Of a stretch of 64,000 nucleotides of DNA, positions 1 through 64,000 are shown one piece after another (the first letter of the stretch is position 1; the number at the start of each line of letters is the position of its first letter). This DNA is from an uncultured Gammaproteobacteria bacterium. Its GTDB lineage: Bacteria > Patescibacteriota > Patescibacteriia > GWA2-47-26. Location: contig CAZHIP010000001.1 of assembly GCA_964532925.1 (NCBI GenBank), positions 126,621-190,620 on the forward strand, read 5' to 3'. The position numbers and the translations under genes were made by a program. A model generated the notes under the pieces. That model was not told the origin of the DNA. It worked only from the letters and a program-made list of their open reading frames with translations, and ran no database searches.

Positions 1-153
1 GTGGAGTCAGCGTTGGCTTCCGCAGGGCTCAAGACCGCACGACTCGACACGCAAGGCCTTATTGAGCTCTATTACACGGTGTATAACCCCGAGACGTCCG
101 AACAACAGCCGCTCGTCAGTATCGATAAATTACAGGTAGCGACTCGCTACTAG
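1..153 (+). CDS. 3' end of an unidentified upstream CDS (partial), translationally coupled to the VirB4-like gene
   Basis: Frame 1 is open from the window edge to a TAG at 151-153, 2 nt before the next ATG. No recognisable motif in the 50 aa visible. Confidence 0.35.
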   Translation: MESALASAGLKTARLDTQGLIELYYTVYNPETSEQQPLVSIDKLQVATRY

Positions 154-155
154 GT

Positions 156-2039
156 ATGGCATTTTTCCAGAAAAAAAACTCAAACCCAACCACAACCGCT
201 CAATCAACGGAAGATCGTATTCAGATCGAAGAAGAGCGTGTCTATCGGCAAGGAGCAGTAACGGTCCGCGATATTATTGCACCTGCTTCGTTTGAGGTAA
301 CGCCCTCGTTTATCAAACTGGGTGATCAGTTTGTACGCACGATGTTTGTGGTGACCTATCCGCGATATGTTTCGGTTGGCTGGTTTGCACCGATTATCAA
401 TCTTTCGTTGCCACTCGACATGAGCATGTTTTTTTATCCGGTAAAGTCCGATGTCATTTTAAAACAGCTTAAGAAAAAAGTCGGCACGCTCGAAGCACAG
501 CTGTATTCCGACCAAGACAAAGGCGCACCACGTGATCCATTGCGCCAGACTGCGCTTCAGGATATCGAAAAACTTCGTGATGACTTAACGCAAGGGATTG
601 AGAAGTTCTTTCAGTTCGCGCTCTATGTAACCATTTACGCCAAGTCAAAAGAAGAGCTCGATAAAACTTCTGGTGATATCGAAGCAATGTTTGGTTCCAA
701 ACTCATTTATTCCAAAAAAGTGTTCTTCCAGGCGGAACAAGGATTTACCTCAACGACCCCATTGGGCATTGATGATCTTTTGGTTACCTTTAACATGAAC
801 TCTTCGCCGGTTGCTTCGTCGTTTCCGTTTGTCTCGGCTGACCTGACTTCTGATAATGGTATTTTGTACGGCATCAATCGTCACAATAACTCGCTCGTCT
901 TGTTTGATCGATTCTCGCTTCAGAATGCGAACATGGTGGTCTTTGCCACCTCAGGTGCTGGTAAAAGTTATGCCATTAAGCTCGAAGTGTTGCGTTCGCT
1001 CATGCTTGGTACGGATGTCATGGTTATTGACCCGGAAATGGAGTACAAGCACTTGTCTGACGCTGTTGGTGGAACGTATGTAAACATTTCTTTGGCATCT
1101 GATGCCAAACTGAACCCGTTTGATCTCCCGCGTCCGATTGGTGAAGAAGTTTCGACAGAAGATATTATCCGCAGCGCCGTTATTACCATTAAGGGCCTCA
1201 TGCGTATTATGCTTGGTGCATTTACGCATGCCGAAGATGCGCTTATGGATCGCGCACTGCTCGAGACCTATGCCAAGAAAGACATTACGCCACAGTCAGA
1301 TTTGCGCACCGTAGAAGCCCCGGTGTTGCAGGATTTACAAGAAGTGTTGGAGGGTATGGCTGGTGGCGCAGACCTTGCTGAGCGTTTGAAAAAATATACC
1401 ATCGGCACATTTGCGGGACTTCTCAATTCGCCGACCAACGTTGATGTCAAAAATCAACTCGTAGTGTTCTCTGTGCGTGACCTCGAAGACGAATTGCGAC
1501 CTATTGCGATCTACACCATCGTCAACTACATTTGGAATGTAGTGCGATCAGAATCAAAGCGCCGCATGTTGATCATCGATGAAGCGTGGTGGCTCATGCA
1601 GTATGAGGATTCGGCTAAGTTTATCTATGCGTTAGTAAAGCGATGTCGTAAGTATTATTTAGGTGTTACGACAATCACACAAGATGTAAACGACTTCCTT
1701 ACCAACCAATATGGCAAGGCTATTGTTACGAACTCTTCAATGCAGATGCTCTTAAAGCAATCACCAGCGGCGATCGATCTTATTCAGCAGACATTCATGC
1801 TTACCCAAGGAGAAAAGTATTTGCTTCTCGAGTGTGGTGTCGGCGAAGGCATTTTCTTTGCAGGTCAAAAACACGCCGCGATCAAGGTTGTCGCGTCGTA
1901 CACCGAAGACCAGCTTATTACCTCTGACCCTCGCCAATTGCTGGAGATTGAAAAGTCACGCAAAGACCTAGCTCGATCTCAGGAAAACCCAACAATCACT
2001 CAAGAACCATCGCCTCCAGCAGATTTGCCCATAGCTTAA
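156..2039 (+). CDS. virB4: VirB4/TrbE/TraC-family type IV secretion ATPase
   Basis: 627 aa. Walker A VVFATSGAGKSY and Walker B MLIIDEAWW are present. The N-terminal '...RTMFVVTYPRYV' region resembles Gram-positive-type VirB4 (PrgJ/TraE-like) proteins. Confidence 0.8.
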   Translation: MAFFQKKNSNPTTTAQSTEDRIQIEEERVYRQGAVTVRDIIAPASFEVTPSFIKLGDQFVRTMFVVTYPRYVSVGWFAPIINLSLPLDMSMFFYPVKSDVILKQLKKKVGTLEAQLYSDQDKGAPRDPLRQTALQDIEKLRDDLTQGIEKFFQFALYVTIYAKSKEELDKTSGDIEAMFGSKLIYSKKVFFQAEQGFTSTTPLGIDDLLVTFNMNSSPVASSFPFVSADLTSDNGILYGINRHNNSLVLFDRFSLQNANMVVFATSGAGKSYAIKLEVLRSLMLGTDVMVIDPEMEYKHLSDAVGGTYVNISLASDAKLNPFDLPRPIGEEVSTEDIIRSAVITIKGLMRIMLGAFTHAEDALMDRALLETYAKKDITPQSDLRTVEAPVLQDLQEVLEGMAGGADLAERLKKYTIGTFAGLLNSPTNVDVKNQLVVFSVRDLEDELRPIAIYTIVNYIWNVVRSESKRRMLIIDEAWWLMQYEDSAKFIYALVKRCRKYYLGVTTITQDVNDFLTNQYGKAIVTNSSMQMLLKQSPAAIDLIQQTFMLTQGEKYLLLECGVGEGIFFAGQKHAAIKVVASYTEDQLITSDPRQLLEIEKSRKDLARSQENPTITQEPSPPADLPIA

Positions 2040-2048
2040 CATTTTTGT

Positions 2049-2609
2049 ATGTCACGACGCAGTAAAGTACTTATTGGTATCACTGTCTTAGCAATAATTA
2101 TCGCCACGGTGGTTGCGTATTTATTGTGGAAAGATCGAGTAGTTCCTGTACCGAATGGTACTATTGCCCAAAATCAAACGCCAACAGCGGTAGAGGCTGT
2201 TCCGGGTGACCAGGTGCCTGCTACTACTCAAATCACCACGCCATTTGCCACTGCAGAAGCTACCGCTCGATCGTTTGTGGAGCGATGGGGGAGTTTTTCT
2301 ACGGAGTCAGATTTTCAGAACGTCCGTGATCTGTATTCTGTGATGACCTCTACGATGAAAACATGGGCAGATAGCTATGTTCGTGATCAGCGTAAAATAC
2401 AAGTTCCCGGGGACTTTTTTGGAGTGAGTACGCGAGTCATGAAAACGGAGGTGACCAAAGATACGGGAGATGCCGCGAAGGTGTTGGTGACTGCACAGCG
2501 CGTTGAAACAAAGGGCAGTATGGCACCGCGTAGTTATTATCAGACCATGGAAGTTTCACTCGTCAAAAATGGTAGCGGGTATTTAGTTGATGGCGCATGG
2601 TGGAAGTAG
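2049..2609 (+). CDS. hypothetical membrane-anchored protein (N-terminal TM helix)
   Basis: 186 aa. Hydrophobic helix LIGITVLAIIIATVVAYLLW. Starts 10 nt after the virB4 stop and its end overlaps the comFC start. Confidence 0.5.
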   Translation: MSRRSKVLIGITVLAIIIATVVAYLLWKDRVVPVPNGTIAQNQTPTAVEAVPGDQVPATTQITTPFATAEATARSFVERWGSFSTESDFQNVRDLYSVMTSTMKTWADSYVRDQRKIQVPGDFFGVSTRVMKTEVTKDTGDAAKVLVTAQRVETKGSMAPRSYYQTMEVSLVKNGSGYLVDGAWWK

Positions 2610-3304
2610 TTCAAAAAATGAAGGAGGCAATTTTTGATATTGTCTTTCCTATCGAATGTTTTCAGTGTGGTGTATATGGATCCTGGTGGTGTCAAAACTG
2701 CCAGGATTCTCTTGTGTTATTGCAAGACCGAACATGTCTGGGGTGCGGACGCAATGCAGTGCGTGGCGAGACTTGCTTTACCTGCTTGAAATCAGGATAC
2801 CCACTTGATGGTTTTTTGGCAGCGAGCGCGTACGATGAAGCTGCGGTGAAACAAGCCATTGGATATTTAAAATACAATGGTGTCCGTGATTTGGATGTGC
2901 CATTGGGCACTTTGATTGCGCGTACGTTTCTCGATTCTTCGATTGCGGAGGCATGGTGGCACATCATGTATGTACCGCTCCATGTGCGTCGCGAACGCAT
3001 GCGTGGGTTTAACCAGTCGGCGCGCCTTGCAGATGTTGTTTCACTTCAAACCGGCGTAGAAGTGTTGCCTTTATTAAACCGCATTCGAGCAACACACCCG
3101 CAACGGGAGCTCTCTGGAAAAGAACGCCGTGAGAATATGCAGAAGGATACATTTCGTCTGACAAACCCCGAGTTGGTAGCAGGGAAGAATATTCTTTTGA
3201 TCGACGATGTTGCAACAACAGGCTCAACGCTTACGGCCTGCGCACGAGTGTTAAAAACGGCCGGTGTTGCAAAGGTCGTTGGTTTAGTCGTCGCGCAAGG
3301 ATAA
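2597..3304 (+). CDS. comFC: ComF-family competence protein (ComFC-like: zinc ribbon plus phosphoribosyltransferase fold)
   Basis: 235 aa. N-terminal CxxC...CxxC pairs (CFQCG, CQNC, CLGCG, CFTC) and the PRTase signature LLIDDVATTGSTL. An alternative start is the ATG at 2618. Confidence 0.8.
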   Translation: MVEVVQKMKEAIFDIVFPIECFQCGVYGSWWCQNCQDSLVLLQDRTCLGCGRNAVRGETCFTCLKSGYPLDGFLAASAYDEAAVKQAIGYLKYNGVRDLDVPLGTLIARTFLDSSIAEAWWHIMYVPLHVRRERMRGFNQSARLADVVSLQTGVEVLPLLNRIRATHPQRELSGKERRENMQKDTFRLTNPELVAGKNILLIDDVATTGSTLTACARVLKTAGVAKVVGLVVAQG

Positions 3305-3332
3305 AGAAAAACCGCCCATGAGGCGGCATTCA
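3305..3332. terminator. bidirectional intrinsic terminator (stem CCGCC/GGCGG)
   Basis: AAAAAACCGCCcatgaGGCGGcatt. On the minus strand the same hairpin is followed by TTTTTCTTTAT, so it can end both the comFC operon and the minus-strand tRNA transcript. Confidence 0.5.
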
Positions 3333-3343
3333 CTAGCGTTCAT

Positions 3344-3440
3344 TCGGAGAGGGAGGGATTCCTCGGCCATCCGAGCCTCGCCGGGGCGCTGCGCACGCGA
3401 ACCTGCGCTTGCTCGGTTCTACTCGCGCCCTTCGAATCCC
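3344..3440 (-). other. tRNA-like remnant: an 18-nt exact copy of the tRNA-Ser(GCT) 3' end plus about 80 nt of GC-rich hairpins; not a foldable tRNA
   Basis: TCGGAGAGGGAGGGATTC at 3344-3361 is identical to 3467-3484, the 3' acceptor/T-arm region of the adjacent tRNA-Ser. There is no T-loop TTCGAAT and no matching 5' acceptor strand. Confidence 0.25.
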
Positions 3441-3465
3441 ATTATTTATTTTCACTTTGTTCAAT

Positions 3466-3555
3466 CGGAGAGGGAGGGATTCGAACCCTCGATACGGATT
3501 GAAACCCGTATAACAGGTTAGCAACCTGCCGCTTTCGGCCACTCAGCCACCTCTC
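3466..3555 (-). tRNA. tRNA-Ser (anticodon GCT), long variable arm
   Basis: Reverse complement reads GGAGAGGTGGCTGAGTGG...GGTTGCTAACC...GGGTTCGAATCCCTCCCTCTCCG. Acceptor GGAGAGG/CCTCTCC, anticodon loop TTGCTAA. Confidence 0.85.
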
Positions 3556-3572
3556 CAAGTAATACGGAAACG

Positions 3573-3601
3573 ATTATAGCCCAGCTAGTTGTTTTATTCA
3601 A
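3573..3601 (-). promoter_or_regulatory. sigma70-type promoter for the minus-strand tRNA-Ser (TTGAAT-17-TATAAT)
   Basis: Minus strand reads TTGAATaaaacaactagctgggcTATAAT, about 18 nt upstream of the tRNA 5' end. Confidence 0.6.
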
Positions 3602-3671
3602 CCGCGTGGTGTGAGGTAATGGTATTCTTAGCTTGTGCGATAACGAATACACAATGATTTTGCTATGGTGG

Positions 3672-3700
3672 TTGAACGAAACCCCAAGCTAGTATATAAT
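3672..3700 (+). promoter_or_regulatory. sigma70-type promoter for the plus-strand tRNA-Ser (TTGAAC-17-TATAAT)
   Basis: TTGAACgaaaccccaagctagtaTATAAT, divergent from the minus-strand tRNA promoter. Confidence 0.6.
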
Positions 3701-3738
3701 CTCGCCGTGGTCCTTATTGTGCTCTAATCGAGAATTGT

Positions 3739-3823
3739 GGAGGGGTGGCCGAGTGGTTTAAGGCAACGGTCTTGAAAACCGTCATGGCGCAAGTCATCGC
3801 GAGTTCGAATCTCGCCCCCTCCG
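3739..3823 (+). tRNA. tRNA-Ser (anticodon TGA), long variable arm
   Basis: GGAGGGGTGGCCGAGTGG...ACGGTCTTGAAAACCGT...GAGTTCGAATCTCGCCCCCTCCG. Acceptor GGAGGGG/CCCCTCC, anticodon loop CTTGAAA. Confidence 0.85.
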
Positions 3824-3825
3824 TA

Positions 3826-3856
3826 TAAAAAAGACACCGAATAGGTGTCTTTTTTA
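3826..3856. terminator. intrinsic terminator hairpin (AGACACC/GGTGTCT) with flanking A- and T-tracts
   Basis: AAAAAGACACCgaatAGGTGTCTTTTTTAG. It terminates the tRNA-Ser(TGA) and, read on the other strand, the convergent minus-strand gene. Confidence 0.6.
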
Positions 3857-3858
3857 GT

Positions 3859-4767
3859 TTATCGGGATCGGTCGCGGCGGTCATTCTTCTTGCGGGATTC
3901 TTCGAGCTTGCTGTCTTCTTTTTCTTCATCGTCATCGGGAACAGAGACATTAAGGTCTTTTTCTGCTTTACGGATGACCTCATGTTCACGTTTTTCGCGA
4001 CGAGCGCGTTGTTTTGAGCTAAAGGATGAGTCTTTGGGTGCGGTATTGCTCATCTTGTCTGTCACGACCGGTTCTTTTTGTGTACGAGTAGCATCTTGGT
4101 CGTCATCACGCTTGTCCACGCGTTCTTCGAGGTTTTGTCGGCGAGCATTCATGAAGCGTTCACTCTGCTCAATTGTTTCTATTATTCCTGCGGTTTCCTT
4201 TTGTGATTTTTTCATTTCTCGCAAGATTTTTTTGTGCGCATTGAGCGGTGCTTCGATGTTTGAACTTGCTTCCGCTGCGGCTTGAATGTTACCAGAGCGC
4301 TCCATGGTATCGATAGATTTTTGAATACGCTCTGTGTGCGCATTGATATCGAGATTCAGTGCAGAGAGTGTCTGTGGGTCAAATTTCTGTTGAGCGATTT
4401 TTTCTGCTTCAACGAGGCGGCGCTCAAGACGGCGTGTTTCCCAGGCGGCTTTTGCAACTGGTGTTCGTGCAATGGCGGAGCGGACTTCCTCGGTAACGTG
4501 TACCTTCACAGGGTACAGTACGTCTCCTGGCATGGTTCTTTCAGCAGCCGCAGCAACCCCACTACTTACGAGCGCTACGACGAGCGCAAGGCTAATACTC
4601 GTTGTGAATGAACGATGGAGGGTAAAGAAAGTCGACCATGCTGTTCTTGGTTTGATGTCGCCCACGCCAAGGAGCGTAGTAAAATGCGAACGCATCGCAG
4701 CGTGATCAGCGGGGGTGAGCACGATGCGATGTGCATCCTTGATCAGTTGTTTGAAAGACTTATTCAT
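3859..4767 (-). CDS. single-pass membrane protein downstream of the ECF sigma gene; putative anti-sigma factor (DUF5667-like)
   Basis: 302 aa. One TM helix (ISLALVVALVSSGVAAAA), a cytoplasmic N-terminus and a highly charged, coiled-coil-like C-terminus. Its start overlaps the sigma factor stop by 8 nt. Confidence 0.5.
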   Translation of the reverse strand: MNKSFKQLIKDAHRIVLTPADHAAMRSHFTTLLGVGDIKPRTAWSTFFTLHRSFTTSISLALVVALVSSGVAAAAERTMPGDVLYPVKVHVTEEVRSAIARTPVAKAAWETRRLERRLVEAEKIAQQKFDPQTLSALNLDINAHTERIQKSIDTMERSGNIQAAAEASSNIEAPLNAHKKILREMKKSQKETAGIIETIEQSERFMNARRQNLEERVDKRDDDQDATRTQKEPVVTDKMSNTAPKDSSFSSKQRARREKREHEVIRKAEKDLNVSVPDDDEEKEDSKLEESRKKNDRRDRSR

Positions 4768-5272
4768 ATGTTCCTAATTTGTCTCGGAGTCGTTTCAGTG
4801 CTCGATGTAAGCGTACAGAGACTATATTTTCTGATTCATCGGTAATGGTCGCAATTTCTTTTGGTCCAAGTCCGTTGATGTATCGGAGCACGATTACTGT
4901 TTTGTGTTTTTCGTCGAGCAGTGAATCGAGTTGTGCAATAATCTTCTTTCCGTCTATGGTTCCAAATATATTTCGTTCGTCATCAACACTTCCTACGTCA
5001 AAGCCAGTTTCTTCTTGCATGGCGTCGAGGGATTCCGCTGTCTTTTTCTTGTGCTCGTTGATAATGCAATTCGTTGCGGTTTTATACAGCAAGGCTCGAG
5101 GGTTATCAATGGTGTTCCCGGCGCTCGCGTATTGCCAAACGCGAGTAAACACCTCCTGGGTCAAGTCTTTGGCGCGTTCATAATCGTAGACGCGAAAGTA
5201 ACAATGGCGAAAAATCGCATCGCTCCACGAGTCATACCAGGAGATAAATTGTTCTTCTATTGGTTTGCCCAT
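4760..5272 (-). CDS. RNA polymerase sigma-70 family, ECF subfamily sigma factor
   Basis: 170 aa. Region-2-like DLTQEVFTRVWQ and region-4 helix-turn-helix ATITDESENIVSVRLHRALKRLRDKL. Confidence 0.85.
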   Translation of the reverse strand: MGKPIEEQFISWYDSWSDAIFRHCYFRVYDYERAKDLTQEVFTRVWQYASAGNTIDNPRALLYKTATNCIINEHKKKTAESLDAMQEETGFDVGSVDDERNIFGTIDGKKIIAQLDSLLDEKHKTVIVLRYINGLGPKEIATITDESENIVSVRLHRALKRLRDKLGTYE

Positions 5273-5459
5273 AGTATATGACAGCGTGGAGTCGTCTTTC
5301 TTACGGAATTGGCGACTTTTCGCTTAAAATAGCATTTTTAAACATACTCTATTTGTCTAGAATGAGCAATATGTAAGAAATAGTTGACTGGGTTGTCATA
5401 CATACCAGAAAAGGTCGAATTTCTTCTTTCCTTAATCATGTTCGTTAGAATATACATAT

Positions 5460-6191
5460 ATGAAACATTCACTAAAAACATATGTTGGTGCAGGTGCAAT
5501 GATCTTGTCTCTTGTTGCCATGATGCCATTTTCAGCTCTTGCAAGTAACGGCCAAGGCAAAAATCGCGATCACTCGGTGTCTATTCGTCCACAAATCGAT
5601 GTGCGTGAAACTGTGCAGGTTAATCCCAATGGTGAGGTTACGTTGCGCGGAGCTGTGAAGAGTGTTGGCACAGCAAGTTTGATAGTGAAAAGCTGGGGTG
5701 GGGATTGGACCATCAACATTGGTACGGGTGTGAAATTAATTTCTCGCGCAAACGCGGTGCTTGTTCTTGCTGATATGAAAGTTGGCGACGTAGTCACCGT
5801 GCATGGATCCATGAAACCGAATGCTGGTTTAACCGTGGATGCACGTCAGATTAAAGATCAGTTTATTCCTGATCGTGCAGTAGTAGTTCGCGGAACCATT
5901 GCATCGATTGATGCGAACACGCTGACAGTAAAGAGCGGTGATGCAACATGGACAGCAACCACTGCTGCAACCACGAAGTTCGTTGCTAAGTTTGGTGGTG
6001 TCACTACGCTTGCTGCAATGAAGGTTGGCGACGAAGTCATGGTCAAAGGTGTCTTGGCCGCTGGTTCAACCACCGCAATACAAGCAACAGAGATAAAAGA
6101 TATCTCACTCGTGTTGACGGTTGAAAAACCAAAAAAGATTAAGATGGACGATGACCGGTTTGATGATCGAGGTGGGCGCAAAAATCAGTAA
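5460..6191 (+). CDS. secreted protein with two tandem repeats of about 100 aa (DUF5666-like)
   Basis: 243 aa. Signal peptide MKHSLKTYVGAGAMILSLVAMMPFSALA. Internal repeat VRG.V.S...KVGD.V.V.G...IKD occurs twice. A TAGAAT -10 element lies 12 nt before the ATG. Confidence 0.5.
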   Translation: MKHSLKTYVGAGAMILSLVAMMPFSALASNGQGKNRDHSVSIRPQIDVRETVQVNPNGEVTLRGAVKSVGTASLIVKSWGGDWTINIGTGVKLISRANAVLVLADMKVGDVVTVHGSMKPNAGLTVDARQIKDQFIPDRAVVVRGTIASIDANTLTVKSGDATWTATTAATTKFVAKFGGVTTLAAMKVGDEVMVKGVLAAGSTTAIQATEIKDISLVLTVEKPKKIKMDDDRFDDRGGRKNQ

Positions 6192-6204
6192 GACGATTCT
6201 CGTA

Positions 6205-6236
6205 TAAAAACAGCCTCCATTCGGGGGCTGTTTTGT
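6205..6236. terminator. intrinsic terminator hairpin
   Basis: AAAAACAGCCTCCattcGGGGGCTGTTTTGTG. Confidence 0.55.
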
Positions 6237-6720
6237 GATATACTCAATTCTTATGCAGGATTCGTTTTCTTGGTCGGTAATTGAGCACGAGCATCATGAC
6301 CGTGGTTTTACCTGGTACTTGGCTGCTACCCTTGTCGGAGCGGCTCTGATCGTGTATGCTCTCATCACTGGGAATATCATGTTTGCGTTCATTGTCATCA
6401 TTTTTGCGATCATTTTGTTTATTTTATCGAGAATTCCGCCCAAATCACTGGTTGTCGTAGCAGCACCAAATGGTCTTTCTGTTGGTGACAGGCGGTACTC
6501 ATGGAAAGAAATTAAGAACTTCTGGATGGTGTATGATCCACCAGAGGTAAAAAGCCTCTATATTGAGTTTGTCGGCGGCCTACGTTCACACCTGCTGTTG
6601 GGGCTCAATGAGGTGGATCCAGTTGCAATTCGTGAGTTTTTGTTGCAATATATCCTCGAAGATGAAACTAAGCTAGAAGAGCCATTCATCGACTGGTTGA
6701 GTCGTCGTCTCAAGATCTAG
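6235..6720 (+). CDS. hypothetical integral membrane protein
   Basis: 161 aa with two or three hydrophobic helices (LAATLVGAALIVYALITGNIMFAFIVIIFAIILFIL). Confidence 0.45.
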   Translation: MIYSILMQDSFSWSVIEHEHHDRGFTWYLAATLVGAALIVYALITGNIMFAFIVIIFAIILFILSRIPPKSLVVVAAPNGLSVGDRRYSWKEIKNFWMVYDPPEVKSLYIEFVGGLRSHLLLGLNEVDPVAIREFLLQYILEDETKLEEPFIDWLSRRLKI

Positions 6721-6752
6721 TGCGTAGAACGAGCGGTTTTCCATCAAAGTGT

Positions 6753-6824
6753 GCCCTCGTCGTTCAATGGATAGGACACAAGCTTGCGGAGCCTGTGATA
6801 TAGGTTCGATTCCTATCGAGGGCA
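6753..6824 (+). tRNA. tRNA-Arg, anticodon read as GCG (unusual)
   Basis: GCCCTCGtcGTTCaatggataGGACaCAAGCttGCGgaGCCTGtgatATAGGttcgattCCTATCGAGGGCa. Acceptor GCCCTCG/CGAGGGC, T-arm ATAGG-TTCGATT-CCTAT, one A/C mismatch in the anticodon stem. Folded by hand. Confidence 0.6.
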
Positions 6825-6847
6825 GATTTTAGTGGAATACCAAACAA

Positions 6848-7651
6848 CTAGGGGAGCAGATAATACTGCTTCCTTTTTTGTATAAGACCTTCTGTTTCGA
6901 GTCCAGAAAGCACTTTTGCTAAGATTGCTGGGTCAGCATTAATCTCTTTTTGCATCGAGAGAAGAGTCATTTGTTCTTTGGATGTGAGCAATTTTAAGAT
7001 ATTCCCGCGTATCTGTCGGGTTGAGCCTTCAAATGCTGATTGCCGTACATAATGAGCACTCTGCCGATTGGGGTTTACAACTGTCTTTGGAAGAATCGAT
7101 CCGTAGTCCATAAGCGCGCTGTACCATTCTCTGGCTCGGTTGTGGGGTAGTGATTTTTCTACCAGTGGCAAAAGTTTTTTGTCAGACACGTTTTTTGTGC
7201 GCGGAAAAAAATGATGAATAAAAACGCGGCGAATGTTGGTTTCGATAAATACTACAGGGGTGTTAAACGCAAATGCAGGAATCGAACGCGCTGTTGCTGG
7301 CCCAATACCAGGAAGCTTCACTAGTTCTTCTGGGGTATTGGGTAAGATGCCATTATAATCACGCACAATAATCTGTGCTGCGCGATGCAGAAATAATCCG
7401 CGACGGTTATAGCCAAGTCCTTGCCACGCCTTCAAAACATCACCAGCGGTTGCGTTCGCTAACGCTTGGAAAGAAGGAAACTGCTCTGTGAATTCTTTGT
7501 ATTTTATGATGACGCGTGGCACCTGAGTCTGTTGAAGCATGACCTCGGAAATGAAAATACAATAGGGGTCAGTGGTATGACGCCACGGTAGATCACGGCC
7601 ATGTTTTTTATAGTAATCCCAAACGAGTGCTTGAAAGGCTTTGATCTCCAT
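6848..7651 (-). CDS. mutY: HhH-GPD base-excision glycosylase, MutY/endonuclease III-like, apparently lacking the [4Fe-4S] cysteine cluster
   Basis: 267 aa. The N-terminus (LPWRHTTDPYCIFISEVMLQQTQV) matches the MutY helix-hairpin-helix core. The whole protein has only one Cys. Confidence 0.7.
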   Translation of the reverse strand: MEIKAFQALVWDYYKKHGRDLPWRHTTDPYCIFISEVMLQQTQVPRVIIKYKEFTEQFPSFQALANATAGDVLKAWQGLGYNRRGLFLHRAAQIIVRDYNGILPNTPEELVKLPGIGPATARSIPAFAFNTPVVFIETNIRRVFIHHFFPRTKNVSDKKLLPLVEKSLPHNRAREWYSALMDYGSILPKTVVNPNRQSAHYVRQSAFEGSTRQIRGNILKLLTSKEQMTLLSMQKEINADPAILAKVLSGLETEGLIQKRKQYYLLP

Positions 7652-7688
7652 ATCAGACAGATTTTTAGTATGCTACCATACTTTAGAT

Positions 7689-9791
7689 ATGTTGACCCCT
7701 GAATCTCTCGTAGGCGCTTTGAGCCCTGTTGCACGGCCGGTAGCTAAGCAGCTCGCCACACTCGGGATTATGACCGTGCGCGATCTTTTGTATCACTTTC
7801 CGCGGCGATACGAGGACTGGAGTCATGTTGTCGCGCTCGATGAGCTCCAACCCGGCAACGAAGTGACGGTACATGTGTTTGTCGAACAAATTCGAAGCTG
7901 GCGGACAAAAACGCGTAAACTTACCATTACCGAAGCGGTTGTCCGCGATGCTAGTGTGGATGCAGAAGGCGTGCCGCGGGGGATTATAAAAGTGGGTTGG
8001 TTTAATCAGCCATTTTTGATAAAAAATATTCCAGCTGGCACAGAAGTGTATTTAGCTGGACGTGTTGATCCGCGGGGTGATTGGCTTATGACCGCACCTA
8101 TGGTGGAACGAGTACCCACGGGAGTGCGCGGATCAATTCATACGGCTGCGATTATCCCCATGTATCCTGCAACCGAACGGATTACACAGAAACAGATTCG
8201 TTTTCTCATGAAGATGGCACTGCGCGTTGTGCCGCAGATGGTTGAATGGTTGCCAGACGCTATCATGAAACAGTTCGGGTTTTTGCATCTATCGAACGCA
8301 CTCTCAGCGCTGCATTTTCCAAAATCACAAGACGAGCTTGACCAGGCACTTGCGCGGTTTAAATTTGAAGAACTATTGTTGCCACAACTCTATTCGGCTA
8401 TGATGCGCGAAAAGATTCGTACCGAGCGGGCTATTGTGGTGCCATTTCAAGAAAATATCACGAAGGGGTTTGTTCAAAGCTTGAGCTTTCAGCTGACGGA
8501 AGACCAGCGCCGTACCGCATGGGAGGCGCTCCAGGATATGCAAAAAAGCTACCCAATGAACCGACTTGTAGAAGGCGAGGTTGGTTCGGGTAAAACGGTG
8601 GTCGCAGCCATTGCGGCGCTCAATGCGATTAAGGCAAAAGCTCAAGTGGCGATTTTGGCGCCGACAGAAATTCTTGCTGTCCAGCATTACGCAACACTTT
8701 CAAAAATGCTCGGGAGTCATGGCGTGCGTGTTGCACTTTTAACAGCAAACCATATTCGATTTGGTGGGGATGAGGGGTTTTTGTTTAAGAATAGTTCTCA
8801 AAAAGGAACAGCATGTCGCGAGATGGTTGCAGATGGCGTCATTGATCTTATTATTGGCACCCACGCGCTCATTGAAGATGCGGTGAGTTTTGCAAAACTA
8901 GGGCTTGCGATTATCGACGAACAGCACCGATTTGGTGTTCGTCAGCGCGAAGCGTTGCGGAAAAAAACAGGAGGTAAGCACACGCCACATTTGCTCGCAC
9001 TTTCTGCTACGCCGATTCCACGAACGCTAGCGCTTGCGTTTCTTGGTGACATGGCGGTTTCGCAAATGCGTGCGATGCCGAGTGGTCGAGCAAAAATTGT
9101 TACAGAAATCGCTACCGACGCGAACCGCGCACATGTGTACAAGCGCATGCGGGAGACTGTTCTACGCGGTGAGCGTGTGTACGTGGTGTGCCCGCTGATT
9201 GATCCGAGTGAATTGGTTGGTGCTTTGCGGTCGGTGGCGCATGAAGAAAAAGAATTGGAAAAAGAGTTTAAGGATCAGGTGACGATTTTGCATGGGCGCA
9301 TGAAACCAGATGCACGCGAACAAGCCATGCAGGACTTTAAAGATGGCAAAAAACCAATACTCGTGAGCACGACGGTAATTGAGGTCGGCGTTGATGTGCC
9401 ACTCGCTACACTGATTGTGATTATTAATGCCGAACGATTTGGTCTGGCACAATTGCATCAGTTGCGTGGGCGCGTTGGCAGAGGGAATCGTCCGGGCTCA
9501 TGTGTGTTGATAAGTGGCATTATGGGCGGCCCGCCGTATCAACGATTACGTGCGTTTATAGATTGTAACGACGGGTTTGAGCTTGCAGAAAAAGATCTGG
9601 CGCTTCGAGGCCCTGGTGAAGTATGGGGGACTGATCAGTCGGGGTTTCCGACCTTCCGTATTGCGAGTGTGCAGGATCAAAAAATGATGATGGAAGCGCG
9701 AAAAGTCGCCGATGAGCTTATTGGTGATATACAAAAATATCCTTTACTTCAAAAACGATTAGAAGATTTCGCACGAGCTAGGCAGAGTTAG
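7689..9791 (+). CDS. recG: ATP-dependent DNA helicase RecG
   Basis: DEQHRFGV helicase motif, GSGKT P-loop and a wedge-domain N-terminus. The ORF is open from 7641, but Met at 7689 (MLTPESLVG...) avoids a head-on overlap with mutY. Confidence 0.85.
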   Translation: MLTPESLVGALSPVARPVAKQLATLGIMTVRDLLYHFPRRYEDWSHVVALDELQPGNEVTVHVFVEQIRSWRTKTRKLTITEAVVRDASVDAEGVPRGIIKVGWFNQPFLIKNIPAGTEVYLAGRVDPRGDWLMTAPMVERVPTGVRGSIHTAAIIPMYPATERITQKQIRFLMKMALRVVPQMVEWLPDAIMKQFGFLHLSNALSALHFPKSQDELDQALARFKFEELLLPQLYSAMMREKIRTERAIVVPFQENITKGFVQSLSFQLTEDQRRTAWEALQDMQKSYPMNRLVEGEVGSGKTVVAAIAALNAIKAKAQVAILAPTEILAVQHYATLSKMLGSHGVRVALLTANHIRFGGDEGFLFKNSSQKGTACREMVADGVIDLIIGTHALIEDAVSFAKLGLAIIDEQHRFGVRQREALRKKTGGKHTPHLLALSATPIPRTLALAFLGDMAVSQMRAMPSGRAKIVTEIATDANRAHVYKRMRETVLRGERVYVVCPLIDPSELVGALRSVAHEEKELEKEFKDQVTILHGRMKPDAREQAMQDFKDGKKPILVSTTVIEVGVDVPLATLIVIINAERFGLAQLHQLRGRVGRGNRPGSCVLISGIMGGPPYQRLRAFIDCNDGFELAEKDLALRGPGEVWGTDQSGFPTFRIASVQDQKMMMEARKVADELIGDIQKYPLLQKRLEDFARARQS

Positions 9792-10978
9792 CAGCCTCCG
9801 CCAAGAAGACTAACTTTGATCAAAGCTTCTTTGCTTTTTTGTAAGACAGTTGCGATGTCGCCGGTTGCACTTTTTTGGAATCCGCCTTCGGGTCGTCGGT
9901 TGAAATGCCATGGTTCGAAAGCTTTACTGCAAACATTTGTGTCCATGAGTACACCATATCCATTTGCAAGCATTGCGCCAATCAGCTTGATTTGGCATTC
10001 ATTTGTAGCCCAACATAAGCGCCCCGCAGAGGTTGTAATACCAGGACAAGTTCCGCAACCTGGGCCAGTAGCAAATAGGTCAAGTGAGTTTACATGTGTG
10101 CATCCGGCATAGGCTGGGTTTGGTTGATCTTTTCCCAGCCACATTTTTGGGTTTGATGCAGTCGCTACAGAACAGTTTACGTAGTTGCGCTTGAGCTCGC
10201 TCCATTCGCAGCGTTTTTTTACTAAGTTAATCTGCGTATTCATGCTTCGTGCGCCGGATCCGCGGATACCTAGTCCTAGAGAACTCATGACTTGCGCAGC
10301 CTTGAGTAGGGGTTGTTGATTGAACTGTGTTGTTAAAAGGCTACGCGATAATGCACCTTGCGCGGTAACTTGAGTGATAGGCGATCGCTGGTTTTCTGGC
10401 CAACGTGTATTTACCCAACCAACTCCACACAGTGGGTCGGGAGTGCCACCATCCCCTTCGTCATCGGGTGTAGTTGCATCTTCAACGTCATCAATCTCTT
10501 CGTATTGCACCAGTTTAATTTTCAAATTTTTGAATGTCACAAGATCGGGATTGATTATAAAGAGAACAGTATACGACCCGAGTGCAAGTATGAGACCAAC
10601 TAATGCACCACTAATGCGTTCTTTTGCATGTTTAATTTTTCCGGCATCGCCGGCAGCCAGAAGCCACTGAAAGCCTGCAATAACAATTATGACGCCTGCC
10701 ATGACGCCTGCTACTCCAATCAGATATTTATAGAGCATAGCAAAATATTCTGCCATGTAGGGGATGTAGCCGTAGGCTGTGGTTTGGCCGTCGCTCGTTG
10801 TGTCTGCGGTTAAGATTTTTGAAAATTTAAAATCTGGGGCAATGGGAATCTGAAGTTTTGGTTCAATTGAGTTTAGTGTTGTTGGTTCTGGGTCGGCAGC
10901 GTGAACAGGAGAAGAAGGACGGGTGAATGCGCCGCCAACTAGTAGAAATATTGCTAAGACAAAAAAAATCTTTCTCAT
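9788..10978 (-). CDS. secreted/membrane fusion protein: TrbC/VirB2-pilin-like two-helix hairpin plus acidic linker plus Cys-rich LAS-family (M15/VanY-like) metallopeptidase domain
   Basis: 396 aa. Signal peptide, then two TM helices separated by GDAGKIKHAKER, then a 10-Cys C-terminal domain with THVNSLD and EPWHFNR motifs resembling the H-x-D and E-W-W-H motifs of D-Ala-D-Ala carboxypeptidase (VanY) family enzymes. Confidence 0.45.
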   Translation of the reverse strand: MRKIFFVLAIFLLVGGAFTRPSSPVHAADPEPTTLNSIEPKLQIPIAPDFKFSKILTADTTSDGQTTAYGYIPYMAEYFAMLYKYLIGVAGVMAGVIIVIAGFQWLLAAGDAGKIKHAKERISGALVGLILALGSYTVLFIINPDLVTFKNLKIKLVQYEEIDDVEDATTPDDEGDGGTPDPLCGVGWVNTRWPENQRSPITQVTAQGALSRSLLTTQFNQQPLLKAAQVMSSLGLGIRGSGARSMNTQINLVKKRCEWSELKRNYVNCSVATASNPKMWLGKDQPNPAYAGCTHVNSLDLFATGPGCGTCPGITTSAGRLCWATNECQIKLIGAMLANGYGVLMDTNVCSKAFEPWHFNRRPEGGFQKSATGDIATVLQKSKEALIKVSLLGGGC

Positions 10979-11631
10979 GGTATATAGTTTTGTATCGCGT
11001 CTTCGATATCGCCTTTGTCAAAACTGCCGCGTGCCTTACCAATAAAGAAGTAGGGAGTCGCATCAACATTGAGTGCAACACCTTCTGCAATCGTAAGATC
11101 GATCATTTGCGCCGTGATTGCGGAAGCAAGGCACGTATCGAAGGATGTCTTGTTGAGTTTTAGCTCTTCTGCGATGAGCGTGAGGCTACCCATGTCGACG
11201 ATTTCATCTTGACGCTCAAAGAGTGTGTCATGAAATTCCCAATATTTTCCTTGTGCACCAGCGCAGCGGGCGGCGATGGCGGCATTGCGGGCAAGAGGGT
11301 GGATTTTCGTATTTGGCATGTCTTTCCAGATGAGTCGAATGCGTGGATTGTTTTTCATGAGTTTCTGAATCGCGGCGTGTGCATCAACGCAGGAAGGGCA
11401 AAAGTAATCGCCAAATTCGACAATGGTAATATCAGCAATTTTACTACCGCGCACTGGGTCGGTGCCGCCAATGATGGGGGAAGCTAAGATTAGTTTTTCT
11501 TGCTGGGGAGTGGTAGGTGTTTTTGGGGTTGCGGGATTCCAAATGAGGTAGCCCCAGGCACCGACAATCAAAGCCAAAAAACACAAACCACCAAGTACGA
11601 GCCCGTTGTGTTTGTGTGAAAGAGTATTCAT
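10975..11631 (-). CDS. dsbA: DsbA-family thiol:disulfide oxidoreductase (thioredoxin fold, membrane-anchored)
   Basis: 218 aa. N-terminal TM helix and active site FCPSC. Its stop overlaps the start of the Cys-rich gene downstream (ATGA). Confidence 0.75.
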   Translation of the reverse strand: MNTLSHKHNGLVLGGLCFLALIVGAWGYLIWNPATPKTPTTPQQEKLILASPIIGGTDPVRGSKIADITIVEFGDYFCPSCVDAHAAIQKLMKNNPRIRLIWKDMPNTKIHPLARNAAIAARCAGAQGKYWEFHDTLFERQDEIVDMGSLTLIAEELKLNKTSFDTCLASAITAQMIDLTIAEGVALNVDATPYFFIGKARGSFDKGDIEDAIQNYIP

Positions 11632-11632
11632 G

Positions 11633-12856
11633 CTATTTGACCGTCAACGACTCGAGTTGGCCAGTTGATTGGTTGCGAATGAACAATGTGTTGCCGGTGG
11701 CTGGTGCAATAATCTCGCTAATAGTACGCGGGATTTCTGGTGTTGCTACGAGCGTGGTTGCACCATTGGCAATATCAATACGGTAGATGTTGTCGGGTGT
11801 GTTGTTGGCGATTTCACGTAAGAGGCCGGCACCATCGGGGAGCTCTGTTGGAACGGCGCAATAGGCGATGGTCGCACTGGCAAATGTGCATTTGTCTGCC
11901 CAGGTAGCAATAGGAAGTGGGGTTTTGTTTTGACCAATGGTGTCGGGAGTACCGCGCGTGACCCATAGTCGCGGACGAAGCTGGTTGGTGCTGTCGGTAA
12001 CACTGTAGAGGAGAATATTTCCGTCGGGTGACCATTGCGGGTTGAAGTCGATACCGTTCACGCGGAGGGATTTGAAGTTTTCGTGATTTTTCCCAACCAG
12101 TAAAATTTCTTGATCATTGAAAGTGCTAGGAGTTGATGGGGTTCGCGAGAAGGCGATTACGTGATCATTTGGCGACCAAGCAACAATGACTTTGCTGGCA
12201 TTATCACCCAATGGTTCAATAGCCTGTGCACTCGAACCATTGTCGTTCGCTACTGCAAGCCAGCGGTTGCCTGCTTCGGCCCCAATAGAGAGAAAGGCGA
12301 TTTGCTTTCCACTGGGTGCAAACTCAAACGCCTGCCAATGGCTCGGCAGAGTAACCTGTTGCTTTGTATCAAAGTTGTAGAGCGTTTTTGCGCCATCGGG
12401 ATATTCTAAAATGGCTTTTGTGTCTTTGGGTGACCAGGTGACGTTGCTGACGTTGTAGAACACTTTGTCGGAAAGTAATGTGGTGGTGCCATCGTTTCCG
12501 GCATGCATGAATTGTCCGGTAGAGGAGTTGTAGAAATTGAGCCCGTTGCCGTCAGTCGATCGACTTAGTGCAAGAACCGGAGCATTGGTAATAGTAGTAA
12601 TTGGTGTGCTGGTAGGCGTGGTTGCAATAGGTGGTGGAACAATCGCCGGAGTTACCGAAACGGTTGTGCCGTCGGGGCGAGTAGTGGTGCCAGCGGGAGC
12701 CAGTGATCCTCCGCCAAGCGGTTGCGTCGATCCATCTGGTGGAGTTATGGGTGGCGGTAGTACGGTCGGACTTTTGAAAAAGACATAATATAATGCAAAC
12801 GCCAGCGCCACAGCGACAGTGAGGAGGATAAGAGCGATGAAGAGTTTGCGTCTCAT
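11633..12856 (-). CDS. membrane-anchored TolB-like beta-propeller (PD40/WD40-like repeat) protein
   Basis: Repeated W/F-SPDG motifs (WSPKDTKAI, FAPSGKQIAF, WSPNDHVIAF, WSPDGNILLY). N-terminal TM helix and a Pro/Thr-rich linker. Start chosen at the internal Met (MRRKLF...) at 12856. Confidence 0.6.
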   Translation of the reverse strand: MRRKLFIALILLTVAVALAFALYYVFFKSPTVLPPPITPPDGSTQPLGGGSLAPAGTTTRPDGTTVSVTPAIVPPPIATTPTSTPITTITNAPVLALSRSTDGNGLNFYNSSTGQFMHAGNDGTTTLLSDKVFYNVSNVTWSPKDTKAILEYPDGAKTLYNFDTKQQVTLPSHWQAFEFAPSGKQIAFLSIGAEAGNRWLAVANDNGSSAQAIEPLGDNASKVIVAWSPNDHVIAFSRTPSTPSTFNDQEILLVGKNHENFKSLRVNGIDFNPQWSPDGNILLYSVTDSTNQLRPRLWVTRGTPDTIGQNKTPLPIATWADKCTFASATIAYCAVPTELPDGAGLLREIANNTPDNIYRIDIANGATTLVATPEIPRTISEIIAPATGNTLFIRNQSTGQLESLTVK

Positions 12857-12917
12857 ACAGTAATACGTCCTAGGAATAATTGCAGTTGGTACGAAGTTGA
12901 TAATTATACCGCGAATA

Positions 12918-12950
12918 CAAAAAACCCGCACCTAGTTAGTGCGGGTTTTG
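12918..12950. terminator. bidirectional intrinsic terminator (CCCGCAC/GTGCGGG)
   Basis: AAAAAACCCGCACctagttaGTGCGGGTTTTG, immediately downstream of htpX on the minus strand. Confidence 0.6.
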
Positions 12951-12951
12951 T

Positions 12952-13845
12952 TTAGTGGCCCATTGTTCGCAGTTGTTTGATGCGATCATCGATTGGAGGG
13001 TGTGTGGAAAATAGCCCCGCGACAGCACCGCGCATTTTGCCAAACGGATTCGCAATATACATATGTGCCGTTGCGCGATTGGCGCTACGTAATGGCTGGT
13101 TTTCCTGCTTGATTTTCTCGAGTGCGTTTGCGAGACCTTCGGGATAGCGCGTGAGGAGTGCTCCAGATGCGTCTGCAAGATATTCACGACGGCGGGAGAT
13201 CGCGAGTTGAATGAGTTGTGCAAAAATAGGTGAGAGGATAATAAAGACGAGACCGACGATCATGAGCACGCCGCCACCAGAGTCGTTGTTACTATCGCGA
13301 CGGCGCCCGCCGAATAGATGCGCGCGCATCATCCAGTCAGCAAGGAGTGATACGAGTCCAACAAGAATAATCACGATCGTCATGACGCGGATATCGTAGT
13401 TTTTGACATGCGAGAGTTCGTGGGCGAGGACACCTTCGAGTTCTTCGTTGGTAAGTTTAGTGAGTGCGCCGGTTGTTACTGCGATAGATGCTTTTTCTGG
13501 GTTGCGGCCAGTGGCAAACGCGTTAATGGCATTGTCTTGCATTACATAGACCTTGGGCATGGGTTGGCCATTGGTGATGCAGAGATTTTCTACCATGTTG
13601 CAGAGGTAGGCGTTGTCGGTTTTGGTTACGGGCTTTGCGTGAGCACTTGAAAGTGCGACTTTGTCGCCGTGATAATACGACACCATGGCCATTATGCTCG
13701 AGAACAAGAGAGCTGGAATCATCATGCCTAGGGCGTCTTGGCCAGAATACCAACCATACCCATAGGCAATACCAGAGATGAGTGCAATGAAGACGACGAT
13801 TAGGAAAACCGTGCGTCGTTTATTTGAAGCAATCTGGTCGTACAT
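12952..13845 (-). CDS. htpX: zinc metalloprotease HtpX (peptidase M48)
   Basis: 297 aa. HELSHV zinc-binding motif and multiple TM helices. Confidence 0.85.
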   Translation of the reverse strand: MYDQIASNKRRTVFLIVVFIALISGIAYGYGWYSGQDALGMMIPALLFSSIMAMVSYYHGDKVALSSAHAKPVTKTDNAYLCNMVENLCITNGQPMPKVYVMQDNAINAFATGRNPEKASIAVTTGALTKLTNEELEGVLAHELSHVKNYDIRVMTIVIILVGLVSLLADWMMRAHLFGGRRRDSNNDSGGGVLMIVGLVFIILSPIFAQLIQLAISRRREYLADASGALLTRYPEGLANALEKIKQENQPLRSANRATAHMYIANPFGKMRGAVAGLFSTHPPIDDRIKQLRTMGH

Positions 13846-13848
13846 GGC

Positions 13849-14406
13849 TTATGAGAATTTAACCGACACTGGTTCGCGTTCTAGCTCGCTCGTGAGCTCA
13901 AAGAATGTTTTTGCCTTGAATGAGAACATGCCGGCAATGGTATTGGTGGGGAATGTTTGGATTGCGGTGTTCAAGTCGCGAACGTTGCCATTGTAGAAGC
14001 GGCGAGCAGCTTGAATCTTGTTTTCGGTGTCAGCGAGTTCGTCTTGGAGTTGCAAGAAGTTTTGTGAAGCTTTGAGTTCTGGGTAACTTTCGGCAACAGC
14101 GAACAACGTCTTTAATGTACCCGTCAATGCATTTTCTGCCTTGGCGTGTTCTTCGGGTGTGGTTGCTTGCATGGCCATGCTTCGAGCGGCGGTGACTTTC
14201 TCGAGAGTTTCTCGTTCGTGGGTCATGTATCCTTTGACTGCTTCGACGAGATTGGGGATGAGGTCGTAGCGACGTTTGAGCTGTACATCAATATCTGACC
14301 ACGCTTCTTCGGAGCGGGTGCGCAAGGTTACGAGTCGGTTGTAGCTTGCGATAAGCCACACCACAAGAACCGCGAGAACGATGAGTAGAATCCACAGAAT
14401 GCCCAT
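13849..14406 (-). CDS. lemA: LemA-family protein
   Basis: 185 aa. N-terminal TM helix plus the conserved LemA core (RYDLIPNLVE...FYNGNVRDLN). Conserved lemA-htpX pairing. Confidence 0.8.
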   Translation of the reverse strand: MGILWILLIVLAVLVVWLIASYNRLVTLRTRSEEAWSDIDVQLKRRYDLIPNLVEAVKGYMTHERETLEKVTAARSMAMQATTPEEHAKAENALTGTLKTLFAVAESYPELKASQNFLQLQDELADTENKIQAARRFYNGNVRDLNTAIQTFPTNTIAGMFSFKAKTFFELTSELEREPVSVKFS

Positions 14407-14500
14407 ATGAATTACGGTTAAGATTTACTCTAATATCCAAAGAAGTATATACTGTTTTCATGCGTTTCGTCAACGGGCTTTGATACCATAAACACTGGCT

Positions 14501-15283
14501 ATGATTGGAATATTTGACTCGGGTATTGGGGGGTTAATTGTCGCTGCTGCCATACAGAAATCATTTCCGAACGAGCCATTCATCTATTTGGGGGACACGG
14601 CGCGGGTGCCGTATGGGAATAAAAGCAAAGAGGCAATTATTGAATACTCAACGCAAGGCGTGGAATTCTTGATCAAGAACGGTGCTACCATAGTGGTTAT
14701 TGGGTGCAACACTTCATCTGCGGTCGCGTTACCATCTTTACGCAAGCGGTTTTCGGTACCCATTGTAGGAGTGATTGATCCAGCTGTCGCAACCGCGCTC
14801 AAAACTACACAACATCATCGCATTGGAATTATTGGCACGCGTGCAACCATTGGTTCTCATATATATGAAAAAAAGTTGAAAGCGAAGAATAGGAAGACAA
14901 AAGTCTTTGAAGTTGCGACACCACTGTTGGTCCCTTTTATTGAAGAGGGTTGGGTTGATGGTAGCGAAGTAGTGTCGGTGCTTGAGGTATATCTGGCACC
15001 ACTCAAAAAACAGCATGTCGATACATTGATTTTGGGTTGCACACATTATCCTGCGCTGGAACGCCAGATTGGTGAGGTGATGGGTACAGATGTTTTGCTT
15101 ATCTCCTCGGCAACGGCAATTATTGACCCATTGAAAAAACTTTTGAAAACAGATATACTGCCTGGGCAAGAGCGACAAAAAAATCAGTCGCGCCTTTTTG
15201 TGACAGATCGCACACCGTTTGCGGTAGCGATTGCACAACAATGGCTTGGTAAAAATGCCCGATTAGAGCTTACTCATCTGTAA
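14501..15283 (+). CDS. murI: glutamate racemase
   Basis: IGIFDSGIGGL and the GCNT(S) catalytic Cys motifs. Confidence 0.85.
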   Translation: MIGIFDSGIGGLIVAAAIQKSFPNEPFIYLGDTARVPYGNKSKEAIIEYSTQGVEFLIKNGATIVVIGCNTSSAVALPSLRKRFSVPIVGVIDPAVATALKTTQHHRIGIIGTRATIGSHIYEKKLKAKNRKTKVFEVATPLLVPFIEEGWVDGSEVVSVLEVYLAPLKKQHVDTLILGCTHYPALERQIGEVMGTDVLLISSATAIIDPLKKLLKTDILPGQERQKNQSRLFVTDRTPFAVAIAQQWLGKNARLELTHL

Positions 15284-15291
15284 ACCCCTCA

Positions 15292-16452
15292 ATGCTTACT
15301 ATTTTATTGTTCGTAGTAGTTCTCGGGTTGCTCGTATTTGTACACGAGTTTGGGCATTTTATTGTTGCCAAAAAGAGCGGCGTGCATGTGGAGGAGTTTG
15401 GGTTCGGGTTTCCGCCACGCTTGGTTGGTATTCGCCGCGGTCGCGATGGCCGCTATAGCATTGTGTGGGGAAGCAAAGACCAAGACAAAGACGCGCCAAC
15501 CATCTATTCACTCAATTGGTTACCACTTGGCGGGTTTGTAAAGATTACGGGTGAAAGCGGTGAAGATAAGGATCGTAAGGATAGTTTTGCCTCTCGTCCA
15601 ACGTGGCGAAAAGTGTTGATTATTGCTGCCGGTGTCATCATGAACTTTGTACTCGCGGTAGTTTTGATTGCCATTGGATTGAGCGTTGGTACGGTGCGTG
15701 AAGTTCCACAAAATATCTCAAAATATGCTCACGTCTCTGATCGACGGCTCGAAGTCGAAGCCGTTGTTGAGCGTTCTCCGGCAGCAGATGCCGGCGTAAA
15801 ACAAGGTGATCGATTACAGGGAGTGGATGGGAAGGCTATTACTCAAGCGGAGGATTTTCGTTCATATATTACGAGTCACGCCGACAAGCCTATTGCGGTG
15901 CTTTTGAAGCGTGGTGCAGCAGATCTTACATTGAATATCACGCCGAAAACTCTTGCACAAACAGGCAAGCCGGGAATAGGTGTTGCATTCGGTGATGTTG
16001 CTATGGTGCGCTATCCAGTTTGGTTGGCGGTGCCCAAAGCGGTGACAACATCGGTCCAGATGATGGGGATGATTTTTTCAACACTCGGTACGGTTGTCCA
16101 TGATATCGTGGCAGGAAATAAAGTATCGCTTGATGTGGCAGGGCCTGTTGGTATTGCGGTAATGACCGGTGAAGCTGCAAAGCTTGGCTGGTTATATCTC
16201 TTGCAGTTTGTGGCAATCCTGTCCTTAAACCTTGCTGTGATCAATATATTTCCGTTTCCGGCGCTTGATGGCGGACGTATCTTGTTTATTCTGATCGAAC
16301 GCGCGCGCAAAAAACCGCTCAATCAAAAAATCGAAGCGCTGATCCATAACGTTGGTTTCCTATTGCTACTAGGACTTGTAGCACTGGTAACATTTCGTGA
16401 CTTGTCGAAGTTTGGCGGATCAATCGGAAGCTTCTTTAAGCGACTGTTTTAA
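15292..16452 (+). CDS. rseP: RIP metalloprotease RseP (site-2 protease, M50) with PDZ domain
   Basis: HEFGH zinc motif in TM1, a PDZ-like segment and the C-terminal LDGG motif. Confidence 0.8.
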   Translation: MLTILLFVVVLGLLVFVHEFGHFIVAKKSGVHVEEFGFGFPPRLVGIRRGRDGRYSIVWGSKDQDKDAPTIYSLNWLPLGGFVKITGESGEDKDRKDSFASRPTWRKVLIIAAGVIMNFVLAVVLIAIGLSVGTVREVPQNISKYAHVSDRRLEVEAVVERSPAADAGVKQGDRLQGVDGKAITQAEDFRSYITSHADKPIAVLLKRGAADLTLNITPKTLAQTGKPGIGVAFGDVAMVRYPVWLAVPKAVTTSVQMMGMIFSTLGTVVHDIVAGNKVSLDVAGPVGIAVMTGEAAKLGWLYLLQFVAILSLNLAVINIFPFPALDGGRILFILIERARKKPLNQKIEALIHNVGFLLLLGLVALVTFRDLSKFGGSIGSFFKRLF

Positions 16453-16483
16453 CTAGGTATCTCTTCGACATGCTCAGGGAATA

Positions 16484-17581
16484 TTGTCTGAGTGTATCGA
16501 AGACGTACAAAAAATTGTTATGTCAGAGATGAACACAAAAATTGATCAGCTTCTTCTCCGTGCAGACGAGATTACGCAAGAGATGAATGAGCGCGTAAAA
16601 CCTGGACTCTCTTCCGAGGCGCTTGAAGAATTGCGATTGGAATATTTTGGGAGGCAACGCGGCAAGGTCAAAGAGATTACAGACGCCCTTGCTGTTATCA
16701 GCGTTGATGAGAAAAAATTACTTGGTGCACGACTCAATACACTGAAACAAGTTGCGGAGTTAGCTTTTGCTTCAGCGCTATCTTCGGGTGCGCGTGCGGA
16801 AGCAGTTGATACGACCATGCCGGGTATTCGCCCTGTGGTTGGTCATGCGCATCCGCTCATGGAGTTTTTGACACGTGTTGTTGAGGTGTTTCAGAAGATG
16901 GGTTTTGAAGTTGCTGATGGGCCAGAGGTTGAGACAGAACAGTTCAACTTTGATCTTTTGAATGTCCCCGCACATCATCCTGCGCGCGACATGCATGATA
17001 CGTTTTGGTTGAAGCAGACAGGCAGCGAAAAAACACTTCTCCGCACGCACACATCAGCAGTGCAGTTGCGATCGATGCTAGAAAAGGATGCGAAAGGGAA
17101 ACCTGTTCGGCGACCACCTGTGCGTCTGATTGTGCCGGGTCGCGTGTTTCGCAACGAAGCCACAGACGCTTCTCATGAAACCACGTTTTATCAATGCGAA
17201 GGTTTGGTTATTGATAAAGGTATCAAGGTTACTGACCTCATGGGTACGCTCGAGGTGTTTTTGAAAGAGTTGTTTGGTGCGGCAAAGATTCGCATTCGTC
17301 CGCATTATTATCCGTTCGTTGAGCCAGGCATGGACATCGACATGGCGTGCCTTATTTGTGGTGGTTCTGGTTGTAGTGTTTGTAAGCGCACCGGCTGGCT
17401 CGAAATGATGGGAGCAGGCATGGTGCATCCACAGGTGCTTCGCAATATGAAGATTGATCCCACTGAATATTCCGGATTTGCGTTTGGTATGGGCATTGAT
17501 CGATTCATGATGCTTTACAATGGCATCAATGATGTGCGCTTATCGTGGTCAGGTGATCTTGATTTCCTCGAACAATTTTAG
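16484..17581 (+). CDS. pheS: phenylalanine--tRNA ligase alpha subunit
   Basis: Class II motifs (FRNEATDASHETTFYQCEG, GMGIDR). Alternative starts are at 16520 or 16529. Confidence 0.9.
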   Translation: MSECIEDVQKIVMSEMNTKIDQLLLRADEITQEMNERVKPGLSSEALEELRLEYFGRQRGKVKEITDALAVISVDEKKLLGARLNTLKQVAELAFASALSSGARAEAVDTTMPGIRPVVGHAHPLMEFLTRVVEVFQKMGFEVADGPEVETEQFNFDLLNVPAHHPARDMHDTFWLKQTGSEKTLLRTHTSAVQLRSMLEKDAKGKPVRRPPVRLIVPGRVFRNEATDASHETTFYQCEGLVIDKGIKVTDLMGTLEVFLKELFGAAKIRIRPHYYPFVEPGMDIDMACLICGGSGCSVCKRTGWLEMMGAGMVHPQVLRNMKIDPTEYSGFAFGMGIDRFMMLYNGINDVRLSWSGDLDFLEQF

Positions 17582-17582
17582 T

Positions 17583-19901
17583 ATGAAAATTCCTTTTGGG
17601 TGGATTAAAGAATTCGTGCCAGCTGCCCGTGATGTGGTGAAATCAGCCGAAAAACTCACGATGGTGGGGCACGAAGTCGAAAAAATAATCGATCGTGATG
17701 CAGCCATGGATAAGATCGTGGTTGGTCGTATTGCAGTGATTGAAAAACATCCCAATGCTGACAAATTGCGCATTGCAAAAACCGTGATTGATCGTTCAGG
17801 ATCACCGCGCACCATTGTGTGTGGCGGGTCGAATTTGGAGGAGGGCATGCTCGTTGCCGTGGCAATTCCGGGCGCGCGCGTTCGCTGGCATGGCGAAGGT
17901 GAACTCGTTGAGATTACCGAATCAGAAATTCGCGGTGTCAAAAGCTATGGCATGATTTGTGCCTCAGAAGAAATTGGTCTGGGCGAAGTATTCCCGAGCC
18001 GAGATCGCGAAGTGTTGAATCTTACGTTTACGCACGCTGTCCCAGGCACCGCGGTATCTGCAGCACTTGGCATGAATGATCCCGTGCTGGAGATTGATGT
18101 AACACCAAATCGAGGTGATGCTATGAGTGTGCTTGGTATTGCGCGCGAGCTTGCTGCGGCAGAAGGTGTGGTGCTCAAAGAACCAAAGGCTGTCAAGCTA
18201 AAATTGAATGCGCGCGATACGAAAGTAACCGTTGCAATTCTCGATAAAAAAGCCTGTCCGAACTATATCGCTCGGGTGATCCGGAATGTAAAAGTAGGGA
18301 AGTCGCCATCCTATGTGCAGAACCGTTTGCGTTCGGTTGGTATTAAATCAATCAACTCGATTGTTGATGCAACCAATTACGTGATGATGGAAATGGGTCA
18401 GCCGCTGCACGCGTTTGATGCAAACCAGATTGCCGTGCCGGGGGGTGTCCATATTGCAGTCCGGCGTGCGAAAAAAGGAGAGTCGCTCCGCGCACTTGAT
18501 GAAAAGGAATATGAGCTTGATGAAAGCATGCTCGTGATTGCAAATGCGCATGGCCCCATTGCTATTGCGGGTGTTATGGGTGGTATTGATAGTGGCATTT
18601 CAGAAAAAACAACCGATGTGGTTTTGGAATCAGCTCTTTTTGATTCAGTCCTTGTTGGCAAAACATATCGTAAACTCGGCTTACGCTCCGAAAGCTCGAT
18701 TCGTTTTGAGCGCGGTATTGATCCCACTATGCAATCTCGCGCACTTGATCGCGTGACAGAACTCGTTTTAGCTTGGGCTGGTGGAAGCGCAGAACCACAA
18801 AGCACTGGTGCTGCCAAAACTGCGTCGCACCGCAAGCCCATTTCGGTTTCAGTTGTTTGGGTGAATGAATTTTTGGGTACCAACATCAAGCCGACTCAAA
18901 TGATTTCTATTCTTAAGCGACTTGGTTGCAAGGTGGTGGGTGCCGGTAATTTGAAAGTTGCGCCGCCGTCGTGGCGTGCAGATTTGAATCTCCGTGAAGA
19001 TATTGCCGAGGAAGTTGCACGCATCTATGGCTATACTAATTTTGCCCCGACGCGAATTGTGGGCGAACTGTATCCAGGTGTGGTGCATCCCAACTGGCAG
19101 CATGCGCAAGAATTACGTCGCGCATTTATTGCTATGGGTTGGGCAGAAGTACTAACCTATTCATTCTATGGTGAGGCGATGCGAACACCAGAGGATCATC
19201 TCGAGGTAGCCAGTGCTATGAGCGCTTCACAGCAATATCTGCGTCGCTCAATCGTGCCGCGCTTAGTAGAAGCAGCAGGGAAAAATGCTCGCACGCATGA
19301 ACATGTACAATTGTTTGAAATTGGTCATGTATTTATCCAGACAAAAGAATCACTGCCCGATGAGCCGCAAATGATTGCCGGAGTATTGCTTGCAAACGAT
19401 GATACGCTCGCATACCGTCTCGCGTGTGGAGCTGTAGAACAGCTTGCGGTGCAGCTTGGGCGTAATGCCGAGGCATTAGTTGAAGCGGCAACTATTCGCG
19501 TGCTTACCAGTGAAGAAAAATCCGCAAATAAAATTCGTCAGTCTGTTGCAGTATTTGAATGTGCGGTAGAAAAAATATTCAACGCACCAAAACACAAGCG
19601 AACATTTGCGGCGCTTTCAGAGTTTCCATCAGTCGAACGTGATATTTCTATCGTCGTTGAAATAAAAATGCCGTGGAAAAAAATAAAATCATTGCTTGAG
19701 AAAAGCGGAGGGAGTATACTACAGAGTGTTGAGTTGCAAGATGCGTATCGAGGGAAAGAAATTGTTGACGGAAAACACGCACTGACGATTCGGATGACAT
19801 TTTGCTCACCTGATCGCACGCTAACTTCCGAGGAAGTTGATGAAAAAGTTGTTGCCGCCACCAAAGCATCAACCAAAGAATTGAACGCAAGTATTAGATA
19901 G
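17583..19901 (+). CDS. pheT: phenylalanine--tRNA ligase beta subunit
   Basis: B3/B4 and B5 domain homology (MKIPFGWIKEF...). Start moved to the Met 1 nt after the pheS stop. Confidence 0.9.
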   Translation: MKIPFGWIKEFVPAARDVVKSAEKLTMVGHEVEKIIDRDAAMDKIVVGRIAVIEKHPNADKLRIAKTVIDRSGSPRTIVCGGSNLEEGMLVAVAIPGARVRWHGEGELVEITESEIRGVKSYGMICASEEIGLGEVFPSRDREVLNLTFTHAVPGTAVSAALGMNDPVLEIDVTPNRGDAMSVLGIARELAAAEGVVLKEPKAVKLKLNARDTKVTVAILDKKACPNYIARVIRNVKVGKSPSYVQNRLRSVGIKSINSIVDATNYVMMEMGQPLHAFDANQIAVPGGVHIAVRRAKKGESLRALDEKEYELDESMLVIANAHGPIAIAGVMGGIDSGISEKTTDVVLESALFDSVLVGKTYRKLGLRSESSIRFERGIDPTMQSRALDRVTELVLAWAGGSAEPQSTGAAKTASHRKPISVSVVWVNEFLGTNIKPTQMISILKRLGCKVVGAGNLKVAPPSWRADLNLREDIAEEVARIYGYTNFAPTRIVGELYPGVVHPNWQHAQELRRAFIAMGWAEVLTYSFYGEAMRTPEDHLEVASAMSASQQYLRRSIVPRLVEAAGKNARTHEHVQLFEIGHVFIQTKESLPDEPQMIAGVLLANDDTLAYRLACGAVEQLAVQLGRNAEALVEAATIRVLTSEEKSANKIRQSVAVFECAVEKIFNAPKHKRTFAALSEFPSVERDISIVVEIKMPWKKIKSLLEKSGGSILQSVELQDAYRGKEIVDGKHALTIRMTFCSPDRTLTSEEVDEKVVAATKASTKELNASIR

Positions 19902-19915
19902 TAACCATCGAAGCA

Positions 19916-20191
19916 ATGATTGTTTCAACTACAAAAGATATTTTCTACATCGTCCTGTCGATCTGCATCTTGTGGATCACGACATTTGCCTGTTGGCTTA
20001 TGTATTACGCCATTGCTATGGCGCGCGACGTAAACCGTCTGCGTAAACATGTAGAAGAAACATTCACGAACATGCACTCGATGATGCACAATGCGTTTGC
20101 AGGAGCAGGGCTTATCAAGGACGGAGTAAAACTCGCCATGCAGTTTGCAGAAAGCCGAAAGAAGAAAAAAGGAAAGAAAAAAAACGAATAA
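19916..20191 (+). CDS. hypothetical small membrane protein with a poly-Lys C-terminal tail
   Basis: 91 aa, one or two TM helices, C-terminus ESRKKKKGKKKNE. Confidence 0.4.
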   Translation: MIVSTTKDIFYIVLSICILWITTFACWLMYYAIAMARDVNRLRKHVEETFTNMHSMMHNAFAGAGLIKDGVKLAMQFAESRKKKKGKKKNE

Positions 20192-20205
20192 ATTAAGAAC
20201 AATAT

Positions 20206-20526
20206 ATGCTTAACATGGAGGATGTTAAACAAGTCGAAGAGGTTGTTGATAGTAAAATTGGTGAACTTGCGGCTATAACACAGCAGGGATTTTTGGAAAT
20301 GCAGCAAGGGTTTGATAAGTTGGCGTCCATTGTCTTGAACCATGATGAGACACTCAAGAGTTTTGATCAGCGCATGAGCCGCATGGAGGGCTCACAAGAA
20401 AAAATGTTTGATAAAATTGATGGATTTTTGACCGTACTCAATTGCCATGAATCAGAAATTGCTGGATTAAGCGATCATGGAAGACGGAGTGATGAGCGCA
20501 TTGCTCATCTTGAGGCTCGCGCATAA
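20206..20526 (+). CDS. hypothetical coiled-coil protein
   Basis: 106 aa, charged and helical, followed by a strong terminator. Confidence 0.4.
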   Translation: MLNMEDVKQVEEVVDSKIGELAAITQQGFLEMQQGFDKLASIVLNHDETLKSFDQRMSRMEGSQEKMFDKIDGFLTVLNCHESEIAGLSDHGRRSDERIAHLEARA

Positions 20527-20542
20527 TAAAAAATTCAAAATA

Positions 20543-20573
20543 CAAAGACCTGCCAATTGGCAGGTCTTTTTTA
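20543..20573. terminator. intrinsic terminator hairpin (AAGACCTGCC/GGCAGGTCTT)
   Basis: AAGACCTGCCaattGGCAGGTCTTTTTT. Confidence 0.65.
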
Positions 20574-20615
20574 TAGAGAAAAATCAGCCAAATGATAACC
20601 TCTGCATAAGTTCTT

Positions 20616-20644
20616 TTGTCATCGACTCGTTGCTCTGTTACTAT
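20616..20644 (+). promoter_or_regulatory. sigma70-type promoter of dnaE (TTGTCA-17-TACTAT); the ATG lies about 10 nt after the -10 element
   Basis: TTGTCAtcgactcgttgctctgtTACTATagggactcatATG. Confidence 0.5.
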
Positions 20645-20654
20645 AGGGACTCAT

Positions 20655-23600
20655 ATGAGTTTCGTTCACCTCCACACGCACTCGCATTATTCGCTATTGG
20701 ATGGGCTTCCAAAGCCGAATGAAATGGTAAAGCAGGCCAAGGCACACGGCTGTCCGGCATTGGCACTGACCGACCATGGTGTCATGTATGGGGCGATTGA
20801 ATTTTATCAAGCGTGTGTCAAAGCCGGCATCAAGCCGATTATTGGCATGGAGGCCTATATGGCAATGGGGAAGCTCGCCGATAAGAAGACCGGCGTTGAT
20901 GATGATTATCATCACCTTACGCTACTAGCGATGAACATGGAGGGTTACAAAAACCTGATGGTGCTCACGACTATTGCGCATATCGAAGGTTATTACTATA
21001 AACCGCGTATCGACAAAGACACGCTCAAGAAGCATTCCGCGGGGGTGATTGCGCTTTCTGGCTGTTTGCGCGGTGAGATTGCGCGTGCGCTTACGGGCTC
21101 AACGTATGAACGCGCGCAAGAAATCACGCGAGAGTATTTGGACATTTTTGGCACTGACCGGTTTTTTGGGGAAGTGCAGTATCATCCAGAACTTCCGGAA
21201 CAGGCGATTGTAAATGAAGGGATGTTTAAGCTCTGTAAGGAGTTTGGATTTGAGCCAGTTGTTACAGTCGATAGTCATTATTTACAAAAGAGTGATGCGG
21301 AAGCGCAAGATATTTTGGTGTGCGTACAGACGGGACGATTACGGACTGACAAAAATCGCCTCGACATGACCGGCACGGATTTGTCGATGAAGGATCCAAA
21401 AATTATTTACGAAGAATGGAAAGATCACCCCGAGGCCGTGACCAATACATTGAAGATTGCAGAGATGTGTAATTTGCAATTGGATTTGAATAAGTGGAAT
21501 TTTGCAAAATATCCTTTGCCAGAAGGGAAGACGAGTGCGGAACATTTATGGGATCTTACGGTTATTGGTGCACAAGAAAAACTTGGCGCAAAAACCGATG
21601 ATTTGTCCGATATCTCACCCGAACAGCTGGAGCGTATCAAATACGAATTCGATGTCATTACCAAAAAAGGGTATGACCCATACTTCTTAATCGTCTCGGA
21701 CTATATTAAGTGGGCGAGAACGCAAGGTATTGTTACCACCACTCGAGGTTCGGCTGCGGGTTCGTTTGTTTCGTATCTGATTGATATTGTTGCAGTAAAC
21801 CCACTGGATTATCGGTTGCCATTTGAGCGATTTCTTACTGTCCATCGCCCATCACCGCCCGACGTTGACGGTGACTTTGCTGATAATCGTCGAGAAGAAG
21901 TGATTGATTATATTAAATCCCGGTATGGTGCAGACAAGGTCGCGCAGATTGTGACTTTTGGAACCATGTTGCCGCGCGCGGCTGTGCGGGATGTAACGCG
22001 CGTGCTCGGGTATCCCTACAGTTTTGGTGACCGGATTTCAAAAATGATTCCGCAAGGTAGCCAAGGATTCCATATGACAGTGGACCGTGCGCTCGAAGAA
22101 AATGCAGATCTGCGGAAGTTTGCAAAAGAAGATCGTCGCGTCGAAGAAGTGCTGGATTTAGCACGACACCTTGAGGGTTGTGTTCGTCATGCATCAGTAC
22201 ATGCCGCAGGCGTGGTTATCTCACCAACAGCACTCACAGACTTTACGCCGCTTCAAAAAGAAGCCGACGGTGACAATGTGGTAACACAGTACGATATGCA
22301 TGCGGTTGAGGCCGCGGGGCTGTTGAAGATGGATATTCTTGGTATTCGCAACCTCTCCATTTTGGGTGAAGCGATTACGATTGTACAAAAGACAAAGGGG
22401 GTTTTGGTAGATATTAACAAGTTGCCCGTTGACGATAAGGCAACATTTCAACTACTTTCGCGAGGGGATACGATGGGCGTGTTTCAATTATCGGGTTCGG
22501 GCATGACGCGGTACCTCAAAGAACTAAAACCAACGACGATTCACGATATCATGGCCATGGTGGCACTCTTTCGTCCGGGTCCGATGGAATCTATTCCTGA
22601 ATATATTCGTCGAAAGTATAACCCAAAACTCGCAACCTTTCTTGATGAACGATTGCGCCCGATTCTTGAGCGTACGTTTGGCGTGCTCGTGTATCAGGAC
22701 GATGTGCTCTTAACGGCTATTGAGTTGGCTGGGTATAGCTGGGAAGAGGCAGATAAGTTCCGCAAAGCCATGGGCAAAAAGATTCCCGCAGAAATGACTG
22801 CACAGAAAGAAAAGTTTTTCAAAGGTTGTAAGGCAAACAATGTTACTGATCATGTGACTGCGGAATTATGGACGTTGATTGAGCCTTTTGCCGCGTACGG
22901 GTTTAACAAAGCGCATGCGGCGAGCTATGCCATGGTGGCGTATCAGACGGCATATATGAAAGCGCATTATCCGGCAGAGTTTATCACTGCAATTTTGACC
23001 GCTGAATCCGGCAACATGGAAAAAATGGCGGAAGTTATTGCTTCAGCGCGAGAAAGCGGCATCATTGTGTTGCCACCAGATGTCAATGAAAGCTTTAAAA
23101 GTTTTACGTATGTTGACGAGCATAATATTCGGTTCGGACTCTTGGCGGTTAAAAACGTTGGTTCAGATATTGTAGAAGCTATCATTGAGTTTCGAGGCAA
23201 GAAACCTTTTGCAAACCTCGAAGACATGTTGCAACGGGTTCAGCATAAAGGAATGAACAAAAAGTCGCTCGAAAGTCTCATCAAAGCTGGAGCCATGGAT
23301 CGTTTTGGGGATCGCGCCGTGATGCTCGAAAGCATGGAAGATATCTTGTCGTACCATAAATCATTTGCCGATGGCATGACAAAACAAGCGAACTTATTTG
23401 GAGCCACTCCAATGACCCGTACGTTAAAATTAAAAACTGTTCCGCCCGCAAGCAAAGATGAAATATTGCAATGGGAGCATGAGCTCTTGGGTCTATATGT
23501 TTCCGAACACCCGCTGCAAGAATTGCAAAAAGAGTTGGCCGGCAAAGTTACACCATTAGATCGATTGGAAGGTGTTGCACCAGAAACAGGCATGGTGGTT

Positions 23601-24218
23601 GCTGGCGTACTTATCGAGTGTACGGTCCGCGTTACTAAAAATGGCGAGAAGATGGCCGTCGGGAGATTCCAAGATCTTCTGGGATCTTGTGAATTAATTG
23701 GGTTCCCGAAAACCTATCAAGCGGATCCATCAGTATGGGAAGCAGGTGCGCTTTTGGTGGTGTGGGGTCGTGGTGGGGGTGAAGAAAAACGCGTTGTTGC
23801 TGATCGTGTCGCGAGACTTTCTCGAGATAATGTTTCCGATTTAGATTTTACTCCACCGACAGCCGCGAAACGTTGGGGTAGTAAAAATGGAAACGAGAAC
23901 GGGGGAGGTGGTGGTGGATATGGGGGTGGAAGCGGGTATCGTGCGCCTCAAACAGCTGCGACACCAACCCACACTATTCCGCAAGAAAAACGCCTGGTTG
24001 TTAGCTTAGCGACGCCGGATAAAACAATACTTTTTGCCCTCAAAGATATTTTTGAAAAGCATAATGGGTCAGGCAAGTCACCTGTATTTCTCGAGCTACC
24101 GGAGAGCGGACAAAAACGGCTTATTTCCACGGCATTTAAGATTGACCCAACAGAGCAGTGTATTGCCGCTGTCCGTGCGATTGTCGAAAGTACTCAGGGG
24201 AGCGTGCGGCTCGTCTAA
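20655..24218 (+). CDS. dnaE: DNA polymerase III alpha subunit
   Basis: PHP domain start (FVHLHTHSHYSLLDG) and palm/fingers motifs. Start moved to Met at 20655. The C-terminus carries a Gly-rich low-complexity insert (GSKNGNENGGGGGGYGGGSGY). Confidence 0.9.
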   Translation: MSFVHLHTHSHYSLLDGLPKPNEMVKQAKAHGCPALALTDHGVMYGAIEFYQACVKAGIKPIIGMEAYMAMGKLADKKTGVDDDYHHLTLLAMNMEGYKNLMVLTTIAHIEGYYYKPRIDKDTLKKHSAGVIALSGCLRGEIARALTGSTYERAQEITREYLDIFGTDRFFGEVQYHPELPEQAIVNEGMFKLCKEFGFEPVVTVDSHYLQKSDAEAQDILVCVQTGRLRTDKNRLDMTGTDLSMKDPKIIYEEWKDHPEAVTNTLKIAEMCNLQLDLNKWNFAKYPLPEGKTSAEHLWDLTVIGAQEKLGAKTDDLSDISPEQLERIKYEFDVITKKGYDPYFLIVSDYIKWARTQGIVTTTRGSAAGSFVSYLIDIVAVNPLDYRLPFERFLTVHRPSPPDVDGDFADNRREEVIDYIKSRYGADKVAQIVTFGTMLPRAAVRDVTRVLGYPYSFGDRISKMIPQGSQGFHMTVDRALEENADLRKFAKEDRRVEEVLDLARHLEGCVRHASVHAAGVVISPTALTDFTPLQKEADGDNVVTQYDMHAVEAAGLLKMDILGIRNLSILGEAITIVQKTKGVLVDINKLPVDDKATFQLLSRGDTMGVFQLSGSGMTRYLKELKPTTIHDIMAMVALFRPGPMESIPEYIRRKYNPKLATFLDERLRPILERTFGVLVYQDDVLLTAIELAGYSWEEADKFRKAMGKKIPAEMTAQKEKFFKGCKANNVTDHVTAELWTLIEPFAAYGFNKAHAASYAMVAYQTAYMKAHYPAEFITAILTAESGNMEKMAEVIASARESGIIVLPPDVNESFKSFTYVDEHNIRFGLLAVKNVGSDIVEAIIEFRGKKPFANLEDMLQRVQHKGMNKKSLESLIKAGAMDRFGDRAVMLESMEDILSYHKSFADGMTKQANLFGATPMTRTLKLKTVPPASKDEILQWEHELLGLYVSEHPLQELQKELAGKVTPLDRLEGVAPETGMVVAGVLIECTVRVTKNGEKMAVGRFQDLLGSCELIGFPKTYQADPSVWEAGALLVVWGRGGGEEKRVVADRVARLSRDNVSDLDFTPPTAAKRWGSKNGNENGGGGGGYGGGSGYRAPQTAATPTHTIPQEKRLVVSLATPDKTILFALKDIFEKHNGSGKSPVFLELPESGQKRLISTAFKIDPTEQCIAAVRAIVESTQGSVRLV

Positions 24219-24252
24219 ATTTCTGCTATACTAGACCTATCCTATTTAACGC

Positions 24253-25389
24253 TTGAACCGTATGGCAAGTTCCACTGTTCCACTCGCACCTCGATTTCGT
24301 ATTTTTGCGGTCATTTTTGTCATATTAAGCGCGCTTCTCATTGGATTAATTGTATTTTTTTCTATGAGCAAGGCGACTATTACGGTGTCGCCGAAAAAAG
24401 AACTACTGAGTGTTGATTTCCCGGTTCAAGTTGGGCCAACAGCAGAGGACTCAGCCTCTCGTCCAGTGGTCAAAGGTATCGTGATCGAAAAAGAAGTTTC
24501 ATATGACGAAAAAGTAGAAGCGAGCGGTACTAAAACGGTGGCAGTTGGTGGCAAAGTAACAGTGAAGATTATCAATGAGGGTTCCGCAACTCAACCACTT
24601 ATCGCTACAACGCGTGTGCAGGCCGCAGATGGAACATTGTTCCGTCTCAAAAAAGCAGTTACGGTGCCAGCGAAAGGTTCTGTGGAGGCAGAAGTGTACG
24701 CAGACAAAGCGGGTACTTCGCTTCCTGCTGACGAGAAGTTTACGATTCCAGGCTTGAACGAAGCAAAGCAAAAAGTTATTTATGCAGAATCGGGTTCTGC
24801 TGCAACAGAAGACGGTGATGTGGTCCGCACCATTACCGAAGACGATATTCTAAAAGGTAAAGCAGCGGGCTTGGCAAAAGCAGAAGACGATCTCAAGGCA
24901 GCGCTTAAAAAAGCGCATCCAGAAGTTTCTGAGATTGTGGTTTCTCGTGAGGTTGTAAAAACAGAGTCAAATACAAAAGCAGGTGATGCTGCACAGACAG
25001 CGACTATTACAGTAAAGGCAAAAGTCACTTTGGTTGGCTACGATGGCAAAGCAGTCCGCGCAATGGTGCAAGACAAACTGGTGTCAGGTGTCCCTGACGG
25101 CAAAGAATTTACCGGTATTCATGACAATGCACTGGTCGTGCGTCTGACGAGTGCTGATCCGGTAAAAGGCACAGCCGTGATTCGCGTGTATGCTGATGGC
25201 GATGCGGTCATAAAATCAACCAGCAACACACTGGCAAAAGAAAATGTTGCGGGTATGAGTGCGACTCAAGCAAAAGAATTTCTTGAAAACTTCGATGCCA
25301 TCGAAGAGGTCGAAGTAAAGCTTTTTCCGTCCTGGCTTAAGAAGATTCCAACTCTCAAAGACCACATCGACATTGTGGTGAAGAAATAG
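24253..25389 (+). CDS. hypothetical membrane-anchored protein with beta-rich repeated ectodomain
   Basis: 378 aa. N-terminal TM helix (IFAVIFVILSALLIGLIVFF), then repetitive V/T/K-rich segments. Confidence 0.45.
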   Translation: MNRMASSTVPLAPRFRIFAVIFVILSALLIGLIVFFSMSKATITVSPKKELLSVDFPVQVGPTAEDSASRPVVKGIVIEKEVSYDEKVEASGTKTVAVGGKVTVKIINEGSATQPLIATTRVQAADGTLFRLKKAVTVPAKGSVEAEVYADKAGTSLPADEKFTIPGLNEAKQKVIYAESGSAATEDGDVVRTITEDDILKGKAAGLAKAEDDLKAALKKAHPEVSEIVVSREVVKTESNTKAGDAAQTATITVKAKVTLVGYDGKAVRAMVQDKLVSGVPDGKEFTGIHDNALVVRLTSADPVKGTAVIRVYADGDAVIKSTSNTLAKENVAGMSATQAKEFLENFDAIEEVEVKLFPSWLKKIPTLKDHIDIVVKK

Positions 25390-25403
25390 ACAAGATTATA
25401 ATA

Positions 25404-25434
25404 AAAATCCCGCTCACAACAGCGGGATTTTTGT
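25404..25434. terminator. intrinsic terminator hairpin
   Basis: AAATCCCGCTcacaacAGCGGGATTTTTG. Confidence 0.65.
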
Positions 25435-25534
25435 ATTCAGCATGAGGTCTGGTCAAAAACAGCGAAAAATAGTAAGGTATAGGGGCAAATCGTGGCATAT
25501 AAGTCACCTCATTTTTAGCCTATTTTGAGCTGGT

Positions 25535-27358
25535 ATGAAACACCCCATTGAGACGATTCGACACTCTACTGCGCATATCATGGCTGCGGCTATTTTAGAG
25601 CTGTTTCCTGGTACGAAACTTGGCGTTGGCCCTGTGGTGGAGCATGGTTTTTATTATGATGTCGAGACGATCAAAGCATTGACCGAAGATGATTTGGTTG
25701 TAATCGAAGAACGCATGAAGCAGATCGTTAAACGTGATGATGCTTTCGCGCGAGAAGAAATGAACATCGACGATGCAATTGCATTTTTCAAAAAATTAGA
25801 CCAAGTGTATAAAGTTGAATTACTCGAGGATTTAAAAACAAAAGGCACAACCAGTGTGCGCCCCGAAGAGGCACAAGACATAGATGCAGACAAACCTTCG
25901 GTAGTGACGGTGTACAAAACTGGGGAGTTTATCGACCTGTGTCGTGGCCCGCATGTAACGACATCGAGTGAAGTCGGGGCGTTTAAGATAACAAAGCTCG
26001 CGGGTGCATACTGGCGTGGCAATGAAAAGAACAAACAACTCCAACGTATTTACGGGTTGGCTTTTTCCACAAAAGAAGAGCTTGTTGCACATCTTGCAAT
26101 GCTGGCCGAAGCAGAGAAACGTGATCATCGGAAACTTGGTGCGGAGCTCGATTTATTCTTGTTCTCTGATCTTGTTGGTGCTGGGTTGCCGTTATGGACA
26201 CCGCGGGGAACACTCTTACGCACGTTACTCGATGAATTTGTTTGGGAGATGCGCCATGCCCGTGGGTACCAGAAAGTCGAGATCCCTCACATTACCAAAA
26301 AAGATTTGTACGAAAAAAGCGGTCATTGGGAGAAATTTCAGAATGAATTATTCCGCGTGGCTTCTCGCGAAAAACACGAGTTTGCCATGAAGCCCATGAA
26401 CTGTCCGCACCACACACAGATCTATGCTCGAAAGCAGTGGAGTTACCGCGAACTACCCCAGCGATATTCCAATACGACCATGTGTTATCGTGATGAACAA
26501 ACCGGCGAACTTGCTGGCCTGACCCGCGCCCGCAGCTTTACGCAAGATGACGCACACGTATTCTGCCGCCTATCTCAAGTGAAGGAAGAATTTTTGAAAG
26601 TCTATGAGATTATTCAGAAATTTTATAGCACGTTTGGCTTTGAGCTAAGTGTTCGCCTGTCGCTCCATGACCCGAAGCACCCAGAAAAATATCTTGGTGG
26701 CCCGGAAAACTGGAAGGTTGCGGAAGATACTCTCCGTGAAATTATTGCTGATAAAAAACTCGAGGCTATCGATGGTGTTGGGGAAGCTGCGTTCTATGGG
26801 CCAAAACTCGACTTCATGGCAAAGGATTCGCTCGGACGTCAGTGGCAGGTTGCAACTATCCAACTCGACATGAACATGCCTGAACGCTTTGATCTTTCGT
26901 GTATCAATGAAGAAGGAAAACATGAGCGTATTGTCATGATTCATGCTGCTATCATGGGCTCCATCGAGCGGTTTATGGCTGTGCTCATTGAACACTTAGG
27001 TGGCGTCTTCCCGTTATGGCTTGCACCAGAGCAGGTGTCAATTGCATCGGTTGCTGAACGCCACAACGATATTGCCAAAGCATTGCAAGAAGTCTTGCAA
27101 AAGCATGGTATTCGCGTTGGGCTTGATATAAGTAACGAATCAGTCGGTAAGAAAGTTCGTATTGCAGAGAAAATGAAAGTACCATTTTCGCTTGTTGTTG
27201 GTGATAAAGAAGCGCCGGTCGATGGTGTGTGGCATGATGAGGTAGCTATTGCTGTGCGTGCTCATGGCAGCAAAGAGGCTCAAACAATGACCCTTGGACA
27301 ATTCATTGCGATGCTCACCACGAACACTGCTGATCGCACGTTATCGGTTAAACAGTAA
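25535..27358 (+). CDS. thrS: threonine--tRNA ligase (short form without N-terminal TGS domain)
   Basis: Begins directly with the second additional domain (HSTAHIM), followed by the class II catalytic core and anticodon-binding domain. Confidence 0.9.
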   Translation: MKHPIETIRHSTAHIMAAAILELFPGTKLGVGPVVEHGFYYDVETIKALTEDDLVVIEERMKQIVKRDDAFAREEMNIDDAIAFFKKLDQVYKVELLEDLKTKGTTSVRPEEAQDIDADKPSVVTVYKTGEFIDLCRGPHVTTSSEVGAFKITKLAGAYWRGNEKNKQLQRIYGLAFSTKEELVAHLAMLAEAEKRDHRKLGAELDLFLFSDLVGAGLPLWTPRGTLLRTLLDEFVWEMRHARGYQKVEIPHITKKDLYEKSGHWEKFQNELFRVASREKHEFAMKPMNCPHHTQIYARKQWSYRELPQRYSNTTMCYRDEQTGELAGLTRARSFTQDDAHVFCRLSQVKEEFLKVYEIIQKFYSTFGFELSVRLSLHDPKHPEKYLGGPENWKVAEDTLREIIADKKLEAIDGVGEAAFYGPKLDFMAKDSLGRQWQVATIQLDMNMPERFDLSCINEEGKHERIVMIHAAIMGSIERFMAVLIEHLGGVFPLWLAPEQVSIASVAERHNDIAKALQEVLQKHGIRVGLDISNESVGKKVRIAEKMKVPFSLVVGDKEAPVDGVWHDEVAIAVRAHGSKEAQTMTLGQFIAMLTTNTADRTLSVKQ

Positions 27359-27376
27359 CAGGAAGAATTTTTTGCT

Positions 27377-30079
27377 ATGAGTTTTCTTACAAAAATTTTT
27401 GGAGACCCCAACGCGCGCTACGTAGGCAAATTGTGGCCGATCGTCCGTCAGGTTAATGCACTGGAGGAGGCGGTGACCAAGCTGTCCGATGACGAGCTCA
27501 AGGCAAAAACAATGAGTTTCAAGGAGCGTCTGGCAGGTGGCGAGGCAACATTAGATGAACTGTTGCCCGAGGCCTTTGCTATGGTTCGCGAGACTGCCAA
27601 GCGCGTACTTGGTCAGCGTCATTATGATGTCCAGCTATTAGGAGGAGTTGTGCTTCATCGCGGTGCTATTGCAGAGATGCGCACCGGTGAAGGTAAAACG
27701 CTTGTGGCGACAGCGCCAGCCTATCTGAATGCGCTTATGGGCAAAGGTGTCCATGTTGTTACGGTGAACGATTACTTGGCACGCCGTGATGCTACTTGGA
27801 TGGGCCGCGTCTATCATGCACTTGGGTTGACGACCGCATGTCTCACGCATGACGGTGCACATATTTTTGACCCAGAATACAAGAGTAAAGAGGCTGATGA
27901 GAAAAACGAGATTGCTGCATACAAAGTAGACCAAGAGTTTTTGCGTCCAGTGTCGCGTCAAGAAGCCTATGCGGCCGATATCACCTATGGCACCAACAAC
28001 GAATTCGGTTTTGATTATCTTCGAGATAACATGGCAGCAACACTGGCGACCATGGTGCAGCGCGAACCACATTACGCGATTATTGATGAAGTAGACTCGA
28101 TTTTGATCGATGAAGCGCGTACTCCACTTATTATTTCTGCTCAAGCTGAGGAGTCAGCTGATTTGTATTATAAGTTCGCAAAGATCGCAGCTACGCTTGT
28201 TGAAAATACAGACTACAATGTTGACGAAAAAATGCGTGCCGCAACATTTACCGAGGCGGGTGTTACCAAAGTTGAACAAGCGCTGGGTATAGCAAACCTC
28301 TATGCAGAAGCGGGATCAACACTGGTTCGCCACGCAGAAGCAGCTCTGAAAGCACGAACATTGTTCCGCCTGGATCGGGAATATGTTGTGCGTGAAGGGG
28401 AAGTTATTATTGTCGATGAATTTACTGGCCGTCTCATGCCGGGTCGTCGTTGGTCAGAAGGTCTGCATCAGGCTGTTGAAGCAAAAGAAGGTTTGAAGAT
28501 CGAGAATGAATCGCAAACGTTGGCGACGGTTACATTGCAAAACTTCTTCCGTATGTTTCCGAAGATGGCAGGCATGACCGGTACCGCCATTACTGAGGCC
28601 GAGGAATTTCATAAGATCTATAAACTCGAAGTGGTCTCGGTTCCAACGCATCGCAACAACGTTCGTAAAGACTTAGTTGATCGTGTCTATAAAAACGAGA
28701 TTGCAAAATTTACTGCCGCGGTAGGTGAAATTAAGGCTCGCCACGAAAAGGGCCAACCAGTGTTGGTTGGTACTATTTCAATCGAGAAAAACGAAGTTAT
28801 TTCCGAACTTCTCACGCGCGCAGGTGTGCCGCACGAAGTATTGAATGCAAAAAACCACGAACGTGAAGCCGCGATTATTGCACAAGCCGGTAAACTGGGT
28901 GGCGTTACCGTGGCCACGAATATGGCTGGTCGTGGTGTCGACATTATTTTGGGCGGTAATCCTGCAGATCCAGCGGAAGCAGAAAAAGTTCGTGCACTCG
29001 GTGGTCTATTTGTTTTGGGTACTGAACGCCATGAATCCCGTCGTATCGACAACCAGTTGCGCGGTCGTTCTGGTCGACAAGGGGATCCGGGCTCTTCACA
29101 ATTCTTTGTTTCGCTCGAAGACGACCTGATGCGTATTTTTGCAGGGGATCGCATCAAGAACCTCATGGAGCGGTTCAATTTGCCCGACGACATGCCGATT
29201 GAAAATGCGCTCGTTTCGCGCTCGATTGAGTCTGCGCAGCGCAAAGTGGAACAGCACAACTTCGATATCCGCAAACATCTTCTTGAATACGATGATGTTT
29301 TAAATAAACATCGCGATACCATCTACCGCAAACGTCGCAATATCTTGCAGCTTGGTACCGAGAAGTCGGTCGCGCTCAAAGAAATGGCGCTTGATATGAT
29401 TGAGCACGAGTTGGAGCGTGTGGTGATGTTTCACACCAACGATGATACCGATTGGAACATTAAAGAAATTTACGAAGTTGCGAACACTATCTTTCCCATT
29501 GATGAATCTGAACGCTCATTTTTGATTGAGCAACCAGACACCAACCTGAAGCTTGATGTTGCAACAACTCGCTCAAAGATTCTTGCGCATCTTATGGAGC
29601 TCGCCGACAAAAAGTACGTCATGCTCGAAGACGCAATGATAAAAACAGCAGGCGACGAACATGCCATGCGTCGCGTTGAGCTTGCAGTAATGCTTCGAGC
29701 CATTGATGCGTTGTGGGTGGAACATTTGGACGCCATTGAACATTTGCGTCAAGGTATTGGTTTGCGTGGATATGGTCAGCGCGATCCGCTGATTGAATAC
29801 AAAAAAGAGGCGTACCGTATGTTCTCGGAACTTACCGCATTGGTTGACCGAGAGATCGTCTATAGTATTTTCAAAGTTGGCGTACATGCCGCAGGGGTCA
29901 CGTCACTCTTAGATCGCAAAGGCATTGTCGAGTCTGCGCCAGCAAAAGAAGGTGATTTGGGTGGTGTTACCACAACACAAACACCTACCGTCGTAGACCC
30001 TAAATATGCCCACGTGGGCCGTAATGACGAGTGTCCGTGTGGTTCTGGTAAGAAGTTTAAGAAGTGTCATGGGGCGTAA
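27377..30079 (+). CDS. secA: preprotein translocase ATPase SecA
   Basis: DEAD-like motor motifs and a C-terminal zinc finger CPCGSGKKFKKCHG. Confidence 0.9.
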   Translation: MSFLTKIFGDPNARYVGKLWPIVRQVNALEEAVTKLSDDELKAKTMSFKERLAGGEATLDELLPEAFAMVRETAKRVLGQRHYDVQLLGGVVLHRGAIAEMRTGEGKTLVATAPAYLNALMGKGVHVVTVNDYLARRDATWMGRVYHALGLTTACLTHDGAHIFDPEYKSKEADEKNEIAAYKVDQEFLRPVSRQEAYAADITYGTNNEFGFDYLRDNMAATLATMVQREPHYAIIDEVDSILIDEARTPLIISAQAEESADLYYKFAKIAATLVENTDYNVDEKMRAATFTEAGVTKVEQALGIANLYAEAGSTLVRHAEAALKARTLFRLDREYVVREGEVIIVDEFTGRLMPGRRWSEGLHQAVEAKEGLKIENESQTLATVTLQNFFRMFPKMAGMTGTAITEAEEFHKIYKLEVVSVPTHRNNVRKDLVDRVYKNEIAKFTAAVGEIKARHEKGQPVLVGTISIEKNEVISELLTRAGVPHEVLNAKNHEREAAIIAQAGKLGGVTVATNMAGRGVDIILGGNPADPAEAEKVRALGGLFVLGTERHESRRIDNQLRGRSGRQGDPGSSQFFVSLEDDLMRIFAGDRIKNLMERFNLPDDMPIENALVSRSIESAQRKVEQHNFDIRKHLLEYDDVLNKHRDTIYRKRRNILQLGTEKSVALKEMALDMIEHELERVVMFHTNDDTDWNIKEIYEVANTIFPIDESERSFLIEQPDTNLKLDVATTRSKILAHLMELADKKYVMLEDAMIKTAGDEHAMRRVELAVMLRAIDALWVEHLDAIEHLRQGIGLRGYGQRDPLIEYKKEAYRMFSELTALVDREIVYSIFKVGVHAAGVTSLLDRKGIVESAPAKEGDLGGVTTTQTPTVVDPKYAHVGRNDECPCGSGKKFKKCHGA

Positions 30080-32042
30080 TATTGTGCCAGATCTCAGCTG
30101 GACTCATTGGGCACCAGAGGATTGTAGTCGAGTTCCAGCTCGAGTCTTAGAAACCCGCAAAGCTGCACTTGGGGTTATTATTGCAGTTCCAAAAGAAGCG
30201 CGGACGTTTGTTAATACCATCGAAGCTATCGAGAAGTCTGGATACGGAACGGCAGATGAAATTAACTATCTCGAAGTGTTGCGTAATGTTAGTGTTTCAA
30301 AAGAAGTTCGTGAGGCAGCCCAGCATGCAGTAGATGAGATTCGCAAAGGCTTGATTGATATCTATTACACTGACGAGTTGTGGCAGGCTATTTCAGAGTA
30401 CGCCGAAAAGGGTGAGCAGCTGGAAGGCCAGGAGGCTAAACTCTTTTTTGAAATGCGCCGTGAGTTTGAGCGCATGGGTTTTGGTTTAGAAAAAGACGCG
30501 AGAGAAGAATTGAAATTGAATATCAAAAAGCGTATTGAGCTTGAGACTACATTCTCGCGCAATATCAATGAATATCGCGATGCTATTGCTGTAACCCTTG
30601 AAGAGCTCGACGGGATGGACGAACGGTTTATCGAGGGGCTTAAGAAAAATGATGAAGGGAGATACTTAGTCGGTCTTGATTACCCAGAGTTAGTTCCTTT
30701 TCTTGGAGGTGCAAAAAACGCTGTTAAGCGGAAAGAATTGCTCGACAAAAATCTTCATAAGGGCGGGGCGGTAAACATGGAGATTTTGGAAAAGGTTTTA
30801 GTTTTGCGCGCCAAAAATGCCGCACGTTTGGGGTACAAAAATCATGCGGACTATGCCACCGCGGTACTCATGTCCAAGAATGGCGACACTGCGCGAGATT
30901 TTTTAACTGGCATTAGTGATAAACTAAAAGATGCCACCAAGCGTGATTACGCTGAGCTGTTGGAAATAAAAAAGCAACAGACAAATGATGTGACAGCCAC
31001 GCTCCAGTATTTTGATACCGCGTACTATACCGAAGAGTTGCAGAAACAGAAGTTTAGTATCGACTCAGAAAAGTTACGTGAGTACTTTCCGCTCGAGCAC
31101 GTCACCGCGCAGATTTTTGCAATATACTCAAAGCTCTTTGGTGCTCGGATTACAGAGGTTCTTGGTGCAAAACTCTGGCACCGGGATGTTCGTATGTATC
31201 AGATTATTGATACGGATGGCTCAATCCGTGCGCATTTTATGCTCGATATATTTCCGCGCGATGGCAAATACACGCATGCTTGTGCCATGGAGATCATCAG
31301 TGCACGAGATGAGCAAGGGGAGCACATCGCCCCTCTGGGTACATTACTCATGAACTTTGCAGCGTCAACGGAAAACACGCCATCCTTGTTGTCGCATGGT
31401 GATGTTGAGACATTTTTCCATGAGTTTGGGCACCTGATGCATTTTTGTTTGGGTCGAACAAAGTATATGTCCCAAAACCCATTTGGCGTGGCGTGGGATT
31501 TTGTAGAAGCGCCATCGCAGATGCTTGAGAACTGGGTATGGAATAAAGAAGCATTATCATTGCTTTCAAAGCACTACCAGACAGGCGAACCTATGCCAGA
31601 GGCCACACTCGATGCGTTAGTAAAAAGTCGCGGTTTTATGATGGCAACGTTTACCATGAAGCAAATGGTGTACGCGCTATTTGATTATTATTTGCACGCC
31701 GAGCCACCACGCTCAAAAGAAGAGATTTGCAAGTTGTTTAATCGGGTTTGGAACGAGCTTTCTGGGGTACTCTTACCAGAGGATAGTATTTTTCCTGCGG
31801 GGTTTGGGCATTTGATGGGGTATGATGCAAAATATTATGGTTATAGTTGGTCGCGCGTTTTTGCGGCTGATATGTTTACACGGTTCGAAAAAGAAGGAGT
31901 ATTACATGAAAAAACTGGTATGGATTACCGCCGGTTCGTTCTTGAGCCAGGTGCCAGCACCGACGAACTCACCTTGGTAAAAAACTTTCTGGGTCGTGAG
32001 CCAAATAATAAAGCATTTTTGAAAGAGATCGGGATTGAGTAA
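30069..32042 (+). CDS. M3-family zinc metallopeptidase (oligopeptidase A/thimet-like)
   Basis: HEFGHLMHF zinc motif. The ORF opens at 30006 inside secA; the first plausible Met is at 30069, overlapping the secA stop by 11 nt. Confidence 0.8.
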   Translation: MGRNIVPDLSWTHWAPEDCSRVPARVLETRKAALGVIIAVPKEARTFVNTIEAIEKSGYGTADEINYLEVLRNVSVSKEVREAAQHAVDEIRKGLIDIYYTDELWQAISEYAEKGEQLEGQEAKLFFEMRREFERMGFGLEKDAREELKLNIKKRIELETTFSRNINEYRDAIAVTLEELDGMDERFIEGLKKNDEGRYLVGLDYPELVPFLGGAKNAVKRKELLDKNLHKGGAVNMEILEKVLVLRAKNAARLGYKNHADYATAVLMSKNGDTARDFLTGISDKLKDATKRDYAELLEIKKQQTNDVTATLQYFDTAYYTEELQKQKFSIDSEKLREYFPLEHVTAQIFAIYSKLFGARITEVLGAKLWHRDVRMYQIIDTDGSIRAHFMLDIFPRDGKYTHACAMEIISARDEQGEHIAPLGTLLMNFAASTENTPSLLSHGDVETFFHEFGHLMHFCLGRTKYMSQNPFGVAWDFVEAPSQMLENWVWNKEALSLLSKHYQTGEPMPEATLDALVKSRGFMMATFTMKQMVYALFDYYLHAEPPRSKEEICKLFNRVWNELSGVLLPEDSIFPAGFGHLMGYDAKYYGYSWSRVFAADMFTRFEKEGVLHEKTGMDYRRFVLEPGASTDELTLVKNFLGREPNNKAFLKEIGIE

Positions 32043-32687
32043 CTAGATTTTTTTCTTTCCGTTGTGCCATTCGCGTAGCGCCGTGGCTTGGATTTCGATT
32101 GCCGTAGCCGGGCGGAGTTTTTGAATCTGTGGCCGTGAGAGTATATCGGTATGGGGACTATCGTCGAGGGCAGCACCAATGTGCCACAAGTCTTCGGGGT
32201 CGGTGATCCAATTTTTTTTATCAAATCGCTTGAGGTTAAATGGTTTAGAAAAACTCCGCATGGTTTTTGTCCCATCGTCGAGAAAGTATTCGTGAAAATA
32301 TGACATGGCGAGTTCTCGTACTGAAGCATAGATTGGTTCTCGGTAGCGCAGGATAGGGTAATTCGTTTTGCTAATCGCGCCCCATTGTTTGCCGTCTGTG
32401 AATAGTGTAACGACATGGTCGAAGTCTCGCGCGGTTGCTTTGAGATCAAGGAGAAGTGGTTCGTGGCCATGATAGTAGAGGATTGCCGCCGCGAGCATAG
32501 CACCTTCGATGCAGTGGCAGTTTCTTGCTTGTAATACAAAGCGTGGCGATTTGCAGGTATCGCCATGTGGCTCATGGTTTATCGGCAACGTGTCCAAGAA
32601 ATCCTGGATTTTTCGTGGAGTGTCTAGCTTTTTGAATAAGGTCAGCTCCTCGGAGGTTAGTTGTGCGAAGGCTTGATTCATAGACAT
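32043..32687 (-). CDS. hypothetical protein, possible transglutaminase-like Cys-His-Asp fold
   Basis: NCHCIEGAMLAAAILYY resembles the G-x-C-x-E-F-A transglutaminase-like motif, with later His and Asp residues. Start chosen at the internal Met (MSMNQ...). Confidence 0.4.
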   Translation of the reverse strand: MSMNQAFAQLTSEELTLFKKLDTPRKIQDFLDTLPINHEPHGDTCKSPRFVLQARNCHCIEGAMLAAAILYYHGHEPLLLDLKATARDFDHVVTLFTDGKQWGAISKTNYPILRYREPIYASVRELAMSYFHEYFLDDGTKTMRSFSKPFNLKRFDKKNWITDPEDLWHIGAALDDSPHTDILSRPQIQKLRPATAIEIQATALREWHNGKKKI

Positions 32688-32709
32688 ATCATAGCGTAAG
32701 CTAGAAACT

Positions 32710-33165
32710 ATGAATACCCAACCAAAGATGGTTACTGTTGCGGTGAGCGGAGGATTTGACCCGCTCCATATTGGCCATGTCCGCATGTTTGAAGAGGCAA
32801 AAAAGCTCGGTGATCGACTGGTCGTTATCTTAAACAATGATAACTGGCTTCAGAAGAAAAAAGGATATGTGTTTATGAAAGAGGAAGAACGCGCCGAGAT
32901 TATTCGGGCATTGCGATGTGTGGATGAGGTCATGCTTACGTTGCATCCAGAAAACCCAGAAGATATGAGTGTCTGTGCTGAATTACGCGTACTGAAGCCA
33001 GATATTTTTGCGAATGGTGGTGACCGAAAGTCAGATAACATTCCGGAAGTTATTGTGTGTAAGGAAATCGGGTGTGAGCTGGTTTTTGAAATAGGTCGTG
33101 GTGGCAAAGTGCAATCAAGCTCGTGGCTCGTTGCGAATTACGAAAAAAACAAACCAACAATATAA
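32710..33165 (+). CDS. cytidylyltransferase-like nucleotidyltransferase (TagD / RfaE domain II-like)
   Basis: 151 aa. HxGH motif VAVSGGFDPLHIGH. Confidence 0.6.
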   Translation: MNTQPKMVTVAVSGGFDPLHIGHVRMFEEAKKLGDRLVVILNNDNWLQKKKGYVFMKEEERAEIIRALRCVDEVMLTLHPENPEDMSVCAELRVLKPDIFANGGDRKSDNIPEVIVCKEIGCELVFEIGRGGKVQSSSWLVANYEKNKPTI

Positions 33166-33247
33166 TAAAGAAAGCCTAAGAATGAAAATACCCCCGGCAG
33201 CATGCTGTATGCTGGCGGGGGTATACGTTGGGAGCAAGGAGCGGAAG

Positions 33248-33550
33248 TTAGTCGCCGCCCTCAAGGAGCGTTTCTTTGGCGACTCGATGAGCTCGGCAAA
33301 GAGGTTCCCCGAGGTCCACTAGGGTGGCTACGAGGGTTTTGAGTTCCTGTTGCTCCTTGGGGGGCAAAGAGCGAATGCGTTCTCGGAACTCTGCCCAGAG
33401 TTCATCACGAACTGCGCGCTCGAACGGGAGCTGTTTTGCTCGTTCGGGCAGCTCATTCAAAACTTCTGTGAGTTTTGGGGTCTCGAGAGCGCGGAGACGT
33501 TTTGCGTCCGCGAGGAAAGACTGATCTTCTGGAATGTATTCTTCTGTCAT
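33248..33550 (-). CDS. hypothetical protein
   Basis: 100 aa, helical and charged, no recognisable motif. Confidence 0.4.
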   Translation of the reverse strand: MTEEYIPEDQSFLADAKRLRALETPKLTEVLNELPERAKQLPFERAVRDELWAEFRERIRSLPPKEQQELKTLVATLVDLGEPLCRAHRVAKETLLEGGD

Positions 33551-33597
33551 TCTTTCTCCTTGTTGGTTGCAGGGTGAACATCGTGAAAAGAGCAGCT

Positions 33598-33786
33598 TGG
33601 CGCGCGGCGTAGGAGTCGAACCTACTAGAAGAGCAACTACCTAGGGAGAATTGACCAAAATTGCTGGCGGGGGATCTTGCCAATAGTTTGGGTCTTTCTC
33701 TGTTTGTGTTGATACCTCAGGATTTCATCAACACAACCCTCTCCAGATAGCGGCCAAGTCCCTACCCAGAACTTTACTTACCGCGC
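33598..33786 (-). ncRNA. candidate structured RNA (about 190 nt) with a tRNA-like 3' end; identity unresolved
   Basis: On the minus strand a consensus T-arm GTAGG-TTCGACT-CCTAC is followed by GCCGCGC-G. That strand can pair with GCGCGGT at 33780-33786 to close a 7-bp acceptor-like stem. Internal perfect hairpins include GTGTTGAT...ATCAACAC. There is no ORF longer than 85 aa in the 512-bp gap. Confidence 0.25.
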
Positions 33787-34062
33787 ATACCTTGTACAAA
33801 CGAAATGACCGCCTTCCTTGTGTGGTGGCGGTCAGGTTTTTGACTTGGAAATGGTTCCTATGTCATCAGACCCTGTCCACACCCATAAAATTAAAGCAAA
33901 GGCCTTTGAAGGACTTTGTAATAATGTAGGATGTGACAATCTGGTACGACATACCTACACATCAATATACCTGGATTCTGGTATTTTGTCAACCAAGCAC
34001 TTTATTCACAGGTCTATTTTTACCCCTCGACGTAGCTTGTTTTTGTGTTAAAATAAGAACTT

Positions 34063-35346
34063 ATGCAAAATATTGCCAATCTCACCAAAACCGATCCCGA
34101 GCTTGCAGAGCTTGTCCAAGCAGAGGTTGTACGTCAGCAAACCGAGCTCGAGATGATCGCATCGGAGAATATTGTTTCTTCTGCGGTCCTTGAGGCATTA
34201 GGCACTCCGCTGACCAATAAATACAGCGAAGGCTATCCAGGTAAGCGCTACTATGGCGGTAATCAGGTTATTGATCAAATTGAACAGCTTGCGATTGACC
34301 GTGCAAAACAGTTGTTTGGCGCAGAACATGTAAATGTCCAGCCTCACGCGGGTGCACAGGCAAATTTTGCCGTGTATTTGGCACTGTGTCAGCCAGGAGA
34401 TACGGTGCTCGCGATGGATTTAAGTGCTGGCGGACATCTTACGCACGGTTCGCCGTATAACTTTAGTGGTAAGTGGTTCAAGGTGATTCCATATGGTGTT
34501 CGCAAAGACACTGAACGAGTAGACATGGAAGAGGTGCGACGTTTGGCGCATGAGCACAAGCCACGTATGATTATTGCTGGTTTTAGTGCATATCCGCAAG
34601 CACTGGATTTCCAAGAATTTGCAAATATTGCGCATGAAGTAGGTGCATACTTATTTGTTGATATGGCACATATTGCGGGTCTTGTTGCTGCAAAGCTAAC
34701 CGAGAGTCCTGTACCATATGCTGATGTGATAACAACCACCACGCACAAAACATTGCGTGGGCCACGTGGCGCAATGATTTTGTGTAAGCGAGAAGATCGA
34801 CTTGACCCTTGTGGTGTAAAGAATCTTGCACAGAAAATTGATAGTGCCGTATTCCCAGGTTCGCAAGGCGGACCGCTCGAACATTGTATTGCCGCAAAAG
34901 CTGTGGCGTTTGGTGAAGCACTCGAACCATCGTTTATTGAGTACCAGAAACAGGTTTTGAAGAATGCGCAGGTGCTTGGTGAGACACTGGTAGCCGAAGG
35001 CGCTCGTTTGGTTTCTGGTGGCACAGACAATCACTTATTGCTTGTGGATGTAACGCCGTGGAATATTGGTGGCAAAGAATCCGAAAGCACGCTTGAGAAG
35101 ATTGGTATTTCTATCAACAAAAATATGATTCCGTTTGATGCACGTAAACCCATGGATCCATCAGGTATTCGTCTTGGTACCCCCGCGCTCACATCTCGCG
35201 GCATGAAGGAGGGAGAGATGAAACAGATTGGCGAATGGATAGCCATGGCATTAAAGAACGTTGGTAGCGAGGAAATTTTGGCTGACCTGAAGGTAAAAGT
35301 CTCTGCCTTAGCTCGTAGGTTTCCTATTTACGCAGATTGGTCATAA
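34063..35346 (+). CDS. glyA: serine hydroxymethyltransferase
   Basis: PLP-lysine region [13 protein letters not shown] and other conserved SHMT blocks. Confidence 0.9.
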
Positions 35347-35350
35347 ACAT

Positions 35351-36220
35351 ATGCAGCTTCTTGATGGGCGCTATATCGCCCGCGAAATGCGTGAAAAAAT
35401 CAAGATTGCTGTTGGCGTACTAAAACAGCCACCGGCACTTGCTGCTATTTTAGTTGGTGATGATCCTGCGTCCCATTTGTATGTGCGGTTAAAAGAACAG
35501 GCTGCCACGGAGGTTGGTATTCGGTTCGAAAAATTTTCATTTCCGCGCACGGCAAGCCAGGAAGAAGTCATTGCAAAAGTACAAGAACTGAATGATCGTA
35601 CAGATATCCATGCGGTGTTAGTACAACTCCCGTTGCCGCATGGTTTTAGTGCCGATCTTGTGGTTGCTGCTATTGCGCCATGGAAAGATGCAGATGGGTT
35701 TCATCCCGAATCATTGCGTCTTATGGGAAATGGGCTGTTGCCAAAAATAGTCCCGCCGGTTGCCCTGAGTATTATGCGACTTATTGATCAAGCAACGAGT
35801 CATGTGCGTGATGCAAGCGCTGTAATTATTTCGAAAAGTGATATTTTTGCGTTGCCGTTATCGCTCTTGTTGCGAGCAAAAGGTGCACAGGTGGCGGTAA
35901 TCCAGCCTCAGCGGGGTGATTGGTGTGCGCATGAAGCACGCATTAAGAGTGCGGATATTGTTATTAGTGCGGTCGGGCAGCCAGGCACCATTACTGGCGC
36001 TATGGTGAAGCCAGGTACCATATTGATTGATGTTGGAACAACACGTACGAGTGAAGTAGTGGATGGAGCCGAGCGTACGCGTACGGTTGGTGATATTGAT
36101 GCGGCGAGTTGCGAAGAAATGCAAGGATATATTTCTCCTGTGCCGGGGGGTGTTGGTCCGCTTACGGTTGCTTATTTACTTTCAAATACTGTTGAGTTGG
36201 CACGACCGCAGATCAGGTAG
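35351..36220 (+). CDS. folD: bifunctional methylenetetrahydrofolate dehydrogenase/cyclohydrolase
   Basis: LDGRYIARE... N-terminus and the DVGTTR / PVPGGVGP motifs. Confidence 0.9.
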   Translation: MQLLDGRYIAREMREKIKIAVGVLKQPPALAAILVGDDPASHLYVRLKEQAATEVGIRFEKFSFPRTASQEEVIAKVQELNDRTDIHAVLVQLPLPHGFSADLVVAAIAPWKDADGFHPESLRLMGNGLLPKIVPPVALSIMRLIDQATSHVRDASAVIISKSDIFALPLSLLLRAKGAQVAVIQPQRGDWCAHEARIKSADIVISAVGQPGTITGAMVKPGTILIDVGTTRTSEVVDGAERTRTVGDIDAASCEEMQGYISPVPGGVGPLTVAYLLSNTVELARPQIR

Positions 36221-36232
36221 CACAACGTAGTG

Positions 36233-37033
36233 TTACTTTGTCTTATAAAATACTTTCTCTTTGAAGCGGAGGTCAATATAATCAAGCGTGTGTAATTTGC
36301 CTGGGGTTACTACCTGGGCAATGATGCGGTTCATGCGCGTCAATTGTTCGGTGAGGTCAGCAGTTGGATCTATCATGATGCGGAAGCCTTTATCGAGTGC
36401 TAGGGTGACAGATGATGCGTCAGAAGAAGAGGGTAAAAGGGCATATTTTATTCGGTAGCCACGAAACGCTTCGTGGCCAGAAACATTGCCAAGGAATTGC
36501 ATAAACTCAGGATGTACCACTTCTGCTCCAACAGCAGGAAGAGTGGCACCAGAATCATATATACGCAGGGCATTAGGCGCTTCGGTTCCTAAGGGGCCAA
36601 TAATTTTACCGAGTTGGTCAATAGCATAGGATGTACCGCGTGTGACAAAAATTGCATTGGCACCGGTGTCGCTCATGGTAATGAGGAGTGTATGGGGGAG
36701 GTTGCGTGAGATTGATATTTTGTCGGTGCTGTATGTTTTTTTTAATGTGCTCGTAAGATCAGATTTGTTGAGCATGATGATATTTTGCTCGCTCGTAAGT
36801 AGTCCTGTGTGTTCAGAAAAATAAGTACCAAGAACGGTGTGCAAGGAGATCCCCGGAGCCATTGTGCCAGATACTTCTATGGCTTGTATGTGCCATATTG
36901 GAAGGAGTAGCGCAATAACAATGATGAGTACTCCGCCGCCAATAGCAAAAGCCCATTTGCTGATACGTGCAAAAGAAATCGAGGTAGTAGCACGATTGCG
37001 ATTGTATGGGTTTAATCGTTTTTGGTAGCTCAT
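36233..37033 (-). CDS. ftsQ: FtsQ/DivIB-like cell-division protein (POTRA domain)
   Basis: N-terminal TM helix, POTRA-like segment, and a C-terminus ...LHTLDYIDLRFKEKVFYK typical of FtsQ family ends. Confidence 0.55.
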   Translation of the reverse strand: MSYQKRLNPYNRNRATTSISFARISKWAFAIGGGVLIIVIALLLPIWHIQAIEVSGTMAPGISLHTVLGTYFSEHTGLLTSEQNIIMLNKSDLTSTLKKTYSTDKISISRNLPHTLLITMSDTGANAIFVTRGTSYAIDQLGKIIGPLGTEAPNALRIYDSGATLPAVGAEVVHPEFMQFLGNVSGHEAFRGYRIKYALLPSSSDASSVTLALDKGFRIMIDPTADLTEQLTRMNRIIAQVVTPGKLHTLDYIDLRFKEKVFYKTK

Positions 37034-37060
37034 GCAACTGCGTCCGTTTTTTGCAATTCG

Positions 37061-38323
37061 TTATGCGGAAGCTTTGATGGTGTCGGTGCCACAGTAGGCG
37101 GCGAGTGGTGCAGGAATTTTGATTGAACCGTCGGACTGTTGCCCGTTTTCTATGATTGCTACCATGATGCGACCAATGGCGAACGCGGTGCCATTGAGTG
37201 TGTGCACGAGCTCATTTTTGCCGGTTGTTTCGTTCTTGTAGCGGATATTGAGCCGACGTGATTGGAAGTCTGTGCAGTTCGATGTGGAGTGAGTTTCGCG
37301 GTAGCGGTTTTGGGATGGTATCCAGCACTCGATGTCGTATTTTTTTGCGGCGGGGTCACCAAGATCACCTGAGCAAATGTCGAGTACTTGATAGGGTAAA
37401 CCAAGGCCTTGCACGAGCTCTTCTTCGCAGGCAAGAAGGAACGCATGCTCTGCAGCCGAATCTTCTGGGCGAACAAACGAAAACATTTCGAGCTTGTCGA
37501 ACTGGTGAACGCGAATCATGCCTTTCGTGTCTTTGCCGTATGATCCAGCTTCCCGACGGAAACAAGGTGAAACAGCAATATAGCGGAGCGGCTTTGTAAC
37601 GTCGATGATTTCATCGGTGTGCATGACACCGGTGGGTTGTTCTGATGTGCCAATTAAGTATAGATCATCTTGGGTTTTGTAGATCTCATCAGCGCCGCGA
37701 TCCATATACCCCATGGCAGCCATGCCTTCTTCTTTGATCATGGCAGGCGGGACGATGGGCAGAAAGCCATATTTCAGTAATGTGTCGTAGGTGTAGCGGA
37801 TGATCGCAAACTCCAGAAGCGCAGCAGCGCCTTTGAGGATTACAAACCGACTGCCGGCGATTTTTGCGGCTCGGCCAAAGTCGAGAATTCCCAGGCTTTC
37901 GCCGAGTGCAATGTGGTCTTGGATAGGAAAATCAAAGGCAGGTTTTTTTCCGACTTCACGAATGGGTTTGTTTGCGGAATCATCTTTTCCAATCGTGACA
38001 TCGGCAAGTGGGAGGTTGGGGATTTGTCGCAGTAAACGTTTCCACTGACTTTCAAGCGCACCATGGGTTTCGTTTGCCGTCGCGATGGCGTCTTTGAGTC
38101 CTTTGAGTTCGTTCAATAGTACGGCACGCTCTTCGCTCGTTGCTTTGGTTACGGTGGCACCTAGTTCATTTTGTTTCGCGCGAAGCTCTTCGATTTTTTG
38201 TAACGAAGCGAGATACTCTGCGTCGAGTTTGAGAAACGCATCAAGGTCAAGCGGGACATTTTTTGCAGCGAGTCCGGCACGAACAGTGTCACTTTCTTCG
38301 CGAATGAGTTTGATGTCAATCAT
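37061..38323 (-). CDS. serS: serine--tRNA ligase
   Basis: N-terminal coiled-coil arm and class II motifs (FRRE, GSG...R). Confidence 0.9.
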   Translation of the reverse strand: MIDIKLIREESDTVRAGLAAKNVPLDLDAFLKLDAEYLASLQKIEELRAKQNELGATVTKATSEERAVLLNELKGLKDAIATANETHGALESQWKRLLRQIPNLPLADVTIGKDDSANKPIREVGKKPAFDFPIQDHIALGESLGILDFGRAAKIAGSRFVILKGAAALLEFAIIRYTYDTLLKYGFLPIVPPAMIKEEGMAAMGYMDRGADEIYKTQDDLYLIGTSEQPTGVMHTDEIIDVTKPLRYIAVSPCFRREAGSYGKDTKGMIRVHQFDKLEMFSFVRPEDSAAEHAFLLACEEELVQGLGLPYQVLDICSGDLGDPAAKKYDIECWIPSQNRYRETHSTSNCTDFQSRRLNIRYKNETTGKNELVHTLNGTAFAIGRIMVAIIENGQQSDGSIKIPAPLAAYCGTDTIKASA

Positions 38324-38334
38324 ACAAATCTAAG

Positions 38335-39855
38335 TTATATTGCGTCGGGATTTTCTTCTGCAGTCGGGCGCAAGAGGGGAAAGAGAATAACTTCTTTAAT
38401 GCTGTGTGTGTCAGTAAGCAATGCGGTGAGGCGATCAATACCCATGCCAAAACCAGCGGTAGGTGGGAGGCCGTGCATGAGTGCTTCAACAAACTCAGCA
38501 TCGGCAGGCATAGCTGCTTCTGATCCTTGGCCACGCTTTGCTTCTTCTTCAGCAAAACGCGCGGCTTGTTCCAGTGGGTCGTTGAGCTCATTATACGCTT
38601 TTGTGACTTCAATACCTTTGACAATGAGCTGTGTTGAGGCAATGCGGTCCGGTTGATCCTCTTTGCGCTTGGCTAGCGGAATCATCGCGGCAGGGTAGTC
38701 GATGACAAATGTGGGTTGAATAATTTTTGGGCGAACGTGTTCTTTGTAGAGTGCGTCCACGAGTTCGCCAAACCCAACAGCAGAGTCATCTTTGAGGTAG
38801 ATCTTCTGTTCTTTTAGTGCGGCTTTTAGTTGTTTTTCGGTATTGATTGTTTCGAGGTCAATACCGGTTTCGTCTTTGATGAGTTCGTAGAATTTACGGC
38901 GTGGATAGGGCGGCGTGAAATCAAGCGTTGATCCTTCGCGCTCAATAGTCATCTTATGGTTGGTTGCTTGTGCGAGTCCTGAAACCAAGCGTTCAGTTAA
39001 GTCCATAAGGTCGTCGTAGGTCGCGTAGGCCCAGTAGAATTCAACTTGGGTGAACTCAGGATTGTGTTGGAAGCTAATGCCTTCATTCCTAAAACAGCGG
39101 GCAATTTCGAAGACCTTTTCGAGTCCACCAACAACTAATCGCTTGAGGTATAGTTCTGGTGCAATGCGAAGATATAAATCGATATCAAGCGTGTTGTGGT
39201 GTGTTTTAAACGGCCGTGCTGCGGCGCCACCTGCCATTGACTGTAAAATAGGTGTTTCGACCTCCATAAACCCTTCGGCGTGGAGAAATTCGCGGATTTT
39301 CTGCACGATCATGCTGCGCTTTATAAAGATATCGCGGACGTCGGCATTTGAAAGAAGATCAAGCTCACGCTTGCGGTAGCGAAGCTCGACATCGGTCAGA
39401 CCGTGCCATTTTTCTGGAAGTGGCGCAAGTGTTTTTGAAATAATGCGAGCAGTTTGTGCGAGGAGGGATCGCTCACCTTTTTTTGTGGTGAACGGAGTTC
39501 CGGAAACTTCAAGGAAATCTCCAACATCGAGGACCTCCAGCAGTTCTTCATATCCAGAAAGTACATCTTTTTTGAAAAACAATTGCACAGAACCAGTCAT
39601 GTCTTCGAGTGTCAGAAAGCATGAGCCACCATGACCGCGCAATGATCGAACGCGGCCAGCAAGTGTTGCGGATGTATCGGCAAGCGTTTCAAATTGATGC
39701 AAAAAATCACCGACTGTATGCGTGCGATGTATGTTTGCTGGATACGGATTGTTCCCCGCAGCAATAATTTTTTTGAGCCGTTCAAGTCGTGCGGCACGCT
39801 CATCAAGTTTTGGTGGGTTGGTCGAATCCGTCATAATAATTTTAAAATTATGCAA
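38335..39855 (-). CDS. lysS: lysine--tRNA ligase (class II)
   Basis: OB-fold N-domain and class II core (FRNEG, GMGIDRL). Confidence 0.9.
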   Translation of the reverse strand: MHNFKIIMTDSTNPPKLDERAARLERLKKIIAAGNNPYPANIHRTHTVGDFLHQFETLADTSATLAGRVRSLRGHGGSCFLTLEDMTGSVQLFFKKDVLSGYEELLEVLDVGDFLEVSGTPFTTKKGERSLLAQTARIISKTLAPLPEKWHGLTDVELRYRKRELDLLSNADVRDIFIKRSMIVQKIREFLHAEGFMEVETPILQSMAGGAAARPFKTHHNTLDIDLYLRIAPELYLKRLVVGGLEKVFEIARCFRNEGISFQHNPEFTQVEFYWAYATYDDLMDLTERLVSGLAQATNHKMTIEREGSTLDFTPPYPRRKFYELIKDETGIDLETINTEKQLKAALKEQKIYLKDDSAVGFGELVDALYKEHVRPKIIQPTFVIDYPAAMIPLAKRKEDQPDRIASTQLIVKGIEVTKAYNELNDPLEQAARFAEEEAKRGQGSEAAMPADAEFVEALMHGLPPTAGFGMGIDRLTALLTDTHSIKEVILFPLLRPTAEENPDAI

Positions 39856-40306
39856 CAGTTACAATAGTATATATGCGTTCACCGGCAGGTGTTGGGACCG
39901 TTGCTGTATCGCCTGCAGTTTTACCCCAGAGAGCACTGCCAAGAGGAGATTGCGAGGAGATGAGTCCAGCACTCGGGTTTGCCTCATTTGCACCTACGAT
40001 AGTGTACGTCTTTTCAGCGTCTCCAGAAACAATGGTTACTACGGATCCCATGACCACATGTGATCCGTGTTCTGGCTCTACTATGATCGCATGTAAGAGC
40101 ATGTGTTCGAGTTCACGAATCCGGCCTTCGGTCCAGCCGCTCGCATCCTTGGCTTCATGATACTCAGCGTTTTCAGAAAGATCACCCATTTTGAGTGCCG
40201 CTTCAATGCGTGCGACGATTTCTGGTCGACGCACAGTTTTGAGTTCGTGGAGTTCTGTTTTAATTTTTTCAACTCCAGCTGGAGTGAGAATAGGAGATTG
40301 TTGCAT
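39848..40306 (-). CDS. greA: transcription elongation factor GreA
   Basis: LTPAGVEKIKTELHEL...GDLSENAEYHEAK. Start chosen at the internal Met, giving a 10-nt gap after the PBP gene instead of a 32-nt overlap. Confidence 0.85.
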   Translation of the reverse strand: MQQSPILTPAGVEKIKTELHELKTVRRPEIVARIEAALKMGDLSENAEYHEAKDASGWTEGRIRELEHMLLHAIIVEPEHGSHVVMGSVVTIVSGDAEKTYTIVGANEANPSAGLISSQSPLGSALWGKTAGDTATVPTPAGERIYTIVTVA

Positions 40307-40316
40307 AGATTTATTT

Positions 40317-42317
40317 TTACGGTGCTGGTGCGCCGGGAACAACTTCATCAGGAGGGATATCCAGCGGGATAAGTGGTTCGTCAGTGTCTTGCTCGATGGG
40401 TGTAGGTTCTAGTGGTTTCTGGATTTCTTGCACGCCAAAATATTTTTGAAGCATTGTTTTTGCAATAGGTGCGGCAGTTGCATGCCCTTCGCCACCTTCT
40501 TCGACCATTACCGTCACAATAAGTTCTGGGTGTTCGTAGGGTGCATATCCAACATACCAAGCTAATGTACGTTTGTCATCGCCCGTCTGGGCCGTACCGG
40601 TTTTGCCAGCACTGGTGATTGGTAGTGTAAGAAGTGATCTGCCAGATCCGGTCAGCACGGTTTCGCGCATGCCTTTTTGTACGGCGGAAAGTGCGCTTGC
40701 GGGAATAATGTTCGAACCACGAACACGATTTTCTGTGGGGCGTTCAAGTACTGTTGGTGTGTAGAGTGTGCCACCGTTTGCGATAGTTGCGGTGATAAGA
40801 GCCATTTGTAGCGGTGTGGTAAGAAGGAAGCCTTGACCGATAGCAATATGGTAGGTATCTCCGATGTACCAAGGCTCTCCAGTGGTCTTTTTCTTCCACT
40901 CTTCAGTAGGAACAAACCCTGCAATTTCACCAGGGAGATCAATGCCTGTTTTCTCCCCAAGCCCGAATATTTTAGCATATTTAGCGATACCGTTCAAACC
41001 AAGGCCGTTAAAGCCATTGTAGCCTCCGCCAATGATATAAAAGAAGGTGTTTACCGATTGAGCAATGGCCTTTTTAACATTGGTGGCTCCATGGCCACCG
41101 CTGCGCCAGTCTGGAAAGAACCAGCCGCCAATACGGATGCCACCACTCGAGAGAAAGGAGGTATTTTCATTGATGAGGCCTGATGCTAAGGCTGCAGAGG
41201 CGATCATGGGTTTAATGGTGGAGCCTGGTGGATAGGCACCAGCGATAACCCGATTGAATAATGGTTTTTTTTCATCAGTAAGGAGTTTTGTAATTTCCGC
41301 ATTGTTTTGTTCTGGGAAGACATTTGCGTTGAAGTCGGGAAGTGAGACTAGGGCACGAATACGCCCATCGGGAGTCATCGCCATTGCTACACCTGCTTTT
41401 GAGCCGCGCATCTTGAGCATGTCAGCGAGCGCTCTGCGAGTCGTTTCTTGTAGTGGTGCATCTAGAGAGAGTGTGAGTGGGGCACCTTCGGTTGGCTGCT
41501 CTGTCGAAAGAATGCCGACAATCTTTCCACGAGCATCAACTTCGGCTTTTTGTGCTCCGTCGGTACCGCGTAATATCTGTTCGTAGGTTGCTTCAACGCC
41601 CGACTTGCCAATCGAATCATTCATTTGATAGTTTTGGTCTTTTCGAGCCTCGTACTCAGCGCCCGAGAGTTTGCCAACATACCCAAGAATATGTGAGTAC
41701 GTATTTTTTTGTGGGTATTCTCGTCGGGGGGAAGTTTCTAGTTGTACTCCTGGTATACCAGTAACCTGTGTGCCAAGCGACAACATCTCATCATGTGTGA
41801 TGTTGTCTTTGATTACCACTACAGGGCTACGGCGTTCGTATGTGGCAATTTGTTCTGCAATGGTCTCTAGGGGTACACCGCTGATCGTGCTGAGTGTTTG
41901 TAGTGTTTGTGTTCGTTCGGTTGGGTTTTTAGGTACATCTGCTGGGGTAACTACGAGAGCAAAGCGGGCAGTATTTTTTGCAATGATGTCGCCGTTTCTG
42001 TCGGTGACAATACCACGGAGAGCGGGGATACGAATAAGCCGAATGCGGTTTCTGTCTGCGCGAGTGGCAAATGCAGCGCCCTTGTAGATTTGTAAATAGG
42101 CTGTGCGAAATACTAACCCAATGAAGGCTAGAGAAATAATTCCAAATAGTAGGCTGAATTGACGAAGACTAATAATTCGTCGCAAAAATTCTCGCTGTCC
42201 TTCGGGAGAGTCGGTCTCATGGGGAGCAATAGATTCAATCCAGCGTTCGCCGAGTGGTACTGAGCGATCTTTGAGCTGGCTGGGTGGGAGAAAAAAAGGG
42301 TCGGACGTTGAATACAT
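40317..42317 (-). CDS. penicillin-binding protein 2 / FtsI-family peptidoglycan D,D-transpeptidase
   Basis: N-terminal TM helix and the transpeptidase motifs STIKP, SSG and KTGTA. Confidence 0.85.
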   Translation of the reverse strand: MYSTSDPFFLPPSQLKDRSVPLGERWIESIAPHETDSPEGQREFLRRIISLRQFSLLFGIISLAFIGLVFRTAYLQIYKGAAFATRADRNRIRLIRIPALRGIVTDRNGDIIAKNTARFALVVTPADVPKNPTERTQTLQTLSTISGVPLETIAEQIATYERRSPVVVIKDNITHDEMLSLGTQVTGIPGVQLETSPRREYPQKNTYSHILGYVGKLSGAEYEARKDQNYQMNDSIGKSGVEATYEQILRGTDGAQKAEVDARGKIVGILSTEQPTEGAPLTLSLDAPLQETTRRALADMLKMRGSKAGVAMAMTPDGRIRALVSLPDFNANVFPEQNNAEITKLLTDEKKPLFNRVIAGAYPPGSTIKPMIASAALASGLINENTSFLSSGGIRIGGWFFPDWRSGGHGATNVKKAIAQSVNTFFYIIGGGYNGFNGLGLNGIAKYAKIFGLGEKTGIDLPGEIAGFVPTEEWKKKTTGEPWYIGDTYHIAIGQGFLLTTPLQMALITATIANGGTLYTPTVLERPTENRVRGSNIIPASALSAVQKGMRETVLTGSGRSLLTLPITSAGKTGTAQTGDDKRTLAWYVGYAPYEHPELIVTVMVEEGGEGHATAAPIAKTMLQKYFGVQEIQKPLEPTPIEQDTDEPLIPLDIPPDEVVPGAPAP

Positions 42318-42357
42318 AATTGTATCCTATCGCGACCCTAGAGGTTGAGCAAGATGA

Positions 42358-45300
42358 TTATGCGAGCGCCTTGATTGCAAGGCCGAGAATAGCGCGAACA
42401 AGGAGGAGATTTACGCCAACGAGGAGGAGAACTTGCGCTGCAAAGTGCCAGCGAGCAAAGCGAGTATAAGAGTGGTCAATGATGCCAGTTTCGTTCGGCG
42501 AGGCCATGCGTGAGAATCCTTGGGCGCTGTGGCGGGTAAGTACAGAAGGGAGCGCCAGGAAGCTCTTTAAGTAACCTTTGAGACCCTTGCGGCGGCCTGC
42601 AGCGCGTACCATGACACCACTTGATACCACGAACCCTGCAAATGACGCAGCAGCGATTGGTGGGATTAAGTCATTCGTAGTTTGAACTGGTGCAGATTCA
42701 AGTACATCAGAAAGAGGGCCACTTGGTGAAGTAAGTGCACCTGGGGTAGTTGGGATATTTTCAAAACCTGCCGCGTCAGGAGTCACATCTTGTGTTGTAG
42801 TGGTGGCAACAGTGGTACCAGCAAGAGCCATCCAGTTGAAGGGACCAAAGCTAACGCCATCCATCGAGCGGACAGTAAACGCTGTTGCGGTTTGTGATGC
42901 AATGAATAGGGCAGCAGGAGTATTTGTTGAAGTGATAAACGCCTGGTAATTGCCGCCGACTGCATCTGAAAAATTTGTTGGCAGAGTAATGATGACTTCT
43001 TTGAGGGCATCAGTGAGTTCTGCACGACCAGAGATGAAGGAGGGGGTGCCGAGGGTAACCATTGGTGATGGAGTTGTTGCAGGTGTGGGTGTGGTGGAGT
43101 TGGTGGTTGTCGTTGCCACTGGGGTTGTTGCGGCAGTAGCGGCAGCGCTCTGGTTTAGGTTCACGAGCATAAGCACCTTACCTGTGCCTTGTCCGTTGAA
43201 GCTTTCAAGGGCCATACCAACAGTTGTTCCAGCTTGAGTTGCTTTCATGGCAGTACCTGGGGTTGATGATGAGGTGAGATAGTCGCCAGGAGCAATAGCA
43301 CCATTTTCTGCTGTGACTTTTACGGGAACACGGCCAGCGAGCGCCAGAGGGAGTGGGTGAGCTGACTTCTTCTTTAAATCTTCACCAAGAATTTGGTATG
43401 GAGCTGATGAAATTACACCCGTTATGTTTGATTGATATGGCGTAGAGCTCTTTACCATAATAGGCACGGTTTCATCTTCACCGGCAATAATTTTTTGGAA
43501 GTTGTTGGGATCGCGCTCGATACCCTGGTAGCTTACTGTTTTTGTTCCGAGCGCAACAAGATCGCCTTCAGAAACAGTACCGTCAGTTTCGTACCACTCG
43601 GCCAAGTCAGAAGGAGCACCGTTACAGTCTTCGAGTTGTGCGGATCCTTCGGTGCCTGACCAACACAGGCCTGCAGTGGAAGAAGCAACTGTTGCGTTTA
43701 CTGTGGTGCGACCAGTCGAGGAAACGCCGAATAAGGTTGCATCAGCAGAACTCGTTATGGTGAGAAGGTTTGCGGATTGAGATCCAGCACCCTTAATAAA
43801 GAGCCCAACGCGCGACGCTGATTGGTTGTAGACCGCAAGCTGCCCGCCCGGTGGGTTTGCGTATTGGCCAACTGCGACACCGGTCGACATGACTTGGAGT
43901 GCTAGCGTGTCATCAAATGTCGATGATTGTGTATAAAAAGCATGATAGCCAATGCCTGAATAGTTAATGTTTCCTGCATAATCAAAACGCCACGCAGATT
44001 TGAGCACACCATTAAAGGATGTCGAGAGCATTGTTTGGCCGCTACCGCTTGTATTTGCGAGTTCAAGAGCTGAGTTGGCAATAGAAACGGTTGCGTTGGT
44101 GTTGCCGTACGAGAGAGTAGTGAGCCCGGAGTTAATGGTGGAGGTGCCCACACCAAGTTTCGTGGCGACATTGAGCGTGCCATCAGTCTTGATGGTGTTC
44201 GCTGCAGAGCGATAGAGGTTGGAGGATGCCTCTCCAAAATTTAGACCCGCAGCAGCCGTAGTGCCTGATCCGCCACCAATGGTGAGTGCAACGGATGGGG
44301 TGGTATTGTTGATGCCGACGTTTCCGACGTCGAAGATACCTGCATATTTTGTTCCACCACCTGTTGCGGTTGCATACATGCCAACACTGGTGCTTGCGGC
44401 ATCAGCTTTAAAGTAGCCGCCGTAACCCGTAGTCATGGTGCCGCCGTTTAAGTTATCTGCAACGCCGTATACGCCGTAGGCTGTTGTGACGTTGGCGACT
44501 TCACTACCGGTTTGTGCTGCGCTATACGTACCAAACAATGAGGGTAGTGTGAGAGTACCATCAGCACTGGTAGCAAGTGTCTTTGTGCCAAAGGCACCCT
44601 GGGTTACGGTGTTTGCGTTGGAGTTTACAATAAGGGTTGAGTTTGTACCTATGAGAGCAAAAGCGTTACCGTTGCCATTTACGTCACTGGTGAAGAAATT
44701 ATTGATTCCGTAGAGAGTGCCACCTTGCACCAAATTTCCATTGTACGTTTGGCTAATTTGTAAGGGTACTGGTGGGTAAGTGATACCTGTAACCGAAGCC
44801 GTCTTGCCTACCTCAAGAAGAGCGGAGGGGTTGGCGGTGCCGATACCGACGCCGACACCATTGATAGCCATCTTCGTTTGGGGTGTGCGATCCGTGGTGC
44901 CGGTCGTGGTTGCATCAGGGGTTTTGAAAAGTATATTTGATGTCCCTGACCCAGTGGAGATACCAGAAGTCAGCACAAGATCTCCGCCAGATTGGTCTGT
45001 GCCCCCAGATTGCCCGCCACCAGCATTGATAGTAAGGCCTTTTCCTGGCCATGCGCCAGATACGCGGCCCATACCAATAGTTTGGTCTTCATCTGCAAAT
45101 AAATCGATATTGCGAGCTGGGTCACCTCCAGTTTGGGATAGCCCCATAAAAATACCTTGGGAGGCAGTACCAAGAAGAGTAAGACTGCGCATCGAAGTAT
45201 CAGATGTGCCAGAATTGCCTGGTTGCGGGACTTGAAGGTAGATTTTTGATGTTCCAGAGCCTGTAGCGATACCAGAGGTGAGAGTGAGGTTGCCACCATT

Positions 45301-47424
45301 TGTATTCGATTCAGAAGTTTTGGCTCGACCAGCCTTTACGGTGAGACCCCCTCCTGGGCCACTACCGGTCTTTTCGCCAATACCAAATGCGATATCTAAA
45401 TCGCCCTGATAAATTGTATTACCTGTTCCATCGATGGTTAGTCTGGTTGAAGGATCTTTGTCACCTGTGCCAGAATTACCACCGCCTGCAGTCATGAATT
45501 CGATATTTGATCCGCCGTTACCTGTTGCGATACCGGTTGAGAGGGTTAGGTTTCCCCCTGTTTGGTTTGCAATGCCCGCCTTAGCACCACCACCTCGAAT
45601 CATTAGAGCTTGTCCATTATCAGAGGGGGAAGCTTGTCGCTCAAGGCCGATAATTTTTTCACCATTACCGCTAAAAGAAAGATCATAACTCGGAGCAGTG
45701 GTACCGATACCAATTCTTCCATTTTCAAAAATTGCCGCGTAGTTATTTTGTGCACCAGAGGCAGAGGCGTAGAGGCCGACATTCGTTAAGTCGTTGCCAC
45801 CGGTGGAGCGAGATGATGTATTGTTGAAATAGCCAGCATAGTTGGTTAGGGAGCCGCCGGTTGTGTTAAAAGTCGCAAAAGAAGCAGCATCGACAACTCG
45901 CTTGTTGTTTCCGTTAAGGCCGGTTCCACGATTGTCAAAGTAGGCGGCGTTACCTAAGCCGGTGTTCATAACATACAGAGGGGAGCCTTCGAATGCGCTT
46001 TGGCCGGATAGCTCAAGAATGGCGGAGCCAGCTCCATTGGCTTCCATTTTAATACCCCAACCAGATCCTGTGCCATCAAAATTCCAACCCCATGTTTGGC
46101 TATAGTTGCCATTTCCAATGTTGTTGGTGCTTGTTGCGGCAGTTAGAGCAGAAAGCGTGGAGCCACCTCCTATAGGAGAACCGTTTACAGTGAGAGTACC
46201 CGTAACGTCCACCGTATCATTGGTGACCGTAAGAACCGATCCATTGTTAAAACCGACCTTAAATGTGCTGGCGGTGTTGTTGGTAAAGCCAGATCCGATA
46301 GCAATCGCGTTGTTTGCAGATGCGGTGAGGGAGCTCCCAATTGCAATCGTATTGTTGGCTGATGCTGTTACAGAGCTACCCAAAGCAATCGCACTGCCGC
46401 CACTTGCTGTAGACTCGCCCCCCAAGGCAATAGACGAATCACCACTTGCTGTGTTTAGGAATCCCGCGGCAAACGACTGGCCACCGCTCGCTGTAGACTT
46501 CATGCCCATAACAGTACTTGCAAGACCAGAAGCATTTGTTTCTAGACCGAATGCAGAGGCACTTGCTCCGCCTGCACGGGAGTTGATCCCTGCTGCAAAC
46601 GAGCCTGGCCCTACATTTGCGGCATCCCAATAGGCACTACCATTCGTAAATCCTTCAAGAACCGTCATGTCGCCAATGGATCCAGCGCGGAAGGCGCCTT
46701 TTGATGGATTCCAGAGAATTTTACTGCCGAGCGATGAAACACCTGCGGTTGCAATGTCTGTGCCAGCAAAGCTTGCTGTGCCGGTGCCTTCAATTCCATA
46801 ATCTTCGCCAAGTAGTAGACCGCCAGAAATAGAATTGAAAGGTACAGGGTTTCCAGCGGTTAGGTCTTGGACACCAACAGATAAGTTGTTTGATACATAA
46901 AAGTCATTCTGGGAACGTTCTGCGAATTTTGCGCGGTTTGCTAAAGGTGCAGTGCCAATGTCTTTCCGCGGAGTCATTTCACTTTCTGTGCATGTGGTTG
47001 TTATGGGTGTATCACCTACACCACAGACAGTGACGCCCAGAGTAAATGCATCTGAGTCATATTCATATAGTGCATCCGGAAGAGCTGTTTGTCCCGAATC
47101 GCCTAGATAGACCGAAAAAAAACCGTTTTGGACCGAAATGGAGACAGATTTTCTGCTTTGTTCTGTATTGCCGCAACCAGTAGTATCACCTACAAGTACG
47201 CCTGCACCCCACAAACAACCGCCGTCACGGTAGAGGGCAAACTTCATTTGATAGGTGCCATTAGCAACCGCGACACCATTTGGATCAGTCAATTTTCCAA
47301 TATATTGGATTTTTGGTAGAGGGTTTTCTGCTGCTGCAAAATGGGGATTTGTGAGTGAAAATAAAAACGCAACCGCTGCAATTGCGAGAAAAGTGGTGCC
47401 AATATTGCGACGATGTTTTTGCAT
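42358..47424 (-). CDS. giant (1688 aa) repeat-rich surface protein with YadA-head-like (Hep/Hag-type) Gly/Ser/Ala repeats, Thr-rich linker and C-terminal TM anchor; candidate adhesin
   Basis: Signal peptide. Degenerate repeats of the type SIALGGESTASGGSAIALGSSVTASANNTIAIGSSLTASANNAIAIGSG, also visible as 39-42-nt tandem periodicity near 46290-46440. Thr-rich TTPVATTTTNSTTPTPATTP linker. Terminal hydrophobic helix AAQVLLLVGVNLLLVRAILGLAIKALA. Confidence 0.7.
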   Translation of the reverse strand: MQKHRRNIGTTFLAIAAVAFLFSLTNPHFAAAENPLPKIQYIGKLTDPNGVAVANGTYQMKFALYRDGGCLWGAGVLVGDTTGCGNTEQSRKSVSISVQNGFFSVYLGDSGQTALPDALYEYDSDAFTLGVTVCGVGDTPITTTCTESEMTPRKDIGTAPLANRAKFAERSQNDFYVSNNLSVGVQDLTAGNPVPFNSISGGLLLGEDYGIEGTGTASFAGTDIATAGVSSLGSKILWNPSKGAFRAGSIGDMTVLEGFTNGSAYWDAANVGPGSFAAGINSRAGGASASAFGLETNASGLASTVMGMKSTASGGQSFAAGFLNTASGDSSIALGGESTASGGSAIALGSSVTASANNTIAIGSSLTASANNAIAIGSGFTNNTASTFKVGFNNGSVLTVTNDTVDVTGTLTVNGSPIGGGSTLSALTAATSTNNIGNGNYSQTWGWNFDGTGSGWGIKMEANGAGSAILELSGQSAFEGSPLYVMNTGLGNAAYFDNRGTGLNGNNKRVVDAASFATFNTTGGSLTNYAGYFNNTSSRSTGGNDLTNVGLYASASGAQNNYAAIFENGRIGIGTTAPSYDLSFSGNGEKIIGLERQASPSDNGQALMIRGGGAKAGIANQTGGNLTLSTGIATGNGGSNIEFMTAGGGNSGTGDKDPSTRLTIDGTGNTIYQGDLDIAFGIGEKTGSGPGGGLTVKAGRAKTSESNTNGGNLTLTSGIATGSGTSKIYLQVPQPGNSGTSDTSMRSLTLLGTASQGIFMGLSQTGGDPARNIDLFADEDQTIGMGRVSGAWPGKGLTINAGGGQSGGTDQSGGDLVLTSGISTGSGTSNILFKTPDATTTGTTDRTPQTKMAINGVGVGIGTANPSALLEVGKTASVTGITYPPVPLQISQTYNGNLVQGGTLYGINNFFTSDVNGNGNAFALIGTNSTLIVNSNANTVTQGAFGTKTLATSADGTLTLPSLFGTYSAAQTGSEVANVTTAYGVYGVADNLNGGTMTTGYGGYFKADAASTSVGMYATATGGGTKYAGIFDVGNVGINNTTPSVALTIGGGSGTTAAAGLNFGEASSNLYRSAANTIKTDGTLNVATKLGVGTSTINSGLTTLSYGNTNATVSIANSALELANTSGSGQTMLSTSFNGVLKSAWRFDYAGNINYSGIGYHAFYTQSSTFDDTLALQVMSTGVAVGQYANPPGGQLAVYNQSASRVGLFIKGAGSQSANLLTITSSADATLFGVSSTGRTTVNATVASSTAGLCWSGTEGSAQLEDCNGAPSDLAEWYETDGTVSEGDLVALGTKTVSYQGIERDPNNFQKIIAGEDETVPIMVKSSTPYQSNITGVISSAPYQILGEDLKKKSAHPLPLALAGRVPVKVTAENGAIAPGDYLTSSSTPGTAMKATQAGTTVGMALESFNGQGTGKVLMLVNLNQSAAATAATTPVATTTTNSTTPTPATTPSPMVTLGTPSFISGRAELTDALKEVIITLPTNFSDAVGGNYQAFITSTNTPAALFIASQTATAFTVRSMDGVSFGPFNWMALAGTTVATTTTQDVTPDAAGFENIPTTPGALTSPSGPLSDVLESAPVQTTNDLIPPIAAASFAGFVVSSGVMVRAAGRRKGLKGYLKSFLALPSVLTRHSAQGFSRMASPNETGIIDHSYTRFARWHFAAQVLLLVGVNLLLVRAILGLAIKALA

Positions 47425-47484
47425 ACGTTGAATGCCCTAATTGTATCACGCTGAAAAAATGTCTACTACGAGCTTATGCACAGG

Positions 47485-48507
47485 CTACGTTCCAATGTGG
47501 GCTGCCATGTCGATGAGGCGTACAGAATAACCCCATTCGTTGTCGTACCAAGCTAAAACTTTTACTAGGTCGCCATCTACCACACGCGTCATGGACAGAT
47601 CAACCGTGGAAGAAAAGCTTGAGCCAATGAAGTCGGATGATACGAGTGGAAGATCGGTGACCCCAAGAATTCCTTCCCAGCGTTCTGATGCAGCAGCTTT
47701 GATAAAGACTTTATTGATTTCTTCTACCGTGGTTTTCTTTTTTAAGACAAACGTGAAATCCGAAAGTGAAACATCGATTGAGGGTACGCGAATAGCAATA
47801 CCATCAAACTTACCTTTGAGATTAGGTAGTGCTTCGTAGGTTGCTTTGGCAGCGCCGGTTGAGGTTGGGACAATATTAATGAGCGCCGCGCGTGCGCGGC
47901 GGAGATCGGGGTGAAGTGCGGGAGGAAGACCATCGACGATGTTTTGCTCGGCCGTGACAGAATGGACTGTTGTCATCATAGCTTTGGCAATGCCAAAGAC
48001 TTCGTCCATGATTGCGGCTACTGGTGCGATGGAGTTGGTGGTGCAAGAAGCGTTGTTGATAACGGTTGCATCGGATGGGCATGATTCGTGGTTGACGCCC
48101 ATGAGGTATGTGGGGACGTCTTTTGCGGGGGCAGAAATCACCACGTGTTTTGCGCCAGCCGTAATATGCGCTTTGGCGAGTTCCATTTCGGTAAACCTAC
48201 CGGAGCATTCCAAAACAACATCGACATCATATGTACCCCATGGCAACTTGGTTGGTTCTTTTTCTGTAGTGACCGGGATTTTTTGTTTATCAATAATGAT
48301 AAATCCATCGGTCGAACTTACAGCGTGGTCCCACGTACGAAATACTGAATCGTATTTTAAAAGATGAGCGAGCGTGGATGGCGCGGTGAGATCGTTGATG
48401 GCGACAAATTCGATATCATCGCGATTCCAACCAGCCTTAAGAGCAGTTCGGCCAATGCGGCCAAATCCGTTTATTGCAATACGAATTTTTTTCTGATTCA
48501 CCGACAT
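47485..48507 (-). CDS. gap: type I glyceraldehyde-3-phosphate dehydrogenase
   Basis: INGFGRIGR NAD-binding motif and SCTTN catalytic Cys motif. Start moved to the internal Met MSVNQKKIRIAINGFG. Confidence 0.9.
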   Translation of the reverse strand: MSVNQKKIRIAINGFGRIGRTALKAGWNRDDIEFVAINDLTAPSTLAHLLKYDSVFRTWDHAVSSTDGFIIIDKQKIPVTTEKEPTKLPWGTYDVDVVLECSGRFTEMELAKAHITAGAKHVVISAPAKDVPTYLMGVNHESCPSDATVINNASCTTNSIAPVAAIMDEVFGIAKAMMTTVHSVTAEQNIVDGLPPALHPDLRRARAALINIVPTSTGAAKATYEALPNLKGKFDGIAIRVPSIDVSLSDFTFVLKKKTTVEEINKVFIKAAASERWEGILGVTDLPLVSSDFIGSSFSSTVDLSMTRVVDGDLVKVLAWYDNEWGYSVRLIDMAAHIGT

Positions 48508-48552
48508 GAAAGCATGAGAAATGATTACTCTTATTGTATCACGCACGGCAAA

Positions 48553-48588
48553 CAAAAAAGAGTGGGGATAACCCCACTCTTTTTTTAA
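48553..48588. terminator. bidirectional intrinsic terminator
   Basis: AAAAAAGAGTGGGGataaCCCCACTCTTTTTTT, between the tsf 3' end and the gap 5' end. Confidence 0.65.
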
Positions 48589-48599
48589 AGTTTTTTTGT

Positions 48600-49187
48600 C
48601 TACACTTTTTCTTCCAAGTTGAAGCGGACGAAACGGCGGATCTGAATGTTCTCACCGAGTTTTGTAATCGTAGATTTGATGAGCTCTTCGATCGTCATGT
48701 CTTCGTCTTTTACAAATGCTTGCTTGGAAAGACAGACATCGGAGAACCATTTGTCGAGTTTGCCACCGATAATTTTCTCAACAATCTCCGCAGGTTTCCC
48801 AACAACTTCACCGCGATAGATTTCTTTTTCTTTTTCGATAAGTTCTGCAGGAACCTGGTCTGGGGTTGTATAGAGTGGAGATGTTGCGGCAACCTGCATC
48901 GCGATGTCGTGTGCAAGTGCTTGGAATGCGGGGTTCCGTGCGACGAAGTCTGTTTCGCACAGGAGCTCTACCATGACGCCAATCTTGGTGCCGTGGGTGT
49001 AGGCATGGACAATTCCTTCGGATGTAACACGATCAGATTTTTTTGCTGCTTTGATGACACCAGATTTTCGCAATAGTTCTGCCGCTGTTTCGAGGTTATC
49101 CTTTGATTCCTCAAGGGCCTTTTTTGCTTCGAGTACGCCCGCGCCAGTCATTTCGCGGAGTTTCATGACGAGTTTTGCATCTGCCAT
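48600..49187 (-). CDS. tsf: translation elongation factor Ts (short form)
   Basis: MADAKLVMKLREMTGAGVLEAKKAL... UBA-like N-terminus. Start moved to the internal Met. Confidence 0.9.
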   Translation of the reverse strand: MADAKLVMKLREMTGAGVLEAKKALEESKDNLETAAELLRKSGVIKAAKKSDRVTSEGIVHAYTHGTKIGVMVELLCETDFVARNPAFQALAHDIAMQVAATSPLYTTPDQVPAELIEKEKEIYRGEVVGKPAEIVEKIIGGKLDKWFSDVCLSKQAFVKDEDMTIEELIKSTITKLGENIQIRRFVRFNLEEKV

Positions 49188-49270
49188 AGAAAATATAAAT
49201 AATGATCGCCCTTCGACCCACGCTCCGCCAAGGCTACGGCGGGGCAAGTGAGCTTAGGGAGTATCAGTTG

Positions 49271-50005
49271 TTACTTTTGTTCGGTCGGAGCTGCGGCAGC
49301 AATGCGCTCTTTTTCGTATTCAGCGCAACCTTCTCTGTAGCAGTCAGCAATATAGTTTACCATGAGTGCGATGGATTTGACGCCATCGTCGTTGCATGGA
49401 ATAGGGAAGGTAATTTCTTTTGGATTGGTGTCGGTGTCACACAAAGCCACGATCGGAACGTTCATTTGTTGGGCTTCGCGGAGTGCAGTGGTTTCGCGGC
49501 GTGGGTCGATCATAAAGATCGCATCAGGAGCCTTTTTGATGTTGGCAATACCGCCAGCTTTCTTTTCAGTTTTAATAAGCTGTTGAGAAAAACCAAGCTG
49601 TTCCTTTTTTGTGTATTTGCCGAGTTCACCGCGTTCCTGTTGACCCTTGAGGTCGAGATACTTTTTTAAGAGGTTTGAGTAGATTTGATCGAAGTTGGTG
49701 AGGGTTCCACCAAGCCAGCGTTCGGTAACGTATGGGGAACCGGCGCGGAGTGCAGCCTCTTTCATGAGACCTGCAGCCTGCTTTTTGGTACCAACCCACA
49801 TAAGGACCTTGCCACGGCGACCGAGATCGCGGACATAGTCACCGGCACGTTCCATGAGGCGAACTGTTTCCTCGAGGTTAATAATATAGATGTTGTTGCG
49901 CAAACCGAACACGAACGGTTTCATGTTTGGGTGCCAGCGTGATCGTTTGTGACCAAAGTGGACGCCCGCTTGCAACATGTCGACGAGGCTAGGAATAGTA
50001 GCCAT
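49271..50005 (-). CDS. rpsB: 30S ribosomal protein S2
   Basis: LQAGVHFGHKRSRWHPNM... S2 signature. Conserved rpsB-tsf pair. Confidence 0.9.
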   Translation of the reverse strand: MATIPSLVDMLQAGVHFGHKRSRWHPNMKPFVFGLRNNIYIINLEETVRLMERAGDYVRDLGRRGKVLMWVGTKKQAAGLMKEAALRAGSPYVTERWLGGTLTNFDQIYSNLLKKYLDLKGQQERGELGKYTKKEQLGFSQQLIKTEKKAGGIANIKKAPDAIFMIDPRRETTALREAQQMNVPIVALCDTDTNPKEITFPIPCNDDGVKSIALMVNYIADCYREGCAEYEKERIAAAAPTEQK

Positions 50006-50028
50006 AAAAACATTGTTTCTCCTGCGAG

Positions 50029-50125
50029 TTAATCCCTTGTTATAGGGAGGATAGTAATAATTGAGACTACTGGCATAGCCCTCCGCATGACTCGCAGGTA
50101 CACGAGGATGAGGCTATGAATAGAC
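50029..50125 (-). promoter_or_regulatory. structured 5' leader of rpsB-tsf; candidate S2 autoregulatory element
   Basis: About 120-nt untranslated leader with long-range perfect pairing CCTGCGAGT...ACTCGCAGG and GGAGGG...CCTCCC. Confidence 0.35.
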
Positions 50126-50129
50126 CGAG

Positions 50130-50158
50130 ATATTAGCATCCGTAGGCCCTCTTGTCAA
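50130..50158 (-). promoter_or_regulatory. sigma70-type promoter of rpsB (TTGACA-17-TAATAT); its -35 shares a palindromic TTGTCAA core with the rpmE promoter
   Basis: Minus strand reads TTGACAagagggcctacggatgcTAATAT. Confidence 0.5.
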
Positions 50159-50180
50159 ATCTAAACGGGGGTGCTATAGT
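50152..50180 (+). promoter_or_regulatory. sigma70-type promoter of rpmE (TTGTCA-17-TATAGT)
   Basis: TTGTCAaatctaaacgggggtgcTATAGT. The ATG at 50200 is about 12 nt past the predicted transcription start. Confidence 0.5.
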
Positions 50181-50199
50181 GTGCCCACTGACAATATAT

Positions 50200-50499
50200 A
50201 TGAAGGCTGCAATTCACCCAACATACAATAAAGAAGCAAAAATCTCCTGTGCCTGCGGAGCCGAGTTTGTTATCGGTTCGACAGAGCCAGTAATCGGTAT
50301 TGAAATCTGCTCAAAATGCCATCCGTTTTATACGGGTAAGCAAAAGCTTGTCGATACGGCTCGCCGTGTTGAAAAGTTCGAAGAGCGCACAGCCAAAGTC
50401 GCTGCTGCTTCGACTGGTCGCAAAGGTAAGACCGTCAAGATTGCTGCAAAAACCGCAAAGCGCGTTGCAAAAGCAAAAGCCGAAGAATCAGAAAAGTAG
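50200..50499 (+). CDS. rpmE: 50S ribosomal protein L31 (zinc-ribbon type)
   Basis: MKAAIHPTYN...CACG...CSKCHPFYTG. Start moved to the internal Met. Confidence 0.85.
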   Translation: MKAAIHPTYNKEAKISCACGAEFVIGSTEPVIGIEICSKCHPFYTGKQKLVDTARRVEKFEERTAKVAAASTGRKGKTVKIAAKTAKRVAKAKAEESEK

Positions 50500-50577
50500 A
50501 TTGGTTTTTAAGGAAGATCCGTTCTCTGCGGGTCTTCTTTTTTATTGGGACGCAAGGTACAATCGTGAATCAAATAT

Positions 50578-51633
50578 ATGAGCACAGAATTACAGAAAAT
50601 CTACGACCGAGCGCAGGAACTCGAATCGCTTATGTCCAAGCCAGAAACATTGGCGGATTCTTCGCTGATGCAAAAATATGGCAAAGAATATAGTGAGGCA
50701 AAGGAAACCCTTGATCTTGCTGAGCAACTAGAGAAAACAGAAAAAGAAATAGCAGAGGCAAAGCGTGTGTTGGCAGATGAGCAAGATTTAGAAATGCGCA
50801 CCATGGTTGAAGAAGAATTAGTTGAATTGCAAAAGAAAAATAGTGCATTTGCCAACGAGCTTGATGAAATTTTGCATCCTGCTGACCCACTCGACAAGCG
50901 TAATATTGTGGTTGAAATCCGCGCGGGAGCGGGCGGAGATGAAGCTGCTATGTTTGCGGGGCAATTATTTCGTATGTACTCGCGGTTTGCTGAACGTCAA
51001 GGTTGGAAGACAAACCTTATGTCTGCAAGCCGGACCGACCTCGATGGGTTTAAAGAAGTTATTTTTACGATGGAAGGAAAAAACGTATATCGCGCGCTCA
51101 AGTGGGAATCCGGTGTACATCGAGTGCAGCGTGTTCCAGAAACAGAAAAAGCAGGTCGCGTACATACATCAACGGCAACGGTCGCCGTGCTTCCGGAAGC
51201 CGAAGAATTTGATATTGAGCTTGATCCAAAAGATTTAAAGATCGAAGCCTCAACCTCTGGTGGTGCTGGCGGACAGTCAGTGAATACAACTTATTCCGCT
51301 ATTCGTATGTTGCATATTCCAACCGGCATTACGGTGTCGTGCCAGGATGAGCGTTCTCAACAACAAAATCGAATTCGCGCTATGCAGGTCATGCGCGCCC
51401 GTGTGTTTGCGTATGAGCAAGAAAAGCTTGATCGGGAGCGCCGAGAAGCGCGTCGTGGGCAAATTGGCACAGGAGATCGCAGTGAGAAAATCCGCACTTA
51501 CAATGTGCCACAAGATCGCGTGACCGACCATCGTATCAAAGAGTCATGGCACAATGTGGATACTATTTTGGATGGCGAACTCGGGCCTATTTCTGAGGCG
51601 CTGCACCAAGCAGAAAAACAAGCGCGAACATGA
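50578..51633 (+). CDS. prfA: peptide chain release factor 1
   Basis: GGQ motif ([15 protein letters not shown]) and RF1-type [14 protein letters not shown]. Confidence 0.9.
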
Positions 51634-52466
51634 GTATCAAAGAAGTTTTACATGATGCAGTTCAAATACTCGGCAAAGAGATGATTCTTGATGCCGAGGT
51701 ATTGCTCGCGCACGCCGTGAATAAAGATCGTGGGTGGATGATGGCTCATGGAGATGTGGAAGTTGATGAAACAACCGCAGAGGTTTTTCGTAACATGATC
51801 GCGCGAAGAAAAGCAGGCGAGCCGGTAGCGTATATTATTGGAACGAAAGAGTTTTTTGGTTTAGATTTTAAAGTGGATACGCGCGTGTTAGTTCCGCGAC
51901 CAGAAACTGAAATGCTGGTGGAGTTGGGGCTTGAAGAGTTTGATAAAAATCCTCAATCAACAGGTATTGATGTTGGTACTGGCAGTGGGGCAATAGCGGT
52001 TTCGGTTGCAAAACATGCACCAGAAACTCGTCTGATCGCGACAGATATTTCAACTGATGCATTAGCGGTTGCTCGCGAAAATGCATATACACATGAGGTG
52101 GTTGATCGTATCAGTTTTTTAAAAGGTGACTTACTCGAGCCAATTGATTTCAGTGCTGGGAGCTATGTTATTTTGGCTAATTTGCCGTATGTAAGTGAAG
52201 AGGAGTATAAAGCAGAAGCTTCCATTCAAAAAGAACCAAAGATCGCCTTGGTTGCACGCGAAGATGGAAATGCGTTGTATCGTGAGCTATTTGAGCAACT
52301 AAAAAAACTCCCGGAAGGAGTAGTGTGGGTTTTATTTGCAGAATTTGATCCACGGCACACTGAGTGGATGCGTGCGACTGCGAAAGAATATTTTTCAAAC
52401 AAAGAGATTCGTATTCAAAAAGATCTAGCGGGCCACGAGAGGATCCTTAGTATTCGCCCGGTTTAA
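51630..52466 (+). CDS. prmC: release factor glutamine N5-methyltransferase PrmC (HemK)
   Basis: SAM-binding DVGTGSG and an NPPY-type motif (ANLPYV). ATGA overlap with prfA. Confidence 0.8.
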
Positions 52467-52893
52467 GTTTTTTGTTACGCGCGCGAATGGATAGTGCTAC
52501 GCAAAATAGGAGTGCCCCCAAGAGATCGTTTGCAAGGTCTTTCATAGTGTCCGTGAGAGAGGGTTGCATAATGCTCTGGGCAAGATAATCGTGAAGGAAT
52601 TCATAGTGCTCCCAGAGAATACCAATGAGTGCGGTAATGCCGATAAGGTAGAGATAAAAGAGTGGCCGCGGAGTGATATTGATCGTGCTTTTTTCTCTGC
52701 GAAACAGTGAGTAGAGGAGGAATCCTGCCCACGCTGCTGCAGCACCGCCGGCGATATGAAATGGGATATCTAGTCCGTTGATACGCTTACAGATATCGCC
52801 ATACACTATATTGAGGCTTGCCATGGTTCCGTAGACTACGGCCATGGGGGCCACAATGAGAGTAAGTTTTTTGAGAAAGGAGATAAGACGCAT
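52447..52893 (-). CDS. hypothetical integral membrane protein
   Basis: 148 aa, 3-4 TM helices. Confidence 0.4.
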   Translation of the reverse strand: MRLISFLKKLTLIVAPMAVVYGTMASLNIVYGDICKRINGLDIPFHIAGGAAAAWAGFLLYSLFRREKSTINITPRPLFYLYLIGITALIGILWEHYEFLHDYLAQSIMQPSLTDTMKDLANDLLGALLFCVALSIRARNKKLKPGEY

Positions 52894-52895
52894 AA

Positions 52896-54002
52896 TTAGT
52901 ATTGTACTCTGGTGTTAACAGGAACAATTTCTATCCAGGTCGGACCGGCATTAAAATTCATCTCATTGCCCGATTGATCAAATAAGCGCATACGTGCACT
53001 GGGGCTGTCTTTTTGCCAGGTGCCAACTATTGCGGCTCCATCGCGGAACAGATACGCGGGGCCAGTTCCTTCGGTGGTAAATTGCTTGCGGCCGACCTCA
53101 TCTAAGACGGCCATTTTTTGTACAACGACGGCAATATTTTTTGCGGTCAACACAGTGCCGGTACTTGTTGTGTGCGAGCCTCCCCATTGCACGCGAGTAT
53201 AGCTGTTCGCATCTTTATTATACTCCCAGGTGACCGTATAGGGCTCAGAGTATCCGATAGTGATAGCGGTAGTTGTGCCGCGCTCTTTCGCATCAGTTTC
53301 TTCTTTGTACTGCCAGGCAGGCAAACTCTGTGACCATTTTTCGAGTGAGGTGCCAGTAAGTTTTTCGGTAATTGCTTGGGCTAATTTTATCGTGGAAGTA
53401 AATGTGTTGTGTGGGGCATAGCGATCTTTTGCTCGCACAAAAAATTTGCCGTTGTAAAATTCGTTTAAGGTGAGGATTCCTTGTCCGCGAATACGTTCGA
53501 GCGCAGCAGGTGAACCACCAACATGTGTAAGCATGGCGCCCAGTTCTGTTGCCCACGTGAGGTAATAGGGTCGTACTGATCGTACGGGGCCAATAAGATC
53601 GTCGCTTGGAACCATGTCAGTAGGGAATGGGATCACCGCCATGAATCGGGTGATGGTGGCTTCCACTAACGACTCGTACACGAGCGAGGCTTTGTCGAGT
53701 CCCGAGACCGGCTGTGCATCGCGATAGTTTTCTATCATGACAGCAACCAGTGGCGGGTTACCCAAACCTTTCGGTACCCAAACGCCATCGATAGCACGAC
53801 GTTCTTTTGGTGGTTCGGGATTCGTAATACTTACAATGGCTGTGGTGATTGGTCTATGAAAAGCAAGCCCAATACACAACACTATCCCTCCAAGAATAAG
53901 AAGAGATAGTGAGATTGCGATGATAGGATGCTTGTGAACGCTCGTCGAACACGAGTGTGTTGTGTGTCGAATTTTTTTGAGTACGTGCGCGAATATGCGC
54001 AT
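52896..54002 (-). CDS. membrane-anchored DUF3048-like (YerB-like) protein
   Basis: N-terminal TM helix. Blocks AQPVSGLDKASLVYESLVEATITRF and IGPVRSVRPYYL resemble the YerB/DUF3048 family. Confidence 0.5.
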   Translation of the reverse strand: MRIFAHVLKKIRHTTHSCSTSVHKHPIIAISLSLLILGGIVLCIGLAFHRPITTAIVSITNPEPPKERRAIDGVWVPKGLGNPPLVAVMIENYRDAQPVSGLDKASLVYESLVEATITRFMAVIPFPTDMVPSDDLIGPVRSVRPYYLTWATELGAMLTHVGGSPAALERIRGQGILTLNEFYNGKFFVRAKDRYAPHNTFTSTIKLAQAITEKLTGTSLEKWSQSLPAWQYKEETDAKERGTTTAITIGYSEPYTVTWEYNKDANSYTRVQWGGSHTTSTGTVLTAKNIAVVVQKMAVLDEVGRKQFTTEGTGPAYLFRDGAAIVGTWQKDSPSARMRLFDQSGNEMNFNAGPTWIEIVPVNTRVQY

Positions 54003-54022
54003 GGCGGTAGGAGAAGTACGAA

Positions 54023-54697
54023 TTACTTCTTTTCCGGAGTTGCGTCTTCGCCGTCTTTTGCTTTTTCTGGTTTGGCTACTTTTTCAACAGTATCAAGATT
54101 TTCAACAACTGCATCACCAAGTGACTTCAGTTCTTCGTCTGAGCGAGGTGGCATAACCTTCGCAATAACATCGTCGGTTTTTGTGGTGAGCGTAATGCCC
54201 TTTGGAAGCACGATATCGTGGATGAACAATGCATCAGCAAATGTTTTGAGAGGGGAAAGGCTGACTTCGATATCTGACACGAGGTCGGTCGGCAACGCTG
54301 AAACCTCAACTTCGTCGATAGTTTTGACCAAAATACCTGCCAATTCTTTGACTGCTGCAGAATCGCCCACAAATTTGAGTGGAACAGTTACCGTAATCTT
54401 TTCGTTCATGTTCAATGCGTAGAAGTCTACGTGTGAGATACGGTGTGTGATCGGGTGACGCGAAAGATCGTGAATAAGCACCTTGAGAGGAGCTTTTTCA
54501 TCGATAGTGAGGTCGATAATATTGGTAGCACCTGCTGCCAAGAAGACTTTGGCAAAGATGTTGTATTCCATCTGAACATTTTCTGGCTTCATGGCGTTTC
54601 CATAGACAACACCAGGAATCAGCTGCTTCAAGCGGAGCGTTTTGGTAGGCTTACCGGTGATAGTTCTGGATTTTGCGTTGAGTGCAATTGCCTGCAT
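54023..54697 (-). CDS. rplY: 50S ribosomal protein L25 / general stress protein Ctc
   Basis: N-terminal 5S rRNA-binding domain (RLKQLIPGVVYG) and an acidic C-terminal tail. Confidence 0.8.
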   Translation of the reverse strand: MQAIALNAKSRTITGKPTKTLRLKQLIPGVVYGNAMKPENVQMEYNIFAKVFLAAGATNIIDLTIDEKAPLKVLIHDLSRHPITHRISHVDFYALNMNEKITVTVPLKFVGDSAAVKELAGILVKTIDEVEVSALPTDLVSDIEVSLSPLKTFADALFIHDIVLPKGITLTTKTDDVIAKVMPPRSDEELKSLGDAVVENLDTVEKVAKPEKAKDGEDATPEKK

Positions 54698-54755
54698 ATT
54701 GATAGGGAAAAATGTGCCAGTATTAAACCATAGCGCTCTTGATGTGTCAATCAGG

Positions 54756-55841
54756 CTATGCAGATCGTACTTTTATGCTCTGGATTATACCTAAAAGTAT
54801 GCATATAGAGAGCAGAGATGAGCCGCCATAGGAGACGAGAGGAAGGGGGAGCCCTGTCACTGGCAACACACCAATATTCATACCTATATTGATAATTGCC
54901 TGTGTGCCGATGAGGATTTGGGTGCCAGCAATGAAGAAAAGACTGAAGTTATCACGAAGGCCATGCGCAATACGGGTGAGCCTGTATATGAGGAAGATGT
55001 AGCAACCAATGATAATGGTGCCGGCAATAAAGCCAAGCTCTTCCGAAACAACAGCAAAGATAAAGTCTGTGTGCGCTTCGGGCAGAAAGTGTAATTGGCT
55101 TTGTGAGCCACCACCCAATCCGCGACCAAAAGCTCCGCCAGCACCAACGGCCACGATCGACTGAGTAATGTTGTAGCCGCGACCGCGAGGGTCGTTCGTG
55201 GGATCAAGAAATGTGAGGAGGCGATCTTTTTGATAGTCTTTTAAGACAAAAGACCAACCAATGGCTGCCAGCATGAGCGCGCTTGCTGCAAGTGTGAGGA
55301 TGATTCGTTTCGGGAGTTTCATCAGAAGAAGTGTGCCAAGCCAAATAGCACCCAAGATCGCAGCGCCTCCCATATCCGGTTGGAGGATTACAGGAATCAT
55401 GTAAACACACAACAGCACAAAACCTTTGACGGTGATACTCCAGCTAGGAATGTATCCTTGGTTAGAAAAATATTTTGCCAGTGCAATAATGAGTGCAATT
55501 TTTGCGAGTTCGACCGGCTGAAACGAAATGCCACCAAGATTAAACCAGCCACGAGCACCATTAATAGTAGACCCAAAAAAAAGGACGCCGATGAGGAGCA
55601 CTAAACTTATTAAGTAGATCCAGCGGCTTTGATATTGGATAAGGCGCCAATTAAAAAGCGGTGCGGCCAACATCACGATTACGCCGAGGCACGCAAAGAT
55701 AGTTTGTTTTTGGAAGTTCCAGAATCCACCCATTGATCGCGAAAGGTCAACGGAATAAATGGCTAAGATTCCAAACGTCATGAGCACGAGAACTGAGGCT
55801 AAGATTCCCCAGTCGTAGCGCTTGTACAGAGAAAGTCTCAT
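54756..55841 (-). CDS. SEDS-family peptidoglycan glycosyltransferase (FtsW/RodA/SpoVE)
   Basis: 361 aa, about 10 TM helices. Conserved segments GISFQPVELAKIALIIALA and P-x-DFIFA. Confidence 0.8.
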   Translation of the reverse strand: MRLSLYKRYDWGILASVLVLMTFGILAIYSVDLSRSMGGFWNFQKQTIFACLGVIVMLAAPLFNWRLIQYQSRWIYLISLVLLIGVLFFGSTINGARGWFNLGGISFQPVELAKIALIIALAKYFSNQGYIPSWSITVKGFVLLCVYMIPVILQPDMGGAAILGAIWLGTLLLMKLPKRIILTLAASALMLAAIGWSFVLKDYQKDRLLTFLDPTNDPRGRGYNITQSIVAVGAGGAFGRGLGGGSQSQLHFLPEAHTDFIFAVVSEELGFIAGTIIIGCYIFLIYRLTRIAHGLRDNFSLFFIAGTQILIGTQAIINIGMNIGVLPVTGLPLPLVSYGGSSLLSICILLGIIQSIKVRSA

Positions 55842-56695
55842 GAACCAATGTCAGTTTTTACTGCTTGAGGCAGGGGCATGGCTACCGAGGGGTCAAAAAT
55901 ATCGATTTGGGGAATTGCCTCAACAGAAGATACGCCACCAAGTGGTGCGGGAAGAACAATATCAGCATTGCGGGTTTCACCACTCGTGAAGGTATCAAAT
56001 ACTGTTTGTAGTGCTGCGGCAACACGGTCGCCTTGATACACAAGGACAAGCATGGGTACTTGCCAGTAGCTCCATGATGTTGCGTTGGTTGCGGTAAAAC
56101 TTACGTGATAGACAACGGTTTTTTTGTCTTGTGCAATATCTGCTGCGTATTTTGGATCTTTGATGACAAAATTGCGGCGGGCTTTTTTGTATGCCTCGAT
56201 ATCAGGGACATCGCTTTTACTTATGTGTTGCCATAGAATGGCAGATTTGTCGACTGCAATGCTGGCATCATCGGCTGAAGAAAAAATATACGCTGTGTCA
56301 GCGGGGGCGATGCTGGTAGTTGTTTGTTTTTTTGTGCCAGGGATTGAGTAGTGTATACGTGCGACCCAATCGGTGTTGGGGTTTTGGATAGTGGTGAGTA
56401 CACCACTTTGTGAGGTGGTACGTGGATCGCTAATAATGAGATCAGCTGGTGATGCTGATGTGTGAAAAGCTGCGAGCGGTACCGAGGGGGCGGTCAAAAA
56501 ACTTGTGGCACGATTGCGGATAGTCTGACTAAGAAGTGTAGTGTCGAGTAGGGTATAGAAAAAATATCCCCACGTGATGGCAAGCAGACCAAAAAGGATG
56601 CTGAGACTTAGCTTGCGTACACCATTTTTGTGATAGAGGAGCCACGCCGCAACCGAAAGTTCGCGTTCTGATAAATTGTTATTGGTGCTTTCCAT
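55838..56695 (-). CDS. hypothetical membrane-anchored protein
   Basis: 285 aa, one TM helix. ATGA overlap with the SEDS gene. Confidence 0.4.
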   Translation of the reverse strand: MESTNNNLSERELSVAAWLLYHKNGVRKLSLSILFGLLAITWGYFFYTLLDTTLLSQTIRNRATSFLTAPSVPLAAFHTSASPADLIISDPRTTSQSGVLTTIQNPNTDWVARIHYSIPGTKKQTTTSIAPADTAYIFSSADDASIAVDKSAILWQHISKSDVPDIEAYKKARRNFVIKDPKYAADIAQDKKTVVYHVSFTATNATSWSYWQVPMLVLVYQGDRVAAALQTVFDTFTSGETRNADIVLPAPLGGVSSVEAIPQIDIFDPSVAMPLPQAVKTDIGS

Positions 56696-56708
56696 AGAAT
56701 GGTACTTA

Positions 56709-56737
56709 TTGTATCAGAGCTCTTGGTCTGCTACAAT
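56709..56737 (+). promoter_or_regulatory. sigma70-type promoter of gyrB (TTGTAT-17-TACAAT)
   Basis: TTGTATcagagctcttggtctgcTACAAT. Confidence 0.5.
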
Positions 56738-56775
56738 AATTTCTTGTTTTTAGGCAGTTGCAAATTACGGAACTT

Positions 56776-58845
56776 ATGGCAGATGAGAAAAAAGGCTATA
56801 GCGCTGATAATATCCAAGTTTTGGAAGGTCTTGATCCTGTTCGCAAGCGACCGGGCATGTATATTGGGGGCACCGGCGTAGATGGTCTTCATCACTTGAT
56901 TTGGGAAGTTGTCGACAATTCGATCGACGAAGCAATGGCCGGACACTGCACTGAGATTACGGTAACACTGGCGCCAGGTAATATCGTGTCTGTTTCTGAT
57001 AATGGTCGTGGTATTCCGGTTGATATTCATAAGCAATTTAAAGTCTCTGCACTCGAACTCGTGCTTACCAAGCTTCATGCTGGCGGCAAGTTTGGCGGCG
57101 GTGGTTATAAGGTGTCTGGTGGTTTGCATGGCGTGGGTGTGTCGGTAGTGAACGCCTTGTCAGAGTATCTGTTGGCCGAAGTGAAACGTGACGGCAAGTT
57201 GTGGCAACAAGAATATAAACGCGGTATTCCTCAAGGTAAGGTGAAGGCGGTGGGGAATGCTCGTGGCACTGGAACAACTATTACGTTTCAGGCAGATGGC
57301 ACCATATTCCAGGAAACAGCGTATAACTGGAATGTCATCGCCGACCGTTTGCGTCAACAGAGCTATCTGACGCGCGGGATCAAGTTGACCTTAAAAGATG
57401 AACGCAAAGAAAAAGACGAAGGTAAAAAAGGCCCCGAAGAGTATTCTTTCTACTTTGAAGGCGGTGTGGCTTCATATGTACGCTACCTCAACCACTCCAA
57501 GGAGAAAAAACAGGAGACGCCGTTTTACGTGAACAAAGTACAAGACGATATTATTGTTGAGGTTGCCATTCAATATACCGAGGACGTCAAAGAAAACTCC
57601 ATTGCATTTGCAAACCACATCTACAATCCTGATGGTGGTACTCACGTAGTTGGGTTCCGCACTGCATTAACGCGTGTGTTGAATGCATATGCTCGCGGCA
57701 AGGGGTTTCTCAAAGAGAAAGATGAAAATCTTTCTGGTGAAGATGTGCGTGAAGGCCTCACCTCCATAGTTTCTGTTAAAATCGGCGAGCCGCAATTTGA
57801 AGGTCAAACAAAAGCAAAGCTTGGTAACCCAGAAGTTCGCGCCGCTGTGGATACAGTACTCGCAGAAGGGTTGGCCATGTTTTTGGAAGAGCATCCAAGA
57901 GAAGGTGAATCGATTATTACAAAATGTTTGTTGTCTGCTCGTGCGCGTGCTGCTGCAAAAGCTGCGCGCGAAACAGTGCTTCGCAAGGGCGCCATGGAGG
58001 GCATGACGCTTCCCGGTAAACTCGCTGATTGTTCAAGTCGCGACCCCAAGCGTTGTGAAATCTATATTGTAGAGGGAGACTCGGCTGGTGGATCTGCGAA
58101 GCAGGGGAGAAACCGCGACTTCCAGGCCATCTTGCCGCTGCGTGGAAAAGTGCTTAACGTGGAGCGCGCACGCCTCGACAAGATTTTGCAAAATAACGAA
58201 TTGCGTAACTTGGTCATTGCACTCGGTACGAACATTGGTGAAATGTTTAACATTGCAGATCTTCGTTACGACCGCATTATTCTCATGACCGATGCTGACG
58301 TGGACGGTGCACACATTCGCACACTACTTCTCACGTTCCTCTTCCGTCACTTCCCGCAACTCATTCACGAAGGTCACATCTACATTGCGCAGCCGCCGCT
58401 TTACCGTATTGCAGTCGGCAAAGAAGTCGCGTATGCCTACTCAGACGAAGACAAGGCACGCATCTTAAAAGAATGGGAAGAAAAGAAAGGCAAAAAGATT
58501 ATTGATGCAAAAACAATAAAAGCAGCAAAGGCTTCGAAAGCGGAAGAAGTTCCTGAAGAAGCAGATGCTGTCGTTGCAGAAGGCGATGAAGGCATGGAAA
58601 CCGAAACCGTACAGATGGGAACACTCCGCGTTGCTATTCAGCGGTACAAAGGTTTGGGTGAAATGAATCCGCAGCAGTTGTGGGAGACGACCATGGATCC
58701 TGAAACGCGCACGCTTCGCCAAGTTACCGTGACAGACGCCGAAGCAGCAGATCAAATATTTGATGTGCTCATGGGTACCGAAGTTGACCAACGTAAGCGT
58801 TTTATTCAGACGCACGCAAAGACAGTAAAAAACTTGGACATTTAA
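56776..58845 (+). CDS. gyrB: DNA gyrase subunit B
   Basis: GHKL ATPase N-box (EVVDNSIDEA), Toprim EGDSAGG and PLRGKVLNVE. Start moved to the Met at 56776. No gyrA in the window. Confidence 0.9.
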   Translation: MADEKKGYSADNIQVLEGLDPVRKRPGMYIGGTGVDGLHHLIWEVVDNSIDEAMAGHCTEITVTLAPGNIVSVSDNGRGIPVDIHKQFKVSALELVLTKLHAGGKFGGGGYKVSGGLHGVGVSVVNALSEYLLAEVKRDGKLWQQEYKRGIPQGKVKAVGNARGTGTTITFQADGTIFQETAYNWNVIADRLRQQSYLTRGIKLTLKDERKEKDEGKKGPEEYSFYFEGGVASYVRYLNHSKEKKQETPFYVNKVQDDIIVEVAIQYTEDVKENSIAFANHIYNPDGGTHVVGFRTALTRVLNAYARGKGFLKEKDENLSGEDVREGLTSIVSVKIGEPQFEGQTKAKLGNPEVRAAVDTVLAEGLAMFLEEHPREGESIITKCLLSARARAAAKAARETVLRKGAMEGMTLPGKLADCSSRDPKRCEIYIVEGDSAGGSAKQGRNRDFQAILPLRGKVLNVERARLDKILQNNELRNLVIALGTNIGEMFNIADLRYDRIILMTDADVDGAHIRTLLLTFLFRHFPQLIHEGHIYIAQPPLYRIAVGKEVAYAYSDEDKARILKEWEEKKGKKIIDAKTIKAAKASKAEEVPEEADAVVAEGDEGMETETVQMGTLRVAIQRYKGLGEMNPQQLWETTMDPETRTLRQVTVTDAEAADQIFDVLMGTEVDQRKRFIQTHAKTVKNLDI

Positions 58846-58851
58846 TAGCAA

Positions 58852-58885
58852 GAACCGCCGGCAAACAGCCGGCGGTTTTGTTTTG
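58852..58885. terminator. intrinsic terminator hairpin
   Basis: ACCGCCGGCaaacaGCCGGCGGTTTTGTTTT. Confidence 0.65.
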
Positions 58886-58923
58886 CGTGATATAATAGAA
58901 ATACTTAAGGCTAATCTTTTTTT

Positions 58924-59247
58924 ATGAAAAAAGGGAGATGGAAATTGGATTTTGAAATCGGCATGGGCCTTGCAGTTGTAATTCTAATTGTGAGCGTGGG
59001 CTTTGCTGCTGCCGCAACAGTGAAAACAAGTAAGACAAAATATCGCGGATCTCTTCCAAAGTCGGCTCCCCGTAAAGTTATTGTTCCAGCCAAAAAAGCA
59101 ACGACAAAAGTTATCCCAAAGGTGGCACCAAAAGATATTCCAAAAGCAGCGACTACGGTCAAAAAAGAACCGGCAACGTCATCGGGGCTGCCAGTGCTCA
59201 CGGCCCCAGCTCCAACTCCCACGTCAGGTAACTCTTCGGATTATTAG
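58924..59247 (+). CDS. hypothetical small membrane protein with Lys/Pro-rich tail
   Basis: 107 aa, one TM helix. Confidence 0.4.
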   Translation: MKKGRWKLDFEIGMGLAVVILIVSVGFAAAATVKTSKTKYRGSLPKSAPRKVIVPAKKATTKVIPKVAPKDIPKAATTVKKEPATSSGLPVLTAPAPTPTSGNSSDY

Positions 59248-59255
59248 TTAAAAAG

Positions 59256-59290
59256 GAAAAGCCACACCGCTCTGTGTGTGGCTTTTTGTG
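59256..59290. terminator. bidirectional intrinsic terminator
   Basis: AAAAGCCACACcgctctGTGTGGCTTTTTG, between convergent genes. Confidence 0.6.
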
Positions 59291-59302
59291 TGCAACGGAT
59301 GA

Positions 59303-59530
59303 TTAATCTGTTGCATCATCTGACTCATGAGCAATAGGTGCGAGTTCGGGAATGATTTGTCCACATAAAGGGCAATAGTTGCCGGCTACTATCGGGACTT
59401 CATCGGTCCCATAGCAGCTGCTGGGGTGGACAGGGGTGGTTACGCTGTGAGGGTTTCGCATGCCGCAATCCGGGCAATAATGAAACAACAGCATGTGTGT
59501 GTGGGTACAAAGGTGCACTTGACCTGCCAT
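59303..59530 (-). CDS. small zinc-ribbon protein
   Basis: 75 aa with two CPxCG knuckles (YCPDCG, YCPLCG). Confidence 0.5.
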   Translation of the reverse strand: MAGQVHLCTHTHMLLFHYCPDCGMRNPHSVTTPVHPSSCYGTDEVPIVAGNYCPLCGQIIPELAPIAHESDDATD

Positions 59531-59613
59531 CGTGTCCCTCCTGAGACATTAAGGTTGGTTTCAGGATACGCTTTGGGTGTTTTTGGGTCAAACAAATGTG
59601 ACGCTCTATATCC

Positions 59614-59643
59614 TTGACTATTGCCGAAGAGTTGTGGTATATT
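59614..59643 (+). promoter_or_regulatory. sigma70-type promoter upstream of secE (TTGACT-18-TATATT)
   Basis: TTGACTattgccgaagagttgtggTATATT. Confidence 0.5.
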
Positions 59644-59652
59644 ATCTTCAGT

Positions 59653-59677
59653 TAAGACCCGACCGGGGTCTTTTTTA
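59653..59677 (+). terminator. promoter-proximal terminator/attenuator hairpin between the secE promoter and the secE start codon
   Basis: AAGACCCgaccgGGGTCTTTTTT, about 10 nt downstream of the -10 element and 22 nt upstream of the secE ATG. Confidence 0.4.
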
Positions 59678-59698
59678 AGAAGGAAACACCTTCAATAT

Positions 59699-59887
59699 AT
59701 GGCAAACAAAATTGTCGAATTCGTGAAAGAATCTAAGTCCGAGCTTAAAAAGGTCGTCTGGCCGTCACGCCGTGAGGCCCTTGTCAACACCTTGTGGGTG
59801 ATCGGGGTGTCTCTTGGTTTTGCTGTCTTTTTTTCGCTGATCGACTTTGGATTGAATAAGGGCATTGAGGGGATCATTGCTCGCTAA
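59699..59887 (+). CDS. secE: preprotein translocase subunit SecE
   Basis: 62 aa, single C-terminal TM helix. Conserved secE-nusG-rplK-rplA order. Start moved to the internal Met MANKIVEF. Confidence 0.85.
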   Translation: MANKIVEFVKESKSELKKVVWPSRREALVNTLWVIGVSLGFAVFFSLIDFGLNKGIEGIIAR

Positions 59888-59891
59888 ATCT

Positions 59892-60437
59892 ATGGCAAAA
59901 CAAATTTTAGACCTTGGTCGCCGTTGGTACGCACTTCATACGTATTCTGGGTATGAAGAAAACGTGCAGCGCAACCTCAAGCAGCGCGTTGCTTCCATGG
60001 ACATGGAGGACAAGATTTTTAATGTACTTATTCCTACCGAAAAGCGCATTAAGATCAAAAATGGTAAGCGTAAAACAGTAGAAGAAAAGATCTTTCCGGG
60101 CTATGTGCTGGTCGAAATGATTGTGACAGATGACTCTTGGTATGTTGTTCGCAACACGCCAAACGTGACTGGGTTCGTTGGTTCTGGTACTACTCCAACT
60201 CCGGTCTCTGAAGACGAAATCAAGACGCTCATGAAGCGCATGGGTGTTGATGATCCAAAGTACACGATCGATGTTACGATTGGCGCACCGGTACAGATTA
60301 CCGATGGTCCGTTCAAGAGCTTTGAGGGCAAAGTGGCCGATGTGGACGATGCCCGCGGCAAAGTGAAGGTCTTGGTCAATATTTTTGGCCGTGAGACCCC
60401 AATTGAACTCGATTTCTTGCAGATTAAGAAGATTTAA
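59892..60437 (+). CDS. nusG: transcription termination/antitermination factor NusG
   Basis: NGN domain (WYALHTYSGYE) and KOW motif. Start moved to MAKQIL. Confidence 0.9.
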   Translation: MAKQILDLGRRWYALHTYSGYEENVQRNLKQRVASMDMEDKIFNVLIPTEKRIKIKNGKRKTVEEKIFPGYVLVEMIVTDDSWYVVRNTPNVTGFVGSGTTPTPVSEDEIKTLMKRMGVDDPKYTIDVTIGAPVQITDGPFKSFEGKVADVDDARGKVKVLVNIFGRETPIELDFLQIKKI

Positions 60438-60527
60438 GGTATGGTGTGGGGTCTGAGTCGGGTGTCTTTTTTAAGACTGCTTCTCCCGAATCTGAACCAA
60501 TCGTTAGTTCATATTCAATAAAACTAT

Positions 60528-60956
60528 ATGGCAGTTAAAAAAATCAAAACAGTCATCAAACTCCAAATTCCGGCTGGGAAAGCAAACCCAGCGCCACCGG
60601 TCGGTCCAGCTCTTGGTCAGCACGGTTTGAACATTGCCGAATTCTGTGCAAAGTTCAACGAAGCTACTCGTCCACTCGGTGATGATATTATTCCCGTAGA
60701 AATTACCGTATACGAAGATCGCACCTACACCTTCAAACTCAAAACTCCGCCAGCGGCAGAGCTTTTGAAAAAGGCTGCGGGTATTGCAAAAGGTTCCAGT
60801 AAACCGTTGCAAGAAAAAGTTGGCAAAGTTTCGAAGGCTCAGGTTCGAGCAATCGCCGAACGAAAAATGCCAGACTTGAATACACAGGATATCAATGCCG
60901 CCATGCGCATTATCGAAGGCACGGCTCGTCAGATGGGTCTTGAGGTTACGGCATAA
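60528..60956 (+). CDS. rplK: 50S ribosomal protein L11
   Basis: [22 protein letters not shown] signature. Confidence 0.9.
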
Positions 60957-60967
60957 CGCATACATAT

Positions 60968-61651
60968 ATGGCAGATACAAAAAAAGTAAAAGTAGAAATG
61001 CCTGCAGTAGACCCAAAAAAGGTCTATGAAATCGATGAAGCGTTGGATTTGGTTAAGAAGACCTCCAAAGCAAAGTTCGATGCATCTGTTGAGCTTCACA
61101 TAAAGCTTGGCATTGACCCAAAAAAGGGTGAACAGCAAGTTCGCGCTACGGTTTCTTTGCCACATGGTACCGGTAAGGACAAGCGCATTGCCGTATTTGT
61201 AGAGAGCGGTCGTGAAGAAGAAGCTAAGGCCGCAGGCGCGACACTCTATGGTAACGACGAACTCATCAAGCAAATCGCCACAACCGGCGCATGCGATTTC
61301 GATATTGCCGTTGCAACACCAGTCATGATGCCTCAGCTTGCGAAAATCGCGAAAATTCTTGGTCCTCGCGGCTTGATGCCGAACCCGAAGACAGAAACCG
61401 TCACAAACGACATTGCGAAAGCGGTGAAGGAACTGAAGGGTGGTAAAGTCACATTCAAAAACGACGACACCGCCAACATCCACCAAGTGATCGGGAGGGT
61501 CAGCTTCTCCGCCGATCAGCTCAAAGGTAACTTTGAAGCGATTTTGGTAGTACTCAAGAAGTCAAAACCATCCGGTTCTAAGGGGGTCTTTTTGAAGAGC
61601 GCATCGCTGGCCTCGACCATGGGTCCGGGTATCCGCGTGAAGCTTTCCTAA
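60968..61651 (+). CDS. rplA: 50S ribosomal protein L1
   Basis: Conserved L1 blocks (KFDASVELHIKLGIDP, GPRGLMPNPK). Confidence 0.9.
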   Translation: MADTKKVKVEMPAVDPKKVYEIDEALDLVKKTSKAKFDASVELHIKLGIDPKKGEQQVRATVSLPHGTGKDKRIAVFVESGREEEAKAAGATLYGNDELIKQIATTGACDFDIAVATPVMMPQLAKIAKILGPRGLMPNPKTETVTNDIAKAVKELKGGKVTFKNDDTANIHQVIGRVSFSADQLKGNFEAILVVLKKSKPSGSKGVFLKSASLASTMGPGIRVKLS

Positions 61652-61665
61652 GATTTTTTTGAACG

Positions 61666-61696
61666 CAAAACCCTCCGAGCAATCGGAGGGTTTTTG
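61666..61696. terminator. intrinsic terminator hairpin after rplA
   Basis: AACCCTCCGAgcaaTCGGAGGGTTTTTGTT. Confidence 0.65.
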
Positions 61697-61762
61697 TTAT
61701 TGGTGCTTTTGCATAATATTTGATATAAGAAGAGCGAGGAATTTCACCTCAAGGAGGCAACC

Positions 61763-62260
61763 ATGAAGCCACTGGCGTATGTTTCTGGGGCTCTGACTGA
61801 CATGCCCGAGGAGGATCGGGCGAAGTACAAGAGCTTCTATGAAGAAGTTGGTGCCGTATGTGCGGAGCATGGCTACGAGCCGTATTGTCCGCACGTCTAC
61901 AGTGATCCCAAGACGGCCGCGCACTTGTCGCCACAGGAGGTTGATCAGATCGATCGCCAGGCAGTGATGCAGTCGCGTATCGTCGTCGCCTACGTCGGCA
62001 CACCCTCGCTCGGTGTTGGGATCGAACTCGAGATGTGTCATCACGGCAATAAGCCGCTGGTGTTGCTTTTCGAGAAAGATCGCCTCGACGCACGTCGCAT
62101 CTCTCGGCTTGCTCGGGGTAACCCTGCGGTTGTGCACGAGATCGCATTCATCGATTTCGCGGATGCCAAGTATCAGCTTGGTGAGTTTCTCGCCGGGTTT
62201 GCTAAACACCCTAGCTTGGAGTCTCTTCCGAAGCTACTGCGTACGCCGCTTCCGTTCTAG
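61763..62260 (+). CDS. nucleoside 2-deoxyribosyltransferase-like fold protein (DUF4406 / NDT-like)
   Basis: 165 aa. YVSGALTD and GVGIELEM resemble the YxAGP...GTxxExG architecture of the NDT superfamily. Only gene in the window with a perfect AAGGAGG SD 6 nt upstream. Its GC content is noticeably higher than its neighbours. The overlapping minus-strand ORFs are judged shadow frames. Confidence 0.55.
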   Translation: MKPLAYVSGALTDMPEEDRAKYKSFYEEVGAVCAEHGYEPYCPHVYSDPKTAAHLSPQEVDQIDRQAVMQSRIVVAYVGTPSLGVGIELEMCHHGNKPLVLLFEKDRLDARRISRLARGNPAVVHEIAFIDFADAKYQLGEFLAGFAKHPSLESLPKLLRTPLPF

Positions 62261-62283
62261 TGTTCCTGCTCATTCCCGTTTAC

Positions 62284-62325
62284 CCGCTCGATTTTTCCTC
62301 TGGAAAGGTCGGGCGGCTTTTTTTA
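62284..62325. terminator. intrinsic terminator (8-bp stem, T8 tract) after the NDT-like gene
   Basis: CCGCTCGA-17 nt loop-TCGGGCGGCTTTTTTTTA. Confidence 0.45.
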
Positions 62326-62395
62326 TCCACTTGGATGAGTAGAGGGTAGGTGATAGGCTATCTAAAACGTATACTCACTCCACTTATTTTTCTTT

Positions 62396-62932
62396 ATGGC
62401 AGATACTTACGAGCGGCCGGCGTGGGATGATTACTTTATGGCAATCGTGCGGATTGTTGCCACGCGCGGTACCTGTGATCGCCTGCGAGCGGGCGCAGTG
62501 CTCGTGAAAAAGAATCGTATTATTTCAACAGGGTTTAATGGTTCGCCTCCGGGGTTGCCTCACTGCGACGGCGAAGAAGGGCATTTATTAGAAGAAGGGC
62601 ATTGCGTGCGCACGATCCACGGGGAACACAACGCCATTTTGCAGGCAGCAGCTGTTGGTGGTATTAGTACCGATGGCGCAACGATGTACTCAAAGTTCAA
62701 CCCATGTATTCATTGTGCAAAATATGTTATTGCTGCCGGCATCAAGCGTGTTGTGGTAGGAAAGATGTATCGCGGAGAGCAGGCGCTTGAGTATTTGAAG
62801 TCAGCAGGGGTACAGGTGGATATGTATAAAGAAAACCCGCAATGGAATACAATGGTCCAAGGGTTGTTTATGAATGAAATTGAAGAGGTGCAAGCGCGAG
62901 AAGGTGATGTTCGTTTTGGTTCATCTCAATAA
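62396..62932 (+). CDS. dCMP deaminase (cytidine/deoxycytidylate deaminase family, ComEB-like)
   Basis: Zinc motifs HGEHNAI and PCIHCAKYV. Confidence 0.8.
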   Translation: MADTYERPAWDDYFMAIVRIVATRGTCDRLRAGAVLVKKNRIISTGFNGSPPGLPHCDGEEGHLLEEGHCVRTIHGEHNAILQAAAVGGISTDGATMYSKFNPCIHCAKYVIAAGIKRVVVGKMYRGEQALEYLKSAGVQVDMYKENPQWNTMVQGLFMNEIEEVQAREGDVRFGSSQ

Positions 62933-62936
62933 TACT

Positions 62937-63491
62937 ATGCATACCGTTATTTTTGGATTTGTGGGGCCCATGGTAAGCGGCAAAGGAACTGCTGCTCTAT
63001 ATTTAAAAGAGAAGCATGGTGCGGTTGTGTTTCGTTTCTCTACCATCTTACGCGATCTTTTGGATCGTATTTCTGTAGTGCAAAGCCGGGATAATTTAAT
63101 GACGATGTCGGAAGTCGTGCGTAGCAATTTTGGTGAAGATATTTTGGCAAAAGCTATTGCGCGCGATGCCGCCCATGCTAGTGCGCCACTGGTGGTTATT
63201 GATGGCATACGGCGTCCAACAGACATTGGTCACTTAATGCAGTTGCCTGAGTTTGTGTTGATAGAAATTACTGCCGATATGCAGATACGCCATGAGCGTC
63301 TCCTGTTGCGCAAAGAAAACAGCGACGATGCTACAAAAACATTTGAACAATTTGCCGCAGATCATGATCGCGATGCTGAACGTTTGGTTCCAGAAGTCGC
63401 CAAACAGGCACGGGAGCGTATTGATAACAACGGCACACTGGAGGAGTTGTATCGTCAACTAGATACGCTTGTCACAAAGTATGGAGGTTGA
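62937..63491 (+). CDS. P-loop NTPase, putative nucleotide (dNMP/CMP-family) kinase
   Basis: Walker A FVGPMVSGKGT near the N-terminus (GKGT is typical of cytidylate-kinase-like enzymes). The ORF opens at 62874; the plausible Met is at 62937. Genomic context is dNMP metabolism. Confidence 0.5.
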   Translation: MHTVIFGFVGPMVSGKGTAALYLKEKHGAVVFRFSTILRDLLDRISVVQSRDNLMTMSEVVRSNFGEDILAKAIARDAAHASAPLVVIDGIRRPTDIGHLMQLPEFVLIEITADMQIRHERLLLRKENSDDATKTFEQFAADHDRDAERLVPEVAKQARERIDNNGTLEELYRQLDTLVTKYGG

Positions 63492-63912
63492 GATCAAGCG
63501 ATTACGCGAGGACATTGTGTTGCCAGAGTTTAAGACCGCTGGCTCAGTTGGGTTTGATATAGCAGCCGCGGAAACCACAAAGGTTCCGTCCTTGGGAGGC
63601 GCTCGTATTCCTACAGGATTGATTGTTGCAGTGCCAGCGGGCTATATGCTTATGATTGCGGCGCGGTCATCAACGGCGCAAAAACACGGATTACTTCTCG
63701 GAAACGGTATTGGTGTGATTGACCAGGATTATCGTGGTCCCGAGGATGAGATTAAGATTTCCGTGTATAATTTTACTGATCGTGAGGTGATAGTTGAAAA
63801 AGGAGTTGCGGTAGCGCAGGGGATTTTTGTCCGTGTTGATCGGGCAGAGTGGAGTGAGGTTTCTGAAATGAATGCACCAACTCGCGGGGGTTTTGGCTCT
63901 ACGGATAAATAA
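63469..63912 (+). CDS. dut: dUTP diphosphatase (trimeric dUTPase)
   Basis: Motifs AARSS, GVIDQDYRG and RGGFGSTD. An alternative start is at 63481. Confidence 0.85.
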   Translation: MSQSMEVEIKRLREDIVLPEFKTAGSVGFDIAAAETTKVPSLGGARIPTGLIVAVPAGYMLMIAARSSTAQKHGLLLGNGIGVIDQDYRGPEDEIKISVYNFTDREVIVEKGVAVAQGIFVRVDRAEWSEVSEMNAPTRGGFGSTDK

Positions 63913-63918
63913 ACACAC

Positions 63919-64000
63919 ATGAAAGCCTATCATAATATTGTTCAACACATTCTAGAAAATGGCGTGCAGAAAAATAATCGCACCGGCGTTGATGCGCTGA
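63919..64000 (+). CDS. thyA: thymidylate synthase ThyA-like, N-terminal fragment (runs off window)
   Basis: MKAYHNIVQHILENGVQKNNRTGVDAL matches the ThyA N-terminus (M.QYL.L...L..G..K.DRTGTGT). Only 27 aa are visible. Confidence 0.55.
   Translation, partial: MKAYHNIVQHILENGVQKNNRTGVDAL

What the first reader, a model, noticed from the sequence alone, without database searches (positions are those of the whole stretch)
42358..47484. 1688-aa repeat-rich surface protein: candidate host-attachment adhesin with internally recombining repeats
This is the largest gene in the window (5 kb). It has a signal peptide, hundreds of residues of degenerate G/S/A/T/N repeats of the YadA-head (Hep/Hag) type that recur at the nucleotide level with 39-42-nt periodicity (46290-46440), a Thr/Pro-rich linker and a single C-terminal TM anchor. 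A C-terminal segment (SDLAEWYETDGTVSEGDLVALG...) looks like motifs seen in phage tail-fibre-type C-terminal domains; I recall this from memory only and cannot verify it. Such giant fibrous proteins are prime candidates for attachment to a host cell or surface. Their repeat arrays are hotspots for slipped-strand variation.
Basis: partly seen in the sequence, partly recalled or inferred. Interest (0 to 1): 0.6.

Follow-up and report, generated by a model that had tools for sequence, protein, structure and literature searches.

The report
Giant phage-like cell surface fibre
This 1688-residue exported protein of an uncultured bacterium is built like a phage tail fibre and ends in a phage phi29-type self-trimerising chaperone domain tied to the cell membrane, so it is a credible cell-attachment fibre, but its repeats are too degenerate to act as slippage hotspots.

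Summary
The gene is real: window 42358..47424, minus strand, 1688 aa, the largest gene in the window. The finding's end coordinate is 60 nt too far.

Confirmed features:
- a Sec-type signal peptide;
- about 8 YadA-head-type 14-residue units (aa 279-390);
- a Thr/Pro-rich linker;
- a phage-type C-terminal module.

Corrections:
- Only about 160 aa are YadA-like.
- There are two C-terminal hydrophobic segments, not one.

The protein belongs to a large cellular fibre family with a signal peptide, a conserved N-domain, a beta-rich fibre and the G2-like module. The module is shared with phages; the N-domain is not. Here the module is followed by a rare, strongly conserved membrane hairpin, found in only 4 proteins among 1.84 billion representatives. 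All four lie between the GAPDH and PBP2 genes.

The slipped-strand or recombining-repeat idea is not supported: the longest exact repeat is 13 nt, which is chance level, and repeat units are at most 74% identical. An adhesin role is plausible but inferred. I rate it a new variant of a known kind, of moderate interest.

The parts
42358..47424 (-). Complete CDS, 1688 aa plus stop codon
   Evidence: ORF list. The identical protein is in the public collection as P0001, on a 266.5-kb NCBI contig and also in Logan. Independent Logan contigs are 100% identical to the window.
47440..47448 (-). Possible extended -10 promoter element (TGATACAAT), 15 nt upstream of the ATG
   Evidence: Sequence read. A similar 'GATACAATTA...ATTCAACGT' element lies at the PBP2 start. 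The consensus scan did not call it, so this is tentative.
47329..47424 (-). Signal peptide, aa 1-32 (AAA|E cleavage site)
   Evidence: hydrophobic segment at aa 7-30, basic n-region, AxA site. Sequence inspection only.
46900..47328 (-). Conserved N-terminal domain, aa 33-175, with four invariant Cys (C70, C84, C134, C145); beta-sandwich
46225..46719 (-). YadA-head-type (left-handed beta-roll) block, aa 236-400; about 8 units of 14 aa at aa 279-390
   Evidence: Pfam PF05658 scores 36.9 bits on the segment. PDB hits are BpaC, YadA, Hep_Hag and UspA1. TRF period 42.
45658..46224 (-). Beta-rich module, aa 401-589, ending in loop motif IGIGTTAPSYDL; a 40-aa motif here recurs at aa 1012-1051
   Evidence: No family hits.
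44815..45657 (-). Three degenerate ~90-100-aa stalk modules, aa 590-870 (GGNLTLSTG / GGNLTLTSG / GGDLVLTSG), ending in VGIGTANPSALL
   Evidence: Direct-repeat family D1 with spacing 309 and 261 nt. Protein self-matches are 38-49% identical. Module number differs among orthologs.
43669..44814 (-). Most divergent region, aa 871-1252; largely an insertion relative to the orthologs; candidate exposed tip
   Evidence: A1 alignment. It is 28-31% identical to the orthologs, with dN about 0.88. No family hits.
43588..43668 (-). Cys-pair loop (C1253, C1267) and the putative autocleavage motif S1272|D1273-L-A-E1276-W-Y-E
   Evidence: The profile aligns DlAE to residue 1 of the crystallised phi29 gp12 C-fragment, DFAEYFE. 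The gp12 sequence reads ...TWS|DFAEYFE. D, A and E are at least 90% conserved in A3. hhalign gives E 2.4e-5.
43150..43608 (-). G2-type (phi29 gp12 D4-like) beta-tulip autochaperone and trimerisation module, aa 1273-1425
43060..43149 (-). Thr/Pro/Ala-rich linker, aa 1426-1455
   Evidence: sequence and composition.
42805..43059 (-). Small conserved domain, aa 1456-1540 (ends ...FGPFNWMALAG)
   Evidence: It is 69-85% identical in the close orthologs. By eye, similar small domains follow the C-module in P0004 and P0013 and P0062 and P0064. No family hit.
42607..42669 (-). Hydrophobic segment 1, aa 1586-1606 (predicted TM, out-to-in)
   Evidence: Kyte-Doolittle 1.67. It is followed by RAAGRRKGLKGYLK.
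42448..42606 (-). Nearly invariant basic loop, aa 1607-1659, predicted cytoplasmic
   Evidence: Invariant columns. dN 0.06 and dN/dS about 0.03 against L002. Ten K/R against two D/E.
42361..42447 (-). Hydrophobic segment 2, aa 1660-1688 (predicted TM, reaching the C-terminus)
   Evidence: Kyte-Doolittle 2.46. Conserved in P0002, P0003 and P0186.

Best explanation
The gene encodes a Sec-exported, probably homotrimeric, beta-rich cell-surface fibre. It belongs to the cellular family that resembles phage tail fibres.

Shown:
- A signal peptide is followed by a conserved Cys-containing N-terminal beta-sandwich that marks the cellular family. Next come a YadA-type beta-roll block and further degenerate beta-modules.
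- At aa 1273-1425 there is a module with the fold of the phi29 gp12 D4 (Peptidase_G2) autochaperone. Its D-x-A-E motif aligns with the first residues of the crystallised gp12 C-terminal fragment.
- Unlike in phages, the module is not terminal. A Thr/Pro linker, a small domain and a two-helix membrane hairpin follow it, and that hairpin is under housekeeping-level purifying selection.

Inferred mechanism:
- After export, the hairpin keeps three chains together in the membrane plane.
- The beta-tulip module trimerises and templates folding of the fibre from its C-terminal end. This is how gp12 D4 works (10.1101/216911).
- Self-cleavage at S1272|D1273 may then follow. I put this at roughly 40%. 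It would free the fibre from its membrane tether, as in MyRF. The fibre would then be held through the N-domain, and the divergent region aa 871-1272 would be exposed as the binding tip, as proposed for Bdellovibrio MAT fibres.
- If there is no cleavage or release, the hairpin is the permanent anchor and the N-domain is distal.
- In either case the likely role is contact with another cell or a surface.
For: - ORF, signal peptide and TM layout.
- YadA-type block.
- Motif alignment with gp12: (hhalign 75.7%, E 2.4e-5). gp12 D4 is PF11962 at 2e-92, and family member P0157 passes the Peptidase_G2 threshold.
- D, A and E of the motif are at least 90% conserved across 52 family members.
- In phage contigs the module is at the extreme C-terminus in 98 of 98 ORFs and no TM follows it. 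PA5oct-like jumbo-phage homologs are annotated as virion structural or baseplate proteins.
- Cellular family: 81 of 95 complete C-module proteins have the N-domain just after the signal peptide; 0 viral ORFs do.
- 18 of 142 cellular members have a TM after the module. These include ~500-aa Caldilineaceae proteins with the same layout in miniature.
- N-domain also pairs with S74-type chaperones, for example P0008, P0017 and P0041.
- The ectodomain diverges 5-15 times faster in dN than the tail and the housekeeping genes.
- The region next to the module is the most divergent and rich in indels.
- The gene is chromosomal and vertically inherited. It lies at the same locus in four genomes, down to 51-66% housekeeping identity.
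- Literature: gp12 D4 is a tandem beta-tulip autochaperone, with homology to 'some bacterial adhesion proteins' noted earlier (10.1101/216911). MAT fibres (PMC10769870). MyRF membrane-tethered chaperone cleavage (PMC3742443, PMC8326128).
Against: - Trimerisation, surface exposure, cleavage and adhesion were not tested. No multimer model could be run.
- The window module does not reach Pfam Peptidase_G2 significance. Sequence-level support is weak: E 0.17 against the PDB sequence, and 3 of 17 family members hit PF11962 weakly.
- The three orthologs have Y in place of the motif Asp (GYIAE, GYVSE), so cleavage is probably not a conserved property of this orthologous group.
- The invariant cytoplasmic loop is hard to reconcile with a disposable tether.
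- Some relatives carry two modules in series, so the module can be an internal structural node.
- gp12 D4 release is ATP-dependent. This rests on my memory of Xiang et al. 2009, which I could not retrieve. ATP is not available outside the cell.
- The N-domain fold gave no functional clue.
- The organism was not identified, so there is no direct evidence for a 'host'.
Confidence: 0.55

Rival explanations
1. The fibre is permanently membrane-anchored. The G2-like module serves only as a non-cleaving trimerisation base next to the membrane, the TM hairpin is the lifelong anchor, the Thr/Pro linker spans the wall, and the N-terminal domain is the distal, functional end.
For: - The two-TM tail is under strong purifying selection, including the cytoplasmic loop.
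- The orthologs lack the motif Asp.
- Relatives with two serial modules show the module can be internal.
- 18 of 142 cellular members have a TM after the module.
- C-terminally anchored fibres with a distal N-terminal head are the rule in trimeric autotransporter adhesins (established knowledge).
Against: - D-x-A-E is at least 90% conserved across the family, including the TM-anchored Caldilineaceae members. That is unexpected for a purely structural role.
- The window protein has the canonical S|DLAE.
- The N-domain is the conserved, family-wide end, while the part next to the module is the variable one. This is the reverse of what a distal binding head would show.
Confidence: 0.3
2. It is a structural envelope or S-layer-like spacer protein and not an adhesin. 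It would form a fibrous coat that sets envelope spacing or protects the cell, as with C-terminally anchored, Thr-rich archaeal S-layer glycoproteins.
For: - C-terminal membrane anchor preceded by a Thr/Pro-rich stretch.
- Core, vertically inherited gene at a housekeeping locus next to PBP2 in four genomes.
- Family members also occur in Chloroflexota (Caldilineaceae) and Acetothermia MAGs, so the family is not restricted to Patescibacteria.
Against: - All recognisable parts (YadA head, tail-spike autochaperone, MAT-like layout) come from adhesin or receptor-binding proteins (PMC10769870).
- There is no SLH or S-layer domain hit.
- The ectodomain evolves very fast and by module gain and loss. 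That is more typical of interaction surfaces, although S-layer proteins also evolve fast.
Confidence: 0.12
3. It is a phage, prophage or tailocin tail-fibre gene and not a cellular gene.
For: The C-module is abundant in viral contigs and in jumbo-phage structural proteins, and its fold matches the phi29 tail spike.
Against: - The gene is flanked by S2, EF-Ts, GAPDH, PBP2, GreA and tRNA synthetases. The order is the same in four genomes of decreasing relatedness.
- No phage genes were found among the ten large window proteins scanned.
- It has a signal peptide, and the N-domain is absent from all viral ORFs examined.
- It has a TM tail that no viral ORF has.
- GC content is close to that of the surroundings.
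Confidence: 0.02
4. One reading: a phase- or length-variable adhesin whose repeat arrays recombine or slip at high frequency.
For: - 14-aa / 42-nt periodicity.
- In-register 14-aa unit differences and different stalk-module numbers between orthologs.
- Short-read assemblies break inside the gene.
Against: - The longest exact direct repeat is 13 nt, equal to the codon-shuffle expectation and to other genes.
- The best unit pair is 74% identical over 42 nt and the mean is 41%.
- Protein repeats are 38-51% identical.
- The assembly break lies at the C-module boundary, not in the repeat arrays.
- Three independent contigs are 100% identical to the window across the repeats.
Confidence: 0.03

Closest known systems
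Bacteriophage phi29 gp12 pre-neck appendage (tail spike), domain D4: Peptidase_G2 / IMC autochaperone (PF11962; PDB 3gqh, 3suc)
- Same S|D-[FL]-A-E-[YW]-[FY]-E motif, at the point where the crystallised gp12 C-fragment begins.
- It sits at the C-terminal end of a beta-rich fibre.
- D4 is a tandem beta-tulip that drives trimerisation (10.1101/216911).
   Different: - The window module does not pass the Pfam G2 threshold. It belongs to a divergent, Pfam-unannotated branch.
- It is not terminal: about 260 aa follow, including two TM segments.
- The protein is exported by a cell and is not assembled in the cytoplasm onto a virion, so ATP-dependent release (from memory) cannot apply.
- There is no pectin-lyase-like enzymatic beta-helix hit.
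Bdellovibrio bacteriovorus MAT (mosaic adhesive trimer) fibres (Caulton et al. 2024, PMC10769870)
   Same: - Cellular, signal-peptide-bearing proteins of about 1000 aa or more.
- A conserved ~130-aa beta-rich N-terminal domain directly after the signal peptide.
- A long beta-rich fibre with a recurring VG..xxPxxxL-type loop (three copies here).
- A variable or mosaic C-terminal part and a phage-type C-terminal chaperone in many members.
- Function in recognising other cells.
   Different: - MAT chaperones are S74 (SDxxxK); here the module is G2-type.
- The paper as read describes MAT fibres ending in an S74 domain or a tip domain and does not mention a membrane hairpin after them.
- The loop motif here is one residue longer.
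- Homology of the N-domains could not be tested because no sequences were available.
- The cell envelope of the window organism is not known.
'Tail fiber domain-containing proteins' of Bacteroidota, Kapabacteria and WOR-1 (YadA_head + Peptidase_S74)
   Same: They share the YadA-type block (36-48% identity over it). Several share the N-domain, for example P0008, P0017 and P0041.
   Different: They end in S74 (PF13884), sometimes with a T9SS sorting domain. They have no G2-like module and no TM hairpin.
Trimeric autotransporter adhesins (YadA, BpaC, UspA1)
   Same: The YadA_head / Hep_Hag 14-residue beta-roll repeats, and the fibrous, presumably trimeric adhesin logic.
   Different: There is no YadA_anchor beta-barrel, no coiled-coil stalk and no ESPR signal peptide. 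The anchor is an alpha-helical hairpin in the cytoplasmic membrane.
MyRF (myelin regulatory factor): membrane-tethered ICA domain (PMC3742443, PMC8326128)
   Same: A phage tail-spike chaperone domain lies between a functional N-terminal part and a TM anchor. In MyRF it trimerises and self-cleaves to release the N-terminal trimer from the membrane.
   Different: MyRF is eukaryotic, its ICA is S74-type, and cleavage occurs on the cytoplasmic side to release a transcription factor. Here the module is G2-type and extracytoplasmic, and cleavage is unproven.

Membership tests
Trimeric autotransporter adhesin (YadA family) | YadA_head / Hep_Hag left-handed beta-roll repeats | tested here: met
   PF05658 scores 36.9 bits on aa 236-425 (cut-off 25). 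PDB hits: BpaC 2.6e-10, YadA 9.8e-6, Hep_Hag 1.9e-5.
Trimeric autotransporter adhesin (YadA family) | C-terminal YadA_anchor 12-strand beta-barrel translocator (PF03895) | tested here: not met
   No hit on the whole protein or on the C-terminal 259 aa at E up to 10. The C-terminus is two hydrophobic helices.
Trimeric autotransporter adhesin (YadA family) | Coiled-coil stalk and neck connectors (PF05662 and others) | tested here: not met
   No Pfam hit. True TAAs among the hits carry PF05662 and PF03895.
Peptidase_G2 / phi29 gp12-type intramolecular chaperone | Tandem beta-tulip fold of gp12 D4 | tested here: met
Peptidase_G2 / phi29 gp12-type intramolecular chaperone | Sequence membership (Pfam PF11962 gathering score) | tested here: not met
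   The window module has no PF11962 hit. Three of 17 relatives hit weakly (best E 0.006). P0157 reaches 25.6 bits against a cut-off of 25. hhalign of A3 against gp12 D4 gives 75.7% probability and E 2.4e-5 over 57 columns. So it is a remote relative and not a Pfam member.
Peptidase_G2 / phi29 gp12-type intramolecular chaperone | Cleavage-site motif S|D-x-A-E at the start of the module | tested here: met
   The window has S1272|DLAEWYE. gp12 has S|DFAEYFE, and chain 3gqh starts at that D. D, A and E are at least 90% conserved in A3. The orthologs have Y in place of D.
Peptidase_G2 / phi29 gp12-type intramolecular chaperone | Module at the extreme C-terminus, removed from the mature protein | tested here: not met
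   263 residues follow the module. In 98 of 98 viral ORFs a median of 3 residues follow.
Peptidase_G2 / phi29 gp12-type intramolecular chaperone | Autoproteolysis after trimerisation | not testable with these tools
   This needs expression of the fragment with and without D1273N or E1276Q.
Peptidase_S74 (endosialidase-type intramolecular chaperone) | PF13884 match and S-D-x-x-x-K catalytic motif | tested here: not met
   No PF13884 hit. The sequence after S1272 is D-L-A-E-W, so there is no Lys at +5.
MAT (mosaic adhesive trimer) superfamily | Signal peptide followed directly by a conserved ~130-aa beta-rich N-terminal domain | tested here: inconclusive
   Such a domain is present (aa 33-175) and is shared with S74-bearing fibres. 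Homology to the Bdellovibrio N-domain could not be tested because the paper and its supplements hold no sequences.
MAT (mosaic adhesive trimer) superfamily | Intertwined trimeric beta-helix/prism fibre with V-G-G/N-pi-x-x-P-x-x-x-L capping loops | tested here: inconclusive
   Three [VI]G[I][GN]xxxPxxxL loops occur at aa 571, 859 and 1036, one residue longer than the MAT consensus. No multimer model could be run.
MAT (mosaic adhesive trimer) superfamily | One conserved end and one diversified (mosaic) end | tested here: met
   The N-domain is 41-61% identical and the tail 51-91% identical to the orthologs, against 28-31% for aa 861-1261. The C-module ranks the orthologs last of 142.
MAT (mosaic adhesive trimer) superfamily | Surface exposure and binding of another cell's surface | not testable with these tools
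   This needs localisation and binding assays.
MyRF-like membrane-tethered chaperone | Phage-type chaperone domain placed between the functional N-terminal part and a TM anchor | tested here: met
   Module at aa 1273-1425 and TM segments at 1586-1606 and 1660-1688. The mechanism in MyRF is described in PMC3742443.
MyRF-like membrane-tethered chaperone | S74-type ICA domain; cleavage releases the N-terminal trimer | tested here: not met
   The module is G2-type and not S74. Cleavage is untested.
Sortase / exosortase-type C-terminal sorting signals (LPXTG, PEP-CTERM and others) | Motif + TM + basic tail at the very C-terminus, recognised by NCBIfam models | tested here: not met
   NCBIfam returns 0 families. 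TM1 plus RAAGRRKG resembles such a signal, but 75 more residues follow.

The most novel reading that the evidence does not exclude
A bacterial, extracytoplasmic counterpart of the MyRF mechanism. A phi29-gp12-type (G2) autochaperone is tethered to the cytoplasmic membrane by a conserved two-helix hairpin. It assembles the trimeric fibre on the outer face of the membrane and then self-cleaves at S1272|D1273. This switches the fibre from membrane-tethered to wall- or partner-held (via the N-domain) and unmasks a variable binding tip. The invariant cytoplasmic loop would couple this event to an unknown intracellular partner, perhaps the neighbouring cell-wall machinery. If true, this would define how a widespread family of Patescibacteria and Chloroflexota fibres, not annotated by Pfam, is assembled and deployed for cell-cell attachment.
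Probability: 0.25. Interest if true: 0.7.

Novelty: new variant of a known kind. Interest (0 to 1): 0.5.

Why it matters
How ultrasmall, probably episymbiotic bacteria recognise and hold on to partner cells is largely unknown beyond type IV pili (for example PMC12206443 and PMC9894109). This gene gives a concrete and testable candidate.

- It is a vertically inherited, fast-evolving fibre built from adhesin and phage receptor-binding parts.
- It exposes a large family that Pfam does not annotate: at least 434 cellular proteins and at least 335 viral loci carry a divergent phi29-gp12-type autochaperone.
- In cells the module is paired with a cell-specific N-terminal domain and, in a subset, with a membrane anchor placed after the chaperone.
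- That arrangement is known from eukaryotic MyRF (S74-type). I did not find it described for bacterial fibres in the papers I searched.
- It makes a simple biochemical question directly testable: does the module self-cleave, and does D1273 or E1276 matter?

For annotation, it shows that YadA_head hits outside diderm autotransporters should not be read as TAAs. It also shows that visible repeat periodicity does not imply phase variation.

Tried and rejected
- TAA membership: no anchor or stalk domains.
- NCBIfam on the whole protein: nothing.
- PHROGs on the whole protein and on 7 segments: only unannotated or weak families. The YadA-like block hits phrog_20057 and phrog_14251 at about 3e-6, and the C-module hits a 'head scaffolding' family at 5e-4.
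- BLAST self-comparison of the gene and the protein: no off-diagonal hits. A chunked search was needed to see the degenerate repeats.
- The afdb50 fold library was unavailable.
- Organism identity: cluster look-ups gave no organism names. The window genome is not among the GTDB representatives scanned. Only relatives are labelled Patescibacteria, Saccharibacteria, Kaiserbacteria, Paceibacterota or Chloroflexia. Several best hits are labelled 'uncultured Gammaproteobacteria'. I did not check those labels.
- Xiang et al. 2009 (the gp12 mechanism paper) could not be retrieved, so the catalytic-residue and ATP-release statements rest on memory.
- The MAT paper supplements contain no sequences.
- Prophage origin: rejected on context.
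- Operon with PBP2: not supported as a general feature. The L103 relative has a hairpin plus T-run (terminator-like by eye) between the two genes.


Full report
**1. The observation**

The ORF runs from 47424 (ATG) to 42358 on the minus strand and encodes 1688 aa. The finding's end coordinate, 47484, adds the 60-nt spacer up to the stop codon of the upstream GAPDH gene. It is the largest gene in a window that is otherwise core chromosome: DnaE, SecA, PheT, RecG, GyrB, ThrRS and SHMT. The identical protein is in the public collection as P0001, on a 266.5-kb NCBI contig and also in Logan. Three independent Logan contigs are 100% identical to the window over 4-13 kb. The gene is therefore not an assembly artefact.

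**2. Anatomy**

Positions are unless stated otherwise.
- aa 1-32: a Sec-type signal peptide with a basic n-region, a hydrophobic core and an AAA|E site.
- aa 33-175: a conserved domain with four invariant Cys.
- aa 236-400: a YadA-head-type block.
- aa 401-1252: G/T/S/N/A-rich beta-type sequence with few charged residues and no Cys.
- aa 1253-1279: a Cys pair followed by S1272|DLAEWYE.
- aa 1273-1425: the C-module.
- aa 1426-1455: a Thr/Pro/Ala-rich linker.
- aa 1456-1540: a small conserved domain.
- aa 1586-1606 and 1660-1688: two hydrophobic segments. A 53-aa loop with 10 Arg/Lys and 2 Asp/Glu lies between them, so by the positive-inside rule it is cytoplasmic.

**3. YadA-type repeats and the repeat claims**

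Pfam YadA_head is below threshold on the whole protein (19.3 bits). It is clearly above threshold on the isolated segment (36.9 bits against 25). PDB sequence matches are to BpaC (2.6e-10), YadA (1e-5), a Hep_Hag protein and UspA1, all within aa 240-430. The block consists of about 8 in-register 14-residue units, aa 279-390, window 46255-46590. TRF reports period 42, 2.2 copies and 75% matches at 46300-46393.

The units are degenerate. Pairwise nt identity averages 41% and peaks at 74%. The longest exact direct repeat in the whole gene is 13 nt. Codon-shuffled versions give a mean of 12.1, and 30 of 100 reach 13 or more. Other genes in the window give 10-14. A second repeat system, three ~90-100-aa stalk modules at aa 590-870, is 38-49% identical at the protein level.

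Nothing in the present sequence could sustain slipped-strand mispairing or frequent homologous recombination. Over evolutionary time unit numbers did change. The orthologs differ by in-register 14-aa units and have 3, 1-2, 4 and 1 stalk modules.

**4. The C-terminal module**

The segment beginning SDLAEWYE has no significant Pfam, NCBIfam or PDB sequence match on its own. It does recur in unrelated large proteins. A search with it, followed by a profile search, found at least 434 proteins. Nearly all lack any Pfam annotation. They come from Caldilineaceae and other Chloroflexota, Saccharimonadales, Dojkabacteria and Acetothermia.

The crystallised fragment starts at residue 1 with DFAEYFE, and the family profile aligns its near-invariant D-x-A-E exactly there. 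In the gp12 gene the context is ...TWS|DFAEYFESLDG. In the window it is ...APS|DLAEWYET-DG. hhalign of the family alignment against gp12 D4 gives 75.7% probability and E 2.4e-5. One family member passes the Pfam G2 threshold.

I conclude that the module is a divergent branch of the gp12 / G2 autochaperone fold. The S74 alternative is excluded because there is no PF13884 hit and no SDxxxK motif.

**5. Phage versus cell**

The module is common in viruses. There are at least 335 confirmed loci in IMG/VR. PA5oct-like jumbo phages carry it in genes annotated 'virion structural protein' or 'baseplate wedge subunit and tail pin'. In 98 of 98 viral ORFs it lies at the extreme C-terminus, with a median of 3 residues after it and no TM.

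In cellular proteins, 81 of 95 apparently complete members carry the window's N-domain immediately after a signal peptide. No viral ORF carries it. The same N-domain also heads S74-bearing 'tail fiber domain-containing' proteins of Kapabacteria, WOR-1 and others. So there is a cellular fibre superfamily with a signal peptide, the N-domain, a fibre and a phage-type chaperone of either kind.

Eighteen of 142 cellular members have a hydrophobic segment after the module. They include ~500-aa Caldilineaceae proteins that repeat the window protein's layout in miniature: signal peptide, N-domain, Cys pair, CNxDVAETF module, a coiled-coil-like segment (by eye), and a TM with a basic tail. The N-domain itself models as a beta-sandwich of moderate confidence. 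It has only generic Ig-like structural neighbours and no viral ones.

**6. The orthologous group and its evolution**

The tail (aa 1456-1688) is extremely rare. Among 1.84 billion representative proteins only P0001, P0002, P0003 and P0186 carry it. All four (1688, 1317, 1462 and 1159 aa) lie between GAPDH and PBP2 in the order S2, EF-Ts, GAPDH, fibre, PBP2, GreA, aaRS. This holds even in a genome whose S2 and PBP2 are only 63% and 51% identical to the window's. The gene is thus a stable, vertically inherited chromosomal gene and not a prophage gene.

Against the closest relative (L002; GAPDH 96%, PBP2 88%, GreA 87% aa identity), identities by region are:
- TM hairpin: 91% aa but only 77% nt identical (dN 0.06, dN/dS about 0.03), so it is under housekeeping-level purifying selection.
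- N-domain: 48%.
- YadA block: 60%.
- aa 401-860: 40%.
- aa 861-1261: 31%.
- C-module: 44%.

Across these ectodomain regions dN is 0.31-0.88. dS is saturated, so positive selection cannot be assessed.

The window's C-module ranks its own orthologs 136th, 140th and 142nd of 142. The orthologs have GYIAE or GYVSE where the window has the canonical SDLAE. Together with the ~400-aa insertion at aa 861-1261, this points to replacement or very rapid divergence of the membrane-proximal third of the ectodomain. No close donor was found; the best outside match is 44% identical.

In one metagenome the assembly graph breaks exactly on the 30-mer encoding PSDLAEWYET, and in a second it breaks 52 nt away. 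That suggests another allele or paralog shares this junction. This is weak evidence and remains unresolved.

**7. Mechanism**

Shown: the domain order, the fold of the module, the motif match, the family structure and the selection pattern.

Inferred:
- Export is through Sec.
- The hairpin holds three chains in the membrane.
- The beta-tulip module trimerises and templates C-to-N folding of the fibre, as in gp12.
- The fibre projects from the cell and binds something.

Whether the chain is cut at S1272|D1273 is open.

For cleavage:
- The canonical motif is present here.
- It is at least 90% conserved across the family, including TM-anchored members.
- The most variable region lies directly N-terminal to the module, where phage fibres and Bdellovibrio MAT fibres carry their binding tips (PMC10769870).
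- MyRF shows that a membrane-tethered tail-spike chaperone can release an N-terminal trimer (PMC3742443, PMC8326128).

Against cleavage:
- The motif Asp is lost in all three orthologs.
- The cytoplasmic loop is invariant, which a disposable tether would not need.
- Relatives with two modules in series exist.
- From my memory of Xiang et al. 2009, which I could not retrieve, release of gp12 D4 needs ATP.

I put the general model at about 0.55 and the cleavage step at about 0.4. The permanently anchored variant, with the N-domain distal, is the main rival at 0.3.

**8. Comparison with known systems and novelty**

- It is not a trimeric autotransporter. The head repeats are met, but the anchor barrel and stalk are not.
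- It is not an S74 protein.
- It works like a phi29-gp12-type tail spike in its assembly module.
- It resembles Bdellovibrio MAT fibres in overall logic. MAT membership is undecided because the N-domains could not be compared.
- The new element is the architecture: a G2-type autochaperone that is internal and tethered by a conserved membrane hairpin, inside a large cellular family that Pfam does not annotate.

I rate this a new variant of a known kind. Homology of gp12 D4 to 'some bacterial adhesion proteins' was already noted by Rossmann's group, as cited in 10.1101/216911.

**9. Caveats**

- The organism was not identified. Labelled relatives are mostly Patescibacteria, so 'host attachment' presupposes a lifestyle that I could not verify.
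- No multimer modelling was possible.
- Signal peptide and TM calls are by inspection and hydropathy only.

Noticed in passing
window 47425-47450 and 42310-42335 (minus strand): The fibre gene and the downstream PBP2 gene are both preceded by the same words, 'GATACAATTA' and 'ATTCAACGT'. This looks like an extended -10 promoter with a very short or absent leader. For PBP2 the annotated ATG lies between the two words, so its start may be mis-called or its mRNA leaderless.
   Followed up: no
window 43585-43614 and 43666; loci L099, L100, L101: Logan short-read contigs that are 100% identical to the window end or start inside the gene at the C-module boundary. In one sample two contigs overlap by exactly 30 nt (k-1) on the 30-mer encoding PSDLAEWYET. 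This implies a graph branch, so another allele or paralog in the community shares that junction.
   Followed up: partly
window 42448-42606 (aa 1607-1659): The predicted cytoplasmic loop between the two C-terminal TM segments is almost invariant among orthologs (dN/dS about 0.03) and matches no known family. This suggests an unknown intracellular partner.
   Followed up: partly
loci L003, L004, L007, L009, L010, L013; proteins P0013, P0020, P0021, P0029, P0031: Distant relatives carry the N-domain plus two G2-like C-modules in series. Both P0013 copies keep D-x-A-E. So in cellular proteins the module can be internal and duplicated.
   Followed up: partly
loci L003-L005, L007, L008, L010, L013: The best N-domain relatives among the GTDB representatives are titled 'uncultured Gammaproteobacteria bacterium' (TPA co-assembly MAGs), while the other hits are Patescibacteria. 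I did not check these labels.
   Followed up: no
window 156-2039 (+): A 627-aa protein with TraG P-loop / AAA_10 / HerA-like domains (a VirB4- or TraG-type ATPase) sits at the edge of the window among housekeeping genes. It may be part of a type IV secretion-like or conjugative system.
   Followed up: no
window 30006-30079: The SecA ORF (27377-30079) and the M3 peptidase ORF (30006-32042) overlap by 74 nt as listed. The peptidase probably starts at a later codon.
   Followed up: no
locus L002, 4624-6312: In the closest relative's 7.3-kb contig, PBP2 is called only as a 229-aa transpeptidase fragment. Yet tblastn finds the N-terminal part at 4624-5517. This is probably a frameshift or an assembly error in that record.
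   Followed up: no
locus L103, 6700-6757: In the most distant ortholog's genome, a hairpin followed by a T-run (CCCTGAAT...ATTCAGGG + T-run), terminator-like by eye, separates the fibre gene from PBP2. A TGTGATATAAT element precedes the fibre gene. So the two genes are not necessarily co-transcribed across the lineage.
   Followed up: no

Follow-up and report, generated by a model that had tools for sequence, protein, structure and literature searches.

The 64-kb stretch of DNA analyzed here (the window) derives from a Patescibacteria (CPR) chromosome, in which a conserved thymidylate operon has acquired a foreign relative of the human nucleotide-pool sanitizer DNPH1. In this lineage, a cassette of ~620 bp was inserted at a terminator T-tract into the 94-nt spacer between rplA and dcd. 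The cassette consists of a leader, a Shine-Dalgarno (SD) site, a single ORF and its own terminator. Its 165-residue product is probably a pyrimidine 2'-deoxynucleoside 5'-monophosphate (dNMP) N-glycosidase coupled to the dCMP deaminase encoded by the next gene. The features of the locus are listed in Table 1.

Table 1. Features at the rplA-dcd junction and in the downstream thymidylate unit (window coordinates).
Feature	Position	Strand	Basis or remarks
rplA (ribosomal protein L1)	60968..61651	+	PF00687 on identical contig L001
Intrinsic-terminator-like hairpin 3' of rplA	61667..61694	+	12-bp stem, then T run
Inserted cassette, ~620 bp	61700..62321	+	boundaries +/- ~5 bp, both at terminator T-tracts
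Shine-Dalgarno AAGGAGG	61751..61757	+	5 nt 5' of ATG
DNPH1/Rcl-like (NDT-superfamily) predicted 2'-deoxynucleoside 5'-monophosphate N-glycosidase, 165 aa	61763..62260	+	profile, AF2/Foldseek, residues
Intrinsic-terminator-like hairpin of inserted gene	62284..62316	+	15-bp stem, then CTTTTTTT
dCMP deaminase (ComEB/DCTD type)	62396..62932	+	PF00383 1.3e-24; TIGR02571 5e-40
UPF0200/AdkA-like P-loop NMP-kinase-fold protein	62937..63491	+	PF13207; PRK08356 3e-17; phrog_139 1e-16
Trimeric-type dUTPase	63481..63912	+	TIGR00576 115.4 bits (cut-off 102.55); PF00692 2.9e-24
thyA, first 27 codons	63919..64000	+	complete gene (290 aa) and folA on contig L001

An empty site is preserved in a close relative (contig L177; 91.5%, 85% and 91.4% identity for L11, L1 and ThyA, respectively). 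The array of this contig, rplK-rplA-dcd-kinase-dut-thyA-folA-gatB, matches that of the window, but its 94-nt rplA-dcd spacer lacks the nucleoside 2-deoxyribosyltransferase (NDT)-like gene. The left flank of the insertion is rplA, the last gene of the secE-nusG-rplK-rplA block. In blastn comparisons, homology between the window and L177 ends at 61652 (78.6% identity up to there) and restarts at 62414. The junctions were mapped in a three-way alignment of the left junction, the right junction and the L177 spacer; this spacer, which is free of the insert, has a terminator at the place of the rplA-side hairpin. The limits of the cassette are also supported by the GC profile. None of 80 GTDB Patescibacteria loci carries a close homologue (E≤1e-5) at the rplA-dcd junction. 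In these loci, rplA is found upstream of dcd in 53 (the dcd orthologues behind rplA being 56–75% identical), and in 46 the kinase gene lies behind dcd at a distance of at most 300 nt. The empty site, together with the absence of a close homologue from the 80 other loci, identifies the cassette as an insertion. Neither a mobility gene nor a clear target-site duplication was seen alongside it.

The inserted gene differs from its surroundings in composition. Its GC content is 56.6% and its GC3 64.5%, compared to means of 47.5% (s.d. 2.3) and 46.6% (s.d. 6.3) over 58 ORFs of the window. This GC content lies at the 99.9th percentile among the 498-nt segments of the window, whose overall GC maximum is at 61750. 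The codon usage of the gene is the least host-like among 49 genes (z = −2.0). Its nearest homologues (55–63% identical proteins) are located on contigs of 52–59% GC, and the donor of the cassette was GC-richer than the host. The duplex of its AAGGAGG with the anti-SD sequence (−11.4 kcal/mol) is the strongest of 54 genes, while the window shows no SD signal above background (median −1.8 vs −2.1 kcal/mol for random sites); among random sites, −10 kcal/mol or stronger is seen in just 0.55%. A sequence-only reading of this locus had proposed horizontal acquisition on the basis of the high GC content, a canonical SD unique to the gene, terminators on both sides and shadow ORFs on the opposite strand. 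The composition, codon usage and SD, as well as the empty site and the survey of 80 loci, support that proposal. Both hairpins and two minus-strand shadow ORFs (170 and 132 aa) are indeed present; the SD is the strongest but not strictly the only one, since a small ORF on the minus strand (59303–59530) is preceded by AGGAGG (−10.8 kcal/mol).

The genes downstream are those recognized previously, a dCMP deaminase, a P-loop kinase with GKGT, a dUTPase and the start of thyA. The deaminase contains the zinc motifs HGEHNA and PCIHCA, and the Walker A motif of the kinase reads GPMVSGKGT. The kinase, whose Walker A was earlier described as CMP/dNMP-kinase-like and which matches phrog_139 (dNMP kinase) at 1e-16, is neither Tmk nor Cmk. 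It is UPF0200/AdkA-like, with a profile match of 2e-19 to PDB 3lw7/3h0k and a Foldseek TM of ~0.8; its start at 62937 is consistent with the N-terminus of the family. In Patescibacteria, a gene for such a UPF0200-like kinase accompanies dcd as its conserved partner.

The complete ThyA was obtained from contig L001 (4551–5423); over 4632 nt, this contig and the window are 100% identical. The protein matches the thymidylate-synthase equivalog model TIGR03284 with 299 bits (cut-off 108), and the solved structures closest to it are those of true thymidylate synthases (~1e-75). None of the catalytic motifs is lost; it retains R21, E58, IWDEW, the tyrosine in GPIYGFQWR, DRR, PPCH, QRSVD, PFNIASY (with Asn, not Asp), HIYVNH and the C-terminal IAV. 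The segment NNRTGVDAL, once considered off-consensus, is located in a naturally variable stretch, where the Cryptosporidium enzyme reads NRTGISTY. A dihydrofolate reductase (DHFR) gene, folA, lies 3' of thyA and is followed by gatB. The dcd-kinase-dut-thyA-folA array behind rplKA is conserved across dozens of Patescibacteria. These genes form an ordinary dUMP-to-dTMP unit with folate recycling, in agreement with the compact dTMP-synthesis unit suggested earlier. As in the canonical bacterial unit (dcd/comEB, dut, thyA, folA), ThyA, dUTPase and DHFR match curated models, the first two above cut-offs. The unit of the CPR clade differs from the canonical one in its location directly behind rplKA and in having the UPF0200-like kinase instead of a recognizable Tmk.

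By sequence and predicted structure, the 165-residue protein is a member of a large prokaryotic family (~800 clusters at E≤1e-10) of the NDT superfamily, closest to the DNPH1/Rcl and MilB/BcmB/BlsM N-glycosidases. It is nearer to these enzymes than to NDT or DUF4406, with which it had been compared earlier. The protein has no match to Pfam DUF4406 or to any NCBIfam model, its PF05014 match is below threshold (20.1 bits vs a gathering score of 28.8; E 7e-4), and phrog_355 (“nucleoside 2-deoxyribosyltransferase”) matches at 3e-5. In the PDB, the family profile detects BlsM (2e-8), BcmB (5e-8), Rcl (8.5e-8), DNPH1 (~7e-7) and MilB (2e-4), but solved true NDTs only at E~1. DNPH1 and BcmB are among the best structural matches of the AF2 model (pLDDT 90.7), and human DNPH1 accounts for each of the best 19 Foldseek matches in the PDB (TM by target ~0.8, E 1e-7).

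Residues Y6, H44, D64, S82, E88 and S114 do not vary among 35 homologues. In the hhalign alignment, they correspond to Y24, H56, D80, S98, E104 and S128 of DNPH1, whose functions have been described (PMC10603095). By this correspondence, Y6/D64/E88 would be the catalytic triad, and S82 and S114 the phosphate-binding serines. The pairing of H44 with H56, each in a short helix behind strand 2, comes from hhalign; in a plain HMM alignment, the register differs by three residues. The PSLGVGxE motif is also shared with DNPH1/Rcl, a 5-hydroxymethyl-dUMP N-hydrolase in human and rat. However, the identity is only ~22%, and the family has invariant motifs of its own (YxPH..DP, P57 and ISRLxRG). DNPH1 Arg30, which recognizes O4 of the base, is replaced by Thr or Ser (Thr12 here), and the water-activating Glu55 by proline (Pro43). 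Since neither is conserved, the specificity of DNPH1 is not transferable to this protein. The family, unlike DNPH1/Rcl, is prokaryotic and falls below the PF05014 threshold; its members are standalone proteins or fusions to deaminase, HTH or sigma-r4 domains.

Fusions to dCMP deaminase recur in both domain orders. The NDT-like domain precedes the deaminase in a 330-residue protein (L118) and follows it in three others (L140, L144 and L145), which are encoded in a Tmk-dut-thyA-folA cluster adjoining rplA. In Uhrbacteria (L009), a more distant NDT-like domain is fused to an orthologue of the window's dcd product (71% identity). Among 48 long representatives of the family, six contain PF00383 and one a DCD domain. 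The gene for the closest homologue (P0002) is flanked by a Tmk fusion gene and dcd-thyA-folA, and those of P0044 and P0046 by a dUTPase-like gene and thyA. Genes for thyA-like proteins, dcd or dCTP deaminase occur within 5 kb in 13 of 32 metagenome loci of at least 8 kb. About half of the homologues examined are in unrelated contexts (dprA/folC, an integrase or hypothetical genes), and a low-GC gut clade of the family shows no link to thyA or dcd.

Two other groups of enzymes are informative for comparison. MilB, BcmB and BlsM are N-glycosidases that act on CMP and hydroxymethyl-CMP in the nucleoside-antibiotic and bacimethrin pathways. They provide the best PDB profile matches and share the fold; MilB and BcmB act alongside a ThyA-like enzyme. 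In place of MilB Phe17, which contacts ribose, the family has an invariant tyrosine, indicating deoxyribose. MilB Glu62 (cytosine) corresponds to His and Arg23 (phosphate) to Thr or Ser, and the window lacks natural-product genes. DmtZ, the dAMP N-glycosidase/deoxyribose-5-phosphate (dR5P) transferase of 2-aminoadenine phages, is likewise a dNMP-acting member of the NDT superfamily with Tyr6 and a Glu nucleophile. Its gene adjoins, or is fused to, that of a dUTPase-fold enzyme, and it remodels the dNMP pool. However, its triad contains Asn instead of Asp and it is specific to dAMP and the Z base. DmtZ is phage-borne, whereas this family is chromosomal, tied to pyrimidine enzymes and nearly absent from phage collections.

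The conserved residues suggest how the enzyme might work. A homodimer would bind a dNMP, with Tyr6 conferring deoxy-specificity and the phosphate gripped by Ser82 and Ser114 of the partner subunit. Attack of Glu88 on C1' would yield a covalent dR5P-enzyme ester; the leaving base would be protonated by Asp64 and stabilized by His44, and water would then release dR5P. Given the dCMP-deaminase fusions and the thyA/dut/dCTP-deaminase clusters, the most likely substrate is a pyrimidine dNMP from the branch served by the deaminase. This could be dUMP, or a 5-substituted dUMP produced by the deaminase from salvaged modified dCMP, although where this organism would obtain modified dCMP is speculative. 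The N-glycosidase would prevent phosphorylation and incorporation of such nucleotides. By analogy, the most likely role is therefore parallel to that of the human DCTD-DNPH1 pair, where the logic opposes DCK, DCTD and DTYMK to DNPH1, and hmdUMP made by DCTD is removed by DNPH1 (PMC13184875). The human partnership is metabolic, while here it is one of adjacency and fusion. If correct, the same sanitation logic would operate within a bacterial dTMP operon.

A catabolic or overflow enzyme, converting surplus dUMP, dCMP or dTMP into base and dR5P, is an unlikely alternative. Instead of sanitation, the gain would be carbon and energy, or less dUTP under limitation of folate or ThyA. Such a role would suit CPR bacteria, which rely on scavenged nucleotides, and the deaminase fusions equally fit a route from dCMP through dUMP to uracil and dR5P. 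DNPH1 itself is reported to hydrolyze dUMP and other canonical dNMPs slowly (PMC10483697). However, none of the family members examined adjoins deoC or another gene whose product uses dR5P, and the position among dTMP-producing genes favors pool control over energy catabolism. It is rather improbable that a free base, not water, resolves the dR5P-Glu88 intermediate. Such a phosphodeoxyribosyltransferase would convert one dNMP into another (dUMP or dTMP from dCMP or dAMP plus uracil or thymine, for example), supplying the thymidylate branch in an organism living on salvaged nucleotides. DmtZ is DNPH1-like and both hydrolyzes dAMP and transfers dR5P to 2-aminoadenine, so this chemistry exists in the fold, but transfer is just 20% and specific to the non-canonical base (PMC12884076). 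The invariant Pro57, a putative counterpart of the “water-excluding” proline of transferases, and the replacement of Glu55 by Pro43 are consistent with transfer, and the recurrent thyA/dcd neighborhood equally fits a synthetic role; no sequence feature separates hydrolase from transferase.

A genuine NDT (NDT/PDT), salvaging bases via deoxynucleosides, would explain the weak PF05014 and phrog_355 matches, and the Tyr/Asp/Glu triad is common to the whole superfamily. This reading is very unlikely, as the family profile prefers nucleotide N-glycosidases (~1e-8) to NDTs, the best structural matches are DNPH1 and BcmB, both DNPH1 serines that hold the 5'-phosphate are invariant, and neighbors and fusion partners handle nucleotides, not nucleosides. 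A non-canonical pathway, in which the cluster makes a hypermodified pyrimidine (5-hydroxymethyl-dU or -dC) for the genome, had also been raised; it is largely refuted, and we consider it highly improbable. The enzyme classes do overlap those of phage hypermodification sets, natural-product pathways pair ThyA-like proteins with N-glycosidases (MilA/MilB and BcmA/BcmB), and divergent ThyA paralogues occur at two other family loci (L087 and L118). On the other hand, the family has a single match in IMG/VR and none among 50,697 phage records of GenBank, the array is conserved across dozens of CPR genomes as a housekeeping arrangement, and the adjacent DHFR is required only if dihydrofolate is produced. 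The single ThyA of the cluster is canonical in its score, its catalytic motifs, the Asn of PFNIASY and the IAV end, and shares 91% identity with its counterpart in L177, where the NDT-like gene is absent.

Every feature described in the sequence-only reading was found in the last 5 kb of the window. A 165-codon ORF, which that reading called an NDT-like gene of horizontal origin, lies between the ribosomal protein genes and a thymidylate cluster that begins with a dCMP deaminase gene (dcd). The bracketing terminators are both present, as are shadow ORFs of 170 aa and 132 aa on the opposite strand.

Features at the end of the window, in window coordinates
Feature	Position	Strand	Remark
gyrB, small ORF, secE, nusG	last 5 kb of window	+	upstream of rplK
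rplK	60528-60956	+	
rplA	60968-61651	+	
Terminator-like hairpin	61667-61694		
Inserted ORF, 165 codons	61763-62260	+	
Terminator-like hairpin	62284-62316		
dCMP deaminase gene (dcd)	62396-62932	+	
P-loop kinase gene	62937-63491	+	
dUTPase gene (dut)	63481-63912	+	
thyA, first 27 codons	from 63919	+	

The ORF is atypical in composition, as had been claimed. Its GC content is 56.6% and its GC3 64.5%, compared to means of 47.5% (sd 2.3) and 46.6% (sd 6.3) for 58 window ORFs; the GC maximum of the 64-kb window falls on it, and its codon usage is the least host-like among 49 genes (z = -2.0). An SD site, AAGGAGG at 61751-61757 with the ATG 5 nt downstream, forms an anti-SD duplex of -11.4 kcal/mol, stronger than that of any other among 54 genes. 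An SD signal is otherwise absent from the window: the gene median is -1.8 kcal/mol, versus -2.1 kcal/mol at random positions, and a duplex of -6 is reached by 11% of genes versus 6% of random sites, while 0.55% of random positions reach -10. The source organism apparently starts translation largely without SD sites. The description of the ORF as the only SD-bearing gene is almost but not quite right, since a small ORF at 59303-59530 (-) also carries AGGAGG. A consensus scan of 61695-61762 found no sigma-70 promoter for the inserted ORF, and Rfam at gathering threshold revealed no structured RNA or riboswitch in the leaders, the only matches being three tRNAs, all far off. A TATACT at ~62370, noted by eye only, could serve dcd as a promoter element.

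The small ORF at 59303-59530 (-), located between a 107-aa ORF and secE, has the second-strongest SD of the window (-10.8 kcal/mol). It encodes 75 aa with two CxxC pairs and looks like a double zinc ribbon, with only a weak match to Pfam DZR. Its GC content (50.9%) is barely raised, and a terminator (59286-59257) follows it. Another ORF, at 33248-33550 (-), encodes 100 aa without a Pfam match; with a GC content of 54.8% and an SD-like AAGGAGA (-8.5 kcal/mol), it is a candidate for another foreign gene in a genome poor in SD sites.

The site without the ORF is seen in L177 (GC 47.6%), which is the closest of the relatives found and whose L11, L1 and ThyA proteins are 91.5%, 85% and 91.4% identical to those of the window lineage. 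Its gene order from secE to secD is identical, yet the rplA-dcd spacer measures 94 nt. Nucleotide homology with the window ends at 61652 and restarts at 62414. In the junction alignment, window 61667-61699 pairs with the L177 spacer terminator and the adjoining TTTTTGTT(T)AT, and the next L177 segment, ATCCACTT...AGGTG.TAG, pairs with the window from ~62322. The insert of ~620 bp (~61700-62321) thus comprises the ORF together with a leader, the SD site and a terminator of its own. The insertion point is the terminator T-tract, with T-tract microhomology at both junctions; no integrase or transposase was found in 58-64 kb, and there is no clear target duplication at the insert. Identity to the nearest homologues of the ORF reaches only 55-63%, and their contigs have 52-59% GC, which would fit a GC-richer donor of the cassette. 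Horizontal acquisition is borne out by the atypical composition, SD and codon usage, by the empty site in L177, and by a count of 0 homologues at E<=1e-5 among 80 listed GTDB loci, a tblastn threshold that missed the distant NDT-like domain of the Uhrbacteria locus L009, found only when it was relaxed.

Lineage-specific cargo of different kinds occupies the rplA-dcd junction in L021, L024, L037, L045, L050, L056 and other loci (CheY-like response regulators, hypotheticals, NYN-domain proteins and a protein with a PHP domain), and the junction appears to tolerate insertions. The window lineage and L177 show one more small difference in gene content: an aminoglycoside/choline-kinase-like (APH) gene between gatB and miaA is present at 7448-8443 of L001, a metagenome contig of the window lineage, and absent in L177.

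The family assignment of the inserted ORF differs from the one first given. Its score against PF05014 is 20.1 bits, below the gathering threshold of 28.8, and NCBIfam gave no match. The DUF4406 label has no model match behind it: PF14359 did not match the ORF at E<=0.1, and weakly matched 3 of 48 long relatives. A family profile built from 35 homologues was searched against solved structures, with BlsM (E 2e-8), the CMP N-glycosidase BcmB (5e-8), rat Rcl (8.5e-8), human DNPH1 (about 7e-7) and MilB (2e-4) matched, and most true nucleoside 2-deoxyribosyltransferases (NDTs) at E about 1. Membership in the NDT superfamily is clear, with some relatives passing PF05014, but the NDT subfamily is not supported. 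For the AF2 model of the ORF product (pLDDT 90.7, pTM 0.85), the top 19 Foldseek matches are human DNPH1 (E 1e-7, TM by target 0.77-0.85), with BcmB next.

Residues invariant in the 35 homologues include Y6, H44, D64, S82, E88 and S114. Both the HMM alignment to rat Rcl and the hhalign alignment to human DNPH1 place Y6/D64/E88 on the DNPH1 triad Y24/D80/E104, and S82 and S114 on S98 and S128. H44 falls on DNPH1 H56 by hhalign and is shifted by 3 residues in the profile-HMM alignment. The numbering of the human DNPH1 sequence used for hhalign agrees with the residues in PMC10603095. In DNPH1, Y24/D80/E104 form the catalytic triad, in which dR5P becomes covalently linked to E104 as an ester, S98 and S128 of the partner subunit hold the phosphate, and H56 contacts the base O2 and stabilizes the leaving group (PMC10603095). 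In MilB, Glu62 replaces His56 and reads cytosine, Arg23 serves the phosphate, and Phe17, at the position of DNPH1 Tyr24, goes with ribose; a Tyr instead of MilB Phe17 goes with deoxyribose specificity (PMC10603095). Because the conserved residues match these roles, the family appears to bear a 2'-deoxynucleotide N-glycosidase signature, with a histidine that resembles DNPH1 rather than MilB. A CMP N-glycosidase of the MilB/BcmB type is not supported, as the Phe/Arg23/Glu62 set is absent and the ORF has an invariant Tyr6 along with Thr12 and His44 instead. Nor is the ORF a DNPH1 orthologue: among the residues by which DNPH1 recognizes the base and activates water (Arg30, Glu55 and His56, LTEHV motif), Arg30 is replaced by Thr12 (Thr/Ser in the family) and Glu55 by Pro43. 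The family shares with DNPH1 the triad, the phosphate serines and the predicted fold, and would likewise form a dimer; it differs by its own invariant motifs (YxPH..DP, P57 and ISRLxRG). Together, the comparisons show a recently inserted and, as judged from its sequence, intact family member with putative catalytic and phosphate-binding residues all in place.

At a limit of E<=1e-3, an exhaustive profile search yielded 2235 cluster representatives, a number that falls to 799 at E<=1e-10 and to 119 at E<=1e-30; the ~800 family clusters referred to below are 50% identity clusters at E<=1e-10. The ORF is not alone in its position directly ahead of dcd. Its closest homologue, P0002 (59% identity), is flanked by a Tmk fusion gene on one side and by dcd-thyA-folA-dCTP deaminase on the other, and in that CPR genome, a different one, rplJ and rplA enclose the entire block. 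Homologues P0044 and P0046 are part of an array of RNR, pteridine reductase, dUTPase-like, family member, ThyA, divergent ThyA-like and dCTP deaminase genes. Among metagenome loci of at least 8 kb, 13 of 32 have a thyA-like, dcd or dCTP-deaminase gene within 5 kb. The link to thyA and dcd is frequent, not universal, since other homologues sit in unrelated contexts: beside dprA/folC, beside an integrase or among hypotheticals. One of the closest homologues (62% identity, contig GC 59%), at 52-1784 of L103, is directly followed by glyA, encoding serine hydroxymethyltransferase, which supplies methylene-tetrahydrofolate to ThyA.

Fusions to dCMP deaminase are more telling evidence than neighborhoods. 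L118 encodes a 330-aa protein with the NDT-like domain followed by dCMP deaminase. In L140, L144 and L145 the deaminase precedes the NDT-like domain, inside a Tmk-dut-thyA-folA cluster beside rplA. In L009 (14-961), a more distant NDT-like domain is fused ahead of a deaminase that is 71% identical to the window dcd product. The L140 fusion lies at about 4500-5417, and both domain orders occur in CPR genomes. Of the 48 long family representatives, PF00383 is found in 6, a dCTP-deaminase-like domain in 1, and an HTH and a sigma-r4 domain in 2 each; the HTH fusions account for the 'XRE family' labels of database entries. A full-text literature search, incomplete in coverage, found no description of prokaryotic DNPH1-like/dCMP-deaminase fusions.

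A phage origin of the ORF was considered and is unsupported: tblastn against 50,697 GenBank phage records gave no match, IMG/VR contained one distant locus at 34% identity, and PHROGs gave a weak NDT family match only. Members of the family are thus all but missing from the phage sets searched. In the viral-contig relative (L097 4436-6343; UViG_3300033146_004228), the sole one, ~110 aa extend the NDT-like domain at its C-terminus, and a cytidine-deaminase-like ORF and an ORF of 263 aa lie ahead of the gene.

The genes downstream of the insert belong to a conserved array. With the dCMP deaminase as query and one genome per GTDB species, 80 loci were listed, nearly all from Patescibacteria (Kerfeld-, Uhr-, Doudna-, Buchanan-, Komeili- and Falkowbacteria, Parcubacteria), some in mislabelled records; the best match among the species representatives is 74%. 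Among these 80 listed loci, 53 have rplA ahead of dcd and 46 have the kinase gene no more than 300 nt behind dcd, with dut (37), thyA (26) and folA (13) also nearby. This synteny indicates that the dcd-kinase-dut-thyA-folA unit behind rplKA is vertically inherited in the clade.

The kinase, initially read as CMP/dNMP-kinase-like, is neither Tmk nor Cmk and does not qualify as a dNMP kinase of the T4 gp1 type. It matches PF13207, PRK08356 (63 bits, cut-off 189) and phrog_139 'dNMP kinase' (1e-16), and neither PF02223 (thymidylate kinase) nor PF02224 (cytidylate kinase). By family profile, the closest solved protein is the uncharacterized archaeal UPF0200/AdkA-like SSO1041 (2e-19), and Foldseek places the AF2 model (pLDDT 93.3) best on SSO1041 (TM ~0.8), ahead of adenylate and UMP/CMP kinases. 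From its position, the UPF0200-like protein would be a pyrimidine (d)NMP kinase, a candidate non-orthologous one. Many CPR genomes are likely to use this conserved, uncharacterized protein as their pyrimidine dNMP kinase. Annotation pipelines name it 'AAA family ATPase' or 'dephospho-CoA kinase', and it is duplicated in L070, L075 and L079. An anti-phage dCTP deaminase (the kinase-deaminase fusion NF041025) was rejected, with scores of 63 and 22 bits versus a cut-off of 400; the window genes are separate, and their order is reversed relative to the N-terminal kinase/C-terminal deaminase fusion. PADLOC gave no match for the NDT-like protein or dUTPase, and its fused dCTPase model was matched only in part by dcd and the kinase. 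A defense function was rejected because the dcd-kinase pair is a conserved housekeeping synteny behind rplKA.

An exact-protein look-up of the inserted ORF returned three metagenome contigs, and the full ThyA was taken from L001, which matches the window base for base across the 4632 shared positions and extends downstream through thyA (290 aa), folA and gatB. ThyA scores 299.2 bits on the equivalog TIGR03284 (cut-off 108.35); all 8 of its NCBIfam matches are thymidylate synthase models, and its best 60 PDB matches are all thymidylate synthases or DHFR-TS (top E ~1e-75). Its motifs, NRTG (20-23, with R21), DRRMIVSAWNP (150-160), LPPCH (168-172), QRSVD (190-194), PFNIASY (200-206), DVHIYVNH (230-237) and EIAV (287-290), as well as ELEFF, IWDEW and GPIYGFQWR, align with solved thymidylate synthases and include the catalytic Cys (PPCH), the dUMP-phosphate arginines (R21, the RR pair and the Arg of QRSxD), the His and Tyr of HxY and the C-terminal IAV with its hydrophobic carboxylate. 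The stretch NNRTGVDAL, regarded as off-consensus in the sequence-only reading, is variable among real enzymes; Cryptosporidium TS, for example, has NRTGISTY.

PFNIASY retains the Asn and not the Asp of dCMP hydroxymethylase, and folA (PF00186) begins 3 nt past thyA on L001, L177 and L002. Thymidylate synthase makes dihydrofolate and hydroxymethylases do not; an adjacent DHFR gene is, as context, expected of the former, unlike the latter. A dCMP or dUMP hydroxymethylase is not supported, given the retained Asn, the thymidylate synthase model matches, the adjacent DHFR and the 91% identity to ThyA of L177, which has the same housekeeping array. For dUMP hydroxymethylase, where the single residue is insufficient, it is this identity that argues against it. 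The compact dTMP-synthesis unit, also suggested at the outset, therefore holds as an ordinary thymidylate cluster, and the modified-pyrimidine pathway that was to be excluded is not supported in the window, given a canonical ThyA with DHFR downstream.

Based on these features, the inserted enzyme would cleave a pyrimidine 2'-deoxynucleoside 5'-monophosphate into base and dR5P via an ester on Glu88. The substrate probably lies on the deaminase branch, as the ORF adjoins dcd, the fusion partner of its relatives. Deamination of salvaged modified dCMP by dCMP deaminase would yield a 5-substituted dUMP, which the kinase would otherwise activate and the inserted enzyme would remove. This pool sanitation is the specific role that we favor, by analogy to human cells, where DNPH1 counteracts the sequence of DCK, DCTD and DTYMK (PMC13184875). 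In prokaryotes, the parallel to this human DCTD-DNPH1 axis would pair a dCMP deaminase with the DNPH1-like family, and it is visible in gene order and fusions.

The same gene association may be read differently. The enzyme may transfer dR5P instead of hydrolyzing its ester, for which the phage enzyme DmtZ offers a precedent (PMC12884076), or it may be a catabolic or overflow hydrolase acting on canonical dUMP or dCMP. A true NDT is disfavored by the subthreshold PF05014 score and by the poor profile match of solved NDTs, and a hypermodification pathway by the canonical ThyA and its adjacent DHFR. Returning to pool sanitation, a broader proposal is tentative and rather unlikely as a whole: that this unrecognized, widespread prokaryotic family of ~800 clusters forms with dCMP deaminase a two-step 'deaminate then deglycosylate' module, a bacterial counterpart, independent or anciently shared, of the human DCTD-DNPH1 sanitation axis. 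The module would destroy 5-modified pyrimidine dNMPs that CPR bacteria and other scavengers acquire from modified DNA of foreign origin. In a more radical version, the enzyme would rebalance dNMP pools as a dR5P transferase, independently of ribonucleotide reductase.

For the window itself, the analysis is mostly clean-up: the thymidylate cluster is known biology, a modified-base pathway is needless, and a single foreign-gene insertion is ordinary. The inserted gene probably belongs to a known kind, the NDT-superfamily nucleotide N-glycosidases, and to an uncharacterized subfamily without a curated model. This DNPH1-like family is sizeable and carries misleading automatic names ('XRE family transcriptional regulator', 'hypothetical'); it gains a specific functional prediction, backed by three independent dCMP deaminase fusions. 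Sanitation at the dNMP level has so far been studied in human cells, owing to PARP-inhibitor therapy. If the prediction is true, such sanitation also occurs in bacteria, nucleotide-scavenging CPR bacteria can cope with modified DNA precursors, and bacterial homologues could be used for mechanistic and inhibitor work. The prokaryotic parallel is a worthwhile, testable hypothesis that overturns nothing.

Two other arrangements contain unusual ThyA homologues. In a non-CPR genome, L087 (5465-8939; also L090, L110 and L113) has RNR, pteridine reductase, dUTPase-like, NDT-like, ThyA, ThyA-like and dCTP deaminase genes in a cluster that may be a non-canonical pyrimidine pathway. Its ThyA (276 aa) is barely above the TIGR03284 cut-off, with PCP replacing PPCH, and the neighboring ThyA-like protein (342 aa) is very divergent. 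The place to look for a modified-pyrimidine pathway is the L118 arrangement, not the window. There (622-5981), two long ThyA-like fusions, one of 568 aa and one of 497 aa that ends in a PterinBD-DUF4346 domain, a 283-aa dCTP-deaminase-like protein and the NDT-like::dCMP deaminase fusion are encoded side by side; related arrangements are found in L121, L125, L128, L165 and L174.
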